Program-made: the position numbers and the translations under genes | The notes under the pieces: generated by a model | Databases searched by the model: none | What the model was told of the DNA's origin: nothing | Seen by the model: only the letters and a program-made list of their open reading frames with translations | NCBI GenBank assembly: GCA_041483175.1 | Contig: JBGPFD010000001.1 | Location: 1-47,807, forward strand | From: Thermoanaerobaculia bacterium | GTDB taxonomy: Bacteria; Acidobacteriota; Thermoanaerobaculia; Gp7-AA8 | Direction of reading: 5' to 3' | Length of the DNA stretch: 47,807 bases | In this document: positions 1 to 47,807 of the stretch, one piece after another | Position numbering within the stretch: position 1 is the first letter of the stretch | Layout: each line of letters begins with the position of its first letter

Positions 1-137
1 AGATGCGTGCCGTGTTCGCGCGCGTGGCGCTCAGCCTTTTCGCGCGTGCGATTCCAGACCGTGACGTCGTGCTGTTTTGCGAGATGGCGGGCCATGGGGA
101 AACCCATGGCGCCGAGGCCGATGAATGCCAGCTTCAT
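1..137 (-). CDS. NAD(P)-dependent oxidoreductase, 3-hydroxyisobutyrate/6-phosphogluconate dehydrogenase NAD-binding family. Only the N-terminal 45 codons are present; the gene runs off the window start.
   Basis: My translation of the reverse strand from ATG 137..135 gives MKLAFIGLGAMGFPMARHLAKQHDVTVWNRTREKAERHAREHGTH. This is a Rossmann GxGxxG N-terminus typical of the family. It is absent from the ORF track because it is truncated. Confidence 0.6.
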   Translation of the reverse strand, partial: MKLAFIGLGAMGFPMARHLAKQHDVTVWNRTREKAERHAREHGTH

Positions 138-155
138 GGCAAAGCATTCTAAGAG

Positions 156-256
156 AAGAATGCAGAACGCAGAACGCAGAATGAAGAATCGAGAAACCTC
201 CCTCCGCCCGACGCTTTCTTCATTCTCAATTCTGCATTCTGCGTTCTGCATTCGGC
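156..256. repeat. Inverted pair of heptanucleotide tandem arrays forming a long imperfect hairpin: six units NAGAAYN, a 17-nt spacer, then six units RTTCTNC.
   Basis: Read directly. Left arm 156..197: aagaatg cagaacg cagaacg cagaatg aagaatc gagaaac. Right arm 215..256: tttcttc attctca attctgc attctgc gttctgc attcggc. About 34 of 42 positions are complementary. The array ends 18 nt from ATG 137 of the minus-strand oxidoreductase. Confidence 0.85.
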
Positions 257-412
257 GGACCCCACGAGACCCTCCGGCTCGCGTTGCAGAGAGAGAGGTA
301 GCTTCAGCAATTGGTCCACGGGAGCACGCCCATTCGCCCGCTCCCCGTGGCTGGGTCCGAGGTGGGCGCGTAGCTGAAGGGTCTCGAGCGACCCGCCGAA
401 TCGAATGCGACA

Positions 413-439
413 AAGAACAAAAAAGGGGCGCTACGCCCC
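413..439 (-). terminator. Intrinsic terminator downstream of the ferredoxin gene.
   Basis: On the minus strand: ggggcg tag cgcccc followed by ttttttgttctttg. It lies about 100 nt after the ferredoxin stop. Confidence 0.6.
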
Positions 440-540
440 TTTGCTGCCGTCTTCCGGCGCGAATCTGTTGCTAGTCAATCTAGTTCATGAACAAGACTAA
501 TCTAGTGACTCTGGTCACAAACTGGTCACGAATTTCAACG

Positions 541-801
541 TCACTTCTTGTACCAGTCCGCATTCATCTGCGTGTACTGTTTCCACTTTTCGGGGAGCAG
601 GTCCTGCGGGAAGATGGCCTGGACCGGGCAAGCCGGCTCGCATGCGCCGCAGTCGATGCAGACCTCGGGGTCGATGTACAGCATGGTCTCCTCGGCGAAG
701 GTCGACTCGTCCTTGCGGGGATGGATGCAGTCGACCGGGCAGACATCCACGCATGCCGTGTCTTTAGTGCCGATGCAGGGTTCAGCGATGATGTAGGTCA
801 T
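541..801 (-). CDS. fdxA: 7Fe ferredoxin (one 3Fe-4S plus one 4Fe-4S cluster), FdxA type.
   Basis: 86 aa, [28 protein letters not shown]...[17 protein letters not shown]. Cluster motifs Cx7Cx3CP and CxxCxxCxxxCP are present. A ggagga RBS precedes ATG 801. Confidence 0.9.
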
Positions 802-936
802 TCAGGAATTTCCTCCGTGGGAGATTGCGGGGGCATTGTAATCGATGACCTAGCGCGTCCAACAGGGTGCATGTGCCTGTGGCCATTCACGATCATGCCC
901 GTCACCGGAGAATGTGTCGTTCGGCACAGCACACGC

Positions 937-962
937 AGTCCTGAGTCCTGAGTCCTGAGTCA
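937..962. repeat. Direct tandem heptamer array: (agtcctg) x3 plus partial agtca.
   Basis: Read directly at 937..962. The last partial unit supplies the TGA stop (960..962, minus strand) of the Gre-like gene. I found no inverted partner. Confidence 0.8.
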
Positions 963-3032
963 TTCGTTCCACCGGCGGATCGACTCGATCTCATAGTCGT
1001 TTCCCATGAAGGTGACGATCTCGCCGGCGGCGTGACCGATCAGCGCCTTGGCGACGTCGGACTGGTTCGAGTAGATCCCGTGCTCCGGCGCCGACTCCCA
1101 CGGCCCGAGGATGGTGACCTCGCGGCGCACGTCGCCGTTCGAGAGCGACACCCTGGTTCCGACGCGAACGGCTCTGGTGTCGATCTGGGCGGGATCGAGC
1201 ACGTGGACGTGGGACAGCTCGCCCTGCAGCTTGCCGACGCGCGCGGAGAGGTACTCGTCGCGCTGCCGCGCCGATTTGTATTCGAAGTTCTCGCTGAGGT
1301 CGCCCATCTCGCGCGCGACCTGGATCGCTTTCTTGTTCGCCGGGATTTCGACTTTGAGCAGATGCTCGAGCTCGGCCCGCTTCTTCGACAGCGATTCGGC
1401 CGTGGCGTAGATTGGCTCGACTTGCGGCTCGCGTAAGGCCGGATACTTCATCAGCGCCGCGTGTTTCACGATGTCGCGGCGGTACTCCTCCACCGCGCCG
1501 TAGCGTTCGAGGCTCTCCACCAGTTTCCGCCCCTGCTCCTCGTTGTCCACGTTCATGAGAATCCGGACCACCAGCGCGCCTTTGTCGAAAAGGTCCTTGA
1601 GCCGCGCGCGAACGGGAGCGAATTCGTCCGAAGAAACGGCCTCGAGGATCTGAAAAATCAGCGCGTAATTGGCGCGGTCGGGCAACGGGTCGTGCTCCTC
1701 GAGTTGTTTGACGAACCAGTAGAAGGCGCGCGGGTGGCGCCGCGGATAGCGCAGCGTCTCATCGACCAGGCGATCGCGAATATCGGTATGCCCATCGCTT
1801 TCGAGCGCACCGATGACCATCGACAGGATGCGCGGCTCCTCATCGAGAAAGAAAATCTCGCTGTAGACCTTCGGCCAGTCGGGATGTGCGTGGCGCACCG
1901 CCGTCAGCGCGCGCTCGCGCAACGTCTTGTCGCCGATCGCCGCTACCGTTCGCGACGCCATCGGCCCACTGAGCAGCGACACCGTCTCGAACGGCGGCGT
2001 GTAGGAGCCGGGAAGCGACTCGAGGACGGCCAGGATCTGCCAGGCAGTGGCGGGATCGCTGCGCGCCAGCCGGGCCGCCACACTCGCCAGCGAGGAGGAG
2101 AATATGTCCGCCAGCTCCTTGCTTCGCCCGCTGTGCTTCCGCGCGAGCTCGAGCTTGCCTTTGGCGTCGGCGCGATCGAAATCGCGGCGGATCGCGTCGT
2201 CCGCCTCGCCGGTGGAAGCGTTCCACGAGTACGTTGCTTTCGCTCCCGCGCCGCTGACGACGATCTGGGGGTTCCTGCGGGCAGAGGTCCACCACGAGCT
2301 CCACTTCGCCTCCGGCACGATCCCGATCACCGCGTCGCGCACCTCAGCCATGGTCATCGGGCGCCCGAAACTCTGCAAAATGCGGGCGAACAATTCGGGC
2401 GGCGATTTCAGCGCTTCGGTGCGCAGCTTCTCCGGATCCAGGAACTTCTCATGGAGCACGTGGCCTTCCGGAATGGGCACAAGGAACTTGCCCGCCGCGC
2501 CCAGGGGCACCGAAACGCGCTTTTCTTTCTCGAAGTCGAGCCGGCAGATCCCAAGCTCCGAATTCAGCTCCACGACCACTCCCGCGCCGCGGCCGGCCAT
2601 GAAGTAGGTTTCACCTTCGTCGTACTGCATCCAGGTCTCGACCTTCTCCGCACGTTCCACAGGATTGCTCGCCGGTTCGCTGAATCCGGCGAAGTCGAAG
2701 ACTCGCGCAAAGCTCTTCCTGCTGCCGTAGGAGCTTCGAAGGGCCTGCTCGATCTGCGGCCGGAGCTGGCCGGGATGCTTGGAAAGTCGCCCGATCTCCT
2801 TCAGCACCTTCAGGCGCTGCAACCACATCTTTCGCTCGAGAAGCGTGTCGGCGAGCAGCGAGACGAGCGTGTCGGATTGGGTGCGCTGTTCGGCCTTACG
2901 AAGTTCCTTGGCGATTTTGAGAAATGCGGCGATGTCGCCCGGGTCGCTCTCCAACTGGTTCATCCAGAGCGATTCGAGGTCGTCGAACTTTTTCCCTGCG
3001 ATCAGCGCATGTGCATCGTCGGTGAAGCCCAT
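960..3032 (-). CDS. Long GreA/GreB-family protein: a complete Gre-like module at the C-terminus preceded by an uncharacterised extension of about 540 aa.
   Basis: The C-terminal roughly 150 aa align by eye to GreA. The coiled-coil tip is AREMGDLSENFEYKSARQRDEYL, and the globular domain is VRVGTRVSL...VTILGPWESAPEHGIYSNQSDVAKALIGHAAGEIV. ATG at 3032. Confidence 0.8.
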   Translation of the reverse strand: MGFTDDAHALIAGKKFDDLESLWMNQLESDPGDIAAFLKIAKELRKAEQRTQSDTLVSLLADTLLERKMWLQRLKVLKEIGRLSKHPGQLRPQIEQALRSSYGSRKSFARVFDFAGFSEPASNPVERAEKVETWMQYDEGETYFMAGRGAGVVVELNSELGICRLDFEKEKRVSVPLGAAGKFLVPIPEGHVLHEKFLDPEKLRTEALKSPPELFARILQSFGRPMTMAEVRDAVIGIVPEAKWSSWWTSARRNPQIVVSGAGAKATYSWNASTGEADDAIRRDFDRADAKGKLELARKHSGRSKELADIFSSSLASVAARLARSDPATAWQILAVLESLPGSYTPPFETVSLLSGPMASRTVAAIGDKTLRERALTAVRHAHPDWPKVYSEIFFLDEEPRILSMVIGALESDGHTDIRDRLVDETLRYPRRHPRAFYWFVKQLEEHDPLPDRANYALIFQILEAVSSDEFAPVRARLKDLFDKGALVVRILMNVDNEEQGRKLVESLERYGAVEEYRRDIVKHAALMKYPALREPQVEPIYATAESLSKKRAELEHLLKVEIPANKKAIQVAREMGDLSENFEYKSARQRDEYLSARVGKLQGELSHVHVLDPAQIDTRAVRVGTRVSLSNGDVRREVTILGPWESAPEHGIYSNQSDVAKALIGHAAGEIVTFMGNDYEIESIRRWNE

Positions 3033-3059
3033 CGTGAGCGGCGTATTGTAGCCGAGCGA

Positions 3060-4496
3060 TCAATCCCGCAGCCGCTGCAGGATTTTTTCGTGCACGCCGC
3101 CGAACGCGCCGGAGGACATGACCACTATCACGTCGTCCGGCCGGGCCTCGTGGGCCACCGTGTCGGCGATGACATCGATGTCCTCGACCTGGTCCGCTGG
3201 AATGCGGTCCGCGGTCAGGCGATCGACGATCGCCGCGACGGACATCATCTTGTCCAGACCGTAACGCGTCTCGTAGCGCTGGCGATGGAAGATCGGGCCG
3301 ATGATGACGCGATCGGCCTCGTGAAAGGCGTCGATGTAGCCGCGCTCGAATTCCTTGCGCACCGAGGAGATCGAGCGCGGCTCGAAGAGCGCCCAGAGAC
3401 GGCGGCCGGGATATCGCTTGCGCGCGCCGTGCAGCGTCGTGGCGATCGCGGTGGGGTGATGCGCGAAATCGTCGATGACCGTTACGCCGCGCTCCACACC
3501 CCGCACCTCCATGCGCCGCTTGATTCCGCGAAACGTCTCCAGCCCGCGCTGCATCTGGTCCGCGGAGAGCCCCCGCAGACGCCCCGCAGCGAGGCACGCC
3601 AGCGCGTTGAGCACGTTGTGCCGCCCGGCGAGCGTCGTGCGGAATTGAAACCACTCCTTTGCTTCCCACCAGGCGGTGAATGAGGTCCCCTCCGGCGCCA
3701 GCTCGACGCCGGTGGCGCAGAGTTCGTGCTGGCGGCCCCAGCCGAATGTGACCCAGCGCGCGCGCGCCGCGGCGCGGAGTCCGGCGACGTTCGCGTCGTC
3801 GCCATTGGCAATGATCACGTCGCCCGTCGCGACGCGCTGCACGGCCTGGCGGAAGGCGTCGATGACCGCCTGGAGATCGGCGTAGATGTCGGCGTGATCG
3901 AACTCGATGTTGTTGACGATGAGCGTATTCGCCGCGTAATGCAGGAACTTCGGCCCCTTGTCGAAAAAGGCGGTGTTGTATTCGTCTCCTTCGATGACGA
4001 AATCGGAACCGTCGCCGAGCTTGAAGTTCTGATTGAAGTTGAGCGGAATCCCGCCGACGACCATGCTCGGATCGCGTCCCGCCGCCTCCAGAATCCAGGT
4101 CATCAGCGAGGTTGTTGTGGTTTTCCCGTGCGTGCCGCTGACGACGATAGAGTGCTTTCCCTTGATGAACAGCGCGTAGATGGCTTCCGGCATCGAGGTG
4201 TACGGCAGGTCCATCTCCAGTACCGCCGCCGCCTCGGCGTTGGTCCGCGCGGCGATGTTGCCGACGACCACCAGATCGGGGCGAAACGTCTCCAAGTGCT
4301 CGCCCGTATACCCTTCGAGGACCGGAATGCCCAGCCTCTCGAGGTAGGTCGACATCGGCGGGTAGACATGCTCGTCGGAGCCGCCAACTTCGTAGCCGCG
4401 CTGCTGGAGCATGCCGGCCAGCGAGGCCATCGCGGTCCCGCAGATCCCGATCAGGTAAACGCGTTTGATTTCCGGCAGTTCTTTGACGTGGGGCAT
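3060..4496 (-). CDS. mpl: UDP-N-acetylmuramate:L-alanyl-gamma-D-glutamyl-meso-diaminopimelate ligase (murein peptide ligase).
   Basis: VYLIGICGTAMASLAGMLQQRGYEVGGSDEHVYPPMSTYLE...VSGTHGKTTTTSLM closely mirrors the E. coli Mpl N-terminus and P-loop. I chose ATG 4496 (MPHVKEL) over the TTG at 4505 used by the track. Confidence 0.9.
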   Translation of the reverse strand: MPHVKELPEIKRVYLIGICGTAMASLAGMLQQRGYEVGGSDEHVYPPMSTYLERLGIPVLEGYTGEHLETFRPDLVVVGNIAARTNAEAAAVLEMDLPYTSMPEAIYALFIKGKHSIVVSGTHGKTTTTSLMTWILEAAGRDPSMVVGGIPLNFNQNFKLGDGSDFVIEGDEYNTAFFDKGPKFLHYAANTLIVNNIEFDHADIYADLQAVIDAFRQAVQRVATGDVIIANGDDANVAGLRAAARARWVTFGWGRQHELCATGVELAPEGTSFTAWWEAKEWFQFRTTLAGRHNVLNALACLAAGRLRGLSADQMQRGLETFRGIKRRMEVRGVERGVTVIDDFAHHPTAIATTLHGARKRYPGRRLWALFEPRSISSVRKEFERGYIDAFHEADRVIIGPIFHRQRYETRYGLDKMMSVAAIVDRLTADRIPADQVEDIDVIADTVAHEARPDDVIVVMSSGAFGGVHEKILQRLRD

Positions 4497-4635
4497 GGGT
4501 CGCAAACTCAGTAAAACCGTGCTCTTCAGTAGAATGAGCCCGGGCGCTCGAACGGGAATCGTCCCCCGCGGCTCTCTGTTCGAATCAACGTTTCAAAACC
4601 ACTCACCAGCTGTTCAACACAGGAGGAAGTTGCGC

Positions 4636-5730
4636 ATGTCATCGAAGCGAATTCTCGTCGTGGCGATGGGTCTGTTCCTAGTCCTGATGGCCTCGTTCGC
4701 CAACGCGCAGGACAAGGCCGCCAAGTCTGCCACATCGAACGATGCGGAGAAGGCGCCGCGCCTGACCATCGTCGAACCGGTCAAGGAATACGGCGAAGTG
4801 CCGAAAGGCGACAAGCTCGATTGGTCGTTTCTGGTCAAGAACACCGGCACGTCCGATCTTCAGATTATTGCCGCAAAGCCGAGCTGCGGATGCACCGTGG
4901 CCGACTTCGACAAGGTAATCAAGCCCGGCGAGACCGGAAAGGTGACGGCGCATATCGATACCACCGCCTTCACGGGACCGATCGCCAAGACGGTCACCCT
5001 GGAAACCAACGATCCGAGCACGCCGACCTCGCAGCTCACCATCCACGCCATCGTCAAGCCGTACGTGGAAGCCTATCCGGCCGGCTTCGTGCGATTCAAT
5101 CTGCTGCAGGGCGAGGTGGGAACGCAGAGCATTACCCTCTATTCGGATGAGGACGCGCCGTTCGAGATCATCAACATTCGCGTCCCCGGCGACTGGGTCA
5201 AGGCCAGCACGCATAAGCTCGATGACAGCGAGCGGATCCCGAATATCGGCAAGACGGGGCAGAATCAGTACCGCGTCGACATCAGCGTCGGCAGCAATGA
5301 CGCGAAGATCGGCCCGATGGCCGACAAGGTCTACATCTTTACCAACTCCAAGCATCAGCCGGAGTATCCGGTGAGCGTGACTGGCGTGATCCGGCCGACG
5401 TACCGCGTCGAGCCGACGGCGCTGAATTTCGGCGAAGTGACACCCACCGACGCGGCCGCGACCCGCGCGGTCATGCTGCATTCGAACGACCTCAAGACGC
5501 CCGAGCAGTTCGTGATCACCAAGGTCGAGTCGAGCACGCCGGCCATCACCACCGCCTTCAAGCCGCTGGCGCAGAAGGGCGACTTCGAGGTCACCCTGCA
5601 GGTGGCGCCCGATGCCAAGCCGGGCGACATCGACGGAACGGTGAAGATCTACACAAGCGACAAAGTCAATCCCGTGGTGACCCTCCCCGTAAAGGGCACG
5701 ATCAAGGGAACGAGAGCGGCGGGAATGTAA
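4636..5730 (+). CDS. Secreted DUF1573 domain-containing protein.
   Basis: An aggagga RBS (4621..4627) precedes ATG 4636. The signal peptide is MSSKRILVVAMGLFLVLMASFANA. The DUF1573 hallmark is WSFLVKNTGTSDLQIIAAKPSCGCTVADFDKVIKPGETGKV. The upstream part of the track ORF (from 4465) overlaps mpl and was rejected. Confidence 0.8.
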   Translation: MSSKRILVVAMGLFLVLMASFANAQDKAAKSATSNDAEKAPRLTIVEPVKEYGEVPKGDKLDWSFLVKNTGTSDLQIIAAKPSCGCTVADFDKVIKPGETGKVTAHIDTTAFTGPIAKTVTLETNDPSTPTSQLTIHAIVKPYVEAYPAGFVRFNLLQGEVGTQSITLYSDEDAPFEIINIRVPGDWVKASTHKLDDSERIPNIGKTGQNQYRVDISVGSNDAKIGPMADKVYIFTNSKHQPEYPVSVTGVIRPTYRVEPTALNFGEVTPTDAAATRAVMLHSNDLKTPEQFVITKVESSTPAITTAFKPLAQKGDFEVTLQVAPDAKPGDIDGTVKIYTSDKVNPVVTLPVKGTIKGTRAAGM

Positions 5731-5763
5731 TCGAAGTACGTTTCTTTCGTCTCTGAAAACGAA

Positions 5764-5793
5764 ACGCCGCCGGGAACGGCGGCGTTTTTGTTT
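5764..5793. terminator. Bidirectional intrinsic terminator between convergent genes.
   Basis: acgccgccg ggaa cggcggcgt is followed by tttttgttt on the plus strand and by tttcgttttc on the minus strand. Confidence 0.7.
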
Positions 5794-5816
5794 GGAGTCG
5801 GAGAATGAAGAAATTC

Positions 5817-6454
5817 TTAATTGACGATCGAGACGCCGGTGCCATCCCCCAACGGCAGGATGATCGTGGTCAACCGCGGATCTGTGGTAATCCGCGTGTT
5901 GAACGCCCGCAACCCATTCGTCGCCTCATCGTGCCCGCCCTCCGCCACCGCGCCACCCCACAGCAAGTTGTCGCAGACGATCAGCGCGCCCGGCAGCAGT
6001 TTCGGCAGGAGCAGATCGAGATAGGCTTCGTACTCGCTCTTCACGCAGTCGATGAAGACGAAGTCGAACGGCCCGCCAAGGCGCGGAAGAACCTCCAGCG
6101 CGGCGCCCTGGTGAAACCGCACTTCACATGCCACCTTCGCCTCCGAAACGAAGCGCTTCGCCGTCGCCAGCGTCGCCGGATTGAGTTCGATGGTCTCCAG
6201 CACGGTCTCCCGCCCGCACTCACGCCCCATGGCGATCACCGAGTAGCCGATGTTCGTTCCAACTTCGATGATGTGCCGCGGCGCGGTGGCGCGCACCAGG
6301 ATGCGCTCGAGTTGCGCGACCTCCGGATCGGCGATCGGATGCTTGTGCTTCGCTGCGAACTCCTCCATGCGTGCCAGCAGCGGATCGCGCAGCGGCGTGA
6401 GCGCATCGAGATATGCGGCCTGCGCCCGCTTGAGGATGGCGTCGGCGCGGGACT

Positions 6455-6458
<4 letters not shown>
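5817..6458 (-). CDS. Class I SAM-dependent O-methyltransferase (family 3, caffeoyl-CoA O-methyltransferase-like).
   Basis: [16 protein letters not shown] (SAM-binding motif I) and [13 protein letters not shown] (a DADK-like motif). GTG start 6458..6456 overlaps the prfA TGA (6457..6455) as GTGA. An alternative start at MEEFAAK is possible. The part of the track ORF above 6458 overlaps prfA. Confidence 0.75.
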
Positions 6459-7534
<1,076 letters not shown>

Positions 7535-7542
7535 GACGACCA

Positions 7543-7618
7543 AGCTCTTAGCTCTTAGCTCTTAGCTCTTGGGAGGGGAACTGCCCTGGGAGCTAATAGC
7601 TTAGAGCTAAGAGCTACG
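7543..7618. repeat. Inverted heptamer arrays forming a hairpin that fills the whole DUF1385-prfA intercistronic spacer.
   Basis: (agctctt) x4 are perfect at 7543..7570. A 20-nt centre follows. Then agctaat agcttag agctaag agctacg at 7591..7618. The array sits 8 nt from the prfA ATG and directly abuts the DUF1385 stop at 7619. Confidence 0.85.
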
Positions 7619-8635
7619 CTAGGCGACCGCGGCTCGTTCGGGTTCGAGCGCGTCGTACAGGAGCGCCTCGCGCAACGCGACGATGGCAATCTCGAGCTGC
7701 GAGTCGTCCGGCTCTTTGGTGGTGATCTTCTGCAGCCACAGGCCGGGGGTAATCATCGTCCGGCAGAGGCGGTTGCCGAGGTGACGCGCCGAGAAGCGGA
7801 TGACTTCGTAGGCCAGGCCCGCGATCAGCGGAATCAGCACGACGCGGGCGAGGAACTTCACCGCGAACGGCATGGTCGACGGCACCATCGAGAAGACGAC
7901 GATCGAAATCACGAGGACGAACATCAGGAAGCTCGTCCCGCAGCGCGGATGCAGCGTCGATTTTCCGCGCGCGTTCTCTACAGTCAGATCCTCATTCGCT
8001 TCGAAGGTATAGACCGTCTTGTGCTCGGCGCCGTGATACTGGAATACGCGGCGGATCTCCTTCATGAACGAGATGGAAAAGAGATAGACAAAGAAGAACA
8101 CCGCGCGAATGAGGCCGTCGATGGCGTTGTACAGCAGATTGCTCATTGAGGGGAGAAGGTAATGGCGGATCAGATTGGTGATCCCCAGCGGCGCGAGGAT
8201 GAAGATCCCGATGCCCAGCAGCATGGCGATGATCATCGATCCCGTCACCGCCCAACTCGACATTTCCTGCTCCCCTTCTTCCGATTCCGTAGCCACGCTG
8301 GCCGAGTAGTTCAGCGCGCGAATGCCCAGGATCAGCGACTGGATGAGCACGACCGACCCGCGAAGAATCGGAAACTTCAAAAAGGGGTACTTCTTGGTAA
8401 TCGACACCAGCTTGTCTTTGCGTATAGCCACACCGCCGTCCGGCTGGCGCACGGCGATGGAGTAGCCGGTCAGCGAGCGCATCATCACGCCCTCGATGAC
8501 TGCCTGCCCGCCGATGAGCATGTCGACATTGCGGTCGGCGGCGGCCGGCATGGACGAGGTGAGGCCGTTCATCACCGCGCCGAACGTCCCGGTGATCAGC
8601 TTCGCCGAACCGACCCATGCCGCACGCAGAGACAT
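7619..8635 (-). CDS. DUF1385 domain-containing membrane protein (YqhQ-like).
   Basis: IGGQAVIEGVMMR and FQYHGAEHKTV motifs are present. ATG 8635 overlaps the rpmE TAA by 1 nt (TAATG). The rpmE-DUF1385-prfA order is a widespread conserved arrangement. Confidence 0.85.
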   Translation of the reverse strand: MSLRAAWVGSAKLITGTFGAVMNGLTSSMPAAADRNVDMLIGGQAVIEGVMMRSLTGYSIAVRQPDGGVAIRKDKLVSITKKYPFLKFPILRGSVVLIQSLILGIRALNYSASVATESEEGEQEMSSWAVTGSMIIAMLLGIGIFILAPLGITNLIRHYLLPSMSNLLYNAIDGLIRAVFFFVYLFSISFMKEIRRVFQYHGAEHKTVYTFEANEDLTVENARGKSTLHPRCGTSFLMFVLVISIVVFSMVPSTMPFAVKFLARVVLIPLIAGLAYEVIRFSARHLGNRLCRTMITPGLWLQKITTKEPDDSQLEIAIVALREALLYDALEPERAAVA

Positions 8636-8847
8636 TATTTCTTCACCTCTCTTTTCGCGTACCGCTGGTTGAAACGGTCGATGCGGCCGGCAGAGTCGAC
8701 CAGCTTCTGCTTTCCGGTGAAGAACGGGTGGCATTTCGAGCAAATCTCGACACGCAGCTCCTTTTTCGTGGAGCGCGTGACCCAGGTCTCACCGCAGGCG
8801 CAGTGAACCTGAACCTCCTGGTATTGCGGATGGATCTCTGTTTTCAT
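8635..8847 (-). CDS. rpmE: 50S ribosomal protein L31 (zinc-binding type A).
   Basis: [22 protein letters not shown]...[13 protein letters not shown]. Confidence 0.95.
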
Positions 8848-8915
8848 GAATTTACCTCGGAACTTCCAAGTTTAGTCCAGAGTGTGGGAAAACGGCGAGC
8901 CAGTAGGAAAAATTC

Positions 8916-9920
8916 TCATCGCGCGCCAAAAAACCGGATGGCCCAGAATGCCGCCGCGCCGATGAAGGCGGCCATTGGAATGGTCAGTACCCACGCCCAT
9001 ACGATCTGCCCCGCGACTCCCCAGCGCACGGCCGACAGGCGCCGCGTCGCGCCCACGCCGACGATGGAACCGGTGATGGCGTGCGTGGTCGAAACCGGGA
9101 TGCCGAAGTGCGTCGCCGTGAAGATGGCAATGGCCGCGCCGGTTTCCGCGGAGAAACCGCTCACCGGCTGCAGCTTGGTGATCTTGGAGCCCATGGTGTG
9201 AATGATCCGCCATCCGCCGGCCAGCGTGCCGAGTGCAATCGCGGCGTGCGCGGCAAGAATGACCCACAGCGGAATGGTGAAGTGAGTGAGATAGCCGGCG
9301 GTGACCAGAACGCCGGCGATGATGCCCATCGTCTTCTGCGCGTCGTTGGTCCCATGGCTGAGGCTGAAGAGCGCGGCGGATACGAGTTGCAGATGGCGGA
9401 ACCATTTATCGACTTTCCGCGGCACCGCATCGCGGAAGATCCAGAAGGTCGCGGTCATCAGTGCCAGCCCGCCAACCATTCCGAGCAGGGGCGACAGGAC
9501 GATGAAGAGCAGCGTTTTCGTCCAGCCGCCGGGGATGATGACCGACAGCGTCATGGCCCGCGCCACAGCGGCTCCAGCATAGCCGCCGATCAGCGCGTGT
9601 GACGAGCTGGTGGGGAGTCCGAAATACCAGGTGATGAGGTCCCAGATGATGGCGCCAAGGAGCCCGGAAAAAATCACGCCGAAGGTGACCGCGGACAGAT
9701 CGATCATGCCGTTGCCAATGGTCTTGGCGACGGCGGTACCGAAGCCGAAGGCGGCCACGAAGTTGAAGAACGCGGCCCAGACCACCGCCTGGGCGGGAGA
9801 GAGCACACGGGTCGAGACCACCGTGGCGATCGAGTTCGCCGCATCGTGAAAGCCGTTGATGAAATCGAACGCCAGGGCGACGGCGATCAGTCCGGCGACG
9901 ATCAGCAGTTGGCTGGACAT
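8916..9920 (-). CDS. Inorganic phosphate transporter, PiT family.
   Basis: GFHDAANSIAT and GTNDAQKTMGII signature repeats are present. ATG 9920 (MSSQLL) overlaps the DUF47 TGA by 1 nt. Confidence 0.9.
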   Translation of the reverse strand: MSSQLLIVAGLIAVALAFDFINGFHDAANSIATVVSTRVLSPAQAVVWAAFFNFVAAFGFGTAVAKTIGNGMIDLSAVTFGVIFSGLLGAIIWDLITWYFGLPTSSSHALIGGYAGAAVARAMTLSVIIPGGWTKTLLFIVLSPLLGMVGGLALMTATFWIFRDAVPRKVDKWFRHLQLVSAALFSLSHGTNDAQKTMGIIAGVLVTAGYLTHFTIPLWVILAAHAAIALGTLAGGWRIIHTMGSKITKLQPVSGFSAETGAAIAIFTATHFGIPVSTTHAITGSIVGVGATRRLSAVRWGVAGQIVWAWVLTIPMAAFIGAAAFWAIRFFGAR

Positions 9921-10540
9921 CAGCCGTGCTTCACCACGACGTTTTCCAGCATATTGGCCACGTCTTCGCAGCGATCGGTCGCATCTTCGAGCAGATCGAG
10001 GATTTCCTTCCACTTCATGACCGCGATCGGATCGCGTTCCTGGTCGAAGAGCTGCCCGACGGCGCGAAGATGGGCGCGATCGGCTTCGTTCTCCAGCCGG
10101 TTGATTTCCACGGCGCGCTCGAGCACCCCGGCGCGACGCTCCAGCGCTTCCACGGCCAGCAGAATCTGATCGGTGGAAGCGGAGATGATGCGCGTCAGCT
10201 CGCGGGCGCCCGGGCGAACCGTGTCGATGCCGTAGAGAGGGATGAGCGAGGCGGCGTCGTCGATGGCATCGATGACGTCGTCGAGCGACCGCGCCAGCGA
10301 GTGAATGTCCTCACGATCGATCGGCGTCACGAAGGTCTTGTTCAGGCGCTGGATGATCTCGTGGGTGAGGAAGTCGCACTTGTGCTCGACCTCACGGATC
10401 TCGTGCGCCTTGTCCGCCACCGGTGGATCGGTGGCAAACATTTCCTCGAGCAGCCGCGCGCCGGTGCGCAACTGATCGGCCATGGCCATGAAATCTGTGT
10501 AGAACTTTTCCTCTCGCGGAATCAGATGGAATCGTGACAA
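9920..10540 (-). CDS. DUF47 family (PhoU-like) PiT accessory protein.
   Basis: MSRFHLIPREEKFYTDFMAMAD is typical of DUF47/YkaA. TTG start with a ggagg RBS 8 nt upstream. It is translationally coupled to the PiT gene. Confidence 0.85.
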   Translation of the reverse strand: MSRFHLIPREEKFYTDFMAMADQLRTGARLLEEMFATDPPVADKAHEIREVEHKCDFLTHEIIQRLNKTFVTPIDREDIHSLARSLDDVIDAIDDAASLIPLYGIDTVRPGARELTRIISASTDQILLAVEALERRAGVLERAVEINRLENEADRAHLRAVGQLFDQERDPIAVMKWKEILDLLEDATDRCEDVANMLENVVVKHG

Positions 10541-10586
10541 CGCTGGACCTCCGTCTTGAAAAACGGCGAGATTCTATCAGGCCGCT

Positions 10587-10721
10587 CTACGGCATCGGGA
10601 GCCCCATCGTGAAGGTCGAGCCGTCCCCTTTCTCGCTGCGGACGCGAATCCACCCGTTGTGAGCTTCGACAACGGCCCTGGTGATGTACAGCCAGAGGCC
10701 GAGGCCCCTGTATAGAAATCC
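10587..10721 (-). pseudogene. Relic of a histidine kinase C-terminus (HATPase_c G2 box to stop), with no upstream body.
   Basis: Translation gives GFLYRGLGLWLYITRAVVEAHNGWIRVRSEKGDGSTFTMGLPMP*. The reading frame upstream of it is only the antisense of mazG. Confidence 0.6.
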
Positions 10722-10745
10722 CCAGGCGCGGCAGTTGGGCGCCGC

Positions 10746-10751
10746 TAAAAT
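10746..10751 (+). promoter_or_regulatory. Candidate -10 box (TAAAAT) 6 nt upstream of the mazG ATG; possible leaderless transcript.
   Basis: gccgcTAAAATgcgcacATG, with no Shine-Dalgarno sequence between them. Confidence 0.3.
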
Positions 10752-10757
10752 GCGCAC

Positions 10758-11540
10758 ATGTCGAAACGCTCGTTCGACGACCTCGTCGCGCTGATGACTA
10801 CCCTTCGCGGCTCGAACGGATGCCCGTGGGATCGCAAGCAGACGCTTGCCAGCCTCAAGCCGTTCATCGTGGAGGAATCGTACGAGGTTGTCGACGCCAT
10901 CGACCGTGACGACCGTCAAGCTTTGCAAGAAGAACTCGGTGACTTTCTCCTCCAGGCCGTGTTCGTCGCCGAGATTGCGCGTGAGGAAGGTTCCTTCACC
11001 ATCGACGACGCCGTCACCGCGATTTACGACAAGCTCGTCCGCAGGCATCCCCACGTTTTCGGCGACGTGGAAGCCAACGACGCGGAGCAGGTGCTGGTCA
11101 ACTGGGAAAAGCTGAAAAATGAGGAGCGCAAGACGGAGAACAAGGGCGTGCTGTCGGGGGTTCCGCAGTCGCTTCCGGCGCTGCTCAAGGCCTCGCGGCT
11201 GACGGAGAAGGCGGCCCGCGTCGGCTTCGACTGGCGGCGCGCCGAGGATGTGTTCGCCAAGATCGACGAAGAGATCGGCGAGCTGCGCGATGCCGTCGCG
11301 GAGCGCGACCCGCAGAAGATTCACGATGAGATCGGCGATCTGCTGTTCACCATCGCCAACATCGCGCGCAAGCTGGAAGCGAGCGCCGAAGAGGCGTTGC
11401 AATCGTCGAATCGGAAGTTCCGGCGGCGCTTCGAGGCGATGGAACGCGCCGTGCGCGCCGACGGCCGCAATCTCGATCAGCTCACGCTCGAGCAGATGGA
11501 TGCCCTATGGGACGAGGCAAAGGCCGCCGAGCACTCCTGA
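10758..11540 (+). CDS. mazG: Nucleoside triphosphate pyrophosphohydrolase MazG.
   Basis: FDDLVALMTTLRGSNGCPWDRKQTLASLKPFIVEESYEVVDAI together with the second MazG repeat EEIGELRDAV...EIGDLLFTIANIAR. Confidence 0.9.
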   Translation: MSKRSFDDLVALMTTLRGSNGCPWDRKQTLASLKPFIVEESYEVVDAIDRDDRQALQEELGDFLLQAVFVAEIAREEGSFTIDDAVTAIYDKLVRRHPHVFGDVEANDAEQVLVNWEKLKNEERKTENKGVLSGVPQSLPALLKASRLTEKAARVGFDWRRAEDVFAKIDEEIGELRDAVAERDPQKIHDEIGDLLFTIANIARKLEASAEEALQSSNRKFRRRFEAMERAVRADGRNLDQLTLEQMDALWDEAKAAEHS

Positions 11541-11797
11541 TCGCTGCCTGCGCGCTGCTGCTGCTTGCCGCGCAGCTCTTCGGCACACGCCCGGCGCTCT
11601 TGGCCATCGACGAGTACCGCGCGCACATCTCGCCGCACCTGCGCGGAATCGTCGAATGTCGCTTCGTCCCGAGCTGCTCGTATTACGGCCGGGAGTCGAT
11701 TCGCCAGCACGGCCTGCTGCTCGGCGGCGCCAAAACGGTGTGGCGCATCGCGCGATGCGGACCGTGGACGCCGCTCCATACGCCCGACCCACCGTGA
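11507..11797 (+). CDS. yidD: Membrane protein insertion efficiency factor YidD.
   Basis: YRAHISPHLRGIVECRFVPSCSYYGRESIRQHG...RIARCGPW matches the DUF37/YidD pattern. The start is uncertain, because ATG 11507 overlaps the mazG end by 34 nt. Confidence 0.8.
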   Translation: MGRGKGRRALLIAACALLLLAAQLFGTRPALLAIDEYRAHISPHLRGIVECRFVPSCSYYGRESIRQHGLLLGGAKTVWRIARCGPWTPLHTPDPP

Positions 11798-11803
11798 ACG
11801 GGA

Positions 11804-11880
11804 TACGGCACGGCGCAGCCGTGCCCTGCACAACCGGTTCTTGCATCGGCACCGTAGGGCACGGCTGCGCCGTGCCGCAC
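11804..11880. repeat. GC-rich inverted-repeat element made of two copies of a self-folding 22-mer, between convergent yidD and nth.
   Basis: cggcacggcgcagccgtgccct at 11806..11827 has its exact reverse complement at 11856..11877. Each copy is itself a hairpin (ggcacggc-gca-gccgtgcc). Confidence 0.8.
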
Positions 11881-11886
11881 CCCGGA

Positions 11887-12534
11887 TTACTCCAGAGGTT
11901 CTTCGGCGCTCGGGCAAAGTTCGTTCAATCGGCATTCGCGGCACTTCGGTTTGCGTGCGACGCAGATCTGGCGGCCGTGGAAGATCAGCCGGTGTGAAAA
12001 GGCGGTCCACTCTTTTTTCGGGATCAGCTGCATCAGGTCCTGCTCGATCTTCTCGGCGTCTGTATTCGACGTCAGACCGAGGCGGCCGGAGACACGCGTG
12101 ACATGGGTATCGACGACGACACCCACCGGAGTTCCGAACGCATTTGCCAGGACGACATTCGCGGTCTTGCGTCCGACGCCCGGCAGGGACGTCAACTCCT
12201 CCATCGTTCGCGGGACCTCGCCGCCGTGCCTGTCGACGATTGCTTTCGACGCGGCGATGACCGCCTTGGCCTTGTTGCGGTAGAAGCCGGTCTGGCGCAC
12301 GTCGCGCTCCATCTCGACCTGATCGGCGGCGGCGAACGCCCGCGAATCGGGATACTTCCGAAACAGCGACTTGGTCACGATGTTCACCCGCACGTCGGTC
12401 GATTGCGCCGACAACATCGTTGCGATCAGCAGCTCGAACGGATTCGTGAAATCGAGCGTGCATTTCGCTTTCCGGTACATCCGTTTGAGGCAGGAGTTGA
12501 TGTCCAGCGCGCGTTCCTGCTTCTTGGTGGCCAT
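11887..12534 (-). CDS. nth: Endonuclease III.
   Basis: FELLIATMLSAQSTD, LPGVGRKTANVVL, DTHVTRV and the C-terminal 4Fe-4S motif CVARKPKCRECRLNELC. ATG 12534 (MATKKQ). The longer track ORF (to 13047) is an upstream shadow opposite hutU. Confidence 0.9.
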   Translation of the reverse strand: MATKKQERALDINSCLKRMYRKAKCTLDFTNPFELLIATMLSAQSTDVRVNIVTKSLFRKYPDSRAFAAADQVEMERDVRQTGFYRNKAKAVIAASKAIVDRHGGEVPRTMEELTSLPGVGRKTANVVLANAFGTPVGVVVDTHVTRVSGRLGLTSNTDAEKIEQDLMQLIPKKEWTAFSHRLIFHGRQICVARKPKCRECRLNELCPSAEEPLE

Positions 12535-12558
12535 CAAAACGTAGGGTACCAGTTGCCA

Positions 12559-12564
12559 TAGAAT
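12559..12564 (+). promoter_or_regulatory. Candidate -10 box (TAGAAT) 6 nt upstream of the hutU ATG; possible leaderless transcript.
   Basis: gttgccaTAGAATcggcgcATG, with no Shine-Dalgarno sequence. Confidence 0.3.
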
Positions 12565-12570
12565 CGGCGC

Positions 12571-14241
12571 ATGACCACCACACTTCACGAGCCCCGCACG
12601 GTCCGTGCCCCGCGCGGCACCGAGATCTCCTGCAGGAGCTGGCAGCAGGAGGCCGCGCTGCGGATGCTGATGAACAACCTCGATCCGGACGTGGCCGAGC
12701 GGCCGGAACAGCTCATCGTGTACGGCGGCATCGGCAAAGCGGCGCGGAACTGGGAGTGCTTCGATGCGATCGTGGCCACGCTCAAACGGCTGGAGAACGA
12801 CGAGACGCTGCTGGTGCAGTCGGGAAAACCGGTGGGCGTCTTCAAGACACACGAGAACGCACCGCGCGTGCTGATCGCCAACGCCAATCTCGTCCCGCAC
12901 TGGGGCACCTGGGACGAGTTCCGCCGGCTCGACGCCCTGGGCCTGACGATGTACGGGCAGATGACCGCCGGTTCGTGGATTTACATCGGCACGCAGGGAA
13001 TCCTGCAGGGAACCTTCGAGTGCTTCGCCGCCGTGGCACGGACGCATTTCCAGAACAGCCTGCGCGGCAAGCTGGTGGTCAGCGCCGGGCTGGGCGGGAT
13101 GGGGGGCGCGCAGCCGCTTGCCGCGACAATGAACGAGGCGACGGCGCTGATCGCCGAGGTCGACCGCTCGCGGATTCAGCGCCGTCTCGACAAGGGCTAC
13201 CTCGATGAAGAAGCGCCGTCACTCGATGCGGCAATCGAACGCGCCCTCCACGCCCGCGACGCAGGCAAGGCGGTGTCGATCGGCGTGGTGGCCAACGCGG
13301 TCGATCTGCTCGACGCGCTCGCCGCCCGCGGCATCGTTCCCGACGTGTTGACCGACCAGACCTCGGCGCATGACGAGCTGAACGGCTACGTGCCTGCCGG
13401 GATGTCATACGACGCGGCACTCGCACTCCGCGCCAGCAGCCCCGAGATGTACGTCGAGCTTTCCTACAAAACCATGGCTCGCCACATGCGCGCCATGATC
13501 GAGCTGCAGCGGCGCGGGGCGATCACCTTCGACTACGGCAACAACCTGCGCGGCCAGGCGCAGAAAGCCGGCGTGAAAGAGGCGTTCGAGGTCAGCGGCT
13601 TCGTGCCGCTGTTCATCCGGCCGCTCTTCTGCGAGGGAAAGGGGCCGTTCCGCTGGGCCGCACTGTCGGGCGACCCGAACGATCTCTACGTGACAGACGA
13701 AGAATTACTCACGTTATTTCATAACGATAAATCATTACATCGCTGGATCCGCATGGCGCAGAAGCGTGTGCAGTTCCAGGGGCTGCCGGCGCGCATCTGC
13801 TGGCTGGGATACGGCGAGCGAGCGAAGGCGGGGGCGCTCTTCAACCGGCTGGTCGCGGAGGGAAAGGTGCAAGCGCCGATCGTCATCGGGCGCGACCATC
13901 TGGACGCCGGGTCGGTGGCCTCGCCGAATCGCGAGACCGAAGGGATGAAGGACGGGTCGGACGCCATCGCCGACTGGCCGATTCTCAACGCGCTCCTCAA
14001 CGCCGTCGCCGGCGCGACGTGGGTTTCGGTGCATCACGGTGGCGGCGTCGGCATTGGCTATTCGATTCACGCCGGAATGGTGGTCGTTGCCGACGGAACC
14101 GCGGTTGCGGCGGAGCGACTGCAGCGCGTTCTGACCACCGATCCTGGAACGGGCGTCATGCGCCACGCCGACGCGGGATACGAAAAAGCGATTGAGGTCG
14201 CGCGCGAGCGGGGCGTCGATCTGCCGATGTTGCCAACGTAG
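12571..14241 (+). CDS. hutU: Urocanate hydratase.
   Basis: 556 aa with [43 protein letters not shown] and [18 protein letters not shown], both characteristic of HutU. Confidence 0.95.
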
Positions 14242-14847
14242 CTACGATCCGCTCTCGGCGACCTGCACTCCGAGGCGCTTCAGTTCCCGCTGGGCCTCGC
14301 GGCCGCGGCGGGGAAAGAGGCAGCGCTGATCCCAGATGGCACGATAGGCATCGATGGCCGACTGCCGATCGCCGGCGAGCGCCTTCTTTCTGGCCTCGTC
14401 GAGCTGCGATTCGATCGCCATGTCGCGCTCGGCGCGCTTGTCGCGCACGAGTCGCTCCACCGCCCGCACACGCAACGAACCACGGTCGGCGGCGACTTTC
14501 CCGAGCTCGGCCCCGTTACCGTCGACGAGGATGGCGATCGGAAGCGAGCCGGCGGCGCCGAGTTTCGCGATTCGCGCAGCGTCGTCCGGCCGGACCACCT
14601 TCATCGCCACGCACTGCGATGCGTAGAAAGTCAGCGGCCGCGAGATCAGCAGATCGGAATGTTTGAAATCATCCGGCGACGCCGGAATCCAGTAGAGGAC
14701 GAGCGGTGCGGTGGGCGCCGCGTCGCCGGGCGCAAGCACTTTCCACGGGACGAAGGAAAGGGGCCCATCCAGATCGGCGCCCGGTACGCCGCCGGCGAAC
14801 AAAACCACTGCCATGGCCGACGCGAGTCGAACCAACACGACGCGCAT
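14242..14847 (-). CDS. Secreted hypothetical protein (possible thioredoxin-like fold without CxxC).
   Basis: An aggag RBS, ATG 14847 and the signal peptide MRVVLVRLASAMAVVLFAGGVPGA. No catalytic motif recognised. Its stop abuts the hutU stop back to back (TAGCTA). Confidence 0.6.
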   Translation of the reverse strand: MRVVLVRLASAMAVVLFAGGVPGADLDGPLSFVPWKVLAPGDAAPTAPLVLYWIPASPDDFKHSDLLISRPLTFYASQCVAMKVVRPDDAARIAKLGAAGSLPIAILVDGNGAELGKVAADRGSLRVRAVERLVRDKRAERDMAIESQLDEARKKALAGDRQSAIDAYRAIWDQRCLFPRRGREAQRELKRLGVQVAESGS

Positions 14848-14893
14848 GCCGCAACTCCTCTCGACGAGTGCGGCGGATTATATCGACTGTGGC

Positions 14894-14899
14894 TAGAAT
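14894..14899 (+). promoter_or_regulatory. Candidate -10 box (TAGAAT) 8 nt upstream of the cupin ATG; possible leaderless transcript.
   Basis: tgtggcTAGAATcgccgtcaATG. Confidence 0.3.
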
Positions 14900-14907
14900 C
14901 GCCGTCA

Positions 14908-15240
14908 ATGGCCGGCGCGAAGCTCCATCCAGCCGATTTTCTTTCCCGCATTCCAGGGCCCGCCGGGGAACGATCGACCCTAGTGTTCGAGCACGGCACG
15001 CTGACCGTGAAGCTGTACGCGCCGCGCGGCACCGATCCGCAGCAGCCGCATGGCCGCGATGAGGCGTACATCGTGATCCGCGGGCGCGGCACGTTCGTGC
15101 ATGGCGACCGGCGCGATCGATTTGAGCCCGATGATTTTCTCTGGGCGCCCGCGGGCTTGTCGCACCGCTTCGAGAACTTCACCGACGATCTGCTGGTCTG
15201 GGTGATTTATTACGGCGTGGAGGGAGGCGAGAGTTCGTAG
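14908..15240 (+). CDS. Cupin domain-containing protein.
   Basis: HGRDEAYIVIRGRGTFVHGDRRDRFEPDDFLWAPAGLSHRFENF is a cupin two-motif pattern. I chose ATG 14908; the upstream part of the track ORF overlaps the preceding gene in antisense. Confidence 0.7.
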   Translation: MAGAKLHPADFLSRIPGPAGERSTLVFEHGTLTVKLYAPRGTDPQQPHGRDEAYIVIRGRGTFVHGDRRDRFEPDDFLWAPAGLSHRFENFTDDLLVWVIYYGVEGGESS

Positions 15241-15250
15241 TTCGTAGTGA

Positions 15251-15556
15251 TTACGACGACCAGCGCTCGCCGCACGAGGCGCAGCGCCATCGCGGCGCGA
15301 TGAGGAAGAAGATGCCCCCCGAAAGCGCGAAGAGGAATGCGGCCATCATCTGATCGACAGCCATGCCGAGGCCGAAGGCGAGCAGGAGAAAGAGAGCGTA
15401 GCTGTGCAGCTTGCGTACGCGGCGGACGTCGGGCGATCCGCACGCCTGGCAATGTTCCGGCGGGCGCGCCGGTTCGGCATCGCTCGGCCTGACGAATTCG
15501 GCGTGCTCCACGCCGTACAGCCGGTTCAGAGATTCATCCCGATCATCGGAGCGCAT
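15251..15556 (-). CDS. Small hypothetical membrane protein with split CxxC...CxxC pairs.
   Basis: CQACGSPD, then two hydrophobic helices, then CASCGERW. ATG 15556. No family recognised. Confidence 0.5.
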   Translation of the reverse strand: MRSDDRDESLNRLYGVEHAEFVRPSDAEPARPPEHCQACGSPDVRRVRKLHSYALFLLLAFGLGMAVDQMMAAFLFALSGGIFFLIAPRWRCASCGERWSS

Positions 15557-15589
15557 GACGTAATCCGGTCACGCTGGTAAATTGATTCC

Positions 15590-17434
15590 ATGCGCTGGAA
15601 ATTCGCGGCGTTGGTCCTCTTCCTTGCGGTCTCGCCGGCGTTCGGAAAATCGCTCTACTGGCGCGCGCTCGACGTCAACGCCCGGCTCGATGCCGACGGC
15701 CGCCTGCACGTGCGCGAACAGCAGGCTATGGTCTTCGATGGCGATTGGAACGGCGGCGAACGGCGGTTCAATCTGCGGCAGGGGCAGGTCCTCGATTTCA
15801 AAGGCATGAGCCGGGTCGAGGACGGGCGCGAGATCGAGCTCACACGCGGCGATCTCTCTCGAGTCGATCACTGGGACTTCGCCGGCGCGAATATCATCCG
15901 CTGGCGCAGCCGGCTGCCGGGCAACGCTCCGTTCCGAAATCAAGAACTGATCTACGTGCTCGACTACGTCCTCTCGAACATTCTTGACCAGTCGGGCGGC
16001 CGCGTGCACCTGCAGCACGATTTCGCATTTCCCGATCGCGCGGGCGTGATCAAGAGCTATTCATTGCATTTGGAGCTCGATCCGGCATGGGAAGGCCTCA
16101 AATCGCCGCTGGACACCCATCGCCAAAATCTTGCGCCGGGACAGAGCATGGTGATCGTCGCCAATCTGACGTATGCCGGCGCCGGCAAGCCGGCGGCGAT
16201 CCATGTTTCGCCTTCTCGCCTCCAACTCCTCTTCCTTCCGATTCTGATGCTGCTGGCGGGTGCACTGCTGACACTTTACTTCTACTGGAACGAAGTGCAG
16301 AAGGGACGTTTCGCGCCGCTGTTCCCGCAAGCGCTCATCAACGACCAATGGCTGCAGCGATACGTCTTTTCGCTGCCACCCGAAGCGGTCGGCGCAGCAT
16401 GGGACGAAAAGACCGGCGCGCCGGAGGTCTGCGCGATCATCGCCCGGATGGCGCAGGAAAAGAAACTGACGACCTGGGTCACCGAGGAAAGCCACCTCCT
16501 GGGAACGATACAGATTCTTCATCTGCGACTGAATGTCGACTGGAATACCTTGCCGGGTGGCGAGAAGGAGCTCATCGAGGCGCTTTTTCTGGGGAAGCTG
16601 GAAACCGATACGAAGGCGATCGCCGCGTACTACCGCAACACCGGTTTTCGTCCCGAATCGCTGATCCGCGGTTCGATCGACCTCACGCTGGGGATGGTGC
16701 CCGAATGGAGCAAGCCGGAACGCGCTGTAACGACAGGCGAGATCTTCGTGGGGCTCTTTGCCTTCGTCTGTGGTTTTGTCGCGCTCAGAAACAAAGCGGA
16801 CGGGCTCGACGTGCTGCTGTTGCTCGCCGGAATGGTGATCATGCTGGGACTGGTCATCGCTGTAGGAGTGCGCCACAGCGCGGAGCGGCTCATGACCACG
16901 ATGTCGCCGATCTTCGCCTGGCTGATTCTGATTGTCGTCGGGATGGCCTGCTACCTCGGCGCCGAGCTCGAGGTCTCTTCGTTGTTTCTCGTGCCCGCCG
17001 CGTTTGGAGGCGTCGCGCTGGCGGCACTGATTCTCCTGGTGAGCCGCTCGCGCGATTCGGTGACCAAGCTCGCCTTTCGGCGCCGCCTCGCCGCCGCGCG
17101 CGCGTTCTTCAAGTCGCAGCTCCGCTTGCCGCATCCACGCCTGCGCGACGAGTGGTACCCGTACCTCGTCGCACTCGGATTGGGCGGCGACGTCGACCAC
17201 TGGTTCCGTTCGTTCTCAGGGGCAACGAGCAGCACCAGTAATTGGTCGGGCAGCTCCTCGGGCAGCTCCTCCTCGAGCTGGACCGGCGGCGGGGGCGCGT
17301 TCGGCGGCGCCGGGGCGAGCGGCTCGTGGGCGGCGATGTCGGCGCTCGGGGGCGGCGTCGCGGCCCCCGGCTCCAGCGGTGGCGGGGGCGGTGGGGGTGG
17401 GGGTGGGGGTTCGGGCGGGGGCGGCGGGTGGTGA
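15590..17434 (+). CDS. DUF2207 domain-containing membrane protein with a Gly/Ser-rich tail.
   Basis: Signal peptide, then YWRALDVNARLDADGRLHVREQQAMVFDGDWNGGERRF, multiple TM helices and a C-terminal ...SSGGGGGGGGGGSGGGGGW tail typical of DUF2207. Confidence 0.75.
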   Translation: MRWKFAALVLFLAVSPAFGKSLYWRALDVNARLDADGRLHVREQQAMVFDGDWNGGERRFNLRQGQVLDFKGMSRVEDGREIELTRGDLSRVDHWDFAGANIIRWRSRLPGNAPFRNQELIYVLDYVLSNILDQSGGRVHLQHDFAFPDRAGVIKSYSLHLELDPAWEGLKSPLDTHRQNLAPGQSMVIVANLTYAGAGKPAAIHVSPSRLQLLFLPILMLLAGALLTLYFYWNEVQKGRFAPLFPQALINDQWLQRYVFSLPPEAVGAAWDEKTGAPEVCAIIARMAQEKKLTTWVTEESHLLGTIQILHLRLNVDWNTLPGGEKELIEALFLGKLETDTKAIAAYYRNTGFRPESLIRGSIDLTLGMVPEWSKPERAVTTGEIFVGLFAFVCGFVALRNKADGLDVLLLLAGMVIMLGLVIAVGVRHSAERLMTTMSPIFAWLILIVVGMACYLGAELEVSSLFLVPAAFGGVALAALILLVSRSRDSVTKLAFRRRLAAARAFFKSQLRLPHPRLRDEWYPYLVALGLGGDVDHWFRSFSGATSSTSNWSGSSSGSSSSSWTGGGGAFGGAGASGSWAAMSALGGGVAAPGSSGGGGGGGGGGGSGGGGGW

Positions 17435-17524
17435 GGAACCGCTGTCCGATCGCGCGTGCAATCAGTACGCGGGCGGCCACGCGATCCGGCGCAGATCAGT
17501 GATGCGGCTTCGCCGCTGCGCGGA

Positions 17525-18532
17525 TCATCCGCCGATTTTCGACATCTCGACCTTCTTGAGTCCCGCGGTCTGCTCCGAGCGAACCTCGGAATAGCGATCG
17601 TCGCGGGCGCGCCAGATCGAGCGGATGGTCTCGAGCAGCTCCTCGTCGGACGTGCCGTTGCGCAGCGGGCTCCGCAGATCGAATCCTTCGCTGGCAAAGA
17701 GGCAGAGGTAGAGCTTCCCATCCGCGGTCAGGCGCGCGCGTGTGCAACTGCCGCAGAACGGCTGCGTGACCGAGGTGATGATGCCGAATTCGCCGGCACC
17801 ATCCGCATAGCGCCATCGTTCGACGACTTCGCCGAAGTAATTCGGCTGGATGCTTTCGATCGGCCACTCGCGCGCCATTCGCTCGAGAATCTCGCGCCCC
17901 GAAACGACGTCTTCCATCCGCCAGCCGTTCGTCGTCCCCACATCCATGTACTCAATGAAGCGGACGATGTGGCCTGTACCGCGAAAGTGGCGGGCCATAT
18001 CGACGATGCTCCGTTCGTTGACGCCGCGTTTGACGACCATGTCGATCTTCACCGGCGAGAGCCCCGCGTCGCCGGCCGCATCGACGGCCGCCAGGACACG
18101 CGCGACAGGAAAACTGACGTCGTTCATCGACCGGAAGACCGCGTCATCGAGGGAATCGAGGCTGACGCTGATTCGGTTCAGGCCGGCACTTTTCAGCGCG
18201 CGCGCCTTCTCGGCGTTGAGCAGCGAGCCGTTGGTGGTCATGGTCAGATCGTGCAGCCCGCGCGTAGAGGCGAGCATTTCGACCAGCTCTTCGATGTCGC
18301 GACGCAGGAGCGGCTCGCCGCCGGTGAGGCGAATCTTTTCCACGCCCGCCTGGGCGAAGAGCTGCGCCAGCCGGGCGATCTCCTCGAAGGTCAGCAGCTC
18401 ATCGCGGCGGAGAAACTCGAAATCGCGTCCGAAAATCTCGCGCGGCATGCAATAGGTGCAGCGGAAATTGCATCGGTCGGTGACCGAAATGCGCAGATCG
18501 CGCAGTGGACGTCCGAGGCGATCGAGAGGCAT
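17525..18532 (-). CDS. moaA: GTP 3',8-cyclase (molybdenum cofactor biosynthesis, radical SAM).
   Basis: [25 protein letters not shown] and the C-terminal [21 protein letters not shown] chose ATG 18532 ([10 protein letters not shown]). Confidence 0.9.
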
Positions 18533-18546
18533 TTGAACCTGAGAAA

Positions 18547-19380
18547 CTAGCGCGGCGCGAACAAAAACTCCAGCATTGGCCGTGCCCGGCGGGCCCACGC
18601 GCGTTCGCTGTGATCGCCGCGCCGGTCCTCATGGTAGTGCAACTCTTCGTCAGTCCAGCCTTTGCGGAAGAGCCGGTCGCGCAGCGCATGCGCATCACGA
18701 ATGGTGTCGCTTCCCTCCCTCCCACCGACGTCGAGCCAGATGCGCGGTCGCGCTCCCGAAAAGCGATCGACGACGTCGAGAATCGATCGCTTGTCCCACC
18801 AGACCGACGGCGACATCACGCCGAGGCGCGTGAAGGTGTCCGGATACGTCAGGCCGAGGAACAGCGAGGCGAGCGCGCCGAGTGAAGAGCCTGCGATGCC
18901 GGTGATGGCCGCCTCGGTCCGATATCGCGCATCGATCGCGGGCTTCAGCTCCTCGATCAGCATTCGCCCATACTCGGCTGCCCGGCCGCCGACGACACGC
19001 GCGCTGTCGCGCGTCGGCGTGTACTCGTCGATCCGACCGGGGCCGGCGTGATCGACGCCGACGACGATCATCGGCTCGATCATCCGATCGTCGGCGGCCT
19101 GTTCGACTGCCTCTGCGAGGCGCCAGTGTTGGCCGTGAATGAACGCCCGGTGCGGCTCGAACAGATTCTGCCCGTCCTGCATGTAGAGGACGGGATAGCG
19201 CTGCTGCTCGCGGTCGTATCCCGGCGGGAGATGGATGGTGATATCGCGCGCGTTGCCGAGAATCCTCGATTCGAACGCGGCGATCCGCTCGAGTGTGCCG
19301 TGGCGCAGCGCGGGTCGGCGATTGTCCAGCCGCAGGACGCGCCCGAAGGTCGCGCGAAGGGTCTCCCGCATTGCGCGCAT
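18547..19380 (-). CDS. Alpha/beta hydrolase, putative esterase family.
   Basis: [10 protein letters not shown]...[13 protein letters not shown] and the GxSxG nucleophile elbow (IAGSSLGA). ATG 19380 overlaps the flavin reductase TGA by 1 nt. An alternative ATG is at 19371. Confidence 0.8.
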
Positions 19381-19853
19381 CAAGAGCGCATCTCGCCATA
19401 GCCGCTGCGGAAATAGAGGAGGGGCTTCCCCTCGCGCACGCGCGCGTCGACCACTTCGCCGACGAAGATCGAGTGATCGCCGCCGGGAAGCTGGTCGCGC
19501 AGCGCGCACTCCAGGGTGGTCAGCGCACCGCCGATCAGCGGCACGCCGAGCGCGCCGCGCTGGAGCTCGACTCCGGAGAATTTGTCTTCCATGCGAGAAG
19601 CGAAGCGGGAGGAAATCTCCGCCTGCTCCGCGCTGAGAATGCTGACGCCGAATTTCCCCGATGCCACGATGGCCTCGTGCGTCTTGACGCTCTTTTCCAC
19701 ACAGATCAGAACCAGCGGAGGGCGCAGCGATACCGAGGCGAACGACGCGACAGTCATGCCGTAGGGCCGGCCCCCATGCTCGGTCGTCACCACCGTGACT
19801 CCGCTCGCGAAATGCGACATCGCCAGCTTGAACGCAGCTTCGTCGACGGGCAT
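19380..19853 (-). CDS. Flavin reductase family protein.
   Basis: FKLAMSHFASGVTVVTTEHGGRPYGMTVASFASVSLRPPLVLICV is the typical Flavin_Reduct domain. Confidence 0.85.
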   Translation of the reverse strand: MPVDEAAFKLAMSHFASGVTVVTTEHGGRPYGMTVASFASVSLRPPLVLICVEKSVKTHEAIVASGKFGVSILSAEQAEISSRFASRMEDKFSGVELQRGALGVPLIGGALTTLECALRDQLPGGDHSIFVGEVVDARVREGKPLLYFRSGYGEMRS

Positions 19854-19911
19854 GGGAACGCGAGTTTAAATCATGTCACGGGATAGGAGGCCACATGCCG
19901 ACCTCCCGCGG

Positions 19912-20006
19912 CCTTCTCAATTCTGCATTCTGCGTTCTGCATTTATGGGCCATTCTTGCTCTGTTTCCGTTTTCTTGCTCATTCTGCATTCTGCGTTTCG
20001 CCTGCT
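19912..20006. repeat. Unidirectional heptamer arrays (attctgc-type) in a divergent intergenic region, sharing a 30-nt exact block with 223..252.
   Basis: cttctca attctgc attctgc gttctgc at 19912..19939 and cattctg cattctg cgtttcg cctgctg at 19979..20006. ttctcaattctgcattctgcgttctgcatt at 19913..19942 is identical to 223..252. Confidence 0.8.
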
Positions 20007-20071
20007 GTCGCAACCGCCGGCCGCTAACTTTTTCCCCTGCCGCGCGTAATAGGCTCTCAAAAGGAGGCGCC

Positions 20072-21019
20072 ATGCGTCGCAGCCGAATCACGCTTATCCT
20101 CGCCTTACTCTTCATTCCCGCGGCCCTCGCGGCCGCCGATGCCCCCCTCCACCGTACGTTCAACGTCGCTCCCGGCGGAACGCTGACCATCGATGCCGAC
20201 GTCGGCAACATTCAGGTCAGCCCGGGCGCCGGCGGTGTAACAGTCGATGTGTTCCAGCGTGGGCGGAGCGAAAGCAATTTTGAAGTCACCTTGGATCAGC
20301 AGGCGAACGACGTCATCGTTCGCGCTCGCGACCACCGTGCCTCACGCTGGTTCAACTGGAGGAACGATCTTGAGGTGAAGTTCGCGGTCACCGTTCCGTC
20401 GCGCTACAACCTGCAGCTCAACACTTCGGGCGGCGACATCGGTGTCGGCGATCTCCAGGGCGATGTCCACTGTAAGACTTCGGGGGGGACGATCCGCGCC
20501 GGCCACATCACCGGTCCGGTCGAAGCGCGCACGTCCGGCGGCGATGTTTCCGTCGATGCCGCCACCGGCAAGCTCGATCTTCACACCTCCGGCGGAAGCA
20601 TTCGCATTGGCGATGCGGCCGGGTCGGTTCAGGCGAAGACCTCCGGCGGGTCGATCGACGTCCGCCGCGCCGGCGGGGACCTCTATGCACGAACCTCTGG
20701 CGGCGGCATCACCATCGACGAGGCCCTCGGCGCCGTCGATGCGCAGACGTCCGGCGGGTCGATCCGCGCCCGACTCACACAGCAGCCGCGCGCCGATTCG
20801 CGCCTCTCCACATCCGGCGGGAGCATCACCGTCTCCATGGCGCCGAGCGTAGCCCTCGACGTCGACGCGCACACCAGCGGCGGCGATGTCGACACCGACA
20901 TCCCGGTCACGCTCCTCGGCCGGCAGAGCGACTCGTCGCTCGAGGGGAAAATCAACGGCGGCGGACCAAAACTCGTCCTGCGCTCCTCGGGCGGCGGCAT
21001 CCGGCTGCGGAAAATGTAG
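20072..21019 (+). CDS. DUF4097 family beta-strand repeat protein (putative adhesin), secreted.
   Basis: An aaggagg RBS, ATG 20072, the signal peptide MRRSRITLILALLFIPAALAAA and about nine TSGG(D/S)I repeats. Confidence 0.75.
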   Translation: MRRSRITLILALLFIPAALAAADAPLHRTFNVAPGGTLTIDADVGNIQVSPGAGGVTVDVFQRGRSESNFEVTLDQQANDVIVRARDHRASRWFNWRNDLEVKFAVTVPSRYNLQLNTSGGDIGVGDLQGDVHCKTSGGTIRAGHITGPVEARTSGGDVSVDAATGKLDLHTSGGSIRIGDAAGSVQAKTSGGSIDVRRAGGDLYARTSGGGITIDEALGAVDAQTSGGSIRARLTQQPRADSRLSTSGGSITVSMAPSVALDVDAHTSGGDVDTDIPVTLLGRQSDSSLEGKINGGGPKLVLRSSGGGIRLRKM

Positions 21020-21094
21020 CGGGCGATCTATCTGGTCGCCCGGCGCTGGCGAGCGCGGCGCCAGCACTGAAGCCCCTCATCCGGCCTTCGGCCA

Positions 21095-21235
21095 CCTTCT
21101 CCCCGCAACCGGGGAGAAGGGTTCTCGCGCGAGTTCCCTCGCTCCCCGTAGCGGGGAGAGGGTGCCGCGAAGCAACCGGGGAGAAGGGTTCTCGCGCGAG
21201 TTCCCTCGCCCCGCGTAGCGGGGAGAGGGTGCCGC
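21095..21235. repeat. GC-rich REP-like hairpin cluster containing a 63-nt unit repeated twice (period 67).
   Basis: Units at 21106..21168 and 21173..21235 are near-identical (caaccggggagaagggttctcgcgcgagttccctcgc...gtagcggggagagggtgccgc). An 11-bp stem, ccttctccccg/cggggagaagg, lies at 21095..21120. Confidence 0.8.
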
Positions 21236-21277
21236 CCTTCGACTTCGCTCAGGACAGGCTCCGCGGCGGGTGAGGGG

Positions 21278-22627
21278 TCAGGATGACGCCAGAATCGCCT
21301 GCGCCGCGGCGCGGGCGGAGGCCAGCGATGCGTCGGAGAGCAGTCCCGCGTCGCCGATCCAGTCGCCGGCGAGGAAGAGGCCGCGGATGGACGTGCTGGG
21401 GGCCGGGCGGGTAGCGGGGGCGGGTGGGATCAGGCCGTTGGAGACCACCATCGACGGGAGAAAACGGCAGTGCACGACGAGCGCGCGCCACCCTGGCTGC
21501 ATCTCATCGAGCAGCGTTTCGAGCTCCGATTCGTCTCCCCCGCCGTAACGCGCGACATGGATGAGCGCGCCTCCTTTGGGCGTGAGCTGCGCCCAGCGTG
21601 AATGGACGGAGAAGTAGAGCGGGCGATCGATGCCCAGGGCAAACGTCTTTTTCGGATCGGGCAGGCGCGACAGACCTACATCGAGTGAGGAAATAACCAC
21701 CGGATGCAGGTCGGGCCAGTCGAGATCGGGCACGAGATCGCGCGCGGCTTGCGGCTCGACGGCCAGCAGCACGGTGTCGGCGGCCAGTCGCGCTCCCTGC
21801 TGCGAAGGACGCGCGCCAGGCAGCAGCATCTCCACCGTGCCCTGCGCATCGTTCTCCAGTCCGCCGATCTCGATTCCGCGGACCGACTGCTGCTGGTGAT
21901 TGACGGAGAGCACGCGCGAGCTGGTGACAAAGTTCACGCCGGCAGTGACCGCCGAGGTGTGCAGGGCGTCGACGATTTTCTGCCATCCCTCGTCGACGTA
22001 GAGGACGCCGCGCATCGCCAGGCGAAGCTGCTGGAGCGCAGCGCTGGCGCGCAGTTTGCCGAGGTCATGGCAATAGGTCGCAAGCCGCAGCAACGCTTCC
22101 ATCGTCTCGCGCGTTCGCGTGCGCTGGACGCTCTGATCGAGCCACTGCCGGGCGGAAATGGCGGCGCCGTACTCCGATCCTTTTTTCAGACGCCGGATGT
22201 GCAGGAGCAGCTTCGCACTTTCGAGTTTGTCGCCCATAGACAGCAGCCGCGTCGTCAGCAGGGACCAGGTGTTGCCGGGACATTTGTAGCGTTCGCGCCC
22301 GTAGAGCGCGATGCCGTTGCCGTTCGGCACGCCGCCGCGCAAGGGAATGCCCAGCTCGCGGAGAACTTCGGCGCCGGCACCTCCTTGGTAGAATGCGTGC
22401 GGTCCGAGGTTGAACCGATAGCCGTGGCGGAGATGGGTGACCGCACGGCCACCCAGGGAGCGGCGTTTTTCGAAGAGCGTGACCGTCCGGCCACCCCGCG
22501 CGAGGTAAACGGAGGCCGCCAGACCGGCGATGCCTCCGCCGATGATGACAACGTTCCTGTCCAAGAGCGCGCGATCGTATCGCGCGCATCTCACGATTGC
22601 ACGCCATGCTTTTTTGGTAGAATCCAA
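21278..22627 (-). CDS. NAD(P)/FAD-dependent oxidoreductase (phytoene desaturase/amine oxidase-like).
   Basis: VVIIGGGIAGLAASVYLARGGRTVTLFEKRRSLGGRA is a dinucleotide-binding motif. The start is uncertain: the track start is TTG 22627, and an in-frame TTG giving MDRNVVIIGGG is also plausible. Confidence 0.8.
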   Translation of the reverse strand: MDSTKKAWRAIVRCARYDRALLDRNVVIIGGGIAGLAASVYLARGGRTVTLFEKRRSLGGRAVTHLRHGYRFNLGPHAFYQGGAGAEVLRELGIPLRGGVPNGNGIALYGRERYKCPGNTWSLLTTRLLSMGDKLESAKLLLHIRRLKKGSEYGAAISARQWLDQSVQRTRTRETMEALLRLATYCHDLGKLRASAALQQLRLAMRGVLYVDEGWQKIVDALHTSAVTAGVNFVTSSRVLSVNHQQQSVRGIEIGGLENDAQGTVEMLLPGARPSQQGARLAADTVLLAVEPQAARDLVPDLDWPDLHPVVISSLDVGLSRLPDPKKTFALGIDRPLYFSVHSRWAQLTPKGGALIHVARYGGGDESELETLLDEMQPGWRALVVHCRFLPSMVVSNGLIPPAPATRPAPSTSIRGLFLAGDWIGDAGLLSDASLASARAAAQAILASS

Positions 22628-22666
22628 GCAAAGTTCCGCCCGATCAGGTTTCCGAAAGGCAGCTCA

Positions 22667-23128
22667 ATGAAGAAAATCGTTGTCGGAATTGCATTGCTTC
22701 TGACCGCGGTGGCGGGATTTTCCGCCCCCGATCGGCCGGCCGCGCCTGAGATTTCCCCGCCGTCGAATGGCGAAGACTGGATGAGACTCAGCAGCACCGA
22801 GAAGCTCTTCTGGTCCATCGGCTACTCGCAGGGATATCTCGACGCCCTCCATAAGATCGATGTGGCCTCCGGACCCAACTCCCCCTGCTCCAGTCTCGCG
22901 TCACGGACCGAACGGCAGACATCAACGGCCGGCAAGGTCACGGGATTCGAACTGGTCTCCGGGCTGGAGAAGTTCTATTCGGATCCTGCGAACACGCTGG
23001 TTCCGATCGGAAGCGCGATCCGGATCTATCTGCTCCAGGCGAGCGGAAAAGATCAGACCACGATTCAGGAGCTCATCGAGACCGCCCGGGTCCTCGGCGC
23101 CGAGGCTGCGCGCCGGCCGCAGAAGTAG
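22667..23128 (+). CDS. Secreted hypothetical protein.
   Basis: ATG 22667 with signal peptide MKKIVVGIALLLTAVAGFSAP. The upstream 320 codons of track ORF 21704..23128 are an antisense shadow of the oxidoreductase. An extended -10 tggTAGAAT lies at 22615..22623. Confidence 0.55.
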   Translation: MKKIVVGIALLLTAVAGFSAPDRPAAPEISPPSNGEDWMRLSSTEKLFWSIGYSQGYLDALHKIDVASGPNSPCSSLASRTERQTSTAGKVTGFELVSGLEKFYSDPANTLVPIGSAIRIYLLQASGKDQTTIQELIETARVLGAEAARRPQK

Positions 23129-23135
23129 CGCGGCC

Positions 23136-23579
23136 GTGTCGCGGCTCGTTGCGGTGACGGCGTTTGTTCTCCTCGCCGCAACCGCAACGACCACCGAGGT
23201 CGCCATTCGCAAGGAGCTGCGGGCCGCCGCAGCGGCCGATGATCTCCCTCGCTTCGACGCGGCGCTCGACCGCGCGCACACGACGATCGAGACGATGAAG
23301 CTCGGGAAACGGCGGAATGCATTTCGCCGGGCCATCTTCGCCGCCGAGGACATCTCCCGGGTTTGGCATTTTGCAATGGATGACCCGAACGGCCTGTTTT
23401 TTGACGACGAACGGCTTCCTTTCTTCTATGACCATCTCGTCGCCGACTATCCAAATTACCCGCATTTCATAGAGGAGTACCGCGTGATCGACCGTACCGG
23501 CCTGCCGCAGTATCCCACCCGCGAGACGCGTGCCTTCCTGATGCAACGGCTGGAAAACACCGCCCCCACTTCTCCGTAG
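23136..23579 (+). CDS. Hypothetical protein with an N-terminal hydrophobic segment.
   Basis: GTG 23136 lies 7 nt after the preceding stop and gives VSRLVAVTAFVLLAATA. Codon periodicity looks coding. No family recognised. Confidence 0.45.
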   Translation: MSRLVAVTAFVLLAATATTTEVAIRKELRAAAAADDLPRFDAALDRAHTTIETMKLGKRRNAFRRAIFAAEDISRVWHFAMDDPNGLFFDDERLPFFYDHLVADYPNYPHFIEEYRVIDRTGLPQYPTRETRAFLMQRLENTAPTSP

Positions 23580-23587
23580 AACCAAGC

Positions 23588-24709
23588 GTGGCCCACCTCC
23601 GCGACTGGCTTGACCTCGGACGAAACACGATCGACTCGCTGAAGATCAGCGATGCGACCCGTTTCTACGAAACCGAGTGGCCGGAAACGAAAAGGATGCT
23701 CATCGCCGACCATAGGGAGGCGATCGAGGGAGAGCGCAAACGCGTCCGGCGCACGGTCCGAACTGCGAGCGCCATCATGCACGGCCTGGCCAAACGGCTT
23801 GCGCCGCACCGGCGCGTCCTGTTTGTGCTGTCGTGGATTTCGTTCTTCGTCTGCATCATGGCCATCTTCTCGCGGATGAATCACCCGCCGTTCGTCATCT
23901 TTGTGGAGATCGTGGCCACATTCCTCGTGCTCACGCTGCTGCTGGCGATGGAACTCATCGACAAGATCAAATATCGCGACGAGCTCGAGCTCGCCCGCGA
24001 CCTGCAGGCGGGGCTGATTCCGAAAGAGCCGGCGCAGACACCCGAGTTCGGCGTGGCAGCATTCAACGAGATCGCCAATACCGTCGGCGGCGACATCTAT
24101 GACTTCGTGCCGCTGCCCGACGGCCGGCTCGCGGTGCTCTTCGGTGACGCATCCGGCCACGGGATGGCCGCTGGTCTGGTGATGGCCGTAGCGCACGCCG
24201 CGTTTCGAACGGAACTCGACGTCGATCCCTCCCCCGTCGGCATCATCACCGCACTCAATCGCATCCTCTGCCGCACCGGCGGATCGCGATCGTTTTTCGC
24301 CTGCTGCTACGTTCTCCTCGCGCCCGATGGCACGTTCAGCGCGACGGTCGCCGGACATCCGCAGGTGCTCAAGATCGACTGCCACGGAAAAATCGTCGAG
24401 CGACTCGGATCCGGCTCGTATCCGCTCGGCATCAAGAGCAGCCTTACATGGCCGGAGATCCACGGCACGCTCGCACTGGGAGAGCGCCTGCTGCTCCATT
24501 CGGACGGGCTGACGGAAGCGCGCAATGCCCACGGGCGCGAGTTCGGCGACGCGTTCGTCGAGGCGGTTGTTGGCTGGAGCCCCAGCGCACCGCCCGCGGA
24601 GCTCGTGCGGACGCTCATCGACGAGTGGAAGCTGTTCACGGGCGACCGGCCGCCGGAGGATGACGTGTCGGTGGCCGTGGTGCAGCGCACGATGTCATCC
24701 CGAGCGTAG
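23588..24709 (+). CDS. Membrane-anchored PP2C-family (SpoIIE-type) serine phosphatase.
   Basis: Two TM helices, then GGDIYDFVPLPDGRLAVLFGDASGHGMAAGLVMA, HSDGLTEARN and DDVSVAVV, which are SpoIIE domain motifs. GTG start. Confidence 0.85.
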   Translation: MAHLRDWLDLGRNTIDSLKISDATRFYETEWPETKRMLIADHREAIEGERKRVRRTVRTASAIMHGLAKRLAPHRRVLFVLSWISFFVCIMAIFSRMNHPPFVIFVEIVATFLVLTLLLAMELIDKIKYRDELELARDLQAGLIPKEPAQTPEFGVAAFNEIANTVGGDIYDFVPLPDGRLAVLFGDASGHGMAAGLVMAVAHAAFRTELDVDPSPVGIITALNRILCRTGGSRSFFACCYVLLAPDGTFSATVAGHPQVLKIDCHGKIVERLGSGSYPLGIKSSLTWPEIHGTLALGERLLLHSDGLTEARNAHGREFGDAFVEAVVGWSPSAPPAELVRTLIDEWKLFTGDRPPEDDVSVAVVQRTMSSRA

Positions 24710-24817
24710 CGAGGGACCTGGGCGGACGGGCGGCACGCATCTGTAGCCGTCGACATTCGCCATCGACATCCCGGCGCCACACACCCACACAGGCCCCTCG
24801 CTACGCTCGGGGTGACA
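24693..24817. repeat. MITE-like element with 28-bp terminal inverted repeats (26/28 matching) flanking 69 nt, spanning the 3' ends of two convergent genes.
   Basis: Left arm tgtcatcccgagcgtagcgagggacctg at 24693..24720. Right arm caggcccctcgctacgctcggggtgaca at 24790..24817. Confidence 0.8.
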
Positions 24818-26666
24818 CAGCTTGCCGCTCGACCAGCCCCTCGAACACCTGCAACGCCAGATCGACGCGCCCCAACGGCGCAGACACCTGCACGCCGGCG
24901 ACCTGCACGCGCTCGAGCGTCTCGCGCGCGATTGTCACGCCCTCGCGCAACGCGAATTCTTTTCCTTTGTCGCTGGCGATGCGCATCCGCTCCATGACTT
25001 CATCCGAAACCGCGACGCCGGGCACCTCGTTGTTCATGAACTGCGCGTTGCGGTACGAGAGCAGCGGCCAAATGCCGGCGACGATTGGCAAGCGCATGTT
25101 CTCGATGCGCTTCAAGAATTTCTCGAGCACGACGACATCGAAGACCGGCTGGGTGATCGCGTACTCCGCTCCGGCCTTCACCTTCCACTCGAGCCGCCGC
25201 AACTCGTAATCGAGATCGAGGTGACCCGGATTGACGCCGACGCCGATGGTGAACTTCGTCGGCTCGCCGAAGGGATTCCCGCCGAGATCGAGACCGCGAT
25301 TCATCAGGCTGACCATATTCGTCAGGCCGATGGCATCGATGTCAAAGACCGCGGTGGCATCGGGATACGGCCCCATCTTCGGCGGATCGCCGGTAATCAA
25401 CAGGAGATTGCGCAGCCCGAGCGCGGCGCATCCGAGCAGATCGGAGTGCATGCCGAGGAGGTTGCGATCGCGGCAGCAGTAATGGAGGACCGCCTCGATT
25501 CCCACGCGCTGCTGCAGCAGCACGGCGACGGCGATCGCTCCCATCCGATTCTGCGCGCGCGGGCCGTCGGGCACGTTGACACCGTCGACGCCTGCTTCCT
25601 TGATCGCCTGCACTGACTTGAGCATGGCCTCGGGATTCGGGCCCTTCGGCGGCGTGATCTCGATGGTCGTGACGAATTCTCCGCGCGCGATCTTGTGCCC
25701 CCAGCGCGAGCGCCCTTCGAGCGGAATCGGCTCCTGTCCCTGCGTCTTCTTTCCGTTCGCTTCGCGCTCGATGATCACAAACGAGCGACGCGGCGACAGC
25801 GGCCGGACCGCGTCGGCCATGGCGTGAATGTGCTCGGGCGTCGTCCCGCAGCAGCCGCCGAGGAACTTCACTCCTTTGTGAATCAGCCGCTTCGCGTATT
25901 TCGCCATGTAGTCGGGCGAGGCCATGTACATCTGCCGGCCGGCGACTTCGCGCGGCAATCCGGCGTTGGGCTGGCATGACAACTTCCGCGCCGTGGCGGC
26001 GCTCATCTCCTCAATAGCGTCGAGCATGACGTCGGGGCCGACCGAACAATTGAGCCCGATGACGTCGGCCCCCGCGCGATCGAGCCGTTCGGCGATCTGT
26101 CGCGGCGTGTCGCCGAAAATCGTCCGGACATCGTTGCCGATCGTCATCTGCGCCACGACCGGCAGCGAACAGATGTCGCGGATGGCCAGGATTCCCTGCT
26201 CGACCTCGGCGATGTTCGACATGGTCTCCAGGATGAAGAGGTCTACCCCGCCATCGCGCAGCGCCGCGGCCTGCTGGCGAAAGAACTCGCGCGCCTCGTC
26301 CAGCGCCGTCGGGCCGTACGGCTCGATGCGGATGCCCAGCGGACCGATCGCGCCGGCGACGTAGACCGAATCGCCCGCCGCCTTGCGCGCCAGCTCGACC
26401 GCGGTCAGGTTGATCTCGCGCAACTCGTCTTCGATGCCGAAGCTGCGCAGTTTCACCCGATTCGCGCCGTAGGTGTTGGTCTCCAGAATCTCGGCGCCCG
26501 CGCGCACGTACTGCTTGTGCACCTCCAGCACGATCTCCGGATTGCGGAGATTAAGCTCGTCGTAGCACTTGTTGATGAAGACTCCCTTGGCGTAGAGCAT
26601 CGTCCCCATAGCTCCGTCGAAAAGGTAGACGTGCTCGTCGGCAATCGCTTGAATGAAATCTTGCAT
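24801..26666 (-). CDS. Bifunctional homocysteine S-methyltransferase / 5,10-methylenetetrahydrofolate reductase (YitJ-like fusion).
   Basis: The N-terminal Hcy-binding domain is LFDGAMGTMLY...ETNTYGAN...GGCCGTTPEHI. The C-terminal MTHFR domain covers roughly 330..621 aa. Confidence 0.9.
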   Translation of the reverse strand: MQDFIQAIADEHVYLFDGAMGTMLYAKGVFINKCYDELNLRNPEIVLEVHKQYVRAGAEILETNTYGANRVKLRSFGIEDELREINLTAVELARKAAGDSVYVAGAIGPLGIRIEPYGPTALDEAREFFRQQAAALRDGGVDLFILETMSNIAEVEQGILAIRDICSLPVVAQMTIGNDVRTIFGDTPRQIAERLDRAGADVIGLNCSVGPDVMLDAIEEMSAATARKLSCQPNAGLPREVAGRQMYMASPDYMAKYAKRLIHKGVKFLGGCCGTTPEHIHAMADAVRPLSPRRSFVIIEREANGKKTQGQEPIPLEGRSRWGHKIARGEFVTTIEITPPKGPNPEAMLKSVQAIKEAGVDGVNVPDGPRAQNRMGAIAVAVLLQQRVGIEAVLHYCCRDRNLLGMHSDLLGCAALGLRNLLLITGDPPKMGPYPDATAVFDIDAIGLTNMVSLMNRGLDLGGNPFGEPTKFTIGVGVNPGHLDLDYELRRLEWKVKAGAEYAITQPVFDVVVLEKFLKRIENMRLPIVAGIWPLLSYRNAQFMNNEVPGVAVSDEVMERMRIASDKGKEFALREGVTIARETLERVQVAGVQVSAPLGRVDLALQVFEGLVERQAVSPRA

Positions 26667-26740
26667 AGGCGTTAGGTCCTGGGCGTTAGGCGTTGGGTGC
26701 TTCGGCTTACCTAACGCCTAGCGCCTGATACCTAACGCCT
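26667..26740. repeat. Inverted heptamer arrays (five plus five units) forming a 74-nt hairpin that directly abuts the start codon of the Hcy-MT/MTHFR gene.
   Basis: aggcgtt aggtcct gggcgtt aggcgtt gggtgct, then tcgg, then cttacct aacgcct agcgcct gatacct aacgcct. The ATG is at 26666..26664. Confidence 0.85.
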
Positions 26741-26772
26741 AAAAAAACAAATCCCCGCTGGGCTGCGGGGAC
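26741..26772 (-). terminator. Intrinsic terminator in the 5' leader of the Hcy-MT/MTHFR gene; candidate riboswitch expression platform.
   Basis: On the minus strand: ccccgc agccca gcgggg, followed by atttgttttttt. Confidence 0.65.
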
Positions 26773-26794
26773 CGTCGCTTACGCGAACTCTTGC

Positions 26795-26850
26795 CGGCTC
26801 TTTAGCTTTTTTTTAGCTGGTTGCAAGCGGCCCCCAAATCAATCCAGCAC
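26795..26850 (-). promoter_or_regulatory. Candidate SAM-II-clan (SAM_alpha/metA-type) riboswitch aptamer.
   Basis: The minus-strand RNA reads GAUUGAUUUGGGGGCCGCUUGCAACCAGCUAAAAAAAAGCUAAAGAG. From memory this matches the SAM-II core (GAUUU..GCUU..UUGCA..GCUAAAAAAGCU). GCUU/AAGC pseudoknot pairing is possible. It lies upstream of a methionine-cycle gene and is followed by a terminator. No covariance-model check was possible. Confidence 0.45.
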
Positions 26851-26881
26851 CCGCAAATGTACGTTCTCGCCTGAAAGAAGT

Positions 26882-26940
26882 CAAACGTAGCGCCGGCTCT
26901 CAGCCGGCATGCGCCGCCTGGAGAGGCGGCGTTACGTTTG
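26882..26940. repeat. REP-like double-hairpin element (family copy 1), directly after the PBP1A stop.
   Basis: Outer stem caaacgta/tacgtttg. Hairpin 1 is gccggc-tctca-gccggc. Hairpin 2 is cgccgcc-tggaga-ggcggcg. Confidence 0.8.
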
Positions 26941-26943
26941 AGG

Positions 26944-29091
26944 TCACTTTCCGAAGATTTTCTTCAACTTTCCCCAGGCCCCTTCGACGCTCTGCCGTTC
27001 GCGATCAACCTCGTCCGCCCAGCGGCGGAACTGGTCGTAGGTGATCGCCGGCGGTTCGTCGAAATGTTCCTTGTCGAGAAAAACACGGCGAAGGATGGCG
27101 CCGAGCAGCCCGCGCGGGCACGCGTGCGTGGGGGCCGTTCCCTCGAGAAAGACCTCGTGCCACGGTCCGGGACAGCCGTCGCGCCAGAGCATGCCGCTAT
27201 CGGGATCGATGTCGCGGAAGGTGACGCCGGGTGGCGGTTTCGGCTCCGCGTGCTGGTGCGGAATGGCGCTCATGTACGACGCCCAGATCGGAATCGCCGC
27301 CTCGGCGGATGACAGCCGCAGCGGCGCGCCGTGATCGAATCCGACCCACACTGTGGTCACCATGTCGGGCGTATACCCGACGAACCACGCGTCGCGGTAG
27401 TCATTCGTCGTTCCGGTTTTTCCGGCGACGTAGCCGAGCCCCCAGCGCCCGAGGCGCGAAGCCGTTCCGCGCTGCACCACGCCACGCAGGAGCGTGTGCA
27501 TGACGTAAGCGGCATCGGCATTCACGACCTTCTTCGTTTCCGGCTGGTGGCTGAAGAGCGCCTTCCCCGCGTGATTGCGAACGGCGGTGAGCAGAAACGG
27601 CTCGGCACGCGTGCCGAGGTTCGGGAAGGGCGTGTAGGCGGCGGTCAACTCACGGATCGTAACTTCGATGACCCCGAGCGGAAGCGCGGGAATGGGGGCG
27701 AGCTTCTCGTCGAAGCCGAACTCCGCTGCCGTGCGCACCACACTCTTCACTCCGATCTGCTGCGTGAGACGGACGGTCGGCACGTTGAGCGATTTTTCGA
27801 ACGCTTCGCGGAGCGAGACGCGGCCGCGATAGCGCTCGTCGTAGTTGTGCGGCTCCCACGGCTCCTCACCGCGGACCTCGATGGTGACCGGCGAGTCGAG
27901 CAGGAGCGTCGCGGGCGTGGCGCGCTTCGAGGCGATCGCCGCCAGATAGGCGAAGGTCTTGAACGCCGATCCCGGCTGGCGGCGCATGGCGGATGTGCGA
28001 TCGAATGGTGAGACGTTGTAATCGGTGCCGCCGACGAGCGCCCGGATGCCGCCGCTGCGCGGATCGACGGAGAAGATGGCCACTTCCAGCGGCTCGTTGC
28101 GCGCCGCGGCGCGAATCCACGAGTGCCCCGCCTCGAGCTGACTCGGCGCGCGGCGCGCCACACGTTCCGCCGCGTGCTGCGCGTCGGGATCGATCTGGCA
28201 ATCGATTGTCAGCCCGCCTTCGATGACCGGCCGTATGCCGATCTGTTTCACCAGCTCGCCGCGAAGCGCGCGGAGATAAAAAGGAAACGGCGGCTGCGGA
28301 ATCGATCCTTCGACGAAGCGGACGTCGTGCGCGACGGCCTGGCGAAACTGGTCGTCGCTGATCCAGCCGCGCTTCTGCATCACCGCCAGGACGGCATCGC
28401 GGCGCGCGCGGACGACGTCGGGACGGCGCCACGGATTGTCGCGGTTCGGCGCGCGAATGATGCTGGCGAGCATGGCCGCTTCGTCGAGTCGCAGCTCACC
28501 CGGCAGCTTGTCGAGATAGAGCCGCGAGGCTTCATCGATTCCCAGGACCGGCTTTCCGGCTTTGTGCCCGAGGTAGACGTCGTTCAGATAGATCTCCAGG
28601 ATCTCGTCCTTCGACATGCGCGCATCGAGCAGCAGGGCGAGCGCGATCTCCACGAACTTCCGCCGCCAGGTTCGTTCCTGAGAGAGAAAACGCGCCTTGA
28701 TGATCTGCTGATCGATCGTGCTGCCGCCCTGCGTGATGCCGCCGGCGCGCACGTCCGCCAGCAGCGCGCGGGCCATTCCGACCGGGTCGATCCCGATGTG
28801 ATGCCGGAATCGGACATCCTCGGCGGCCTGGAAGGCCTTCGGGACGTAGTCGGGAAGTGTCCTCAGCGCCGCCGGCGGAGTGACGCGCCAGTCGACGCCG
28901 TAAAGCGTTGTCACCACTGCACGTGTGCTCGATCGGAGGACGGTCGGCTCGCGCCAGGTGTGATGAACCAGCTCGTTGGTCAGGCGGCGGTTCATCACGA
29001 AGAGGTAGACGGCGACCGTCTCCATTCCGACAAAGACGGCGAGAGCCAGGGCGATGGGCCACCACATCAGCGAGCGTGACAATCGCACCAT
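26944..29091 (-). CDS. Class A penicillin-binding protein (PBP1A family; glycosyltransferase GT51 plus transpeptidase).
   Basis: The GT51 motifs are EDVRFRHHIGIDP, GGSTIDQQIIK and RKFVEIALAL. The transpeptidase motifs are SAFK, SLN and KTGTT. Confidence 0.9.
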   Translation of the reverse strand: MVRLSRSLMWWPIALALAVFVGMETVAVYLFVMNRRLTNELVHHTWREPTVLRSSTRAVVTTLYGVDWRVTPPAALRTLPDYVPKAFQAAEDVRFRHHIGIDPVGMARALLADVRAGGITQGGSTIDQQIIKARFLSQERTWRRKFVEIALALLLDARMSKDEILEIYLNDVYLGHKAGKPVLGIDEASRLYLDKLPGELRLDEAAMLASIIRAPNRDNPWRRPDVVRARRDAVLAVMQKRGWISDDQFRQAVAHDVRFVEGSIPQPPFPFYLRALRGELVKQIGIRPVIEGGLTIDCQIDPDAQHAAERVARRAPSQLEAGHSWIRAAARNEPLEVAIFSVDPRSGGIRALVGGTDYNVSPFDRTSAMRRQPGSAFKTFAYLAAIASKRATPATLLLDSPVTIEVRGEEPWEPHNYDERYRGRVSLREAFEKSLNVPTVRLTQQIGVKSVVRTAAEFGFDEKLAPIPALPLGVIEVTIRELTAAYTPFPNLGTRAEPFLLTAVRNHAGKALFSHQPETKKVVNADAAYVMHTLLRGVVQRGTASRLGRWGLGYVAGKTGTTNDYRDAWFVGYTPDMVTTVWVGFDHGAPLRLSSAEAAIPIWASYMSAIPHQHAEPKPPPGVTFRDIDPDSGMLWRDGCPGPWHEVFLEGTAPTHACPRGLLGAILRRVFLDKEHFDEPPAITYDQFRRWADEVDRERQSVEGAWGKLKKIFGK

Positions 29092-29172
29092 GTTCGTCTA
29101 AATTACACCGCTACCAAGCAACCAAATTGCCACCGCGGTCGATCTCTGAAGTCTTCACAAAGGAGAAAACGC

Positions 29173-29577
29173 ATGGCCACCAGGAAACGGTCGAAGAAGT
29201 CCTCTTCCAAGCGCTCGAAATCGTCGGCGAAGAAGAAATCCGCCAGCCATTCGCGCAAGGGCAAAGGCGCAAAGAAGAGCGTCGCGAAAAAGAGACCGGT
29301 AAAGAAAGCCGCCGCGAAAAAGAAACCGGTAAAGAAAGCCGCCGCGAAAAAGAGCGCAGCCCCCAAGCCGGCGCCCAGCCGCAGCGCGCCGAAGCCCGCC
29401 GCCCCGGCACCGCGCCCGAGCAAGAGCGTGATCAGCCGCGTGGTCGAGCAGGTACGCGACACCGCCAGACCGTTCGGCTCGTCGATCGGAAGCACGATGC
29501 CTGGCCGCCGCGAAGAAGAGCCGTATGGCGGCGGCGGCGGGGAAGACCCGGAAGGCGGCTCCTCGGAAGAGTTCTGA
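29173..29577 (+). CDS. Lysine/alanine-rich histone H1-like nucleoid protein with an acidic Gly-rich tail.
   Basis: An aaggag RBS precedes ATG 29173. The protein begins MATRKRSKKSSSKRSKSSAKKKSASHSRKGKGAKKSVAKKRPVKKAAAKKKPVKKAAAKK. A 30-bp unit is tandemly repeated about 2.4 times at 29284..29355. Confidence 0.7.
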   Translation: MATRKRSKKSSSKRSKSSAKKKSASHSRKGKGAKKSVAKKRPVKKAAAKKKPVKKAAAKKSAAPKPAPSRSAPKPAAPAPRPSKSVISRVVEQVRDTARPFGSSIGSTMPGRREEEPYGGGGGEDPEGGSSEEF

Positions 29578-29585
29578 GGGTCTAT

Positions 29586-29643
29586 GCGACGTAGCGCCGG
29601 CTCTCAGCCGGCGCACGCCGCCTGGAGAGGCGGCGCTTCGTTG
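29586..29643. repeat. REP-like double-hairpin element (family copy 2), between convergent gene ends.
   Basis: It shares acgtagcgccggctctcagccggc and cgccgcctggagaggcggcg with copy 1, in the same orientation. Confidence 0.8.
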
Positions 29644-29650
29644 TTCGCCT

Positions 29651-30676
29651 TCAGCTCGCGTTCTCGAACACCTTCCGAATACGCTTCGAGAAGTACTTCT
29701 TCGGAAGGCCGTCTTTCCACGCCCGGAGTTGTTTCGCTTTCCGGAACGACTTCATCGCCGCGTTCCTGTACGTGGCATCGGCCTCGAACGCGTACTGTGA
29801 GTACTGCGACGCGCCGAGAAACGCCCATATCCAGCCATTTCTCGGCATCTCCTCCGACAGCTTGCCGAACTGCATCGCGGCGTCATCGAACTCACCGTTG
29901 AAATAGCTTTCCAGTGCCTGGCGGACGCGTTTCGTCGTATCGGCGATGACCACCTGCGTGGCGGTGCCCGGTCGCGTGACCGGCGGCGACGGCAGGCCGG
30001 GGGCCGTCGCCGCGTCGGCAAAAGTGGCGGCATTCTCGGCGAGCGCAATCACGGCGTTGAGATCGTCGTTCGACCGCGCCATGACGTTGCGCGTGTTCGC
30101 ATCGGCGACGGCCTGCAACGCCTGAACGTACTGCGGCGACTGGGTCGCTTTGCGCTGCTGCGCGGCAGCGAGATGCTGTTTCGCTTCGTTGATCGCCGCC
30201 TGAGCGCGCTGTTTGAGCGCCGCATCGATCGCCGGAACGGCCGGCTGCTGCGGCACAGGAACGGGTCGAACCGGCTGCGGTTGTGGCGCGACCGGCTGCG
30301 GCTCCGGCGTCGTGGCCGACGCAAGCTTCGTCTTGGCGCGCTCCATCAGCGTCTCGATCGGACCCTGATCGACCTCTCCCGGTCCGCTGGTCTTCTCGAA
30401 ATCCGCAATGGCCTGCTCGTATTTGCCGAGATTGAGAGAGGCCACGCCGCGGTAGTAGTAGGGGTGGTAATTGATGAAGATCGCGCCGTAGGTGCGGGCG
30501 TGATTGTCTTCCTTCGCATTTCCCTTGATCGCCGCTGTCATCTTCTGGACAACGACCTGCCATTGCCCCTTCCGCGCGGCGTCGAGTCCTGCATCGTAAT
30601 CGTCGTACCACGAGGCGAGCGCGATTCCCGCGGCCAGTTGCACAGCGAATGCGGCGACGATCACCTTCCGCATCAT
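29651..30676 (-). CDS. Secreted TPR-like protein with a Pro/Gln-rich linker; last gene of the kinase operon.
   Basis: Signal peptide MMRKVIVAAFAVQLAAGIALA. A TPR-like segment YYYRGVASLNLGKYEQAIADFEK. The ATGATG start overlaps the upstream TGA. Confidence 0.6.
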   Translation of the reverse strand: MMRKVIVAAFAVQLAAGIALASWYDDYDAGLDAARKGQWQVVVQKMTAAIKGNAKEDNHARTYGAIFINYHPYYYRGVASLNLGKYEQAIADFEKTSGPGEVDQGPIETLMERAKTKLASATTPEPQPVAPQPQPVRPVPVPQQPAVPAIDAALKQRAQAAINEAKQHLAAAQQRKATQSPQYVQALQAVADANTRNVMARSNDDLNAVIALAENAATFADAATAPGLPSPPVTRPGTATQVVIADTTKRVRQALESYFNGEFDDAAMQFGKLSEEMPRNGWIWAFLGASQYSQYAFEADATYRNAAMKSFRKAKQLRAWKDGLPKKYFSKRIRKVFENAS

Positions 30677-32406
30677 TGTTTTGTAACTTCCTTTTGCAGC
30701 TCGTCGAAGTTCACGCCGCCGAAATCGACCATCTTTGGCACGCGCTGTCCGGCGTCGATCTGCACGGCGAACGTTTTGGTCTCATTCGGTCCGCTCATGG
30801 TGACTAGATACTTTCCGGGCGCCAGCTCGATCCGTGTCGGCGTCGAGCGCGACTCATCATTCAGATTCACCGGCGCGTTATCCTTTTCGTTGATGATTTT
30901 GTCGACATCGCCCCACGGTGAGGCGGAGAGCAGCAGGACTCCCTGCCCGGCCGGAATGGCCGCCGTCGACGACGGAGCCGTCGCGGTGACGGTGGTCCCG
31001 CTGGCGACGCCCGTGCCTGTCACGCCCGGTTTCGTCCCGTGAGACGGCAACACGAACACGCCGATCCCGATGGCCAGAACGATAGCCGCGGCGATTGCCG
31101 AAAGGATCACCGTGTTCCTCTTTTTTGCCGCCGGCTGCATCTGCCGCTCGAGCACCGTCGGCGCGGCCTGCGACGTCCGTTCGAGCACGGTCGGCTCGTT
31201 GCTACCGGTGGCGACGCGTTCGATGAGCGTCGGCTGCTGCGAGGCCGTCACCGGAGCGAAGCCGCGTTCCACCACCGTGGCCTGATCGGCCTGTGTCCGC
31301 GCCGTGCCGGCGGTGGTCATTGCCGTCGGTGCGCTTCCGGTGGTGGGAACCTGTCCGGTGCGCACGCGCGGCACGTCGGTGACGGTGCGCTGCGCGGAAA
31401 GCGTGACCATCCGCTCGCCGAGGCCGTACTTCTCATCGGGGGCGATGGCGCTGCGGATCGCTTCGAGGCCCTCGGCAAATTCAGCGGCCGAAGCGAAGCG
31501 CTGATCGCGGCCCTTCTCCAGCGATTTCATGACCATCGCCTCGAGCTGCGGCGGGACGCTCACCTCGGGACTGAGCTGCGCGATCGGCAACGGCTTCTCG
31601 GTCACGTGCTTGAGGATGTAGCCGTGAGGATTGGTCGCCTGGAACGGCGCGCGGCCGGCGAGCATCTCGTACATCACGATGCCGAACGAATAGAGATCGC
31701 TGCGCGGATCGAGATGTTCGCCTTCTTTCAGAAAGCCCGCCTGCTCGGGCGAAGCGTATTTCAGCTTGCCCAGGAACATGCCCGTCTGCGTGAGGCCGTG
31801 ACCGGACTCCCCTTCGGCCAGCGATTTGGCGATGCCGAAGTCGATCACTTTCACCAGCAGCTTCCCGTGGTGATCCTGCGACAGCATGATGTTTTCGGGA
31901 GAGATGTCGCGATGGATCAGGCCCATGGAGTGCAGGTGCTCGAGTCCGTTGAGCGCCTGAATGGCCACTTCAATCGTCAACCGCGCCGGCATCGGCCCGT
32001 TCTGGAACGTCCACTTCTGAATGTTGATGCCGTCGATGAACTCCCACACCATGTAGTAGGAGCCGTCTTCGAGCTGCGCGAAGTCGTACAGCATCGCCAG
32101 GTTCTTGTGTTTGATCATCGTGGACGTGCGCGCCTCCTGGAGGAAGCGCTGCATGCCCTGATCGTCCGCGGCGACGTTCGGCCGCATGATCTTGATGACC
32201 CGCAGCTCGTTGAGATGGATGTGGCGCACCTTGAAGATCTCTCCCATCCCGCCGACGCCGAGGCGGTCGAGGATCTGGTACTTGCCGTCGATCAACCGGG
32301 CCGAATACGTGCGCTGAAAATTCGTCACCCGCTCGGCGCAGTGCGGGCACTGGTCGAGCTGGCTGTCGATCGGTTGCTTGCATCGCAGACAATTAATCTC
32401 TGGCAT
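30673..32406 (-). CDS. Ser/Thr protein kinase with an N-terminal zinc ribbon, one TM helix and an extracytoplasmic PEGA-like domain.
   Basis: CLRCKQPIDSQLDQCPHC is the zinc ribbon. Kinase motifs are GVGGMGEIFKV, VIKIM, HRDISPEN, DFG and SPEQ. The TM helix is VILSAIAAAIVLAIGIGVFVL. The C-terminal segment is LLLSASPWGDV...LAPGKYLVTM. ATG 32406. Confidence 0.85.
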   Translation of the reverse strand: MPEINCLRCKQPIDSQLDQCPHCAERVTNFQRTYSARLIDGKYQILDRLGVGGMGEIFKVRHIHLNELRVIKIMRPNVAADDQGMQRFLQEARTSTMIKHKNLAMLYDFAQLEDGSYYMVWEFIDGINIQKWTFQNGPMPARLTIEVAIQALNGLEHLHSMGLIHRDISPENIMLSQDHHGKLLVKVIDFGIAKSLAEGESGHGLTQTGMFLGKLKYASPEQAGFLKEGEHLDPRSDLYSFGIVMYEMLAGRAPFQATNPHGYILKHVTEKPLPIAQLSPEVSVPPQLEAMVMKSLEKGRDQRFASAAEFAEGLEAIRSAIAPDEKYGLGERMVTLSAQRTVTDVPRVRTGQVPTTGSAPTAMTTAGTARTQADQATVVERGFAPVTASQQPTLIERVATGSNEPTVLERTSQAAPTVLERQMQPAAKKRNTVILSAIAAAIVLAIGIGVFVLPSHGTKPGVTGTGVASGTTVTATAPSSTAAIPAGQGVLLLSASPWGDVDKIINEKDNAPVNLNDESRSTPTRIELAPGKYLVTMSGPNETKTFAVQIDAGQRVPKMVDFGGVNFDELQKEVTKQ

Positions 32407-32422
32407 CGTGGCTCCTGTGACA

Positions 32423-32480
32423 TTGCCGGTTACCTGTTTCCGGAGAGTTCCGGCAACTGGCAACCGGGAACCGGCAACTT
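32423..32480. repeat. Inverted heptamer arrays filling the spacer between the two kinase genes.
   Basis: ttgccgg ttacctg tttccgg at 32423..32443. ccggcaa ctggcaa ccgggaa ccggcaa at 32450..32477. The outer units are perfectly complementary. The array ends 16 nt from ATG 32406. Confidence 0.75.
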
Positions 32481-33695
32481 CTAGTGGTCTCTCACGACAT
32501 AGCTACACGACGGATCGGCGCCGAAACGCACGACGTCTCCCGGTTTGAGTTTGGCGCGTTCGACGCGCGTGTTGTTGACGTAGGTTCCATTCGCTGATTT
32601 CAGATCCTCGAGCACGCAGGAGCTTCCGCTCAACGTGATCTTCGCGTGCCGGCGCGAGACCGCCGGATGGGGCAGCACGATCGAACAACTGCGATCGCGG
32701 CCCACCATCACGCTCTCTCCCTGCAGCGCGTGCTTCTCGTTGACTTCCGGCTTCACGTTCACCAGCAGCCACTGCGGAGTCGCGGATCCGGCCGGCAGGG
32801 ATCGCACGGGCGTGGGGATGGCGCTCTGCGTCGGAGTGTAGACCGGACGGAGGTTGTACTCTTCGAGCGCGTCGTAGAACGCGCGGGCGCTCTCGTAGCG
32901 GCCGTCGAGCCGCGGGTACATTGCACGCAGCACGATGGCCTCCAGGTCGGCGTCGATCTCCGGGCGGATGGCGCTCGGCGCCTGTTTCTCGCCGCGATAG
33001 ATGGCGTCGATCAGCTTCGGAAGCGAGCGGCTGTTGAAGGGAAGCGCGCCGGTCAGCATCTCGTACAACACGACGCCCGCAGAGTAGACATCGCTTTTCG
33101 CGCCGGCGTCCTTCGGCTCGCGAATCTGCTCCGGCGACATGTAGTGGGGAGTGCCGAGGAGGAAGCCTGATTTGGTCAGTACGGTCTGTCCCATCGCGGC
33201 ACCCTCTTTGATCTTGGCGATTCCGAAGTCGGTCACCTTCACCACGCCCGGTTTTTCGCTGATCAGATTCGCCGGCTTGATGTCCCGATGGACAATTCCC
33301 TTTCCGTGCGCGTAAACCAGCGCTTCGAGCATGCACTGGGCGATGCCGATCGCCTCGGTGATCGGAAGCGCTCCTTTTTCCGATAGCAGGATGTCGACCG
33401 GCGTTCCTTCGACGAACTCCATCACCAGCACGGCGTTGTTGGCGTTGTTGATGAATTCGTAGAAACGGGTGATGTAGCGGTGTCGAAGTTTCTCCAGGAT
33501 CTGCGCCTCTTTGATGAAGCGCTTTCGGGCCGTCACTTCGCCGGCCAACTCCTCCGACATGATCTTCAGCACCACGGCAAAATTCTCGGGAAGCAGCTCC
33601 TTGCGCGCCACCGTCCGCCCGACGAAGACGTGGCTCATTCCCCCTTCGCCGATCTCGCGCTCGATGCGATAGTTGCCGATGACGTCGCCGATCAT
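32481..33695 (-). CDS. Cytoplasmic Ser/Thr protein kinase with a C-terminal FHA domain.
   Basis: Kinase motifs are GEGGMSHVF, VVLKIM, HRDIKPANL, DFGIAK and SPEQ. The FHA part is VMVGRDRSCSIVLPHPAVSRRHAKITL...DLKSANGTYVNN. Confidence 0.9.
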   Translation of the reverse strand: MIGDVIGNYRIEREIGEGGMSHVFVGRTVARKELLPENFAVVLKIMSEELAGEVTARKRFIKEAQILEKLRHRYITRFYEFINNANNAVLVMEFVEGTPVDILLSEKGALPITEAIGIAQCMLEALVYAHGKGIVHRDIKPANLISEKPGVVKVTDFGIAKIKEGAAMGQTVLTKSGFLLGTPHYMSPEQIREPKDAGAKSDVYSAGVVLYEMLTGALPFNSRSLPKLIDAIYRGEKQAPSAIRPEIDADLEAIVLRAMYPRLDGRYESARAFYDALEEYNLRPVYTPTQSAIPTPVRSLPAGSATPQWLLVNVKPEVNEKHALQGESVMVGRDRSCSIVLPHPAVSRRHAKITLSGSSCVLEDLKSANGTYVNNTRVERAKLKPGDVVRFGADPSCSYVVRDH

Positions 33696-34336
33696 TTCAA
33701 AGCGCCCTCGTCATCCCAGTAGAAGCTTTCGTTGCACAGCGGCGTGAACAGGAAGCGATGCGAGCCAATGCGCACGATGTCGTTGGCGACGAGATCGCGC
33801 CGCGGCTCGATCTCCTGTTCGTTGACGTACGTGCCATTCGTGGAGTTGTGATCCATCAGGATGAAGCGCCGCTCTTCCGGGCGGAAGACGAGATCAGCGT
33901 GATGCGTGGAGGCCTGATCGTCGTTGATTGCAACATCCGACCGGTGGTCGCGTCCGAGAGTGTTCCTGCCGATGCGCACCGGGAATGATTCGCCGCGCGC
34001 GGTTCCATTGAGCCCCACCAGCCAGCCGACGACATAGCGCTTCGGTTGTGCCTCGGGCGGCCCGATCTTCTGCGCCGCGACCGTGCGCTCCATCGGCGGC
34101 GGCTGCACCGGCGCCGTTTCACGCCGCGGCGGCGCGGCGGGCGGGGGAACCGGGGTGGGGCGGCGCGGCTCGGGCGGGGTCGTGGGAGGGCTCGCGTCCT
34201 GTGAGCCGAAACGGCTCGGGCGAACCACCGGAATGTCCGACTCTTTCTCTACCGCCGGACAGTACGGACAGAGGTCCCACGACTCGTCGATGAAGTGTCC
34301 GTTTTCGCAGCGTTTATCAGCCACTGCCAGCCTCAC
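33692..34336 (-). CDS. FHA domain protein with an N-terminal zinc ribbon and a Pro-rich linker.
   Basis: CENGHFIDESWDLCPYC is the zinc ribbon. The FHA part is FPVRIGRNTLGRD...ASTHHADLVF...DHNSTNGTYVNE. GTG 34336 overlaps the upstream TGA (GTGA), and its own stop overlaps the next ATG (ATGA). Confidence 0.85.
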   Translation of the reverse strand: MRLAVADKRCENGHFIDESWDLCPYCPAVEKESDIPVVRPSRFGSQDASPPTTPPEPRRPTPVPPPAAPPRRETAPVQPPPMERTVAAQKIGPPEAQPKRYVVGWLVGLNGTARGESFPVRIGRNTLGRDHRSDVAINDDQASTHHADLVFRPEERRFILMDHNSTNGTYVNEQEIEPRRDLVANDIVRIGSHRFLFTPLCNESFYWDDEGALK

Positions 34337-35967
34337 GCGTGATAGGCGACCGCAATTGCGTTGCGACCCCCAAAATAAATGATGTCGCCGTCTTTGAGAT
34401 ACCGTTTGTCGATCTTCTGATCGTTGACGTACGTTCCATTGGACGAATTCCGATCGATCAGCAATACCTTGCCATCGATCGACACGACCTCGGCGTGGAG
34501 GCGCGAGACCTTCGGGTTTTCCAATACGATCTCACAAATCGACGATTCCCGCCCGATCCGGATTCCCGAACCGCCGAGCCCGAGGCGCTCCCCCGCCCGG
34601 TCGCCGTTCAGAATTGTGAAACGCCCCAGAAGCAACGGGACCTGGCTCGCCGTGGTGTCGCTTCCCTGCCGTCCCACCGGAGCCACGACCGTTTCCACCG
34701 TCTTCGCGGTCAGCAGATCTTTCGGGATGCGGTGGCGCCGCGAGGTCAGCGCGATGATCACCGTCACCAGCACCACCAGCGCGCCAACCCCGATGGCGCC
34801 GGTAATCAGAGGATGCAGCCGCCACATCGGCATCGACTGCAGCCCACGGTCAACATCGCGGCGGAAGCGGACCAGGTCGGGAGAGCTGGGAAAGAGGGCG
34901 CTCGACAGCGTCAGCTCTTCTTTCGCCACGGTCCATTTGCCGTCGACGGCAGCCTGCAGCGCCTTCCGCCAATGCCGGTTGAACTCTCCGCCGATGTTGA
35001 ACGCCAGGTGCGCCGCGCTCAGGAAATCCTTGGCCACGTTGATCGGGACGAGAAACTTGATCTGCTCCGCATCGCTTCGCCCCCAGGTGGAGATGCCGAC
35101 GACCTCACCATCGCGATTGACCGCCGGCCCGCCCGAGTTTCCGCGATAAATGCCGACGTTCGATTGGAACACCGGCGCGTTGTTGATGTCGCGTTTGATG
35201 GCGGTGATGGTGCCGTTGGCCAGCGTCGCTTCGAGATCGCTTTCGCGCGACAGCCAGCCGCCGATGATGTCGTCGGTACTGCTGGCCACGGCGGGATAGC
35301 CAATGGACCACACCGAATCGCCGACGCGAACGGCGTCGGAATCGCCGAGCTGCAGCGCCGGCAGGTCCTTTCGCCCGGCGACGCGCAGCAGCGCGAGATC
35401 GGCCCCGCGCTCGTTCAATGCGGGCGAGTAGCGCTCGACGCGGAACGGCAGCTTCTCGCCATTCGAGAGTTCGACCTCGTTGACGATGACGACGTGATCG
35501 AGCCGCCCCTTCGCGGCAAGCGCGAGCTCATGCCGCTCCAGCGCGTCGCCGCGATAGAGCCGCCGAAGCTCGTCGACCGGAAAATGCTTCAGCAGCGCGG
35601 AGATCGCTCCGTTCCGCAGCAGCTCCTTCTCCAGCGCGGCGTTGTCGCGTGTCTGCGCGATAACGTGCCCGCTGGTGAGAATCCAGCCGTCTGGATTGAT
35701 GATGAATCCGCTCCCTGACCCACCCGCCCCGGTCTCCACGGTGCTTTCCACCGTACCGTCACGCCAGGTCAGGCCGACTTCATGCGCGATGTCATCGAGC
35801 GCCTTCGCCGGATAATGAAACTGCGCCGTGGCGTAGGCGTTGATGCGCACCACCGCGGGCTTGACCGCGTATGCCATCTTCTGCACGTCGTCGAGACGCG
35901 ACACGTCGCGGCGGCAGGCAACAGCCACCAGCAACAGAAGGAGGAGGCGTCGGGAACCGGGAGACAT
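34333..35967 (-). CDS. Trypsin-like (S1/Trypsin_2) serine protease, one TM helix, then a C-terminal FHA domain.
   Basis: N-terminal signal/anchor LLLLLLVAVAC. Triad contexts are LTSGHV, DLALLRV and GNSGGPAV. The TM helix is LITGAIGVGALVVLVTVIIAL. The FHA part is IRIGRESSICEIVLENPKVSRLHAEVV...DRNSSNGTYVND. Confidence 0.85.
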   Translation of the reverse strand: MSPGSRRLLLLLLVAVACRRDVSRLDDVQKMAYAVKPAVVRINAYATAQFHYPAKALDDIAHEVGLTWRDGTVESTVETGAGGSGSGFIINPDGWILTSGHVIAQTRDNAALEKELLRNGAISALLKHFPVDELRRLYRGDALERHELALAAKGRLDHVVIVNEVELSNGEKLPFRVERYSPALNERGADLALLRVAGRKDLPALQLGDSDAVRVGDSVWSIGYPAVASSTDDIIGGWLSRESDLEATLANGTITAIKRDINNAPVFQSNVGIYRGNSGGPAVNRDGEVVGISTWGRSDAEQIKFLVPINVAKDFLSAAHLAFNIGGEFNRHWRKALQAAVDGKWTVAKEELTLSSALFPSSPDLVRFRRDVDRGLQSMPMWRLHPLITGAIGVGALVVLVTVIIALTSRRHRIPKDLLTAKTVETVVAPVGRQGSDTTASQVPLLLGRFTILNGDRAGERLGLGGSGIRIGRESSICEIVLENPKVSRLHAEVVSIDGKVLLIDRNSSNGTYVNDQKIDKRYLKDGDIIYFGGRNAIAVAYHA

Positions 35968-35979
35968 GGCAGCGGTGGT

Positions 35980-36876
35980 TTATCGTGAAGAACGCGGAGC
36001 AGAGGTGGTCATTCCCGTACCGGGGCGATCCTTCACTGTATCTTCAAAGGGAGCGTGGTCGTCGCGCGTCTCGTCGCCGGGCTGACCGGCGCGAACGACC
36101 CTGGCCACGATCACCGTCACGTTGTCGGGAGCGCCGCGCTCCAGCGCCAGGCGCACGAATTCGTCCGCGGCCGCCTGCTGCGGAAGCTTGCCAATCTTCC
36201 GGATCTCGTCTTCCTTGACCATGCCGTGCAGCCCGTCGCTGCACAGGATGAAGACATCGTTCTCGCGGACGTCGAGCGGCCCGCGGACGTCAATCTCCAC
36301 TTGTTCGCCAACCCCGATCGAGCGCTGCAGGACGTTCCGGCGCGGATGGTTTTCCGCCTCCTGCGACGTCAGCAGTCCCTCCCGCACCATCGTCGCTACC
36401 AGTGAGTGGTCCTCAGTCAGTTGTTTGATGGCATCGCCGCGGATGCCGTAGATGCGCGAGTCGCCGACGTGGGCGAACCACGCCTGCGATCCGCGGATGA
36501 CCAGCGCCGACGTCGTGGTGCCCATGCCGCGCAGATCGGCATTCGACTGTGCCTCGGAAAATACGCGCGCGTTCGCGCTGGCGAGGGCGTCGCGAAGCGA
36601 GGCCGCGACGTCTGCCGTCTCGCTGCCGAGGTATTGCGCCTTCACCGTTTCGCCTGCCAGGCGGGAGGCGGTCGCACCGCCCCGGTGGCCACCCATCCCG
36701 TCGGCCACGATCAGCAGCCGCCCGCCGGGATGACTGGCCGCCTCTTCGCGCGGCGTGGTGTACGTTCCGAAGTCCTGGTTTTCCGCGCGCACCCGCCCCA
36801 CGTCAGTCTTCAAGACTGCCTGCACGATGAGGCGATCAGTGGAGGTCACAGGTGCTGGCGCAGGTTGTTCGGTCAT
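35980..36876 (-). CDS. PP2C-family Ser/Thr phosphatase (Stp/PstP-like); first gene of the operon.
   Basis: DVGRVRAENQDF, IVADGMGGHRGG, HVGDSRIY, LCSDGL and DNVTVIV. Confidence 0.9.
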   Translation of the reverse strand: MTEQPAPAPVTSTDRLIVQAVLKTDVGRVRAENQDFGTYTTPREEAASHPGGRLLIVADGMGGHRGGATASRLAGETVKAQYLGSETADVAASLRDALASANARVFSEAQSNADLRGMGTTTSALVIRGSQAWFAHVGDSRIYGIRGDAIKQLTEDHSLVATMVREGLLTSQEAENHPRRNVLQRSIGVGEQVEIDVRGPLDVRENDVFILCSDGLHGMVKEDEIRKIGKLPQQAAADEFVRLALERGAPDNVTVIVARVVRAGQPGDETRDDHAPFEDTVKDRPGTGMTTSAPRSSR

Positions 36877-37001
36877 CCGATTGAACGGCTTGGAAGACTC
36901 GAGAACTCGGTCGTTCTATGTTGCTGAACGGTGGTCGATTATAGCGGCTTATTCGAGGTAAACCGCCAAAAGCAGGCAACATCCCGTACCCTTAGGAGTG
37001 C

Positions 37002-38423
37002 ATGCACGGCAGAGCGCGCCGGCGGCTCGGTGGGTGGATGTTACTGCTCGTCGCGGTGCTCGCCGTACGCGCCGCCGCGCAACAGCCAGCCGAAGCCGCC
37101 GCGCTCCAACAGGCCCAGAAGCTCGCCTGGAGCCGGCATTTCGCCGAAGCCGAACGGATCTATCGCCACTTGCTGCGGCAGTCGCCGAACTCGCGTGACG
37201 TGCGGGTCGGGCTCGCACGCGTTCTTCTGTGGGAAGGACGTTACCGCGAGGCGCGCACGATGTTTCTGCAGCTCGTGGCGCGGCATCCATCGGATGTCGA
37301 CGCCGCGGAGGGAGCGGCGACCGCTGCGTACTGGCAGGGCGACTTCCGCACCGCCGCGCGCGAATTCCGCGCCCTCGCCGCTGCCCACCCGGAACGGACG
37401 TCGGCGGTCAAGAGCCTGCACGACATCCTGCTCGCCACGCGTGGCAGCGAGCGCGTATTGCTTGACGCCACGAACGACAATCAGCCATACCGCCTGTGGC
37501 GTTCGGAGGCGGTTGCCTCCGTCTTTTCCGACCCGCTGACGCGATGGGATGTGACGGCGGGCGTCTGGCGCGCTGACAACCCAAGGCTCTCCGTGGTCCG
37601 CAGCGGCCCGTATGTAGTCGTCAGCAACGAAGTGGGGCTGCCTTGGCAGCGATTGACGATTACGACGAGCGCCGGCGTCCTCCGCTGGCCTGACGGGACG
37701 ACCCGACCGATCGGCGGAGTCGCGGCGCGACTGCGCACGTCGGCCACTTCGTCGATCGAAGCGGCCATCGACCACCGCGAACTGCTGCGCACCTCCACCG
37801 CAATCGGCGGTCGTCCCGCCGTCACGCGGATGCTCCTCAGCTGGAGCCGCTACGCCGAAAAAGAGTGGCTCGCCGGCTTCGAGTCAGGACGCCTGCAATA
37901 CTTCGATCGAAACCGCGGCTGGTACGTTCAAGGCTACGGCTTGTGGCCGGTAATGGGGCGCGGGCCGCTCACCGTCTTTGCCGGTGCTTCCGCCGCGCTG
38001 CGCGATACGCGCGACAGCAGGTTCTACATCGAAGCGATCGCGTCGGAGCGGTCGGGCTCGGAATTTCTCTACGCCTATCGCGGCGCGTACACGCCGTACT
38101 GGACGCCGCAACACCTGCAGGAAACGCGCGCGATCGTCACCGCGTCGGAGGCGGTCGCGCGAAACGCCACCATCAAAATCCAGGCAGAGGCCGGCGTTGC
38201 CCGTGACCGCGCGCAATCTTTCGGACCGTCGGAAGGACCCTCACCTCTCCCGTCGACGATCTTCGTCTTCGACTTTCAAAGGACATTCCACCCGACGCGA
38301 TTTTCCATCGGCGCATCGCTGGCGCTTTCTCCGGTCTACGCGCTGGAGCTGAGCGCAGAGCGAAACACGACCGTCTTCTACCGTGCGAAGGAGTTCCGTG
38401 CGACCGTGGTCCGACATCGCTGA
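37002..38423 (+). CDS. TPR-repeat protein with a putative C-terminal outer-membrane beta-barrel (PgaA/NfrA/YaiO-like exopolysaccharide porin candidate).
   Basis: aggag RBS and a signal peptide. There are three TPR-like repeats (AEAERIYRHLLRQSPNSRDVRVGLARVLLWEGRYREARTMF...). These are followed by about 300 aa of alternating beta-strand-like pattern. The barrel assignment is inferred from pattern and context, not from a motif. Confidence 0.5.
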   Translation: MHGRARRRLGGWMLLLVAVLAVRAAAQQPAEAAALQQAQKLAWSRHFAEAERIYRHLLRQSPNSRDVRVGLARVLLWEGRYREARTMFLQLVARHPSDVDAAEGAATAAYWQGDFRTAAREFRALAAAHPERTSAVKSLHDILLATRGSERVLLDATNDNQPYRLWRSEAVASVFSDPLTRWDVTAGVWRADNPRLSVVRSGPYVVVSNEVGLPWQRLTITTSAGVLRWPDGTTRPIGGVAARLRTSATSSIEAAIDHRELLRTSTAIGGRPAVTRMLLSWSRYAEKEWLAGFESGRLQYFDRNRGWYVQGYGLWPVMGRGPLTVFAGASAALRDTRDSRFYIEAIASERSGSEFLYAYRGAYTPYWTPQHLQETRAIVTASEAVARNATIKIQAEAGVARDRAQSFGPSEGPSPLPSTIFVFDFQRTFHPTRFSIGASLALSPVYALELSAERNTTVFYRAKEFRATVVRHR

Positions 38424-38424
38424 A

Positions 38425-39954
38425 ATGTTCCGCCATCGTCGGGCGGCGCCCGTGCGCTTGTGGGAGCGCGCGCTGCTGGGCGTTCTGCTCTTTCTGGGAT
38501 TGTGGAGCGTGATCTATTTCGGCTTCTGGTGGTTCCAGCTCGATCACGTGAATGAGCCGCTGCTGTTCGTGCTCCTGTCGCTTGCCACGTGGTACGGCGT
38601 TTTTCGGATGATGGTCGGCTGGTACAACGCCTTTCACATCGAGCAACCCGACCCGCTGCCGCCACCGGACGGCCTCTCCGTGGCCATCTTCACGACCTCG
38701 TCACCGGGCGAGCCGTACGAAATGTTCGTTCGCACTCTTGCCGCGGCGCGCGAGGTGCGTTACCCGCACACGACCTACCTGCTCGACGACACGCGCGATC
38801 CGCGATTCGCCCGACTGGCGGCCGAGATGGGAGCGGTGCATCTCGAGCTGATCGGAATCCCGGGCGCCAAGGCGGGAAAGATCAACGCGGCGCTGGAGCG
38901 AACCACCGAGGAGTTCATTCTGGTTCTCGACCCGGACCACATCCCGTTTCCGGAGTTTCTCGACCGCGTCCTCGGCTATTTCCACGACGAGCAGGTGGGC
39001 TTCGTTCAGGTCGCGCAGGCCTATCACAATGCCGGCGAGTCGTTCGTGGCGCGCGCGGCGGCGGAGCAGACCTTTTCCTTTTACGGCCCGATCATGCAGG
39101 GGATGCACGGAACGGGAACGGCGGTGGCCATCGGCGCAAACTGCACGTTCCGCCGCAGCGCGCTGCAGTCGATCGGCGGCCATGGGATCGGGCTGGCGGA
39201 AGATCTGGTCACCTCGATCCGCCTGCACGCCCGCGGGTGGAAATCGGTCTATGTGCCGGAGATCGTCTCGCGCGGGCTGGTGCCGTCGGACCTCGATTCC
39301 TTCCTCAAGCAACAGCTCAAGTGGTCGCGCGGCGTCCATGACGTCCTATTTCGCGAGTATCCTCGAGCATTCCGCCGGCTGACGGCCCACCAGAAAATTT
39401 CCTACTTCATGATCGGCAGCTACTACATCGTCGGCCTCACCTCGTTCATCTACATCACCATTCCGCTCGTCTATCTCTGGACCGGCCATCAACCGGCTGC
39501 CTTTCTTCTTTCCGAGTATGTCCAGCACGCGCTGCCGGTGGGACTTCTGGGCGTGGTGATCTACCGCTTCGTCCAGCGATGGCTTTGCGATCCGCTCCGC
39601 GAACGCGGCAGCCACTGGCGGGGTACGCTGATGAAGCTCGGCACCTGGAACGTCTACCTCAAAGGACTGGTTCTGGCGCTCCTCGGAGTCGCCGTTCCGT
39701 ACATTCCGACGGCGAAGGAACGAAAGCGCGGCCGTTTTTGGAAGCTCGCACGCGTGCCGATGGTCACCATCGCGTTGTCGCTGACCACGCTGGTCTGGAC
39801 CGCGTTCCGGCAGTTGTTCGTGCTGCCGGAATCGGAGGTGCGGATCACGACGGAAGTGACATTCGGCATGGTGGCGTTCACCATCATGAATACTGTATTG
39901 ATGAGCGGCAGGATTTACGCTGCCTGGCAGGATCGCGAGCGAGTCGAAGAATGA
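38425..39954 (+). CDS. Processive GT2 glycosyltransferase, cellulose-synthase-like, without a PilZ domain.
   Basis: Two N-terminal TM helices. Catalytic motifs are LLDDTRD, VLDPDH, GLAEDL (TED-like) and QQLKWSRG (QxxRW-like, with K in place of R). Multiple C-terminal TM helices. ATG 38425 lies 1 nt after the upstream stop. Confidence 0.85.
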   Translation: MFRHRRAAPVRLWERALLGVLLFLGLWSVIYFGFWWFQLDHVNEPLLFVLLSLATWYGVFRMMVGWYNAFHIEQPDPLPPPDGLSVAIFTTSSPGEPYEMFVRTLAAAREVRYPHTTYLLDDTRDPRFARLAAEMGAVHLELIGIPGAKAGKINAALERTTEEFILVLDPDHIPFPEFLDRVLGYFHDEQVGFVQVAQAYHNAGESFVARAAAEQTFSFYGPIMQGMHGTGTAVAIGANCTFRRSALQSIGGHGIGLAEDLVTSIRLHARGWKSVYVPEIVSRGLVPSDLDSFLKQQLKWSRGVHDVLFREYPRAFRRLTAHQKISYFMIGSYYIVGLTSFIYITIPLVYLWTGHQPAAFLLSEYVQHALPVGLLGVVIYRFVQRWLCDPLRERGSHWRGTLMKLGTWNVYLKGLVLALLGVAVPYIPTAKERKRGRFWKLARVPMVTIALSLTTLVWTAFRQLFVLPESEVRITTEVTFGMVAFTIMNTVLMSGRIYAAWQDRERVEE

Positions 39955-41120
39955 AAGCGAGAAAGCGCTACCAGATTGCGTTTTTCGCGCTCGGCTGGCT
40001 GATCGCCATCGGCCTGCTGTTCCAGTTCGGGCTGGGCGCCGGATTTCAGGCTGTCTACGATGAAATCGGCGACCGCGTGCGGCACATCGCGCAGCGGTTC
40101 TCCGACACCGAAGGCGACGTGGTCACCAGCGTCCGCCGCACTTCGCGCAGCGACTACCTCGCACCGCTGCGGCCGACGCTCTCCTCCGTAGCTGCGCTGC
40201 GGAATCCTTCGTTGATGCTATTTGGAGTCTACGACGGCGGCTTTCCCAACACCTTCGCTGGATTGGAAAAGTTCGAATCGGAAGTCAATTACAAGTTCCC
40301 GATCATTTCCTTTTATGTCGCCTGGGGCGACAAGCCCGCCGAGCAGTTCCCGACGCGCATGGTGGAGACGATCAACCGCATGGGATCGGTGCCGCTGATC
40401 ACCTGGGAACCGTGGGTCGTCGACTTCGATGAGCGAATCCGCAGCAATCTTCCGCGCGCGGCGGAACGCGAGTACGCCTGTCTGGCGGCGATCGCCCGCG
40501 GCGAGTACGACTTCTACATCGTGACCTGGGCGAAGGCGGCAGCGGCGTACCACAAGCCGATGTTTCTCCGCTTTGCGCACGAGATGAACGATCCGTATCG
40601 CTATCCGTGGGGCCCGCAGAACGGCAATCGTCCGGAGGACTTCATCGCCGCCTGGAAACACGTGCATCTGATTTTTCAGAAGATGGGAGCGGACAACGTG
40701 TTGTGGGTCTGGTCACCGCACATCTCCATGTCCTGGTTCGAGTACTACTACCCCGGGCCGGAGTTCGTCGATTGGATCGGCATCGGTGTCCTCAACTACG
40801 GCAACGTCGCCTCGTGGTCGCGCTGGTGGAGCTTTCATCAGATCCTGGAGAAGTCGTATCCGTCGCTGCTGAAGCTGAACGAGCCGATCATGATTTGCGA
40901 GTTCGGCACGCTGACCAAAGGTGGCAACGCGTACGAGTGGTACCGCCAGGCGTTCTACCACATCGATCACACCTATCACCGCGGTGTGCGGGCGATCGTG
41001 CTGTTCAACCAGGAGAACGACAACACCATGACCTCGCTGGCGCTCGACTGGAGCGTCAATCAGGATCCGAGCGCGCGCGCCCTCGTCGCCCAGCAGCTCG
41101 CGCAACACTCCGCGCTCTAG
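39951..41120 (+). CDS. Membrane-anchored glycoside hydrolase, GH26-like (beta-mannanase/beta-glucanase clan GH-A).
   Basis: ATG 39951 overlaps the synthase TGA (ATGA). The N-terminal anchor is IAFFALGWLIAIGLLF. FLRFAHEMN and PIMICEFG contain the two catalytic Glu contexts typical of GH26. Confidence 0.75.
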   Translation: MKARKRYQIAFFALGWLIAIGLLFQFGLGAGFQAVYDEIGDRVRHIAQRFSDTEGDVVTSVRRTSRSDYLAPLRPTLSSVAALRNPSLMLFGVYDGGFPNTFAGLEKFESEVNYKFPIISFYVAWGDKPAEQFPTRMVETINRMGSVPLITWEPWVVDFDERIRSNLPRAAEREYACLAAIARGEYDFYIVTWAKAAAAYHKPMFLRFAHEMNDPYRYPWGPQNGNRPEDFIAAWKHVHLIFQKMGADNVLWVWSPHISMSWFEYYYPGPEFVDWIGIGVLNYGNVASWSRWWSFHQILEKSYPSLLKLNEPIMICEFGTLTKGGNAYEWYRQAFYHIDHTYHRGVRAIVLFNQENDNTMTSLALDWSVNQDPSARALVAQQLAQHSAL

Positions 41121-43660
41121 ATCTGGATGGCCGCGTGCCGGGGCACCGGCGTCTCGGGCGGTTGCAGAAACGTCTTCTCCAGCATCGGGGCGGCGAGTGG
41201 AACGCTGATCAAAAAGCCCTGAATCTCGCGGCATCCGTGCTCCCGCAGAAACTCGCACTGCTCCTCGGTCTCCACGCCCTCCGCGACGGTGCGAAGCCCG
41301 AGCTGGTTGGCCACAAGGAGCACCGCTCTGACGATCGATTGATCGCTCGGCCTGGTGGTCACGTCGGCGACGAAGCTGCGGTCGACTTTGATCGTGTCGA
41401 CGGGGAACTGTTTCAGATAGCTCAGTGACGACTGCCCGGTTCCGAAATCGTCGATGGCGATACTGATCCCGATCTCGCGGAGGCGTCGAAGAATGCGCAG
41501 GCTGCGGTCGCTCTTCTGCACCGCCACGCTCTCCGTCAGCTCGAATTCAACCAGGCGCGGATCGAAACCGGTGCTCTTCAGGACTCGCTCGAACATTCCG
41601 ACGAAGTCGCGCTGATAGAGCTGCCGCGGTGAAACGTTAACCGCGATGCGCGGAGAGCGGTAACCCTGCCGCTGCCACGCCACTCCCTGCTCGCACGACA
41701 TCCGCAGGACGAGCGCGCCGAGCGCGTTGACCAATCCGGTGTGCTCAGCGGCCGGGATGAATCCGCTCGGCGGGACGATGCCGCGTTCCGGATGATTCCA
41801 GCGAACGAGCGCCTCCACGCCGACGAGCTTCCGATCGTCGATGTTCACCTGCGGCTGGAACCAGACCACGAACTCCTCGCGCTCGATGGCACGCCGCAGC
41901 TCCTCTTCGATCGTCAGGCGGCCGACCGCAGGCCCCGCGCGGCTGCAGAGCTCGATGGCGTTGCCGCCCGTCGCTTTCACACGGTACATGGCGCCGTCGG
42001 CGTTGCGGATCAGCGCTTCGGGCGTGCCCCCGTCCGCCGGGTAGACGGCCACGCCAATGCTGGTGGTGATGTGGAGCTCGTCGTCGTCGACCAGGAAGGG
42101 GCGTACGACCTCTCCGAGGATCTTGCCGGCGATTGCCTGCGCAGCGCGTTCGCCGTCGACATCAGTGAGCAGGATGAGGAACTCGTCGCCGCCGACGCGC
42201 GCCACGGTATCGCCTTCCCGGAGCGTCTCCGTCAGGCGCGCGGCGACTTTCTTCAGCAGCGCGTCGCCGACACCGTGTCCGAGCGTGTCGTTGACAGCCT
42301 TCAAATCGTCGAGGTCGAGAAACATCACCGCGAGCTGCTGATTGCGCCGCGAAGCGAGCGCCAGCGCGATGACCAGACGATCGAGGAAGAGCGCGCGATT
42401 GGGAAGATCGGTGAGCGAGTCGTGGAAGGCCTTGTGGGAGATCTCTTCCTCGGCCCGTTTGCGGTCGGTGATATCCAGCAGAATGCCTTCCAGCGTCGGT
42501 TCGGCTTCCTCCTGCGCCGGAATGAGACGGACGTTTTCCAGCGCCCACACCGCCCCATCATTGCGATCGCGGAGCTCCACCTCTTCATTGACCACCGCGC
42601 CGTCGGCGTAGAGCCGCCGCATGACGGAGTCGCGATCGCGCGGATTCATGTAGGCAATCGCGCCGCGGTCGGCCAGGAACTGTTCGCGCGACTCGTACCG
42701 GAAGATTCGCGCGCAGGCGTCGTTGCAACTAATGATCTTGCCATCGGTCGAGGCGATGTAAACGCCGGCCAGATTGCGGTTGAACAGCAGCTCGTATCGT
42801 TCCTCCGAGCTCTTCAGCGCGCTCTGCGCGCGCCGACGCTCGGTAATCTCATGCATCAGCTCGCGCGCGCGTTCTTCGACACGATCCTCGAGCGTGCGAT
42901 TGAACGATTCCATCTCGCCGCGCGCTTCCGCCAGGCGGTCGAGCATGGTGTTGAACGATCGCGCGAGCTGCCCCACCTCATCCTGCGAATCAACATCGGC
43001 CCGGCTGGCCAGTGCTCCGGCGGCGATCTGCTCCGACGTCTGCGCGATGCGCTGCAGCGGCCCGGTGATGAGATTACTCAAGACGAAGACCGCCAGCACG
43101 GCAATGCCGAACACGATCAGCGTCACCAACGTCACCGTGGCCCGGCTTCGCGAGATTCCGTTCTGCACGCGGTCGAGCGAGAAGCCGATCACCAGCGTCC
43201 CCACCTGTTTTCCGCGATAGCGCACCGCGGTCGTCGTCTGGTAGACCTTGCCATCACCGGAAAACGACCCCTGCGTTTCGCTCGGCGTGCCGGTCGCCGT
43301 GCCGCCGAGGATCGGTGTGGAATGAACCGCGGCGGGCGGTTTTGCGAACGGGCCCGCAGAGGCGGCGACCAGCTCGTTGAAGCTGGCGAACACGTGCCCA
43401 TTTCGCTCGAGCAGCTCGTAGTAGACGAGATCGGGGTTCCTGCGCAGCGTGGCCAGCGCCTCGGCCACTGACACTCGATCGGGCGTCCGCAGCCCGGGAG
43501 CCAGGCTGATTGCCGTCACGTCGGTGACCACAGAGGCTTTCTGCGCCACCGAGTCGAGCGCCTGATGCTTCAGTGCCGCCGGAAAATAGACAAAGACCGC
43601 CGCGGAAACCAGCGCCAGGATGCCCGTCATCACCAGCGCTAGCTTGGTCCGGAGGTGCAT
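41117..43660 (-). CDS. Membrane sensor with HAMP, PAS, GGDEF and EAL domains (c-di-GMP synthase/phosphodiesterase).
   Basis: Two TM helices and HAMP (GPLQRIAQTSEQIAAG). PAS (YELLFNRNLAGVYIAS). An intact RVGGDEFLIL. An intact EAL domain (GVEALVRW, DDFGTG, KVDRSF). I chose ATG 43660 (MHLRTKL). Confidence 0.9.
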   Translation of the reverse strand: MHLRTKLALVMTGILALVSAAVFVYFPAALKHQALDSVAQKASVVTDVTAISLAPGLRTPDRVSVAEALATLRRNPDLVYYELLERNGHVFASFNELVAASAGPFAKPPAAVHSTPILGGTATGTPSETQGSFSGDGKVYQTTTAVRYRGKQVGTLVIGFSLDRVQNGISRSRATVTLVTLIVFGIAVLAVFVLSNLITGPLQRIAQTSEQIAAGALASRADVDSQDEVGQLARSFNTMLDRLAEARGEMESFNRTLEDRVEERARELMHEITERRRAQSALKSSEERYELLFNRNLAGVYIASTDGKIISCNDACARIFRYESREQFLADRGAIAYMNPRDRDSVMRRLYADGAVVNEEVELRDRNDGAVWALENVRLIPAQEEAEPTLEGILLDITDRKRAEEEISHKAFHDSLTDLPNRALFLDRLVIALALASRRNQQLAVMFLDLDDLKAVNDTLGHGVGDALLKKVAARLTETLREGDTVARVGGDEFLILLTDVDGERAAQAIAGKILGEVVRPFLVDDDELHITTSIGVAVYPADGGTPEALIRNADGAMYRVKATGGNAIELCSRAGPAVGRLTIEEELRRAIEREEFVVWFQPQVNIDDRKLVGVEALVRWNHPERGIVPPSGFIPAAEHTGLVNALGALVLRMSCEQGVAWQRQGYRSPRIAVNVSPRQLYQRDFVGMFERVLKSTGFDPRLVEFELTESVAVQKSDRSLRILRRLREIGISIAIDDFGTGQSSLSYLKQFPVDTIKVDRSFVADVTTRPSDQSIVRAVLLVANQLGLRTVAEGVETEEQCEFLREHGCREIQGFLISVPLAAPMLEKTFLQPPETPVPRHAAIQI

Positions 43661-43758
43661 CCGGGAAATGAATACCAACCGGGGGCGTTTCACTGTCCGA
43701 TCGATTAATCCTACTAGAATCGCGTTCGGCAGGCTGTGCGAATAACAGGTCCTTCCAT

Positions 43759-45576
43759 ATGGCACAAAAGCCCCGCGTTGCGGCAGTCGCTCTCACCGCT
43801 CTTTTCGTCGCCACGGCGGCCGCAGCGTCGACTATTACTGGAACCGTGTCGAATGAAACGCACGTCGTCCTGACCTCGATGGTCGTGGCCGCGTACGACA
43901 TGAACGGATCGCTGCAGGGGACGGCGACGACCGATTCCGCCGGCCACTACGTGCTCGAAATCCAGCCGGGCAATTACCGGATTCTGGCCTACGACCCCAA
44001 CGGATCGTTTGCCACCACATTCGACGGCGACGCCGACTCGTTCGACACCTCGCCGATCATCTCCGTCGCGGCGCAGCCCACCGTGCTCGATTTCGCACTC
44101 CGCCAGGGCGGGAACGTCACGGGAAAGGTCTTTGCGGCCAACAACAGGCCGCTCGCGCAGGCGACCGTCGCGGCGTACAACCTGTCGGGAACGAGGCGCA
44201 GCTTCGCGCAGTGCAACGACACGGGATCCTATTCGATCGTTCTTCCGCCCGGCCAATACAAAATCGTGGCGTACGACGATGCCGGATTCTTCGCTCCTCG
44301 CTTCTACCCCGATCTGTACGGCTTCAACGACGCCTCCCCGGTGACGATCACCGCCGGCGGTACGACCGCCGGCAAGGACATTCATCTCGAATTTGCCGCG
44401 CACCTCGGGGGAACCGTCACCGACTCTGATAGCGGTGCGAACCTGGCCCGAATGACGGTGTACGCGTATGACAACACCGGAACGAACGTCGCCCAGGCGA
44501 CCACGAACAGCAACGGGCAATTCGTGCTGAATGTACCGAGCGGCTCGTTCCGCCTGGTGGCCACGGATGGCAATCTCGTCTACGCGACGGGATATCTCGG
44601 CGATACGCAATCGTTCGATCAGTCGCTGGCCGTCTCAGTCGCCTCGGCTCAGAGCCGTCTCGGCATGGAAATCCCTCTGCACCGCGGTGGCACCGTCACG
44701 GGACGAGTGACCGGCAGTGGCGGAGCGCTGCTCCCAAACATCGCCGTGGCCGCCTACAACCCCGACGGATCCCAACGAATCGCCACGCATACCGATGGCT
44801 CGGGTGCCTACAAGCTCGTCCTTTCCGGTGGAGCCTTTCGGCTTGCCGCGTTCGATGAGCAGCTCACCTACGCAACGCAGTTCTATCCGACGCAAAACAC
44901 ATTTCGCGCGGCGACTGACATTTTGGTCACTCCGCCGGCAACGATCGATTCGATCGACTTCGCGCTGATTCACGGCGCAAAGATCAGCGGAACAGTGACC
45001 GAGTCGGGAACCGGCGTGACTGCGTTCGCGGTCAGCGTCGCGGCATACGATGAGGCTGGTGATGCCGTGAATAGCACCATCACCAGCGCAACAGGCAACT
45101 ACATCCTGGTGGTGCCGCCGGGAACCTACAAAGTCGTGGCCTTCGACATGGCGCTGCGGTACGCCACGGCCTACGGTGGCGGCGAGCCGAACTACGAAGC
45201 CGCGGCGGTCTACACCGTGAACAGCGATCGGCCCGAGACGCTGAATTTCACGGTCACGCGCGGGGTACGGGTGGGCGGAAGCGTGACCGACGCGGCGAGT
45301 CTCCCGCTCTCCGGCATCGAGATCCGAGCGCTCGACCTCGCCGGAAATCGAGTGGCCACCACCATGGCCACCGCCGGGGGCTTCACCCTGGTCCTGATCC
45401 CCGGCAGTTACAAGCTGCTGGCCGCCGACCTGCTCGCACACTATGGTAATATTTACTATAGCAGCTCGGTCACATTCGGAGGCGCGACGACTGTCATCGT
45501 ACAGTTCGGAGCGCCGGTTCCTCCCATCAGTTTCATGCTGTCGCCGCACTTGCGCCGGCGAGCGGCTCCGCACTGA
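43759..45576 (+). CDS. Secreted protein made of six tandem CarboxypepD_reg-like (Ig-like beta-sandwich) repeats.
   Basis: It has a signal peptide. Repeats of about 92 to 100 aa start near residues 27, 118, 217, 310, 408 and 505. Each shows G(T/K/S)V(T/F)...TD..G.Y.L.(L/V).PG.Y(K/R)(I/L/V)(L/V)A.D. Confidence 0.7.
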   Translation: MAQKPRVAAVALTALFVATAAAASTITGTVSNETHVVLTSMVVAAYDMNGSLQGTATTDSAGHYVLEIQPGNYRILAYDPNGSFATTFDGDADSFDTSPIISVAAQPTVLDFALRQGGNVTGKVFAANNRPLAQATVAAYNLSGTRRSFAQCNDTGSYSIVLPPGQYKIVAYDDAGFFAPRFYPDLYGFNDASPVTITAGGTTAGKDIHLEFAAHLGGTVTDSDSGANLARMTVYAYDNTGTNVAQATTNSNGQFVLNVPSGSFRLVATDGNLVYATGYLGDTQSFDQSLAVSVASAQSRLGMEIPLHRGGTVTGRVTGSGGALLPNIAVAAYNPDGSQRIATHTDGSGAYKLVLSGGAFRLAAFDEQLTYATQFYPTQNTFRAATDILVTPPATIDSIDFALIHGAKISGTVTESGTGVTAFAVSVAAYDEAGDAVNSTITSATGNYILVVPPGTYKVVAFDMALRYATAYGGGEPNYEAAAVYTVNSDRPETLNFTVTRGVRVGGSVTDAASLPLSGIEIRALDLAGNRVATTMATAGGFTLVLIPGSYKLLAADLLAHYGNIYYSSSVTFGGATTVIVQFGAPVPPISFMLSPHLRRRAAPH

Positions 45577-45610
45577 GGAGCTGCGGCGTGGCCGCGCTCG
45601 GCGGACCCGC

Positions 45611-45616
45611 TATAAT
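45611..45616 (+). promoter_or_regulatory. Candidate -10 box (TATAAT) 15 nt upstream of the cyclase ATG.
   Basis: ccgcTATAATcgaaggcctccacatATG. Confidence 0.3.
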
Positions 45617-45631
45617 CGAAGGCCTCCACAT

Positions 45632-47290
45632 ATGGAATCGCTCCAGATCCATTACGTCGACCTCGGCGTCCAGCGGTTGGCCGACCTCAACGGAGAGATG
45701 TCCATCGGCCGCACCGAGGGGAACGATCTCGTCCTCAACCACCCCTCGGTATCGCGCAAGCATGCCCGTCTCGAGTTGCGCAACGAGGTGTGGTGGGTCG
45801 TCGATCTGAAATCGACCAACGGCGTCAAGGTGAACGGCAATCTGGTCACCGAGGCGCAGATCAATCCGGGCGACCAGATCTCTATCGGCTCGGTGCAGCT
45901 CGAGCTCAAACCGCAGCCCTCCGTGAATTTTAGCAACGAGTCGATGTTCGACAATCCATCGGGAACGGTCATTCGCCGGATCGCCGATTTCAATTCGGAG
46001 TTCGGCCTCGATCTCGGCGAGGCGGCCAAGCCGATCCCGCGGATTCCCTCCGAGCCGGGGCTGAAAAAAACCGAGGCCGAGGTCTCACGCGAAAAAATCT
46101 TCCAGGTGCTGGTGCAAGTGGCGAAGGCGCTGCTGCAGAGCGACGACCTCAATAGCCTGCTCAACACGGTCATGGCGATGATCTTCAAGTACCTGCCGGT
46201 CGAGCGCGGGCTGCTGATTCTGTTCGACGACGAAGGCAACCCGGTGCCGAAAGTCACCAAGTTCATCGAGGGGGCGGACGCCACCGACATCCCGATCTCC
46301 CGCACGATCCTGAAGATGGTCGCCCAGCAGCAGATCGCGCTGATGACCTCCAACGCCCTCGAGGACGCGCGGCTGCTCGGCGGCAAATCGATCGCCATTC
46401 ATGGGATTCGCTCGGCGATGTGCTGCCCGCTGTGGAATCGGAACCGGGTGATCGGCGCGGTGCAGGTCGACTCGCCGATCCACATCGGCCGCTTCACGGA
46501 GGAGGACCTCGACCTGCTCACCGCGCTAGCTAATTTCGCCGCCGTGGCCATCGAGCGCGCGCAGCTCTCGGAAAAAGTGGAACAGGAGCAGAAGATCCGC
46601 GCACGCATGGAGCGCTATCACTCCCCCGCCGTCGTCGACGAGATCGTCAAGGGATCCATCTCCACCGACGAGGGCGAGGTTCGCAACGCCGATCTGTCGA
46701 TCCTCTTCGCCGACATCTCCGGGTTCACCGCCGTGTCGGAAACGAAGAAACCGGAAGAAGTCGCCGAGTTTCTGTCGCACTTTTTCTCGTGCGCGGTGGA
46801 ATCGATCTTCGCCTACGGCGGCACGCTCGATAAATTCATCGGCGACGCGGTGATGGCTTTCTTCGGCGCGCCCCTTCCGCAGGAGGATCACGCCGACCGC
46901 GCCGTGCTCACCGGCCTCATGCTTCAGCGGCTGGTCGCCGAGTGGAACGAGGAGCGCGAGAAGAGCAGCCTGCCGCTGGTCCGCGTGCGGGTGGGCATCA
47001 ACAGCGGCCCCGCGGTCGTTGGGAACGTCGGCACGGAGAAACGCGTCGACTATACGGTGCTCGGAAGCTCCGTCAACATCGCCTCGCGCCTCGAGAGCAG
47101 CGTGGCCAAGCCGGGGCAGGTAGTCATCTCCCAGAACACTCTGGATCGCATCATCGGTAGTTTCAACACCGAACCGCTCGGCGAGTTCGCCTTGCGCGGG
47201 CTGCAACAGAAGATGCCGGTCTTCGCCGTCATCGGCAGCGGCGAACAGATGAAGACCTCGCCGCAGACACTCCAGGCGACCAGGGTGTAG
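45632..47290 (+). CDS. FHA-GAF-class III adenylate/guanylate cyclase.
   Basis: The FHA part is MSIGRTEGNDLVLNHPSVSRKHARLEL...DLKSTNGVKVNG. A central GAF-like region follows. The cyclase motifs are ILFADISGFTAVSE, KFIGDAVMAFFGAP and YTVLGSSVNIASRLES. I chose ATG 45632, because the track ORF start overlaps the previous gene. Confidence 0.85.
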   Translation: MESLQIHYVDLGVQRLADLNGEMSIGRTEGNDLVLNHPSVSRKHARLELRNEVWWVVDLKSTNGVKVNGNLVTEAQINPGDQISIGSVQLELKPQPSVNFSNESMFDNPSGTVIRRIADFNSEFGLDLGEAAKPIPRIPSEPGLKKTEAEVSREKIFQVLVQVAKALLQSDDLNSLLNTVMAMIFKYLPVERGLLILFDDEGNPVPKVTKFIEGADATDIPISRTILKMVAQQQIALMTSNALEDARLLGGKSIAIHGIRSAMCCPLWNRNRVIGAVQVDSPIHIGRFTEEDLDLLTALANFAAVAIERAQLSEKVEQEQKIRARMERYHSPAVVDEIVKGSISTDEGEVRNADLSILFADISGFTAVSETKKPEEVAEFLSHFFSCAVESIFAYGGTLDKFIGDAVMAFFGAPLPQEDHADRAVLTGLMLQRLVAEWNEEREKSSLPLVRVRVGINSGPAVVGNVGTEKRVDYTVLGSSVNIASRLESSVAKPGQVVISQNTLDRIIGSFNTEPLGEFALRGLQQKMPVFAVIGSGEQMKTSPQTLQATRV

Positions 47291-47335
47291 TGGGGCTCTC
47301 AGCCCGTCGGCGGCCTGAGAGGCCGCCGCTCCACT
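47289..47335. repeat. REP-like double-hairpin element (diverged family member), directly after the cyclase stop.
   Basis: Hairpins gggc-tctca-gccc and ggcggcc-tgaga-ggccgcc, with outer stem agtgg/ccact. The architecture and the first loop are the same as at 26882 and 29586. Confidence 0.7.
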
Positions 47336-47373
47336 CGGGATGACATCGGCAGACGAATCCGTTGCACGCCTTG

Positions 47374-47807
47374 ATGAAGACGTTTCGCATCATCGCGCAA
47401 CCGCTGCTTCTCGCGGTCGCGCTCGCCCTGGTGGCGCGCGGCGCGGTGCGACTCTACTCCATTCCGAGCCTGTCGATGGACCCGACGCTGCGCGTCGGCG
47501 ATCACATCCTGGTCACTCCGTATCACCGCGCTCTTCCCTGGCGCGGTGACGTCGTCGTCTTTCGCTCACCGGCAAACCGCGGCGAGCTGTTCGTCAAACG
47601 GATCGTGGCCGTGCCAGGCGATCTGGTGGAAAGCCGCGCCGGACGCCTGGTCATCTGCGGGCACGCCCTCGCTGAGCCGTACGTGCTCGCGCAGGCAACC
47701 ACCGGCGCCATTCCGTCGCAGATCGTTCCCGCCGATTCGTATTTCGTTCTTGGCGACAACCGCGCCAACTCGTTTGACAGCCGCGAGTGGGGCATCCTGC
47801 CGCGCGC
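47374..47807 (+). CDS. lepB: Signal peptidase I (N-terminal part; the gene runs off the window end).
   Basis: My translation from ATG 47374 gives MKTFRIIAQPLLLAVALALVARGAVRLYSIPSLSMDPTLRVGDHILV...VKRIVAVPGD...FVLGDNRANSFDSREWG. The S26 catalytic Ser motif and the GDNRxxSxDSR box are both present. It is not in the ORF track because there is no stop in the window. Confidence 0.85.
   Translation, partial: MKTFRIIAQPLLLAVALALVARGAVRLYSIPSLSMDPTLRVGDHILVTPYHRALPWRGDVVVFRSPANRGELFVKRIVAVPGDLVESRAGRLVICGHALAEPYVLAQATTGAIPSQIVPADSYFVLGDNRANSFDSREWGILPR

Follow-up and report, generated by a model that had tools for sequence, protein, structure and literature searches.

Intergenic spacers in a Thermoanaerobaculia bacterium and its relatives carry hairpins whose arms are tandem heptanucleotides and their reverse complements. 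Judging from a 47,807-nt stretch of DNA (hereafter, the window) and related loci, these hairpins appear to constitute a fast-turnover class of intergenic element that is common in this lineage and also occurs in other bacteria, and the best reading of the data is that they are neither a dedicated start-codon device nor terminators. We favor the explanation, to which we assign a probability of about one half, that they are heptanucleotide repeat palindromes generated by 7-nt slippage combined with template switching, by-products that are tolerated and have side effects at the RNA level.

Every array described in the earlier note was recovered by Tandem Repeats Finder (TRF; Table 1), the period-7 arrays of the window scoring 30–56, and the distances it gave between arrays and ATG codons (18, 8, 0 and 16 nt) were confirmed from the sequence. 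Three of the four loci that it listed as two-armed hold full inverted arrays, with arm complementarities of 87% (158–196/215–253), 92% (7543–7568/7590–7615) and 82% (26666–26698/26709–26741), but the second arm of the fourth (32423–32480) amounts to only ~1.7 units. The window arrays lie outside coding sequence in 7/7 cases; spacers make up ~10% of the sequence (4,549 nt, before the DUF4097 start was corrected), and about one quarter of them (6/24) bear an array. An assembly artefact is excluded by the presence of the same architecture in independent NCBI, JGI, ENA and Logan assemblies.

Table 1 Coordinates of the hairpins, heptanucleotide arrays and neighboring genes in the window.
Feature	Position	Strand	Evidence or detail
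NAD_binding_2 leader hairpin, (AGAATGC)-type, arms 157–196 and 215–253	156–256	-	-62 kcal/mol
AGAATGC arms (unit and complement)	157–189 and 216–253	-	TRF, period 7
Direct-only array, (AGTCCTG)x3.6, 100% matches	937–961	-	TRF
prfA, peptide chain release factor 1, downstream cistron	6455–7534	-	PCRF and RF-1 domains
Hairpin arm, (AGCTCTT)x4 on + strand, perfect (x4.0, 100% matches)	7543–7570	-	Sequence, TRF, folding
Loop and irregular hairpin center	7571–7589	-	Sequence, folding
Imperfect complementary arm, GAGCTAA-type x3.9; mRNA 5' arm	7590–7618	-	
GAGCTAA x3.9	7590–7616		TRF
DUF1385 (YqhQ-like), upstream cistron	7619–8635	-	
rpmE	8635–8847	-	
Weak direct array, (AGTTCGT)x2.4	15232–15248	-	TRF
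Degenerate direct array, ATTCTGC-type units, divergent intergenic region	19912–20006	+	
Period-7 arrays	19920–19943 and 19980–19994		TRF
(TAGGCGT)/(ACGCCTA) hairpin	26666–26741	-	TRF, inverted-arm comparison, folding
Period-7 arrays	26666–26694 and 26710–26742		TRF
Asymmetric hairpin, four CCGGCAA at 32450–32478, ~1.7 complementary units at 32422–32434	32422–32480	-	
Period-7 array, four CCGGCAA units	32450–32478	-	TRF

A period of seven dominates. Among window arrays of at least three copies, six have period 7, one has period 6 and none has periods 8–12. When the window was scanned together with 160 related loci (~1.4 Mb, or 1.37 Mb of unshuffled sequence), period-7 arrays far outnumbered the rest, with 38 against at most four for any other period between 4 and 15, and a block-shuffled control of the same set contained one. 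In 194 kb of DNA from the clade (Thermoanaerobaculia, Acidobacteriota), 43 period-7 arrays compare with 18 for the other periods from 5 to 11 combined. The clade excess agrees with Mrazek et al. (2007), according to whom, as summarised in PMC4679880, seven is the commonest period of long simple repeats in prokaryotes; like heptanucleotide long SSRs, the arrays are longer than composition predicts and prefer non-coding sequence, a preference expected of units (1–11 nt in long SSRs) whose length is not divisible by three. The clade elements are intergenic, as are long SSRs and the TAACTGA repeats of Beggiatoaceae, which sit directly upstream of start codons and include one indirect repeat among 169 sets (PMC4679880), but those are direct arrays and the inverted-array hairpin sets the clade elements apart. 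A reverse-complement partner within 150 nt accompanies 30/41 clade arrays and a separate direct partner none, compared with 21/67 (inverted) and two (direct) in other taxa and no partners at all for shuffled probes. The inverted arrangement of the clade arrays is not random.

Predicted folding energies are -44 to -62 kcal/mol for three of the window hairpins, with z about -7, and the fourth is weaker. The folding energies, whose computation had been proposed earlier, place all four beyond their dinucleotide shuffles (z = -6.5, -7.8, -6.9 and -3.5, with 0/200 shuffles as stable in each case), and the view that the arrays form a class, with hairpins that are real and very stable, is upheld. Of 14 hairpins compared for strand stability, seven are more stable in the sense and seven in the antisense orientation, leaving no RNA-strand signature; this 7 to 7 split gives no signal of RNA-level selection, and G-U pairs show no sense-strand bias in the hairpins compared. 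Rfam returned no gathering-score match anywhere in the window, and a permissive scan gave only weak chance matches to microRNA precursor models on the hairpins.

At the DUF1385-prfA junction, both TRF and the inverted-arm comparison bore out the four perfect AGCTCTT units and their pairing with a complementary arm. On the mRNA (minus strand), these units become the 3' arm, (AAGAGCU)x4, which ends 8 nt before the prfA ATG (7534), and the 5' arm directly adjoins the DUF1385 stop codon TAG (7619–7621). The junction is at most 25 nt long or overlapping in 58/112 outgroup loci, and is a structured insert of 40–88 nt in 9/13 independent clade lineages. At least eight unrelated heptamers occur there across lineages (AGCTCTT, GTTGTTC, TAGTGGT, GTTCGCG, TGGTCAG, GGTGGTA, GCAGTAG and GAGTTCA). 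In the relative L165 the spacer contains a short core hairpin (GGTTCGC...CGAACC), and in L168 that core is flanked on either side by ~four GTTCGCG units; in L161/L162, L001 and L006 the same place is taken by a GC-rich stem with a T-run after it. The spacer of L166 measures 18 nt. One compensatory change, TTAGCT/AGCTAA to TTCGCT/AGCGAA, distinguishes the window from L163. An exact-protein look-up of the window PrfA found no match in the collection searched. In a metagenome scan with DUF1385, the two closest matches end before the spacer and give no strain-level comparison.

The other window hairpins occupy different settings. The one at 156–256 belongs to the NAD_binding_2 leader, where it follows a conserved structured RNA and is 18 nt from the ATG at 137. 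L166 and L168 retain it, and L165 has a GAGGTTC hairpin instead. The 3' arm of the 156–256 hairpin is identical over 32–40 nt in the window, L166 and L168, the DUF1385 proteins of these two relatives each being only 83–85% identical to that of the window, and this sequence comparison suggests constraint or recent transfer and not neutrality. A covariation test on the three orthologues was uninformative, given the identical 3' arm and the near-complete invariance of the pairs. The hairpin at 26666–26741 directly abuts (0 nt) the ATG at 26666 of a homocysteine S-methyltransferase/MTHFR fusion gene, with a SAM-II-like aptamer and a terminator-like stem upstream, and the sole Shine-Dalgarno-like sequence there, AGGA, is inside its 3' arm. 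The asymmetric hairpin at 32422–32480 begins directly after the stop codon (32481) of a kinase-FHA gene and stops 16 nt short of a kinase ATG (32406), with an AGGAG Shine-Dalgarno between array and start.

The three direct-only arrays reported earlier were also found. The array at 937–961 overlaps the stop codon (960–962) of a GreA-fusion gene, in a spacer of 158 nt that measures 20–56 nt in six relatives, and the one at 15232–15248 lies 2 nt past the stop codon of an ORF (15251–15556). The third, at 19912–20006, has no adjoining start codon: it is located 65 nt upstream of the true DUF4097 start (ATG 20072, supported by a GGAGG site and a signal peptide). Its unit is that of the hairpin at 156–256, and an identical 30-mer at 221–250 and 19914–19943 indicates that it copies one arm of that hairpin.

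Proximity to start codons had been put forward as the unifying feature, and this does not survive the comparison with relatives, whose sites adjoin stops more often. Among 19 such sites, 15 are within ~16 nt of a stop codon or overlap the 3' end of a gene (the only place where arrays of relatives enter coding sequence is at gene ends), only eight are within 25 nt of a start, and several fill spacers between convergent genes with no start nearby. The operon hairpins fill spacers that are ~10–20 nt long, or overlaps, in relatives; they touch both stop and start because the spacer is otherwise tiny, which follows from geometry. It is accordingly unlikely, in our view, that the hairpins serve dedicated translational control, selected to bury the downstream ribosome-binding region and opened by a signal, a helicase or the upstream ribosome. 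The short distances to four start codons, the AGGA inside a 3' arm, the high stability (z about -7), the occurrence of some hairpin at DUF1385-prfA in most clade lineages and the hairpin that most relatives have upstream of the NAD_binding_2 gene would all fit such a role. Against it stand the stop-abutting, convergent-gene and 3' UTR sites, the absence of the hairpin from the same junction in some close relatives (L166, L169, L003 and L184), the lack of strand bias in stability and G-U pairs, and the minimal compensatory change. The earlier claim that the hairpins bury initiation regions would hold at 7543–7618 and 26667–26740 but is not general; the AGGAG of the kinase gene stays outside the main stem.

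These sites turn over. Depending on the relative, one and the same spacer may hold a heptamer hairpin of unrelated sequence, a plain hairpin or no hairpin at all, and the same few spacers have been colonised repeatedly, many others never, a recurrence in the sequence comparisons that could reflect selection for a hairpin there. L172 has (CTCTCCT)x5 where L173, with an identical Fer4 protein, has none, which marks a recent expansion. Units can match their surroundings: in L169 the unit GAATTTC equals the sequence after the methyltransferase stop codon in the window and L166, and the palindrome takes in the last codon of the gene together with its stop (AATTGAGAATTTC ... GAAATTCTCAATT). Departures from the regular unit recur in mirror image on the opposite arm, for example the TAGGT variants in units 2 and 5 of 26666–26741 and AGAACGC in unit 2 of 156–256.

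Units differ between loci, with dozens that are unrelated and mostly not G-rich. The earlier statement that each locus has its own heptamer, and that the loci are not copies of one element, has to be amended, as some units recur at unrelated loci. In addition to the 30-mer described above, segments are common to positions 12845 and 20205 of L165, to L165 12125 and L003 630, and to L168 18330 and L169 4598, and the unit AATGTTG turns up at one locus of L168 and at a different locus of L178. Slippage alone does not account for arm segments that are identical at unrelated loci; some route of copying is implied. A consensus among the heptamers was discarded: the 231 one-mismatch pairs, against ~147 by chance, come from too permissive a comparison to mean much, and convincing shared sequence seems to be confined to the specific segments shared between loci. 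A tandem heptamer containing a stop codon gives stops in all three frames; a stop-in-unit rule, true for AGCTCTT, TAGGCGT and GATGAAC, was rejected on GTTGCCG and CTCAGGA.

REPs have a GTAG/GTGG head, reach copy numbers in the hundreds and depend on RAYT transposases for their spread. The REP, BIME and REPIN elements of proteobacteria are transcribed, and REPs reportedly stabilise upstream mRNA and stall terminating ribosomes within ~15 nt of the stop codon (Newbury 1987; Liang, Rudd and Deutscher 2015). The clade hairpins resemble these elements as extragenic palindromes at gene 3' ends and in intercistronic spacers, and other, REP-like dispersed palindromes coexist in the same genomes. This placement, together with the sequence shared at unrelated loci and the two AATGTTG sites, is what REP/REPIN- or MITE-like non-autonomous mobile elements would produce, were several families spread by a hairpin-recognising transposase and inserted at gene ends; we hold that possibility to be just as doubtful as translational control. 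The clade units, unlike the conserved many-copy REPs, are unrelated between loci, few locus pairs share sequence, and REPs have no 7-nt internal period. The families also lack a common head motif or ends, units are traceable to the local flank, the palindrome can include the host stop codon, unit number changes in place between relatives, and the shared segments are mostly pure repeat, of a kind that independent origins could produce. The 47.8-kb window contains no transposase gene, whether RAYT (Y1) or other.

Terminators or attenuators without a U-tract, which would reduce read-through to the next cistron or bring convergent transcripts to an end, are very unlikely. The stems with a T-run at DUF1385-prfA in L161/L162, L001 and L006 and the several hairpins between convergent genes would be in keeping with such a function. 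The methyltransferase/DUF1573 junction argues otherwise: a canonical bidirectional terminator is kept there in every species, and in L165, L168 and L169 a heptamer hairpin has been added upstream and coexists with it. The prfA/methyltransferase pair overlaps by 4 nt (ATGA) in four L-numbered relatives, with a GTGA overlap in the window, and is split in L165 by a 70-nt hairpin, at a place where termination would be harmful. Intrinsic terminators were rejected, as no window hairpin has a T-run and a terminator scan that does find canonical terminators at 422–442 and 5765–5784 calls none of them. Contingency (phase-variation) loci, a slippage-prone role considered in the earlier note, or binding-site arrays for a repeat-recognising DNA- or RNA-binding protein are highly improbable: unit number does differ between relatives (as species or strain differences), the H. 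influenzae hmw repeat is phase-variable (PMC12721329) and heptamers upstream of starts have been proposed as protein sites in Beggiatoaceae (PMC4679880) and Geobacter metallireducens (PMC2700814), but three to five, often imperfect, units slip rarely, the neighbors are housekeeping genes (prfA, the MTHFR fusion, kinases), and dozens of unrelated units argue against a single sequence-specific binder.

Slippage combined with template switching, our preferred explanation, would proceed as follows, judging from the end states. A 7-nt unit beside a gene end would be amplified by replication slippage, and intramolecular template switching, a process that perfects quasipalindromes (PMC7202029; PMC5941160), would copy the array into the opposite arm. 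The stem would then grow by whole units on both sides, and arms or entire elements would sometimes be copied to other loci. By looping the inserted bases out, the hairpin would keep the flanking stop and start, or two stops, side by side; the hairpins would be tolerated in tiny or overlapping spacers because they fold on themselves. In favor of this origin are the dominance of period 7, the non-random inverted arrangement, the core hairpin of L165 and L168 with added units in the latter, which points to growth by whole units, the local match of the L169 unit, the mirrored irregular units, the inserts at normally tight junctions, the turnover, the L172 expansion and the lack of a strand signature. 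A purely neutral by-product would not account for the identical 3' arm at 156–256, the repeated colonisation of a few spacers or the compensatory change relative to L163, nor would slippage alone account for the REP-like palindromes dispersed in these genomes.

Whether transcribed in a 5' leader, between cistrons or in a 3' UTR, such an element would form 25–40 bp of near-perfect double-stranded RNA, and on this model long stems may influence RNA processing or the translational coupling of neighboring genes. At the DUF1385-prfA junction, termination at the UAG would require the ribosome to melt the base of the stem, thereby freeing the prfA start region, and prfA translation would therefore be coupled to that of DUF1385. 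Elsewhere, by analogy with REPs and the H. influenzae hmw leader, the stems are putative RNase III substrates or barriers to 3' exonucleases.

A more active variant is quite unlikely. By analogy with the H. influenzae hmw repeat, a genome-wide process in soil Acidobacteriota, dependent on transcription or RNA structure and not on passive slippage, might repeatedly install 7-nt palindromes as interchangeable insulators that would set coupling and processing between cistrons at gene boundaries, with RF1 sensing at prfA: were RF1 in short supply, a ribosome paused on the UAG of DUF1385 would prevent the stem from closing, and prfA translation would rise. The DUF1385 stop is TAG in 8/17 clade loci, against a background of 28–33%, and by a hand count of the spacer alignments in 8/10 hairpin-bearing lineages versus 1/5 without a hairpin, an association (one-sided Fisher p ~0.05, worked by hand) that is confounded by shared ancestry and suggestive only. 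Distant DUF1385-prfA loci that bear hairpins stop with TAA or TGA, and the RF1-sensing idea is not supported.

The earlier note knew of no described element with this architecture; precedents in fact exist in Xanthomonas (PMC4692102), Geobacter metallireducens (PMC2700814) and Haemophilus influenzae (PMC12721329), and literature searches combining Acidobacteria with heptamer or heptanucleotide repeats found nothing. Xanthomonas genomes have ~70–75 convergent pairs of GGGAATC repeats each, which can form stem-loops or cruciforms, are mostly transcribed, and differ in length and sequence from one close species to the next, although whether a site is single or an inverted pair usually stays the same (Rehm et al. 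2015, PMC4692102). The clade elements share with them intergenic arrays of the same heptamer lying close together on opposite strands (30/41 clade arrays), but Xanthomonas has one G-rich genome-wide unit with G-quadruplex potential, whereas the clade has dozens of unrelated units, different ones in the same spacer of different relatives, and hairpins that fill operon spacers exactly. The paired heptamers of G. metallireducens, described as 'global regulator binding sites' (Aklujkar et al. 2009, PMC2700814), are similar in having three to five tandem units, opposite-strand pairs with variable spacing, positions between operon genes (there, for example, proB-proA) and several families per genome. 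Those families comprise 8–49 near-identical copies by BLAST and were read as DNA-binding sites (PMC2700814); in contrast, the sampled DNA contains most clade units just once or twice, and they turn over between relatives.

In H. influenzae, the (ATCTTTC)n repeat of hmw1A is transcribed in the 5' UTR, where it makes up one of the two arms of a long and stable hairpin that precedes the start codon. RNase III cuts this hairpin, raising expression, and experiments demonstrate both an effect of the structure on expression and a need for transcription, folding and RNase III in unit-number changes (PMC12721329). The hairpins at 156–256 and 26666–26741 fit this geometry, lying between a structured leader and an ATG, with their transcription inferred. 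The hmw repeat differs in that at least 11 units pair with a non-repetitive G-rich arm, as opposed to 3–6 units that pair with their own complementary array, and in belonging to a phase-variable pathogen adhesin, the clade hairpins being beside housekeeping genes of soil bacteria and many of them in 3' UTRs.

Heptamers have been known as the commonest long simple repeats of prokaryotes since 2007, which raises the questions of why the period is seven and what the repeats do. A lineage in which about a quarter of the sampled spacers have arrays, and some three quarters of the arrays are paired into hairpins, could show how repeat palindromes arise, grow and die, how slippage and template switching interplay, and whether the insertion of long double-stranded RNA stems between tightly coupled genes does harm, brings a benefit or has no effect. 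Heptamer hairpins can also pass for terminators or regulatory RNAs, and gene callers extend reading frames through them, giving for example a false DUF4097 start and C-terminal extensions.

All the tandem arrays described for the window in the earlier note are present in the sequence, including the focal structure in the DUF1385-prfA spacer, where perfect AGCTCTT units face a complementary arm. On the mRNA, the focal hairpin extends from the first base past the DUF1385 stop codon (UAG) to 8 nt ahead of the prfA AUG, and its fold of -44.2 kcal/mol compares with a shuffled mean of -25.1 (z = -6.5). Three further loci also fold, and all seven arrays lie in non-coding DNA, spacers making up about 10% of the window (a count made with the false DUF4097 start). 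Period 7 is far commoner than other periods. Among window arrays of at least three copies, six have period 7, one has period 6 and none has a period of 8-12; in the 1.37 Mb formed by the window and 160 loci (the surroundings of DUF1385 genes from many phyla), a strict search returned 38 arrays of period 7, at most four of any other period from 4 to 15, and one in block-shuffled sequence. The 194 kb of DNA from the clade (the window's Thermoanaerobaculia lineage) holds 43 period-7 arrays versus 18 weak arrays for the other periods from 5 to 11 combined, the latter mostly of the coding periods 6 and 9. A reverse-complement partner lies within 150 nt of 30 of 41 clade arrays and 21 of 67 arrays from other taxa, separate direct partners numbering 0 and 2, respectively, while shuffled probes found no partners.

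Positions of the hairpins, arrays and associated features in the window and in compared contigs (L-numbers: contigs from relatives or other taxa)
Feature	Contig	Position	Strand or setting	Detail
prfA	window	6455-7534	minus	
Focal hairpin, first arm	window	7543-7570	plus-strand reading	AGCTCTT x4, perfect
Focal hairpin, centre	window			19 nt between arms
Focal hairpin, second arm	window	7590-7618		about 4 imperfect complementary units
DUF1385 gene	window	7619-8635	minus	
rpmE	window	8635-8847	minus	same gene row as DUF1385 and prfA
Hairpin	window	156-256	18 nt from ATG 137	-62 kcal/mol, z = -7.8
Hairpin	window	26666-26741	adjoins ATG	-45.9 kcal/mol, z = -6.9
Hairpin	window	32422-32480		-32 kcal/mol, z = -3.5; second arm partial only
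Direct arrays	window	937-961; 15232-15248; 19912-20006		no fold
Canonical terminator	window	422-442	minus	simple scan
Canonical terminator	window	5765-5784	both directions	simple scan
Hairpin	L166	2567-2622	convergent genes	-2 nt from one stop codon, 0 nt from the other
Hairpin	L168	2757-2837	convergent genes	-1 and -1 nt from the stop codons
Hairpin	L165	79-135	convergent genes	overlaps both gene ends
Hairpin	L165	12130-12199	co-directional genes	0 nt after stop, 4 nt before start
Hairpin	L003	636-720	co-directional genes	-1 nt from stop, 4 nt from start
Hairpin	L002	1390-1457	co-directional genes	5 nt from stop, 4 nt from start
Hairpin	L168	11032-11090	co-directional genes	8 nt from stop, 7 nt from start
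Segment pairs common to unrelated loci	L165 + L165	12845 + 20205		
	L165 + L003	12125 + 630		
	L168 + L169	18330 + 4598		
Element of about 145 nt	L165	20062-20210		
	L166	18198-18345		
	L168	18193-18340		
	L178	6395-6545		
	L181	2940-3090		

In the GTDB species set, the DUF1385 proteins nearest to the window's come from Thermoanaerobaculia (Acidobacteriota) MAGs (71-76% amino-acid identity), and a larger protein collection holds relatives at 78-90% together with the window's own protein; we compared the contigs of several of these relatives and those around the neighbouring ferredoxin gene. With genes as called, the hairpin typically occupies the whole spacer in the relatives. Placement at start codons, proposed earlier as the unifying feature, was not borne out: a stop codon is abutted or a gene 3' end overlapped at 15 of 19 sites, and a start lies within 25 nt at only eight. 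The common trait is a tight spacer at gene ends. The earlier interpretation is partly supported, in that the structures are real and would occlude some start regions.

The same junctions are filled differently from one relative to the next. In the DUF1385-prfA spacer, L163 shares the homologous AGCTCTT hairpin of the window, with one compensatory change (TTAGCT/AGCTAA to TTCGCT/AGCGAA). Other contigs carry hairpins of other heptamers (GTTGTTC in L002, TAGTGGT in L005, GTTCGCG in L168), a GC-rich stem with a T-run (L161/L162, L001, L006), a different palindrome (L164), no clear structure (L167, L004), or merely 10-19 nt with a Shine-Dalgarno site (L166, L169-171, L003). Outside the clade, this junction is at most 25 nt long or overlapping in 58 of 112 loci, and the long structured spacer is therefore derived. 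Distant soil contigs have nevertheless gained heptamer hairpins of their own at the junction: TGGTCAG in L125 (running into the ATG), GGTGGTA in L153, GCAGTAG in L149 (-87 kcal/mol) and GAGTTCA in L133. Units likewise differ by relative at the HhH-GPD/YidD junction (GATTTTG, GGCGGGT, AGTGCTG) and in the methyltransferase 3' UTR (AGGTTCG, AATGTTA, GAATTTC), and the site upstream of the NAD_binding_2 gene carries AGAATGC, GAGGTTC, AATGTTG, a non-heptamer stem, or nothing.

These comparisons also hold clues to origin. At the DUF1385-prfA junction, L165 has a short core hairpin and L168 the identical core and loop with about four units per side, which can be read as growth by units. The L169 unit GAATTTC appears in the window and L166 as the sequence 3' of the methyltransferase stop codon, and the L169 palindrome takes in the last codon and stop codon of that gene; its far arm must therefore be a reverse-complement copy of pre-existing DNA. 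Irregular units are mirrored, with identical variants in both arms of 26666-26741 and of 156-256. L172 carries (CTCTCCT)x5 and (AGTAGTC)x3.5, whereas in L173 the first array is absent and the second degenerate; the two ferredoxins are identical, which hints at a recent change. Finally, a strand-bias test was null, sense and antisense RNA stability dividing 7 to 7 among the 14 hairpins of known sense strand. Together, these observations fit a two-step process at the DNA level, in which slippage at the favoured 7-nt period would amplify a unit and template switching would render the quasipalindrome more perfect. Such a preference for 7 nt is attributed to Mrazek et al. 2007 in the summary of PMC4679880, and perfection of quasipalindromes by template switching has been described (PMC7202029, PMC5941160). 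As a class, the structures are repeat palindromes at gene boundaries, most likely of mutational origin.

The units are not strictly private to their loci, as had been supposed: a 30-nt stretch occurs without any difference at window positions 221-250 and 19914-19943, with its variant units in the same order. Further segments are common to unrelated loci, and L168 and L178 carry AATGTTG arrays at loci that differ; sequence is therefore copied to some extent from locus to locus. No transposase gene was found within the 47.8-kb window.

Dispersed REP-like palindromes are also present in the clade genomes. At 24693-24817, two convergent genes are separated by a long inverted repeat whose arms measure 42 nt (TGTCATCCCGAGCGTAGCGAGGGACC...), with similar copies at unrelated loci (L166 2869-2970, L169 3925-3954), one of them in the L169 prfA/methyltransferase spacer; it belongs to a REP-like family separate from the heptamer hairpins. 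The 684-nt spacer 3' of the DUF4097 gene holds two tandem copies of a 67-nt unit (21093-21235, 96% matches), each of them internally palindromic, and a similar copy occurs at L166 10048-10104.

A function as terminators was rejected: no heptamer hairpin has a T-run, and a simple scan of the window found canonical terminators and called none of the hairpins. Where the methyltransferase and DUF1573 genes converge, every species keeps one and the same bidirectional terminator (AAAAACGCCGCC...GGCGGCGTTTTT), and L165, L168 and L169 carry an additional heptamer hairpin between it and the stop codon. The prfA/methyltransferase junction is split by a 70-nt hairpin (GTTGTCG / CGACAAC) in L165; it is a 4-nt ATGA overlap in L161, L167 and L168 and a GTGA overlap in the window.

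Secondarily, the hairpins may contribute to RNA processing and to translational coupling. They are probably transcribed, and two in the window are preceded by a structured leader and followed by the start codon: 5' of 26666-26741 are a SAM-II-like aptamer and a terminator-like stem, and 5' of 156-256 a conserved, covarying RNA. Each would give 25-40 near-perfect pairs of double-stranded RNA, a stem that RNase III should cleave readily and that should impede 3' exonucleases. At the focal locus, a ribosome terminating on DUF1385 does so at the base of the 5' arm, where it would have to open the stem and thereby expose the prfA start region; this arrangement would be one of classical translational coupling, the folded stem holding stop and start close. 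REP hairpins reportedly impede termination when they lie no further than about 15 nt from a stop codon (Liang, Rudd and Deutscher 2015), and by analogy the heptamer hairpins could impede upstream termination. Three species share 32-40 nt of the 3' arm of 156-256 without change, which, with the repeated use of the same slots, points to some selective constraint; absence in close relatives and the null strand test count against an essential role. The closest experimentally tested case is the H. influenzae hmw leader, where an (AUCUUUC)n arm forms a long hairpin that RNase III cuts, and expression rises (PMC12721329).

Heptamer repeats have been reported as inverted array pairs in Xanthomonas (a single G-rich unit, 70-75 pairs per genome; PMC4692102), as paired repeats on opposite strands in Geobacter metallireducens (one pair between proB and proA; PMC2700814) and as direct TAACTGA repeats upstream of start codons in Beggiatoaceae (PMC4679880). 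In contrast, the window lineage has many unrelated units in one genome, fills operon and convergent spacers exactly, and, from relative to relative, has one unit replaced by a different one at a given junction. Literature searches on such repeats in Acidobacteria found no report.

Several neighbouring features deserve mention. The 19912-20006 array lies inside a long ORF (19895-21019) that reads through it, showing that heptamer arrays can mislead gene callers; the true DUF4097 start is most likely ATG 20072, judging from its GGAGG site and the typical signal peptide MRRSRITLILALLF that follows. In L168, an array likewise extends the C-terminus of a Mur ligase gene (15637-15668). At 158 nt, the GreA-fusion/Fer4 spacer (802-959) is longer than that of six relatives (20-56 nt); it keeps the conserved motif TACAATG(A/C)C near the Fer4 start, and the extra sequence, which opens with an AGTCCTG array, resembles an insertion that was seeded at the stop codon.

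A non-coding element of about 145 nt (255-400, minus strand) follows the Fer4 terminator (422-442), in the interval from the Fer4 gene (541-801) to the 156-256 hairpin; it is nearly identical across relatives and more divergent in L172 and L173. An alignment of ten sequences predicts a long outer stem and an inner hairpin, with 48 pairs, 15 of them showing compensatory double changes, and no Rfam family matched. In L178, where a HerA gene intervenes between the element and the NAD_binding_2 gene, the element is still beside Fer4. It is a candidate new structured leader or small RNA. At 37.3 bits (E = 1e-5), the SAM-II riboswitch match (26792-26853, minus strand) falls short of the gathering score of 44; a stem resembling a terminator, with a T-run, accompanies it (about 26745-26775). 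The gene downstream, a homocysteine S-methyltransferase/MTHFR fusion (24801-26666), makes biological sense as a context for this sub-threshold match, and the 26666-26741 hairpin falls between the apparent expression platform and the ATG.

At 10587-11886, relatives encode a GAF/PAS histidine kinase of 1,320 residues and, after it, MazG and YidD. The window contains just an ORF of 271 residues that covers the C-terminal HATPase_c part, and beyond it 484 nt of non-coding DNA, which includes an inverted repeat (11799-11884; 29-nt arms, 93% complementary); the difference reflects a deletion, a rearrangement or an assembly join. Lastly, a 30-nt tandem repeat (AAAGAAAGCCGCCGCGAAAAAGAGACCGGT, x2.8) at 29271-29354, in or beside a small ORF with no Pfam match (29103-29495), may encode a lysine/alanine-rich repeat protein.

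Follow-up and report, generated by a model that had tools for sequence, protein, structure and literature searches.

A conserved six-gene operon of Thermoanaerobaculia that may encode a membrane-spanning Ser/Thr phospho-signalling complex with a periplasmic protease

The analysis of a 47,807-nucleotide stretch of a Thermoanaerobaculia genome (contig JBGPFD010000001.1, positions 1 to 47,807; hereafter the window) identified a minus-strand block at 29651-36876 comprised of six open reading frames, G1 to G6. Judged by its tight packing and its retention as a unit in this class of soil bacteria, the block is one operon. With middling confidence, we take its likeliest product to be a Ser/Thr phospho-signalling complex of the cell envelope that spans the membrane. 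Bacterial signalling clusters of this general kind are known; the present variant brings together two kinases, a phosphatase, three FHA domains and a periplasmic protease that carries one of these phospho-threonine readers on its cytoplasmic side. The first-pass annotation could not match the cluster to a described system, and our literature searches likewise found no published description of a module of this kind. The genes are as follows:

G1, 35980..36876, minus strand: soluble PP2C Ser/Thr phosphatase, 298 aa, the first gene of the operon
G2, 34333..35967, minus strand: S1C trypsin-like protease, transmembrane (TM) helix and FHA domain
G3, 33692..34336, minus strand: Zn-ribbon, Pro-rich linker and FHA adaptor, 214 aa
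G4, 32481..33695, minus strand: soluble Hanks kinase with a C-terminal FHA domain, 404 aa
G5, 30673..32406, minus strand: Zn-ribbon, kinase, TM helix, stalk and periplasmic beta-sandwich, 577 aa
G6, 29651..30676, minus strand: secreted all-alpha protein, TPR-like

The reading frames lie at the coordinates first annotated, and all of the junctions were found as described. These are a 12-nt gap (G1/G2), a 4-nt GTGA overlap with the GTG start of G3 on the G2 stop, a 4-nt ATGA overlap with the ATG of G4 on the G3 stop, a 74-nt spacer (G4/G5), and a 4-nt ATGA-type overlap with the G6 start on the G5 stop. The start codon of G5 is ATG; an alternative TTG at 32463 is unlikely. Translational coupling may thereby fix the stoichiometry of the products, as had been proposed. 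Profile searches matched PP2C in G1, Trypsin_2 and FHA in G2, FHA in G3, Pkinase and FHA in G4, and Pkinase in G5; the calls of PEGA in G5 and TPR in G6 found weak support, as detailed below.

In 80/80 related Thermoanaerobaculia loci the genes follow the order G1-G6, to the extent that the contigs cover them; the order is not a product of chance. Four of the five junctions keep an overlap or a short gap. Most loci have 2-10 nt between G1 and G2, G2/G3 is either a -4 overlap or a gap of 8-12 nt, and the 4-nt overlaps recur in 63/70 loci (G3/G4) and 55/58 loci (G5/G6). The flank upstream of G1 is conserved in only 6/56 loci, which places the block boundary at G1. Downstream, a MetH/MTHFR-like fusion gene is also syntenic in the related loci (81-89% identity). 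As this is an unrelated housekeeping gene, class-level synteny alone is weak evidence.

Eleven distant protease-TM-FHA homologues (29-38% identity) were also checked for gene context; the contigs recovered have 32-72% GC. A Hanks kinase and/or PP2C gene adjoins eight of them (L081, L084, L085, L086, L087, L088, L090 and L091), four of these eight contexts also carry small FHA genes, and the gene orders differ from that of G1-G6. The FHA genes beside the protease-FHA gene in L085, L087 and L088 have a G3-like C-x-(N/S)GH...CP(Y/I)C N-terminus. In P0204 the neighbour is an FHA-sigma54 activator gene, with no kinase or PP2C gene in view, and the contexts of L089 and P0160 were uninformative. As the homologues mostly lie beside kinase, PP2C or FHA genes in other orders, a smaller core module of this composition appears to be widespread.

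These contexts bear on the reading that the genes sit together with only a loose functional link, an inherited order with no dedicated protease-kinase circuit, or else an anti-phage or conflict system. The synteny of the flanking housekeeping genes would fit the former, as would additional FHA and PP2C genes elsewhere in the window (at 45443-47290, an FHA-GAF-cyclase; at 23588-24709, a SpoIIE-type PP2C), which indicate that such domains are common in this genome. However, the 4-nt overlaps are kept in 55-63 species, and the recurrence of the protease-FHA linkage in rearranged form across that range of GC content argues for selection on co-expression. For a conflict system, PADLOC kinase models strongly match G4 and G5, but the matches are generic (kinase or protease domain), no defence-system gene set was found, and the block occupies a stable position beside housekeeping genes and no variable island. 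We regard both versions of this reading as improbable.

The G1 product matches Pfam PP2C_2 (2.3e-15) as well as PP2C, passes the NCBIfam Stp1/IreP model NF033484 (244.5 bits; cut-off 230) and has no predicted TM segment. Its metal-binding Asp motifs were annotated as intact, and RxxN[EQ]D, DGMGG, GDSR, SDG and DN[VIL][TS] are present in 70/70 orthologues.

G2 matches Trypsin_2 (1.7e-27) and FHA (3.4e-19) and is predicted to be a periplasmic S1C trypsin-like protease without a PDZ domain. The N-terminus is a signal or lipoprotein (lipobox) peptide with an invariant Cys18. By hydropathy, a single TM helix spans aa 387-405 and is followed by basic residues; the FHA domain (aa ~446-544) is predicted to be cytoplasmic. 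The catalytic triad contexts are intact, as annotated, with H101, D190 and S278 invariant in 11 full-length homologues. Among the orthologues, GNSGGP is present in 80/80, the Asp context in 77/80 and the exact string TSGHV in 64/80. Identity across 79 orthologues is 90% in the FHA domain versus 70% in the protease domain.

The adaptor G3 (FHA at 3e-17) carries the Zn-ribbon motif C-x-NGH-x8-C-P-Y-C in at least 69/72 orthologues, counted over the eight commonest variants listed, with 85% identity in this region. G4 matches Pkinase (6.8e-48) and FHA (2.4e-22). Its catalytic loop is canonical, with HRDIKPAN in 69/70 orthologues; a DFG motif is present in 69/70 (DFGIAK in 64, DFGIGK in 5) and YMSPEQ in 70/70. 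The FHA residues GR...SxxH...NGT are found in 78/80 (G2), 72/72 (G3) and 69/70 (G4) orthologues.

The G5 product has an N-terminal Zn-ribbon (CxxC...CxxC), a kinase domain (Pkinase at 3.4e-43; 86% identity among orthologues) and a hydropathy-predicted TM helix at aa 434-452 preceded by basic residues. Both DFG and SPE had been noted in the two kinases and are present in both; in the G5 orthologues the G-loop is intact as well. HRDISPEN in place of the usual HRDxKxxN was also correctly called, and is conserved: 61/62 orthologues carry HRD[I/V]SPEN (HRDISPEN in 55, HRDVSPEN in 6). In the closest solved relative, PknB (1.9e-50), the Lys of HRDVKPAN pairs with the G5 Ser. The kinase is atypical because Ser stands where the catalytic-loop Lys is expected, and this change could leave G5 a poor kinase. 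Two further features flank the membrane:

31141..31287, minus strand: Thr-repeat array at aa 374-422 of G5, within its Thr-rich cytoplasmic juxtamembrane linker, with four [A/D/Q/N]-x-[A/P]-T-[V/L]-[V/I/L]-E-R repeats
30676..30942, minus strand: periplasmic ectodomain of G5, a seven-strand beta-sandwich in the AlphaFold model

The array has the consensus [A/D]-E-[A/P]-T-V-[M/I/L]-E-R over the G5 orthologues. At least two copies are present in 59/62, usually two to four (one copy in 3 orthologues, two in 12, three in 25, four in 21 and six in one). It is specific to the G5 linker: the mean is 3.2 per G5 protein, and none of the other five operon proteins exceeds 0.1. The repeats are candidate phospho-acceptor and FHA docking sites. 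The residue at +3 is Glu, which was not matched to a known FHA specificity.

The ectodomain was modelled with a pLDDT of 87-97. It had been annotated as PEGA, but a Pfam search of the window sequence gave no match; among 27 orthologous ectodomains, weak matches to PEGA were obtained for 15 (best 3.5e-4) and matches to CarboxypepD_reg for 13 (best 2.5e-4). A fold search of the PDB gave weak matches to beta-sandwich domains, among them chains of the RtkS-PpkA complex 9k1u. The domain may thus weakly be placed, at clan level, as a divergent member of the PEGA/CarboxypepD_reg (transthyretin-like) group. Its identity among orthologues is 52%.

G6 has a predicted cleavable signal peptide, with cleavage before an invariant SWYDDY (alignment of 24 homologues), and two helical TPR-like domains with Pro-rich linkers between them. 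The structure model is all-helical (mean pLDDT 72), with two exposed Pro-rich linkers below 50. The annotated TPR assignment is weak and clan-level, with TPR_1 at 24.9 bits under the curated cut-off of 27.8 and PDB fold matches to TPR proteins at E 2e-3 or weaker. Across the operon, the most conserved parts are the cytoplasmic signalling domains (G2 FHA, G5 kinase and G3 Zn-ribbon), and the periplasmic parts are less conserved.

In the mechanism that we favour, with the same middling confidence, G5 would act as receptor and scaffold, its beta-sandwich receiving an envelope signal, probably jointly with periplasmic G6, which is translationally coupled to it. RtkS and TagR are precedents for periplasmic accessory proteins acting on the periplasmic domain of a transmembrane Hanks kinase, PpkA (PMC6082577). 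Threonines of the linker array would be phosphorylated by G5 itself or by the canonical soluble kinase G4, and the phosphorylated array would recruit three FHA domains, those of G4, of the adaptor G3 and of the cytoplasmic tail of G2. Docking of the G2 tail would cluster or position the PDZ-less protease beside G6 and the ectodomain of G5. In this way, cytoplasmic phosphorylation would control proteolysis across the membrane, so that G2 would be gated by phospho-threonine; alternatively, the protease would end signalling by trimming the sensor. The PP2C G1 would reset the system. There is also a precedent in Deinococcus, where kinases are modulated in opposite directions by an operon-encoded FHA protein and by a PP2C (bioRxiv 10.64898/2026.01.23.701218). 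The distant module versions lack the Thr-motif array, and their loci yielded no G6 homologue; the docking platform would therefore be class-specific at best.

Alternatively, the protease could be a feedback device that targets the sensor: tethered through its FHA domain to the active kinase, G2 would cut G6, or else the stalk or ectodomain of G5, and so turn the pathway off or irreversibly on. The receptor, rather than an envelope substrate, would then be proteolysed. G2 and G5 have the same topology, and the periplasmic side of both has flexible Thr/Gly/Pro-rich stalks; G6 has its two exposed Pro-rich linkers. In the distant modules with enough sequence, the protease-FHA protein is paired with a transmembrane kinase of varying ectodomain. 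Against this, the proposal is purely inferential, with no cleavage-site motif identified; the poor conservation of the G5 stalk and G6 linkers (37-50% identity) neither supports nor excludes a cleavage site. We consider it unlikely.

A conserved neighbour outside the operon bears on the physiological output:

26944..29091, minus strand: class A penicillin-binding protein (PBP), transglycosylase and transpeptidase

In 38/44 loci this gene (Transgly at 6.3e-51, Transpeptidase at 7.4e-31) follows G6 on the same strand at a distance of 0.5-2.6 kb. The first-pass annotation stated that the cluster lacks rodA/pbpA genes; this holds for the operon, where neither a SEDS nor a class B PBP gene occurs, but leaves out the class A PBP downstream. 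Given this conserved neighbour, the signalling complex would most plausibly serve the homeostasis of the envelope or cell wall.

A possible, if somewhat doubtful, alternative is a cluster controlling cell-wall growth and division that corresponds in Acidobacteriota to the actinobacterial fhaA-fhaB-pstP-rodA-pbpA-pknA-pknB locus. The kinases and FHA adaptors would then act on peptidoglycan synthesis, with the neighbouring class A PBP as one example of a target, and the protease would be accessory quality control, not the regulated output. The two loci have the same signalling part count (two non-kinase FHA proteins, one PP2C and two Hanks kinases), and the G4 and G5 kinase domains are nearest to PknB, PknA and Stk1. 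The TM-linker-FHA part of G2, at a score below the cut-off, and G3 both align with the FhaB/FipA model. The PBP gene is retained while the upstream flank varies, and the cluster is present at a stable chromosomal position in every related locus retrieved. However, domain searches of the operon found no SEDS, class B PBP, PASTA or FhaA N-terminal domain. An opposite-strand ORF (29173-29577 in this window) and hairpins part the PBP gene from G6, and the distant module versions have no PBP gene. As the MetH/MTHFR-like gene is equally syntenic, the PBP adjacency may reflect inherited gene order and not a functional link.

Three non-coding features were identified in and around the operon:

36877..37001, minus strand: divergent intergenic region 5' of G1, with a perfect TATAAT at 36938-36943
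32407..32480, minus strand: G4-G5 intercistronic spacer of 74 nt, with a degenerate hairpin of about four GTTGCCG-like heptamers, then an AGGAG ribosome-binding site
29594..29635, no strand assigned: two GC-rich hairpins between the convergent G6 (minus) and a Lys-rich ORF (plus), with no U-tract

The TATAAT is a candidate promoter only, as no -35 element is recognisable near it and a consensus promoter scan reported nothing there. At the other end, the terminator-like site at 29616-29635 and a second palindrome at 29594-29614 are the probable end of the transcription unit. The annotated heptamer hairpin is present in the spacer (-35 kcal/mol; z = -2.4 versus shuffles, a modest gain). It was rejected as an operon-specific feature: similar hairpins occur at other intergenic sites, in the window and in orthologous loci, and the spacer, which ranges from 1 to 247 nt, is under 55 nt and too short for a hairpin in 26/67 loci. 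In the 41/67 loci with at least 55 nt, 38 spacers fold with at least 18 pairs and arm periods of 7-8 nt. A variable spacer with strong hairpins could uncouple the expression of G1-G4 from that of G5-G6.

The open reading frame (ORF) list and the sequence confirmed the six minus-strand genes (G1 to G6) and the junctions described in the first-pass annotation.

The six genes of the operon

35980-36876, minus strand: G1, PP2C phosphatase, 298 aa
34333-35967, minus strand: G2, protease-TM-FHA protein, 544 aa
33692-34336, minus strand: G3, Zn-ribbon-FHA protein, 214 aa, GTG start
32481-33695, minus strand: G4, kinase-FHA protein, 404 aa
30673-32406, minus strand: G5, Zn-ribbon-kinase-TM-beta-sandwich protein, 577 aa from the ATG after an AGGAG site (alternatively 30673-32463, from a TTG)
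29651-30676, minus strand: G6, secreted helical protein, 341 aa

The six genes share a strand and are at most 12 nt apart, save for a single 74-nt spacer between G4 and G5. In the window, G1 and G2 are separated by 12 nt, while 4-nt overlaps join G2 to G3 (GTGA), G3 to G4 (ATGA) and G5 to G6. The PP2C, Trypsin_2, FHA and Pkinase assignments for G1 to G5 were borne out by a Pfam profile search, which matched PP2C_2 and PP2C in G1, Trypsin_2 and FHA in G2, FHA in G3, Pkinase and FHA in G4, and Pkinase in G5. Hydropathy analysis predicted one transmembrane (TM) segment in G2 (aa 387-405), one in G5 (aa 434-452) and none in G1, G3 or G4, together with an N-terminal signal sequence in G6. A PADLOC scan of the six proteins returned generic kinase- and protease-domain matches only, with no system-specific marker set; G3 had no match and G6 a marginal low-complexity match. 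The reading of the locus as an anti-phage defence system was therefore dropped.

At E ≤1e-10, G2 had more than 1,150 relatives. The best 120 of these all shared its architecture, and the named ones came from Thermoanaerobaculia or Acidobacteriota. Among the species-representative genomes scanned, 319 contained a relative, and the best 80 loci, all from Thermoanaerobaculia or Acidobacteriota metagenome-assembled genomes, were analysed by tblastn. The linkage proposed in the first-pass annotation extends across these related Acidobacteriota: the six genes were syntenic, in the same order and orientation, in all 80 loci as far as the contigs reach, and the block holds down to 56% G2 identity. The six genes form a real, strongly conserved operon.

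Spacing of adjacent genes in the orthologous loci

G1/G2: mostly a gap of 2-10 nt
G2/G3: 4-nt overlap in 29 and a gap of 8-12 nt in 34, of 74 loci
G3/G4: 4-nt overlap in 63 of 70 loci
G4/G5: variable, median about 75 nt
G5/G6: 4-nt overlap in 55 of 58 loci

Across orthologues, conservation is highest in the cytoplasmic signalling domains (identity of 90% for the G2 FHA domain, 86% for the G5 kinase, 85% for the G3 Zn-ribbon and 80% for the G4 kinase). The periplasmic parts are less conserved (70% for the G2 protease, 55-70% for the G6 domains and 52% for the G5 ectodomain).

G1 passed the NCBIfam equivalog model for Stp1/IreP PP2C phosphatases (NF033484; 244.5 bits, cut-off 230), and its five metal-binding motifs were kept in 70/70 orthologues. 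G2 matched Trypsin_2 at 1.7e-27; H101, D190 and S278 were invariant across 11 full-length homologues, and GNSGGP was kept in 80/80 orthologues. The catalytic motifs had initially been described as intact, and the protease triad, the PP2C metal-binding motifs and the DFG and SPE of the kinases were indeed conserved in the orthologues. The pThr-binding residues of the three FHA domains (GR...SxxH...NGT) were present in 78/80 (G2), 72/72 (G3) and 69/70 (G4) orthologues. G4 has the canonical Hanks catalytic loop (HRDxKxxN), which reads HRDIKPAN in 69/70 orthologues.

Cys18 of G2 is invariant and lies in a lipobox-like context (aa 1-20), making an N-terminal lipid anchor possible besides the C-terminal TM anchor. 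Given this residue and the one TM helix, both ends of the protease domain are probably anchored to the inner membrane, leaving the FHA domain in the cytoplasm. A conserved T-V-E-T-[V/I]-V-[A/E]-P motif lies in the cytoplasmic linker of G2 (aa 409-445) and could be a phospho-acceptor for FHA-mediated self-association.

G5 does not have the canonical HRDxKxxN loop. Where PknB, the closest solved structure (1.9e-50), has the Lys of HRDVKPAN, G5 has a Ser. The HRDISPEN string noted at first pass is real: HRDISPEN or HRDVSPEN was present in 61/62 orthologues, and the G-loop, DFG and SPE were intact. Given this recurrence, the Lys-to-Ser substitution is a conserved feature rather than decay, and G5, judged from its sequence, is a Hanks-fold kinase with an atypical catalytic loop. 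A literature search for the strings HRDISP, HRDVSP and HRDLSP found nothing relevant.

The cytoplasmic linker between the kinase domain and the TM segment of G5 contains a repeated Thr motif, which in the window reads DQATVVERG, QQPTLIERV, NEPTVLERT and AAPTVLERQ. The consensus is [A/D]-E-[A/P]-T-V-[M/I/L]-E-R. Among the 62 G5 orthologues, one copy was found in 3, two in 12, three in 25, four in 21 and six in one, giving a mean of 3.2 per protein, compared to ≤0.1 in the other five proteins of the operon. As three FHA domains are encoded in the same operon, the array readily suggests itself as a candidate pThr docking platform with several sites, and it provides a concrete hypothesis for phosphosites and FHA binding.

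The G5 ectodomain had been named a PEGA domain. The window protein showed no Pfam match to PEGA even at E up to 1, and no PASTA repeats were found by Pfam. Sub-threshold matches to PEGA (PF08308) were present in 15/27 orthologues, with a best E-value of 3.5e-4, and to CarboxypepD_reg in 13/27. The predicted model of the ectodomain, based on 27 orthologues, is a single seven-strand beta-sandwich (pLDDT 87-97), compatible with the PEGA/CarboxypepD_reg group. In the PDB this model matched beta-sandwich domains weakly, among them chains of the RtkS-PpkA complex (9k1u). The term 'PEGA-like' is thus fair, while the assignment to PEGA itself is not established. A protein with five CarboxypepD_reg repeats is encoded at 43759-45576 (plus strand); this fold group, that of the G5 ectodomain, is common in this genome.

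G6 had been described as a secreted TPR-like protein. Its secretion is supported by the signal sequence; the TPR assignment is weak, with a single TPR_1 repeat scoring 24.9 bits, below the Pfam cut-off of 27.8. The predicted model is all-alpha, with two helical domains, helices between them and disordered Pro-rich linkers. A PDB fold search with this model gave weak generic TPR matches (best E 2e-3, TM ≤0.25) and no functional lead. In the alignment of homologues, the SWYDDY sequence at the mature N-terminus and the C-terminal NGWIWAFLGASQYSQYAFEAD block were nearly invariant.

An exhaustive search of 1.84 billion cluster representatives for protease-TM-FHA proteins identified many full-length examples at 29-38% identity. 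The genomic contexts of eleven distant homologues were looked up; those of locus L089 and the P0160 contig were uninformative.

Gene neighbourhoods of the distant protease-TM-FHA homologues

L081-L083: FHA, FHA, PP2C, kinase, protease-FHA
L085: Zn-ribbon-FHA, FHA, PP2C, kinase, protease-FHA, kinase
L087 and L088: protease-FHA, FHA, PP2C, kinase
L090: protease-FHA-FHA, kinase
L086: protease-FHA, kinase
L084: PP2C, protease-FHA
L091: divergently transcribed kinase gene
P0204 contig: FHA-sigma54 activator gene, convergent with the protease-FHA gene

The spread of these clusters was judged from GC content alone; the contigs with DNA recovered ranged from 32% to 72% GC, which points to very different organisms. 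The small FHA genes of L085, L087 and L088 begin with a G3-like Zn-ribbon motif, C-x-(N/S)GH...CP(Y/I)C. The recurring neighbour sets define a putative core module comprising a protease-TM-FHA protein and a transmembrane kinase; in most cases a PP2C and a small FHA protein, often bearing a Zn-ribbon, are present too. Genes for a kinase, a phosphatase and a Zn-ribbon-FHA adaptor accompany the protease-FHA fusion in bacteria that differ widely from one another. The G4-type kinase-FHA fusion, a G6 homologue and the TV[M/I/L]ER array were not found in the distant loci. G4 and G6 therefore look like additions specific to Thermoanaerobaculia, and the array is likewise class-specific. A variant 752-aa protease-TM-FHA-FHA protein is encoded beside the kinase gene in L090 (10001-12259).

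Operons of Ser/Thr kinases, PP2C phosphatases and FHA proteins are known mainly from Actinobacteria, where they act in cell division, and from type VI secretion, and the FHA readers are cytoplasmic in both. What differs here is an FHA reader joined through a membrane helix to a periplasmic serine protease without a PDZ domain. The operon can be likened to the actinobacterial Fha/PstP/Pkn cluster and to the type VI secretion (T6SS) PpkA/PppA/Fha/TagR-RtkS pathway, but lacks defining features of both.

With the actinobacterial fhaA-fhaB(fipA)-pstP-rodA-pbpA-pknA-pknB cluster of Mycobacterium and Corynebacterium it shares, in one operon, two non-kinase FHA proteins (G2 and G3), one PP2C (G1) and two Hanks kinases (G4 and G5), one of them a transmembrane receptor; a PBP gene is also nearby. 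For the kinase domains of G5 and G4, the nearest relatives are PknB, PknA and Stk1. The TM-linker-FHA part of G2 (aa 394-521 to model positions 10-139) and G3 align to the FhaB/FipA model (NF049868, Rv0019c), with scores of 48.2 bits for G2, 64.0 for G3 and 63.9 for G4 that all fall below the cut-off of 125, suggesting a likeness of architecture only. However, there is no rodA or pbpA inside the operon, no PASTA domain and no FhaA N-terminal domain. G1 is soluble, whereas PstP is membrane-anchored; a periplasmic protease carries one of the FHA domains and a kinase another, the operon also encodes a helical periplasmic protein, and the host belongs to a diderm phylum, Acidobacteriota. The absence of rodA/pbpA from the cluster had already been reported at first pass. 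In agreement, Pfam showed no SEDS glycosyltransferase or class B PBP domain in the six genes, no FtsW/RodA match was found among 20 other ORFs of the window, and the nearby PBP is class A (Transgly and Transpeptidase).

The features shared with the T6SS PpkA-PppA-Fha1 (TagR/RtkS) pathway are a transmembrane Hanks kinase with a small periplasmic domain, an accessory periplasmic protein, a PP2C eraser and an FHA reader, and the G5 ectodomain model shows a weak match to the RtkS-PpkA chains. Here, however, a protease is present, and G6 does not appear to resemble RtkS or TagR in sequence. As first noted, T6SS genes are absent: neither the flanks nor 20 further window ORFs contained any T6SS family, and the operon FHA domains scored at best 34.2 bits against the TagH/Fha1 model (TIGR03354, cut-off 120).

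G2 shares with the HtrA-family (S1C) proteases DegS, DegP and DegQ the trypsin fold and the His-Asp-Ser triad, and with DegS an inner-membrane anchor. The PDZ domain is the regulatory domain of HtrA proteases. G2 has no Pfam match to PDZ, and instead has the C-terminal TM helix and cytoplasmic FHA domain, as well as a ~60-residue insertion between His and Asp and the probable N-terminal lipid anchor. It scored 99.9 bits on TIGR02037 (cut-off 416.2) and 48.2 on the DegS model (422.95). The architecture of G3 (Zn-ribbon, Pro-rich linker, FHA) appears to match that of Anabaena FraH, which represents a Zn-ribbon-FHA type of protein in cyanobacteria.

The literature on FHA, trypsin-like or serine proteases, PP2C, Hanks kinases and FhaA/FhaB/PstP yielded no description of a protease-TM-FHA module, and a paper on conflict systems (eLife 2020) has FHA and PP2C only in other contexts. 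The closest published analogies appear to be RtkS-PpkA, where RtkS binds and stabilises the periplasmic domain of PpkA (PMC6082577), and the Deinococcus radiodurans DRA0331-0334 (vWA-STPK-FHA-PP2C) operon, in which the FHA protein and phosphatase act antagonistically on kinases (bioRxiv 10.64898/2026.01.23.701218). The Deinococcus operon, like this one, groups a kinase with a PP2C and a stand-alone FHA protein; here there is no vWA protein and no phosphatase-fused FHA, and a protease-FHA, a kinase-FHA and a periplasmic partner are added.

From the observed parts list, topology, conservation and linkage we infer the function of the operon in its entirety, and with it every interaction and the direction of signalling. 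In the mechanism that we consider most likely, G5 and G6 would sense an envelope signal, and the Thr residues of the G5 linker would be phosphorylated by G5 or G4. The phosphorylated linker may then recruit G4, G3 and G2 through their FHA domains. Once docked, the G2 tail would couple the kinase state to the PDZ-less periplasmic protease, and G1 would reset the system.

More broadly, we tentatively suggest, as a reading that is possible but rather unlikely, that protease-TM-FHA proteins are a widespread, undescribed 'inside-out' class. A pThr mark written by a kinase, erased by a PP2C and bound by the FHA domain would control the oligomeric state or position of the PDZ-less HtrA-like domain, and hence its activity, across the membrane. 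The Thermoanaerobaculia operon, with its multi-site pThr docking array on a receptor kinase, would be the most elaborate form. If this were true, Ser/Thr phosphorylation in the bacterial cytoplasm could act directly on proteolysis in the periplasm. Thermoanaerobaculia is a poorly studied class within the soil-abundant phylum Acidobacteriota. A functional link would represent a new coupling of cytoplasmic phosphorylation to envelope proteolysis, and a first handle on signalling in this class.

The main rival explanation is that the operon controls cell-wall growth, analogous to the actinobacterial PknAB cluster, which would itself be compatible with the proposed mechanism. It is favoured by the conserved neighbour PBP1A (26944-29091, minus strand), as a class A PBP gene lies downstream on the same strand in 38/44 loci. 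Membership of PBP1A in the operon was ruled out by an opposite-strand gene and hairpins between it and G6. Beyond PBP1A, a homocysteine S-methyltransferase and MTHFR fusion (24801-26666, minus strand, 621 aa, 81-89% identity class-wide) is also syntenic. The gene order on this side is thus inherited class-wide, and class-level synteny alone is no proof of a functional link.

The intervening gene (29173-29577, plus strand) is a 134-aa Lys/Ala/Pro-rich ORF, convergent with G6, with a weak match to the histone H1-like HC2 family (E 0.0023) and a promoter-like site at 29076-29104. tblastn matches were found at the same position in four related loci (L003, L009, L023 and L039). The ORF, which separates the operon from PBP1A, probably encodes a nucleoid-associated protein.

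The hairpin noted at first pass in the G4-G5 spacer (32407-32480) is not peculiar to the operon: hairpins of the same tandem-heptamer type occur at other intergenic sites. The window hairpin consists of degenerate GTTGCCG-like heptamers and is weak (z = -2.4). In the orthologues the spacer ranges from 1 to 247 nt and is at least 55 nt in 41/67; 38 of these 41 fold with at least 18 base pairs, and the remaining 26/67 are too short for the hairpin. The 5' arm is typically a tandem 7- or 8-nt unit in 3-6 copies, with the 3' arm its complement. The unit varies by species and site (GTTGCTG, GGTTTCC, GAGTCTC, GGGGAGT, AGCTCTT, AGAACGC and others). The same architecture was found in the window at 7542-7617, between the DUF1385 and RF-1 genes, and at 157-250 (z -5.7 to -9.1), and at many other intergenic sites of the related loci, where the unit is sometimes that of the genome's own G4-G5 spacer; in L035 and L052 one unit is reused at several sites. 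G4-G5 spacer hairpins of this class are present in L002, L022, L031, L035, L043, L051, L052, L075 and others. The class is strong (z -5.5 to -9.4), and copies lie between co-directional genes.

An Rfam scan of the whole window matched no family, the spacer hairpin included, and we know of no described hairpin family with this tandem-heptamer architecture. The hairpins have no U-tract and so are not canonical intrinsic terminators. The weak z, the short spacers and the occurrence elsewhere led us to reject an operon-specific regulatory element; the spacer hairpin instead belongs to a dispersed class whose members tend to sit at the operon's only loose junction. REP elements occur in E. coli operons and, by analogy, the spacer hairpin may influence how stable the G1-G4 segment of the mRNA is relative to the G5-G6 segment.

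Other genes of the window around the operon

23588-24709, plus strand: second PP2C-superfamily gene, SpoIIE-type (6.9e-39), ~5 kb past the 3' end of the operon
37002-43765: exopolysaccharide-like locus divergent from the operon, with a TPR protein (473 aa), a cellulose-synthase-like GT2 (523 aa) and a GH26-like hydrolase
41117-43765, minus strand: Cache-HAMP-PAS-GGDEF-EAL protein, after the exopolysaccharide-like genes
45443-47290, plus strand: FHA-GAF-adenylate/guanylate cyclase, 615 aa

The upstream flank, on the side of the cyclase, is conserved in only 6/56 related loci, and the GT2 gene adjoins the operon in only 6/56. The FHA-GAF-cyclase is the fourth FHA reader in the window and could link pThr signalling to cyclic nucleotides.

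Follow-up and report, generated by a model that had tools for sequence, protein, structure and literature searches.

The HtrA family of serine proteases (MEROPS S1C: DegP, DegQ, DegS, HtrA1, AlgW, MucD) combines a characteristic protease fold with a His-Asp-Ser triad and an extracytoplasmic site, and within it DegS is membrane-tethered and allosterically regulated. MarP (Rv3671c) is a PDZ-less S1 protease on the outward side of the cytoplasmic membrane, anchored there by several N-terminal TM helices and lacking a cytoplasmic reader. LapG, by comparison, is not an S1 protease. In the LapD-LapG pair of Pseudomonas fluorescens a cytoplasmic reader controls periplasmic proteolysis inside-out (PMC3032545, PMC3032553). 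Phosphothreonine (pThr) can also direct an activity outwards, as in the Rv1747 ABC exporter of M. tuberculosis, which the co-encoded PknF positively controls via FHA domains and linker pThr (PMC3138270, PMC8339232). A further point of reference is FhaB/FipA (Rv0019c), whose TM helix, linker and C-terminal FHA domain are encoded in the fhaA-fhaB-pstP-rodA-pbpA-pknA-pknB cluster alongside a PP2C phosphatase, a further FHA protein and a pair of Hanks kinases. The principal study of FipA function (PMC2797604) has been retracted, so the FipA/FtsZ mechanism is not relied on here and was set aside as a model. The lone mention that literature searches gave of an FHA domain and a trypsin-like protease in one polypeptide is Bacteroides NP_811686.1, an uncharacterised FHA-FHA-(TM)-trypsin protein that was a singleton in a 2008 survey (PMC2605481).

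The protein considered here, of 544 residues, is encoded in a window of 47,807 nucleotides (the whole stretch of DNA analysed) and probably puts proteolysis outside the cell under the control of intracellular kinase signalling. It shares with the HtrA family the fold, the triad and, as predicted, the extracytoplasmic site, and with MarP the lack of a PDZ domain and the predicted position at the membrane. It differs from the HtrA family in having helices in place of PDZ domains, a four-helix insert after the catalytic His, a C-terminal TM helix and a predicted N-terminal lipid anchor to hold it, and as its putative regulator an FHA domain across the membrane. Compared with LapD-LapG the receptor and protease are not separate proteins and the signal would be pThr and not c-di-GMP, a likeness of logic with no homology. 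Rv1747 differs in that its output is transport, its FHA domains are N-terminal and paired, and it has no periplasmic enzyme domain, while in the Bacteroides protein the order is reversed and the FHA domains are N-terminal.

The gene is real, is present as a single copy in the 3.37-Mb source genome and encodes a membrane-spanning enzyme with an HtrA-like half and an FHA half (Table 1). The first-pass annotation gave no strand, and the minus strand is assigned here. It had proposed the order signal, S1 protease, helical region, TM helix and FHA domain, which the open reading frame, the Pfam matches (Trypsin_2 at 85-292, E 1.7e-27; FHA at 469-533, E 3.4e-19) and the AlphaFold2 model bear out. The computed model resolves an HtrA-fold protease (39-318), helices (328-378), a TM helix (386-409), a disordered linker (410-445) and an FHA beta-sandwich (446-543), so that the structure prediction the annotation had proposed agrees with the layout it expected. 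Two details change: the helical region, put at about 80 residues, does exist and is nearer 50-70, and the N-terminal "signal/anchor" is predicted, from its lipobox (VAVA|C18), to be a signal peptide of the lipoprotein type.

Table 1. Features of the protease gene and of its neighbours (window coordinates; aa, residues of the encoded protein)
Feature	Residues (aa)	Position	Strand	Basis or remark
Protease-TM-FHA gene, 544 aa		34333..35967	-	ORF, ATG start; Pfam Trypsin_2 + FHA; AlphaFold2 model, mean pLDDT 87.7
Lipoprotein signal peptide, predicted (MSPGSRR-LLLLLLVAVA-C18)	1-18	35914..35967	-	Lipobox-like context
HtrA-fold S1 protease domain	39-318	35014..35853	-	Pfam, PDB sequence search, Foldseek, triad conservation
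Family-specific 4-helix insert, directly after catalytic His	100-153	35509..35670	-	AlphaFold2 helices
Catalytic His (SGHV)	101	35665..35667	-	
Catalytic Asp (GADLAL)	190	35398..35400	-	
Catalytic Ser (GNSGGP)	278	35134..35136	-	
Periplasmic juxtamembrane 3-helix bundle	328-378	34834..34986	-	AlphaFold2 helices 328-341, 345-358, 363-378
Single TM helix	387-407	34747..34809	-	Kyte-Doolittle peak 2.71; helix 386-409 in model
Cytoplasmic disordered linker	408-445	34633..34746	-	pLDDT below 50 at 410-423 and 433-441
FHA domain	446-543	34339..34632	-	Pfam FHA; conserved pocket residues
PP2C phosphatase (Stp1/IreP family), upstream		35980..36876	-	12 nt before protease gene; NCBIfam NF033484, 244.5 bits vs cut-off 230
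Zinc-ribbon/Pro-rich/FHA protein, 214 aa		33692..34336	-	Pfam FHA; 4-nt overlap (GTGA) of its start with the end of the protease gene
Soluble Hanks kinase with C-terminal FHA, 404 aa		32481..33695	-	Pfam Pkinase + FHA; canonical HRDIKPAN loop
Membrane Hanks-type kinase		30673..32463	-	Pfam; probable start ATG at 32406
T-φ-φ-E-R repeats in juxtamembrane linker of membrane kinase (TVVER/TLIER/TVLER/TVLER)	396-440	31144..31278	-	Candidate FHA docking sites
Exported TPR-like protein, 341 aa		29651..30676	-	Signal peptide; 4-nt overlap with kinase gene; syntenic in close relatives
Class A PBP (transglycosylase + transpeptidase)		26944..29091	-	Pfam; syntenic only in close clade (L001, L003, L020-L023)

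Assignment of the ectodomain to the HtrA (S1C) type rests on its chymotrypsin fold and His-Asp-Ser triad, found concordantly by Pfam, alignments and Foldseek. A PDB sequence search returned HtrA1, HtrA and MucD (E about 1e-14), and Foldseek gave TM-scores of 0.76-0.83 against HtrA1 protease domains (E about 1e-14). The HtrA model TIGR02037 scores 99.9 bits, below its cut-off of 416.2, and the MarP model NF033740 matches weakly, at 37.9 bits against a cut-off of 250. No PDZ domain is matched by Pfam at E<=0.01 in the protein, and three helices are modelled in its place; in this bundle a P..PD motif is near-invariant across family alignments (P360, P363, D364). The insert (helices 100-107, 109-128, 131-139 and 142-153 in the model) falls opposite a gap in HtrA1 and is present throughout the family alignment. 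The intact triad read in the first-pass annotation is kept in 120 of 120 homologues (119-120 of 120 when the pThr-pocket residues are counted as well) and in 259 of 262 family members, the exceptions being P0122, P0125 and P0131.

Which side of the membrane each half occupies is predicted computationally and heuristically: the signal peptides, the charge distribution judged by the positive-inside rule and the biology of the domains all agree. Cys18 is predicted to be lipidated, as the N-terminus has the pattern of a lipoprotein signal peptide; by pattern, 118 of 120 homologues keep the Cys and have [AGS] before it at -1, and distant relatives have type-I-like signal peptides in place of the lipobox. 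Export by this route would place the S1 domain and the juxtamembrane bundle in the periplasm. The helix quoted in the first-pass annotation, LITGAIGVGALVVLVTVIIAL, was found at residues 387-407 and is the sole strong hydrophobic peak besides the N-terminus (2.71 over 19 residues), flanked by two Lys or Arg residues on its N side and five on its C side. The claim of a periplasmic protease and a cytoplasmic FHA domain finds computational support among relatives too, where N-termini are signal-peptide-like in 229 of 254, a TM helix lies between protease and FHA domain in 254 of 255, and Lys plus Arg average 2.5 before and 4.2 after the helix (more on the C side in 215, fewer in 7). It should be considered that heuristics of this kind may mislead, and that both domains might lie on the same side or the hydrophobic segment might not span the membrane. 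We regard this as extremely improbable given the strength of the peak, the conserved position of the helix, the signal-like N-termini, the conserved lipobox Cys and the charge bias. An FHA domain moreover needs a phosphorylated partner, and ATP-dependent phosphorylation does not occur in the periplasm.

The FHA domain is the best-conserved region of the protein, with column identities of 0.94-0.99 over 120 homologues. It scores 69.5 bits against PF00498 (cut-off 20.7), is modelled as a beta-sandwich with pLDDT of about 90-97, and holds all the pThr-pocket residues (Arg473, Ser488, His491, Asn510 and Thr512, in G-R, S-x-x-H and N-G-T contexts). Family-wide, S488, H491 and N510 are present in 262 of 262 members and R473 in 256 of 262. 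The preceding linker carries a clade-conserved motif, RRxR-φ-PKDLL-x-A-x-T423-V-E425-T426-x-V-x-P430, which is a candidate phospho-acceptor; among 120 homologues T423 is kept in 91%, E425 in 89%, T426 in 75% and P430 in 97%. A second, new observation concerns the co-encoded membrane kinase, which has an atypical catalytic loop (HRDISPEN), a TM helix at aa 452-470 and a periplasmic domain of ~125 aa with no Pfam match. Judged from sequence, the four repeats of its juxtamembrane linker could serve as docking sites for an FHA domain; 3-5 T-φ-φ-E repeats are kept in 7 kinase orthologues (counted by eye from linkers), against a chance expectation of 0.0015 per 100 aa. At pT+3 FHA domains prefer Asp or a hydrophobic side chain, and neither the repeats nor the Thr423 motif has one there. 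Rv1747/PknF (PMC3138270, PMC8339232) and EsrG1 (bioRxiv 10.64898/2026.09.08.750141) are precedents for an FHA domain that adjoins a disordered linker bearing pThr. As a general docking code the repeats were rejected, being missing from kinases of distant loci, and since neither they nor the Thr423 motif extend beyond the close clade, they cannot be the general mechanism.

The gene lies in a tight operon, with intergenic gaps of 12, -4, -4, 17 and -4 nt, that is syntenic in relatives at 62-79% identity. To follow this arrangement more widely, loci from species genomes were gathered with a tight family alignment and neighbours scored within 5 kb. Around FHA-bearing members we found a Hanks kinase at 57 of 71 loci, a PP2C at 43 of 71 and a second FHA protein at 51 of 71, non-independent counts taken from related genomes. 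The source genome has just 29 kinases in 3.37 Mb, so kinase adjacency would be expected by chance at about 5-10%. At least four gene orders occur among these kinase/PP2C/FHA neighbourhoods, which are conserved across phyla, and relatives at 26-33% identity still sit beside a kinase, a PP2C and a small FHA protein with the gene order shuffled. No kinase was found within 5 kb at 14 of 71 loci, at least six of which (in Holophagaceae, Blastocatellia and Pyrinomonadaceae) are flanked by at least 4 kb of sequence to either side; kinase linkage is thus frequent and not obligatory. Exported proteins beside distant loci showed no BLAST similarity to one another that would indicate a shared fifth component.

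Taken with the domain order, this linkage leads us to a reading that we hold somewhat better than even: the protein would be a bitopic inner-membrane serine protease whose FHA domain reads pThr made by the operon kinases, with docking directing periplasmic proteolysis from inside. One TM helix would span the membrane, with the flexible linker and FHA domain in the cytoplasm and the S1 domain and bundle in the periplasm. The Hanks kinases would write pThr, the PP2C erase it and the FHA domain read it, the likeliest docking sites being the T-φ-φ-E-R repeats of the membrane kinase and/or the protease's own Thr423/Thr426. Docking would recruit or cluster the protease beside the kinase complex, and through such recruitment the cytoplasmic phospho-state would set the place and time of proteolysis in the periplasm. 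Computation supports the domain order, the intactness of catalytic and pThr-binding residues, the predicted topology and the conserved linkage with kinase, PP2C and FHA neighbours; docking at these sites, its consequences for proteolysis, which way the signal runs and the substrates we infer. That the protease works with the neighbouring kinases and phosphatase, as the first-pass annotation suggested, gains support from neighbourhoods kept across phyla and absent in a clade that has lost the FHA domain.

That clade has the same ectodomain, with a rhodanese domain (plus PilZ) after the TM helix in place of FHA, and has kinase neighbours at 0 of 9 loci and PP2C neighbours at 0 of 9. It is nested within the FHA-bearing family (support 100/100 for the clade, 97/95 for its placement). 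The variants with rhodanese and PilZ suggest a c-di-GMP-read version of the family. FHA and PilZ both read cytoplasmic signals, and the exchange therefore fits control from inside, as in LapD-LapG. DegS-type HtrA proteases act as stress sensors, and signalling in the opposite direction deserves consideration on that ground. The ectodomain would then bind or cleave unfolded envelope proteins or peptides, and the TM helix would relay a conformational or oligomeric change to the FHA domain, which would capture or release phosphorylated kinase or PP2C and so tune Ser/Thr signalling, in the manner of DegS with a phospho-relay output. Three relatives retain the ectodomain with a broken triad, so it can be kept without catalysis, which would suit a sensor or scaffold; the insert and juxtamembrane bundle could bind a ligand, and the protease could supply a sensing surface that the small kinase ectodomain may not. 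Such an outside-in role is nevertheless doubtful, as the triad is intact in nearly all members, a single TM helix and a disordered linker of ~40 residues make a poor conduit for a conformational signal, and FHA and PilZ are readers with no known enzymatic output, whose exchange for one another better fits a cytoplasmic input. Inside-out control is accordingly the direction we favour as better supported.

Whether docking would change activity at all bears on another possibility, in which the enzyme is a constitutive housekeeping protease for envelope quality control or cell-wall processing. The FHA domain would on this account merely tether it to a kinase or divisome-like complex, as an FhaB-like scaffold, and phosphorylation would set complex assembly and not proteolysis. 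The TM-linker-FHA layout within a PP2C/Hanks-kinase operon is indeed that of FhaB-type proteins, the operon parallels the actinobacterial fhaA-fhaB-pstP-...-pknA-pknB cluster, and a penicillin-binding protein lies near in the close clade, as at the fhaB locus. The resemblance is partial, in that the FhaB/FipA equivalog NF049868 reaches 48.2 bits against a cut-off of 125 and covers aa 394-521 only (model positions 10-139), and FhaB has no extracytoplasmic domain and differs in phylum and gene order. With the PBP linkage missing at distant loci, we consider this account improbable; it overlaps with recruitment as proposed above and differs solely in whether activity changes.

PADLOC returned generic matches to kinases (PD-T4-6, mad6) and to the protease domain (RT-Protease, LmuA), and for Actinobacteria a threat pathway with kinase, phosphatase and FHA output has been described (bioRxiv 10.64898/2026.09.08.750141), which could point to an anti-phage or threat-response module with the protease as effector. 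These matches are at the domain level, kinase and trypsin-like, and no system-specific model was matched. The locus is also single-copy and stably syntenic inside each of three bacterial families (5/5, 3/3 and 8/8 genomes), adjoins the core genes PBP1A and a MetH-like gene in the close clade, and has no vWA/MoxR, toxin or mobile-element genes in the gene lists examined. A defence role is highly improbable, and this reading was set aside.

The protease-TM-FHA layout recurs in about 100 clusters (50% identity). Its carriers span at least five phyla, with members in Acidobacteriota, Geobacter/Thermodesulfobacteriota, Aquificota, Gemmatimonadota and Eisenbacteria. An FHA regulator in place of PDZ domains, thought unusual in the first-pass annotation, is so only among studied HtrA proteases, and the rarity had been overstated. 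Common as the architecture is, databases give it generic names such as "S1-C subfamily serine protease". The protein scores above the cut-off of no NCBIfam model, no curated family model was found, and searches of the literature for the architecture turned up no study. A large conserved family, intact catalytic and pThr-binding residues and a natural control clade make this a well-defined, testable system.

Bacteria of soil phyla carry many Hanks kinases (29 in this 3.4-Mb genome), and few of the outputs of these kinases are known. Coupling of pThr to periplasmic cleavage, if true, would let them remodel the envelope (cell wall, adhesins, sensors) directly and post-translationally, without transcription. 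Going further, and only tentatively, we suggest as possible that a kinase phosphorylates the repeated Thr residues on a membrane (pseudo)kinase scaffold, or the protease linker, and that FHA binding assembles and activates the HtrA-like protease. This would be a pThr counterpart of c-di-GMP/LapD-LapG in at least five phyla, with a sister clade rewired to rhodanese/PilZ, and a dedicated and widespread envelope output of Hanks-type kinases.

Two smaller observations concern the window and the carriers. A minus-strand ORF at 29155-29616 was rejected as probably not a gene, on the basis of its odd Arg/Gly/Phe-rich translation and lack of a Pfam match. Among the carriers in the match list, at least one, Hydrogenobacter sp. 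RSW1, may be a cultured isolate.

The protein encoded by the protease-FHA gene has the layout put forward in the first-pass annotation, namely a protease, a single TM helix and an FHA domain. Its gene occurs once in the genome assembly (3.37 Mb in 309 contigs, 94.8% complete). Pfam places Trypsin_2 at residues 85-292 (E 1.7e-27), Trypsin at 161-315 and FHA at 469-533 (E 3.4e-19), and finds no PDZ domain in the 544 residues. The sole strong hydrophobic segment by hydropathy is LITGAIGVGALVVLVTVIIAL (residues 387-407), flanked by 2 K/R in the 15 residues upstream and 5 in the 15 downstream, and there is also a short hydrophobic run at the N-terminus. A search of PDB sequences paired SGHV (His101), GADLAL (Asp190) and GNSGGP (Ser278) with the active-site motifs of three HtrA-type proteases (HtrA1, Thermotoga HtrA and MucD; E about 1e-14). 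The structure prediction proposed earlier gave the same order of parts, with an HtrA-type protease, a TM helix and an FHA sandwich in an AlphaFold2 model that took 62 homologues as input (mean pLDDT 87.7, pTM 0.69). Foldseek against the PDB matched solely HtrA-family protease domains (HtrA1, DegQ, MucD, DegP, AlgW and DegS-deltaPDZ; E about 1e-14, target-normalised TM-score 0.76-0.83). The four-helix insert after the catalytic His is found throughout the family alignment, whereas HtrA1 lacks it in pairwise alignment. Lacking a PDZ domain, the protein falls outside the canonical HtrA family, nor is it an FhaB equivalog; it is an uncharacterised, widespread variant uniting HtrA-type and FhaB-type features. 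The FipA paper commonly cited for FhaB function has been retracted.

Operon genes (window nucleotides) and parts of the protease-FHA protein in the AlphaFold2 model (residues, aa)
Feature	Position	Strand	Remark
PP2C, first in operon order		minus	above Stp1/IreP cut-off, 244.5 vs 230 bits
Protease-FHA, second	34333-35967	minus	544 codons, ATG start
Zinc-ribbon/Pro-rich/FHA protein, third		minus	
Soluble Hanks kinase with C-terminal FHA, fourth	32481-33695	minus	
Membrane Hanks-type kinase, fifth	30673-32463	minus	
Exported TPR-like protein, sixth	29651-30676	minus	
Signal helix	aa 3-17		
HtrA-type double beta-barrel	aa 39-318		
Four-helix insert	aa 100-153		directly after catalytic His, interrupting barrel
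Three helices	aa 328-378		
TM helix	aa 386-409		
Disordered stretch	aa 410-445		pLDDT <50 for 410-423 and 433-441
FHA beta-sandwich	aa 446-543		

Topology was judged by heuristics applied family-wide, to the 255 proteins in which a GxxGGP motif is followed by SxxHA. A hydrophobic segment of TM strength lies between the two motifs in 254 of the 255, K+R averages 2.5 before it and 4.2 after it (higher after in 215, equal in 32, lower in 7), and in 229/254 the N-terminus resembles a signal peptide. HtrA-type domains act as enzymes outside the cytoplasm, and FHA domains depend on pThr made by kinases. Taken together these points leave N-out/C-in as the sole reasonable reading, and the earlier placement of the protease in the periplasm and the FHA domain in the cytoplasm is now well supported computationally. 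The N-terminus, MSPGSRR-LLLLLLVAVA-C18, fits a lipobox and is thus a predicted lipoprotein signal; C18 is kept in 118/120 homologues (64-99% identity), the remaining two being N-terminally truncated, and the residue at -1 is A, G or S. Distant relatives mostly have ordinary-looking cleavable signal peptides ending in an A-x-A-like site.

Among 120 close homologues there is no variation at His101, Asp190, Ser278, Arg473, Ser488, His491 or Asn510, and 119 keep Thr512, with the FHA domain the best-conserved region (column identity 0.94-0.99 vs 0.5-0.9 elsewhere). Across full-length family members the catalytic triad is intact in 259/262, and the three exceptions, relatives of 46-50% identity, retain the FHA pocket. 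These three, P0122, P0125 and P0131 (His to Pro with Asp to Glu; Ser to Ala; Arg in place of both His and Asp), are likely pseudoproteases, judging from the substitutions.

The operon runs through six genes with intergenic gaps of 12, -4, -4, 17 and -4 nt and is followed by a class A PBP; the identical gene set and order recur in relatives at 62-79% identity. Each of four distant members (26-33% identity) has the three kinds of neighbour, kinase, PP2C and small FHA protein, next to the gene, in varying order. We searched the best 80 of 493 species loci with small purpose-built HMMs over a 5-kb neighbourhood, and among the 71 with an FHA-bearing gene found a kinase in 57, a PP2C in 43 and a second FHA gene in 51, or 38, 32 and 34 of the 44 loci flanked by 4 kb or more on each side, all of these counts being drawn from related genomes and hence non-independent. 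With 29 kinase genes in the 3.37 Mb of the window's genome, chance adjacency comes out at roughly 5-10%. Gene order falls into four or more recurrent arrangements. In Geobacter, Thermodesulfobacteriota and Hydrogenobacter it is protease-kinase-x-FHA-PP2C, in Terriglobia and Bryobacterales protease-FHA-PP2C-kinase, in other Acidobacteriota protease-FHA-kinase and in Gemmatimonadales kinase-PP2C-FHA-protease. Such shuffling across phyla argues for selection on co-location, and the proposed link with the neighbouring kinases and phosphatase is likewise well supported by computation.

The direction of control is best approached through relatives in which the same ectodomain and TM helix are joined to a cytoplasmic rhodanese or rhodanese+PilZ part (proteins P0364, P0367 and P0390; loci L072, L078, L106, L109 and L112; mostly Methylomirabilota/NC10). 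In a maximum-likelihood tree of ectodomains, rooted on three HtrA-like paralogues from the window's genome, the family separates from those paralogues with 100/100 support, and the rhodanese group is monophyletic (100/100) and nested among Geobacter-type FHA members (97/95), which indicates that the cytoplasmic reader was swapped once. The genome scan included nine FHA-less loci, most of them from Methylomirabilota, and their 5-kb neighbourhoods contain neither kinase nor PP2C; the kinase neighbourhood was thus lost together with FHA. FHA and PilZ both read cytoplasmic signals, and this is the main argument for inside-out control over the outside-in alternative, in which the ectodomain senses and FHA signals inward. 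We lean, with modest confidence, towards inside-out control as the best reading. LapD-LapG provides an experimental precedent for such logic (PMC3032545, PMC3032553). The rhodanese/PilZ clade may represent the same machinery coupled to c-di-GMP or sulfur.

Candidate FHA docking sites, proposed from sequence and confined to the close clade, occur in two places, neither of them found in the distant loci. In the membrane kinase, the cytoplasmic juxtamembrane linker that joins the kinase domain to the TM helix contains four T-φ-φ-E-R repeats (TVVER, TLIER, TVLER, TVLER; aa 396-440, window 31144-31278, minus strand). Counted by eye in printed linkers, T-φ-φ-E repeats number three to five in each of seven orthologues (e.g., DEATVMER, APTVLER), or one to four under the stricter five-residue pattern, against a chance expectation of 0.0015 per 100 residues. 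In the protease, the disordered linker carries RRxR-φ-PKDLL-x-A-x-T423-V-E-T426-x-V-x-P, where 91% of 120 homologues keep T423 and 97% keep P430. A pThr within a disordered linker beside FHA is described for Rv1747 (PMC3138270, PMC8339232) and EsrG1 (bioRxiv 10.64898/2026.09.08.750141); the T-φ-φ-E-R docking-site candidates are new here. HRDISPEN replaces the canonical HRDxKxxN in the membrane kinase of 8/8 orthologues (catalytic-loop Lys to Ser), whereas the soluble kinase has HRDIKPAN, and the membrane kinase may be a scaffold or an atypical kinase. Repeats and loop together make it plausible that the soluble kinase would phosphorylate a scaffold-like membrane kinase, whose marks the operon's three FHA domains would read. 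The membrane kinase also has an N-terminal zinc ribbon, and the TTG at 32463 listed as its start is probably not the true one, an ATG at 32406 being the likelier start.

Three candidate substrates can be named for the protease: the small ectodomain of the membrane kinase, the TPR-like protein and the class A PBP. A small exported protein lies inside or beside the module in all loci inspected (L012 11230-11778, L013 12009-12809, L014 8702-9529, and the TPR-like gene of the window); no similarity among them was detectable, and they could be substrates or partners particular to each lineage. In two close relatives (L001 5315-6979, L003 4674-6326) an FHA-GAF-guanylate-cyclase gene lies divergently upstream of PP2C, a position where the window instead has a TPR/porin, GT2 synthase and GH26 operon (37002-41120). 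The 153-codon ORF at 29155-29616 (minus strand) is unlikely to be a gene: it matches no family, and its translation is oddly rich in Arg, Gly and Phe. A defence-system reading was rejected, PADLOC matches being at the generic domain level only.

The family is large and multi-phylum. Scanning 1.84 billion cluster representatives with HMMER returned 147 proteins at E<=1e-30, and the architecture count suggested in the first-pass annotation comes to about 100 full-length representatives with signal peptide, TM helix and FHA, from several phyla. The best 120 matches of a word-indexed search all have both Pfam domains and bear generic names (e.g., 'S1-C subfamily serine protease', 'trypsin-like peptidase domain-containing protein [Thermoanaerobaculia bacterium]'), and a 31%-identical member as query led to Geobacteraceae, Deltaproteobacteria, bacterium HR13, Candidatus Eisenbacteria and Acidobacteria. 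By tblastn (E<=1e-3) 493 stretches in species-representative genomes encode a relative, the best 80 spanning Geobacter/Thermodesulfobacteriota, Hydrogenobacter, Thermocrinis, many Acidobacteriota families, Gemmatimonadales and Methylomirabilota. Carriage in the window's phylum (27/301 sampled genomes) is patchy overall yet uniform inside families, as in three of them with 5/5, 3/3 and 8/8. The protein stays below the cut-off of every NCBIfam model, and full-text searches found no study of the protease-TM-FHA architecture; a 2008 survey lists only a singleton with the domain order reversed, FHA-FHA-Tryp of Bacteroides thetaiotaomicron (PMC2605481). Locus L044 is a typical bacterial protease-FHA and kinase pair with 45% identity to the Geobacter-type query. 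Its 5.6-kb contig was assigned to a Candidatus Heimdallarchaeota MAG, probably through contamination of the bin, and a true archaeal member is the less likely reading. Two longer relatives, P0167 (752 aa) and P0244 (777 aa), carry past the TM helix two FHA domains, or FHA and then a multi-TM DUF4328 domain.

Follow-up and report, generated by a model that had tools for sequence, protein, structure and literature searches.

Three co-directional, overlapping reading frames at positions 37002-41120 of a soil Acidobacteria genome (Thermoanaerobaculia) very probably encode a genuine and as yet uncharacterised variant of the synthase-dependent route of exopolysaccharide secretion. Its polymer is, more tentatively, a 1,3-containing beta-glucan. 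The two together, secretion system and 1,3-containing beta-glucan, give the best overall explanation, one that we hold to be reasonably probable in a compromise between two figures. In what follows, the window is the whole stretch of DNA analysed, 47,807 nucleotides long. An earlier note on this DNA had singled out the same three genes, and the reading frames are confirmed at these coordinates, all on one strand:

37002-38423, forward strand: g1, 473 aa, predicted outer-membrane TPR-porin
38398..39954, forward strand: g2, 518 aa from the GTG at 38398 or 509 aa from the ATG at 38425, predicted inner-membrane processive GT2
39951..41120, forward strand: g3, 389 aa, predicted membrane-anchored periplasmic GH26 of lichenase type
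36877..37001, no strand: intergenic region of 125 nt between a divergent PP2C gene and g1

The promoter of g1 is presumably located in the intergenic region, where the motif AGGAG stands at 36994-36998, immediately 5' of the g1 ATG. No sigma-70-like consensus was found in these 125 nt, and an Rfam search of them, c-di-GMP riboswitches included, returned zero matches.

The tight coupling of the genes had also been described, with an ATGA overlap of g2 and g3, which is present at 39951-39954, and a gap of one nucleotide between g1 and g2. The single base does exist, between the g1 stop TGA (38421-38423) and the ATG at 38425; however, g2 most likely starts at the GTG at 38398, 27 nt 5' of that ATG, which would make it overlap g1 by 26 nt. 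This start is preferred because homologues of g2 are mostly 518-521 aa long and keep a Trp that lies 5' of the window's ATG (consensus MxxWxDDAEIFRHRR), because the window contains a GGAG at 38390-38393 followed by the GTG, translating as VRPWSDIAEMFRHRR, and because the gene call in a relative, L001, likewise has g2 overlapping g1 by 26 nt. Either reading of the start implies that g1 and g2 are tightly coupled.

The first protein had been described as a TPR/beta-barrel, and its AF2 model (pLDDT 93.3) agrees: it is not predicted to be soluble, and its top Foldseek matches are BcsC (9b8a, E 1e-14, and 6tzk), PgaA (4y25) and PelB (9h80). TPR families of Pfam match residues 33-140; searches of Pfam and NCBIfam with the barrel part gave no family. 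Next to those of BcsC, PgaA and PelB, the TPR arm is very short.

37002-37079, forward strand: g1 Sec signal peptide, residues 1-26
37089-37436, forward strand: g1 TPRs, about 3.5, residues 30-145 (Pfam and AF2 model)
37446-38414, forward strand: g1 beta-barrel of about 18 strands, residues 149-471 (AF2 model)

The second protein is predicted, from its sequence and model, to be an inner-membrane processive synthase-translocase. It matches the GT2 and Cellulose_synt families, and its closest solved structures by sequence are RsBcsA (E 6e-36) and EcBcsA (E 6e-29). Its AF2 model (pLDDT 80, pTM 0.82) has six TM helices, arranged 2+4, and over the whole chain matches E. coli BcsA best (TM-score 0.84, the TMq of Foldseek), with plant CesA and hyaluronan synthases next. 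Its sequence has the motifs D, DxD, ED and Q..W, and the FxVTxK position is taken by a (Y)xPTxK loop (residues are numbered from the ATG at 38425):

38704-38715, forward strand: g2 PGEP, residues 94-97
residues 119-122, forward strand: g2 LLDD
38929-38940, forward strand: g2 DPDH, residues 169-172
39196-39204, forward strand: g2 AED, residues 258-260
39310-39324, forward strand: g2 QQLKW, residues 296-300
39700-39717, forward strand: g2 YIPTAK, gating-loop-like, residues 426-431

The departures from BcsA that the earlier note had listed are real. QQLKW, in place of QxxRW, is invariant and a signature of this GT2 family, in which the canonical nucleotide-contact motifs are changed: PxYNEP to TTxxPGEP, and the R of QxxRW to K. 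Searches of g2 for PilZ and MshEN domains gave no match, and the protein ends about 7 residues past its last predicted TM helix. BcsB was found neither in the operon, nor among the annotated ORFs of the 47.8-kb window, nor within 10 kb in one relative. Placing the GT2 among known synthases, a check that the note had proposed, puts it with the processive synthases by fold and in a clade of its own by sequence, monophyletic in 200/200 replicates and outside the BcsA+CrdS+BgsA group (88% support). Identity to BgsA, with which g2 does not group, is 29%, and to PgaC 24% (E 2e-10).

These data bear on a first rival explanation, a beta-1,4-glucan (cellulose) system in which a GH26 endoglucanase replaces BcsZ, with loss of BcsB and PilZ. 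Among solved structures, BcsA is the nearest both in sequence and in fold, the best NCBIfam match is CelA, and the acceptor-stacking residues, equivalent to F301/Y302, are BcsA-like and read FYG. However, CelA, at 151.7, scores far under its cut-off of 699, several BcsA motifs are replaced, and the clade lies outside that of BcsA. Positions proposed to separate 1,4- from 1,3-forming synthases (PMC6821405) are mixed in g2: Q, as in CrdS and BgsA, at QxPH/Q, and Y, as in BcsA, at Y302. On balance we regard a cellulose system as unlikely, also in view of the partner enzymes discussed below.

The third protein is, judging from its sequence, probably an active periplasmic hydrolase, and its assignment to GH26 in the earlier note stands: the Glyco_hydro_26 Pfam score is 35.8 bits for a cut-off of 20.2, the match to CtLic26A (2bv9), the lichenase of C. 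thermocellum, reaches E 2e-30 and brings HE(M)N and (C)EF into register, and 61 relatives retain both catalytic Glu.

39975-40031, forward strand: g3 N-terminal TM anchor, residues 9-27
residues ~91-380, forward strand: g3 catalytic domain
40581-40583, forward strand: g3 acid/base E211
40899-40901, forward strand: g3 nucleophile E317

The GH26 family profile scores 173 bits to CtLic26A, a beta-1,3-1,4-glucanase, against at most 52 to mannanases and at most 46 to xylanases; since the GH26 is no more than about 30% identical to CtLic26A, transfer of the substrate from one to the other is uncertain. Enzymes of GH26 are retaining and belong to clan GH-A, and hence are capable of transglycosylation.

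The three genes travel together. Among the Thermoanaerobaculia loci that could be scored, the GT2 is preceded directly by g1 in 42/42 and followed by g3 in 46/46, which answers the synteny check that the note had suggested; since the order is the same in every informative related locus, the grouping is more than chance. The GT2 is 68-88% identical across these loci, and about 50 genomes show one and the same gene order, with identities of g1 and g3 down to 30-60%. The GT2-GH26 pair is also present in Fibrobacterota (42-48% identity), and is kept or fused across three phyla. In Bacteroidota, GT2 and GH26 are fused in proteins of roughly 1300 aa with an added domain; this third domain and an adjoining gene are GH158-like (E 5e-23 to 6PAL, a characterised endo-beta-1,3-glucanase; PMC7157763). 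Fused forms predominate in the family, and a count among its 150 best representative clusters gave at least 62 with a fused GH26. In Algoriphagus, GT2 and GH26 are joined in a single polypeptide and separated by a seventh TM helix: the helix implies that GH26 is outside the cytoplasm, and the single chain argues for a 1:1 complex of GT2 and GH26.

Chance adjacency, or unrelated functions such as a nutrient-scavenging role for the g3 glycanase, would be a further explanation. The overlapping reading frames, the invariant order over so wide a range of identities and the recurrence of the pair in three phyla all speak against it, and the fusions effectively refute it, leaving this explanation extremely improbable.

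The fusions also bear on another explanation, in which GH26 would be mainly a transglycosylase or cyclase, like the GH17 of NdvB, and would yield short or cyclic periplasmic glucans, not a matrix polymer. The retaining mechanism would allow it, the family consists for the most part of fusions, and two Bacteroidota fusion loci have no porin gene nearby. A PilZ-less BcsA-like GT2 with a periplasmic clan GH-A domain is, moreover, the architecture of the NdvB/Orphan proteins, proposed makers of cyclic beta-1,3-glucan (PMC10237404). However, the Thermoanaerobaculia operon always includes a BcsC-like porin (42/42), pointless for a periplasmic product, and neither its GH family nor its arrangement of domains, with GT2 ahead of GH, is that of NdvB. 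We consider a cyclase very unlikely.

The operon had been called minimal. This calls for some qualification, since two neighbouring genes are conserved beside it, each in 30/31 loci:

41117..43765, reverse strand: HAMP-PAS-GGDEF-EAL sensor gene, convergent with the operon (Pfam)
43759..45576, forward strand: secreted protein with six CarboxypepD_reg (transthyretin-like) repeats (Pfam)

In the sensor gene, whose stop codon overlaps that of g3 (CTAG, 41117-41120), GGDEF, the RxxD I-site, EAL and DDFGTG are all intact. A convergent GGDEF-EAL gene lies at most 3.4 kb from g3 in 30 of the 31 loci, directly adjacent in 23, and it is on this proximity that we infer control of the system by c-di-GMP, of which the sensor gene is the likely source or sink. 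Searches of Pfam domains and Rfam found no c-di-GMP receptor domain or riboswitch. The six-repeat secreted protein may act as a matrix or glycan-binding partner of the system.

More distant relatives have additional genes at the locus. The one Chitinispirillaceae relative studied closely, L055, adds MBOAT and AlgX-like acetylation genes. In one subgroup, CDP-glucose pathway genes lie directly upstream of TPR-GT2-GH26: G1P cytidylyltransferase, CDP-glucose 4,6-dehydratase and an SDR were all scored in L051, L057, L059 and L061, and the 4,6-dehydratase alone in L056. No sugar-nucleotide genes were found beside the operon in about 50 Thermoanaerobaculia loci, ours included, nor anywhere in the window. 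Their absence from the window agrees with a housekeeping donor, for instance UDP-glucose; the CDP-glucose genes of the subgroup, together with the replaced nucleotide-contact motifs, mean that the donor may not be UDP-glucose.

A non-glucan polymer (beta-mannan, xylan or one of 6-deoxyhexoses), with a donor other than a UDP-sugar, for instance a CDP- or GDP-sugar, would account for those genes and for the family-wide change of motifs, and GH26 enzymes are mostly mannanases, with 1,3-xylanases as well. It is nevertheless quite improbable: with the GH26 profile, lichenase outscores every mannanase and xylanase by about 120 bits, the GH158-like partner suggests a glucan, and the Thermoanaerobaculia loci have no such genes beside the operon. 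Between the two candidates of the earlier note, the sequence comparisons thus favour a mixed-linkage or 1,3-containing beta-glucan and disfavour a beta-mannan, because of the 173 bits to lichenase versus 52 to the best mannanase and because of the fused GH158-like domain. The same partners weigh against cellulose, lichenase-type GH26 and GH158-like enzymes being of families characterised on 1,3-containing glucans. On the other side, cellulose operons use varied GH families, such as GH8 BcsZ and GH5 CcsZ (PMC7710045), so that the polymer cannot be read from the GH family alone. The polymer would most likely be an unbranched beta-glucan, either mixed-linkage 1,3;1,4 or 1,3-rich, and pure cellulose, PNAG and mannan seem less likely than a 1,3-containing beta-glucan.

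In the proposed mechanism, the three genes would form one operon for a reduced exopolysaccharide secretion system. The cytoplasmic GT-A domain of g2 would polymerise a nucleotide-sugar, and the nascent beta-linked chain would pass through the six-helix channel of g2 itself, as in BcsA, with neither a PilZ brake nor BcsB. At the periplasmic face, g3 would be held by its one N-terminal helix, probably packed in physical contact with the synthase, and its retaining, lichenase-type site may serve in trimming, release or proof-reading of the chain. The short TPR arm of g1 would take the chain to the outer-membrane barrel, and output would probably be coupled to c-di-GMP via the neighbouring GGDEF-EAL sensor.

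The Bcs/Pga-like logic that the note had recognised is thus found in the BcsA-fold GT2, the porin matching BcsC, PgaA and PelB, and the periplasmic GH26. With Bcs of Proteobacteria (BcsA-BcsB-BcsZ-BcsC), the system shares a processive GT2 of BcsA fold that provides its own channel and gating loop, an endoglycanase in the periplasm, a TPR and beta-barrel porin (g1 matching BcsC structurally) and an adjoining gene for a c-di-GMP enzyme. It differs in having no BcsB or PilZ in the operon, 2 N-terminal helices in g2 instead of 4, a GH26 hydrolase instead of GH8, about 3.5 TPRs versus the far longer TPR region of BcsC (whose whole-protein model has 1157 positions), QQLKW, PGEP and VQVxQ in place of QxxRW, YNEP and QTPH, and a GT2 clade outside BcsA. 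The acetylated-cellulose operons, clostridial CcsABZ(HIJ) and Pseudomonas Wss, are examples of a swapped hydrolase family (GH5 CcsZ), and the MBOAT and AlgX-like acetylation genes of Chitinispirillaceae L055 are a further resemblance; however, BcsB/CcsB and PilZ are retained in them, and acetylation genes are absent from the window operon.

Pga (PgaABCD) and Pel (PelA-G) share the overall logic, including the action of a periplasmic hydrolase on the growing polymer, and g1 has the PgaA and PelB barrels among its best structural matches. They differ in their synthases (PgaC as above; PelF is a GT4), in their modifying deacetylases, in their polymers, PNAG and the GalNAc-rich Pel, and in their c-di-GMP receptors, PgaCD and PelD, for which no counterpart was identified here.

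The NdvB/Orphan proteins of pseudomonads (PMC10237404) also couple a PilZ-less BcsA-like GT2 to a periplasmic clan GH-A domain and, like the fused members of the GT2-GH26 family, do without BcsB. Their GH17, however, is N-terminal to GT2, whereas the order here is GT2, TM helix, GH26 (then GH158), and their proposed cyclic product is periplasmic and there is no porin gene, whereas Thermoanaerobaculia add a porin. Finally, BgsBA-TolC of Sinorhizobium/Rhizobium is the only Gram-negative bacterial pathway shown to make 1,3;1,4-beta-glucan (PMC5567048, PMC13438883). BgsA has a C-terminal c-di-GMP-binding tail of 139 aa that g2 does not have, export is by a membrane-fusion protein and TolC instead of a BcsC-like porin, and the BgsBA operon has no hydrolase; yet its synthase is also PilZ-less and BcsA-like, and its polymer, 1,3;1,4-beta-glucan, is what hydrolases of the g3 type cleave.

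Three long open reading frames, here called g1, g2 and g3, lie on the plus strand of the window between positions 37002 and 41120:

37002-38423, plus strand: g1, 473 aa, predicted TPR and beta-barrel porin
38398 or 38425 to 39954, plus strand: g2, starting at a GTG or an ATG, predicted GT2 synthase
39951-41120, plus strand: g3, 389 aa, predicted membrane-anchored GH26 hydrolase

The TGA stop of g1 occupies positions 38421-38423 and is followed by one base, then by ATG 38425; at the second junction, the ATGA of 39951-39954 is common to the end of g2 and the start of g3. The one-nucleotide spacing and the ATGA overlap claimed in the earlier note are thus literally correct. The start of g2 is most probably GTG 38398, which makes g2 overlap g1 by 26 nt, for three reasons: homologues of g2 are mostly 518-521 aa long and share a conserved Trp and acidic residues that precede the window ATG (alignment consensus MxxWxDDAEIFRHRR); a GGAG at 38390-38393 precedes the GTG with four bases in between, and this start encodes VRPWSDIAEMFRHRR; and the genes called in L001, a homologous locus in a related genome, show the same 26-nt overlap. 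The translational packing of the three genes holds under either start.

Upstream of g1, a divergent PP2C phosphatase gene lies 125 nt away. Downstream, the palindrome CTAG at 41117-41120 holds two stops, the TAG of g3 at 41118-41120 on the plus strand and that of a convergent GGDEF-EAL gene at 41117-41119 on the minus strand. Since no space is left for a terminator between these two genes, their transcripts would overlap at their 3' ends; the corresponding gap in relatives is often just 1-60 nt.

The solved structures that best match g2 are those of Rhodobacter BcsA (E 6e-36) and E. coli BcsA (6e-29), followed by plant CesA. The first-ranking NCBIfam model is CelA, TIGR03030, with 151.7 bits versus a cut-off of 699.1, and PRK11498 yields 119.3 bits versus a cut-off of 992. 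The AlphaFold2 model of g2 (pLDDT 80, pTM 0.82) opens with a pair of TM helices; the GT-A domain comes next, followed by an interface helix bearing QQLKW, a second pair of TM helices, an interface helix with a loop, and a third pair of TM helices before the chain ends. Compared with E. coli BcsA, it reaches a TM-score of 0.84 over the query, covering the GT and TM regions; the next matches are CesA and hyaluronan synthases. Its catalytic motifs are LLDD, DPDH (the DxD motif), AED and QQLKW, with YIPTAK at the position of the FxVTxK gating loop; AED is the TED motif minus its Thr, a form also seen in other GT2 enzymes. Fold and motifs predict that g2 is an inner-membrane processive glycosyltransferase and translocation channel.

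The earlier note had described this synthase as devoid of PilZ and MshEN, with a C-terminus made entirely of TM helices. The model agrees: neither domain is matched, and only about 7 residues follow the last TM helix. In BcsA, an autoinhibitory salt bridge links the Glu E371 to PilZ; the alignment to BcsA puts a Ser at this position of g2, consistent with the absence of a PilZ brake. The QxxRW motif, already read as QQLKW, proves to be invariant in all of the 60-odd relatives taken from genomes. These span three phyla and include proteins with 42-48% identity from Fibrobacterota (Chitinispirillaceae, Chitinivibrionales) and Bacteroidota. Four further stretches distinguish this GT2 family from canonical BcsA.

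Table. Signatures of the GT2 family, each conserved across three phyla
Canonical BcsA PxYNEP: family TTxxPGEPYEMF
Canonical BcsA AKAGN: family AKAGK(I/V)N
Canonical BcsA VQTP(H/Q): family VQV(A/V)QxY(H/Y)N
BcsA IF1 region: family AEQT(F/Y)xFYGP

Placing the synthase among known ones was a check proposed from the outset. We used a rough neighbour-joining tree with Poisson distances, on 16 representatives of the family and six references: BcsA, PgaC and NfrB of E. coli K-12, and RsBcsA, AtCrdS and SmBgsA as extracted from the PDF of S1 Fig of PMC6821405. On this rough tree the family is monophyletic in 200/200 bootstrap replicates, and BcsA, CrdS and BgsA form a group without it in 88% of them. 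The g2 of the window is 30% identical to RsBcsA (3e-36), 29% to BgsA (6e-31), 28% to CrdS (4e-20) and 24% to PgaC (2e-10); it scores 55 bits against the PgaC model, whose cut-off is 422, and its pairwise comparison with NfrB gives no significant similarity (E 0.7). The family is also large: in an exhaustive search through 1.84 billion cluster representatives, 1065 proteins reach E<1e-30. Among the best 150 of these 1065, about 115 have QQxKW, 94 have a length of 900 aa or more, and 62 carry a recognisable GH26 domain C-terminal to the GT2.

An unannotated BcsA-like GT2 on pSymB of Sinorhizobium meliloti (L067:3288-5243) was considered as BgsA and rejected, having the wrong length and residues. 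It reads QEFQW for QxxRW and LAED for TED, and matches the window GT2 as well as RsBcsA does, with 131 bits compared with 132.

Matches of g1 to known families are confined to its N-terminal third (TPR_19, TPR_14 and a weak TPR_Slam in Pfam); the remaining ~320 residues match no Pfam or NCBIfam family. The TPR part alone gives weak NCBIfam matches to PgaA, 34.5 bits versus a cut-off of 366, and to BcsC, 19 versus 858. The AlphaFold2 model, computed with 75 homologues as input, has a mean pLDDT of 93.3: a signal-peptide helix is followed by TPR helices at 30-145 and by about 18 beta strands (16 or 18) at 149-471. Its top PDB matches by Foldseek are structures of E. coli BcsC (9b8a with E 1e-14, also 9b8h and 6tzk), then the PgaA barrel 4y25 and PelB 9h80; generic barrels come next and are much weaker. 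The model upholds the TPR and beta-barrel architecture first proposed for gene 1. The predicted likeness to BcsC, PgaA and PelB is structural only, the cut-offs of the sequence models being missed, and the modelled g1 is a miniature of the TPR-porin class, with about 3.5 TPRs.

The GH26 model of Pfam matches g3 with 35.8 bits versus a gathering score of 20.2. The best solved relative is the Clostridium thermocellum lichenase CtLic26A, the GH26 module of CelH. The alignment spans the entire catalytic domain (E 2e-30) and pairs the catalytic motifs HE(A)N and (A)EF of CtLic26A with HE(M)N (E211) and (C)EF (E317) of g3; both E211 and E317 are conserved in 61/61 relatives. With the Pfam cut-off passed and both catalytic Glu of clan GH-A found, the assignment to GH26 rather than GH8 stands. 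A profile built from close and distant GH26 members of the family scores CtLic26A at 173 bits (E 8e-50, full domain), the best mannanase at 52.5 bits, and 1,3- and mixed-linkage xylanases at 46 bits or less; judged by these scores, g3 appears nearer to the beta-1,3-1,4-glucanase CtLic26A than to mannanases or xylanases. At its N-terminus, a basic stretch precedes a 19-residue hydrophobic helix (residues 9-27), more suggestive of a signal anchor than of a cleaved signal peptide.

In two Bacteroidota loci, those of Algoriphagus aestuariicola JCM 31546 (L062:5914-9837) and L063:5953-9933, GT2 and GH26 are found in one open reading frame of 1307-1326 aa. Fused proteins of this kind account for the majority of the family's representative clusters. 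The hydropathy of the L062 fusion reveals the six GT2 helices and a seventh, at 522-540, between GT2 and GH26. This seventh helix would move the chain that follows the GT2 from the cytoplasm to the periplasm, and would be the equivalent of the g3 anchor. From such fusions we infer that g2 and g3 of the window organism would lie side by side as a 1:1 complex; g3 may then play the role that the anchor helix and periplasmic domains of BcsB play for BcsA. Besides GT2 and GH26, the fusion has a third domain, which matches GH158 (6PAL, E 5e-23; 9oro, 2e-21), and a second GH158-like gene adjoins the fusion in both loci; a search of the window for GH158-like sequence returned none. 6PAL is BuGH158, a characterised endo-beta-1,3-glucanase (PMC7157763).

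Both hydrolase families recruited by the GT2 family are thus characterised on glucans with 1,3 linkages, which makes a beta-glucan containing such linkages the most likely product as far as sequence can tell. A rival is that the product is plain cellulose and that the hydrolase family has simply been swapped, much as a GH5 enzyme, CcsZ, stands in for the GH8 BcsZ in clostridia (PMC7710045). Residue positions have been proposed that separate 1,4- from 1,3-forming synthases (PMC6821405); the GT2 family gives mixed signals at these positions, and we consequently do not use them to call the polymer. The best-supported reading of the operon is a reduced synthase-dependent secretion system: g2 would polymerise the chain and translocate it, g3, anchored beside g2, would cleave, release or edit it in the periplasm, and g1 would export it.

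Gene order was surveyed in 50 Thermoanaerobaculia loci, the denominators below counting those with enough flanking sequence. In each case g1 lies directly upstream of the GT2 gene on the same strand (42/42 loci) and g3 directly downstream (46/46), so that the synteny check suggested by the earlier note comes out in favour of a conserved three-gene unit. The invariance of the porin gene in Thermoanaerobaculia also opposes another rival, in which the hydrolase acts as a transglycosylase, in the manner of NdvB, and produces periplasmic or cyclic glucans (PMC10237404). An exact look-up of the window GT2 in public assemblies finds no entry; the relatives whose GT2 is 68-88% identical to it all come from metagenome bins of Thermoanaerobaculia (Acidobacteriota). 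Identities among the loci are 59-85% for GH26 and 30-65% for g1, the usual pattern of a conserved catalytic core with envelope parts evolving faster. Public annotations of the family are generic ('glycosyltransferase', 'cellulose synthase (UDP-forming)', 'tetratricopeptide repeat protein', 'glycosyl hydrolase'), and a search for homologues of the GH26 gene finds close Thermoanaerobaculia relatives alone, annotated 'glycosyl hydrolase' or 'hypothetical'.

Two neighbours are nearly as constant. The convergent GGDEF-EAL gene is at most 3.4 kb away in 30/31 loci, 23 of which have it directly next to g3; a secreted protein with six CarboxypepD_reg repeats is likewise present in 30/31. The latter, a transthyretin-like protein of 605 aa at 43759-45576 (+) in the window, may be a polymer-binding protein of the surface or matrix. 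It is followed, in the window and at the same position in L001, by a class III adenylate/guanylate cyclase with FHA and GAF domains, 45443-47290 (+). The kinase, FHA and PP2C genes upstream were considered as part of the system and rejected, since they adjoin the operon in 8/29 loci. They belong to an overlapping signalling chain on the minus strand, 29651-36876:

29651-30676, minus strand: ORF of 341 aa with coding-like GC3 and no Pfam match at E<1e-5
30673-32463, minus strand: Ser/Thr kinase
32481-33695, minus strand: ORF whose L001 counterpart is annotated as a kinase-FHA protein
33692-34336, minus strand: FHA protein
34333-35967, minus strand: trypsin-like protease with a fused TM segment and FHA domain
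35980-36876, minus strand: PP2C phosphatase

Elsewhere in the window, the ORF 15590-17434 (+, 614 aa) also combines coding-like GC3 with no Pfam match at E<1e-5, and the sole Pfam match of a 690-aa ORF at 960-3032 (-) is to the GreA/GreB transcript-cleavage factor, at residues 541-682, after an N-terminal extension of ~540 residues that matches no family.

The regulation of the operon was approached through its possible receptors and signals. Pfam and NCBIfam find no PilZ, MshEN, GIL or degenerate GGDEF/EAL receptor in g1-g3; the window, including the region upstream of g1, contains no c-di-GMP riboswitch or other Rfam RNA; and scans for sigma-70 promoters and terminators give nothing above chance. 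The convergent HAMP-PAS-GGDEF-EAL gene downstream has its motifs intact (GGDEF with an RxxD I-site, EAL, DDFGTG). Because these are intact and the adjacency is conserved, a c-di-GMP link is plausible. We also flag, as a candidate regulatory site, an Arg-rich cytoplasmic motif, W..(D/E)..(I/L)F(R/T)HRRA, that precedes the first TM helix of g2 (window 38398-38470); it is kept in the Thermoanaerobaculia clade (L004-L045) and absent from distant relatives.

Among distant relatives, the operon has additional company. In a Chitinispirillaceae locus (L055:989-3563), an MBOAT gene and an AlgX-like SGNH gene stand ahead of the TPR-GT2-GH26 genes; the locus also has a TPR-only protein, a beta-propeller protein after the operon genes, and family-less proteins of ~400 aa. 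This gene content suggests that the polymer of L055 is O-acetylated and that its export apparatus is split. Upstream ORFs of similar size and order are seen in L052, L060 and L064. A CDP-glucose pathway lies directly upstream of TPR-GT2-GH26 in four Fibrobacterota loci and in L051, a paralogue-type locus of Thermoanaerobaculia in which a full g1-type TPR-barrel gene follows on the other strand.

Table. CDP-glucose genes upstream of TPR-GT2-GH26
L051:2256-5034, Thermoanaerobaculia: glucose-1-phosphate cytidylyltransferase, CDP-glucose 4,6-dehydratase, SDR
L057:2203-5118, Fibrobacterota: the same three genes
L059:2183-5108, Fibrobacterota: the same three genes
L061:92-2905, Fibrobacterota: the same three genes
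L056:3134-4231, Fibrobacterota: CDP-glucose 4,6-dehydratase alone scored

These genes hint at a CDP-linked (6-deoxy)hexose donor in this subgroup, and it is because of them, and of the altered nucleotide-contact motifs, that we do not assume UDP-glucose for the whole family. They also speak for a further rival, a non-glucan polymer or a non-UDP donor; a non-UDP donor for the entire family would be a bolder sub-reading of the same motifs and genes. No sugar-nucleotide genes are seen near the operon in the window or in close relatives.

The beta-glucan reading can be extended into a joint conjecture, possible but as a whole somewhat doubtful: PilZ-less and BcsB-less synthases of BcsA fold, recognised by TTxxPGEPYEMF, AKAGK, VQVxQxYxN and QQLKW, would form a large unnamed family whose obligate partner, as a separate gene or as a fused domain, is a lichenase-type GH26 (joined in Bacteroidota by a GH158-like domain), and would make a beta-1,3-containing beta-glucan, exported in Thermoanaerobaculia through a miniature BcsC-like porin, with GH26 replacing BcsB as the periplasmic partner. 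If true, it would provide the first case of a mixed-linkage or curdlan-like glucan produced by a synthase-dependent system with a porin, and the glucan would be a candidate major matrix polymer of abundant soil Acidobacteria.

To our knowledge, the synthase-dependent systems that are understood are few, namely those for cellulose, PNAG, alginate and Pel and, more recently, Nfr and the BgsBA system for mixed-linkage glucan, all worked out in Proteobacteria or Firmicutes. BcsB and the PilZ switch are thought essential for bacterial cellulose synthase, and Thermoanaerobaculia are known mainly from soil metagenome bins; the operon offers, from that class, a compact three-protein version without either. 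Should the product be a 1,3-containing beta-glucan, the operon would add a new way of synthesising an industrially interesting polymer, its genes would mark soil Acidobacteria that produce matrix, and its very small size, ~4.1 kb, would suit it to studies of how synthase, hydrolase and porin are coupled. The fused form in the cultured A. aestuariicola makes the question directly testable.

With its processive GT2, TPR barrel porin and periplasmic glycoside hydrolase, the operon resembles the synthase-dependent class of alginate, cellulose, PNAG and Pel. It appears to work like Bcs, Pga and Pel, yet it belongs to none of them. BcsA has a PilZ domain, with RxxxR and D/NxSxxG, that g2 lacks; the canonical QxxRW is QQLKW in g2; and BcsZ is a GH8 enzyme whereas g3 is a GH26. 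As the earlier note had supposed, there is no BcsB-like subunit: the BcsB family has no match in the operon, in the annotated ORFs of the window, or within 10 kb in L001. BgsA has a C-terminal cytoplasmic tail of ~139 aa that binds c-di-GMP, and a membrane-fusion partner, BgsB (PMC5567048); g2 has no such tail, the operon has neither a membrane-fusion protein gene nor a TolC logic, and g2, despite its identity to SmBgsA, does not cluster with it. NfrB has MshEN and PgaC a PgaD partner, and the operon does not qualify as either system. A GH26 gene in an Actinoplanes cluster was considered as a relative and rejected, since it belongs to a Wzx/Wzy pathway. The literature searched on GT2 and GH26 synthase operons, on PilZ-less cellulose synthases of Acidobacteria and on new synthase-dependent systems does not describe this arrangement. 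Set beside the known systems, the operon family is uncharacterised but widespread, has a clear signature, and is unusually compact in soil Acidobacteria.
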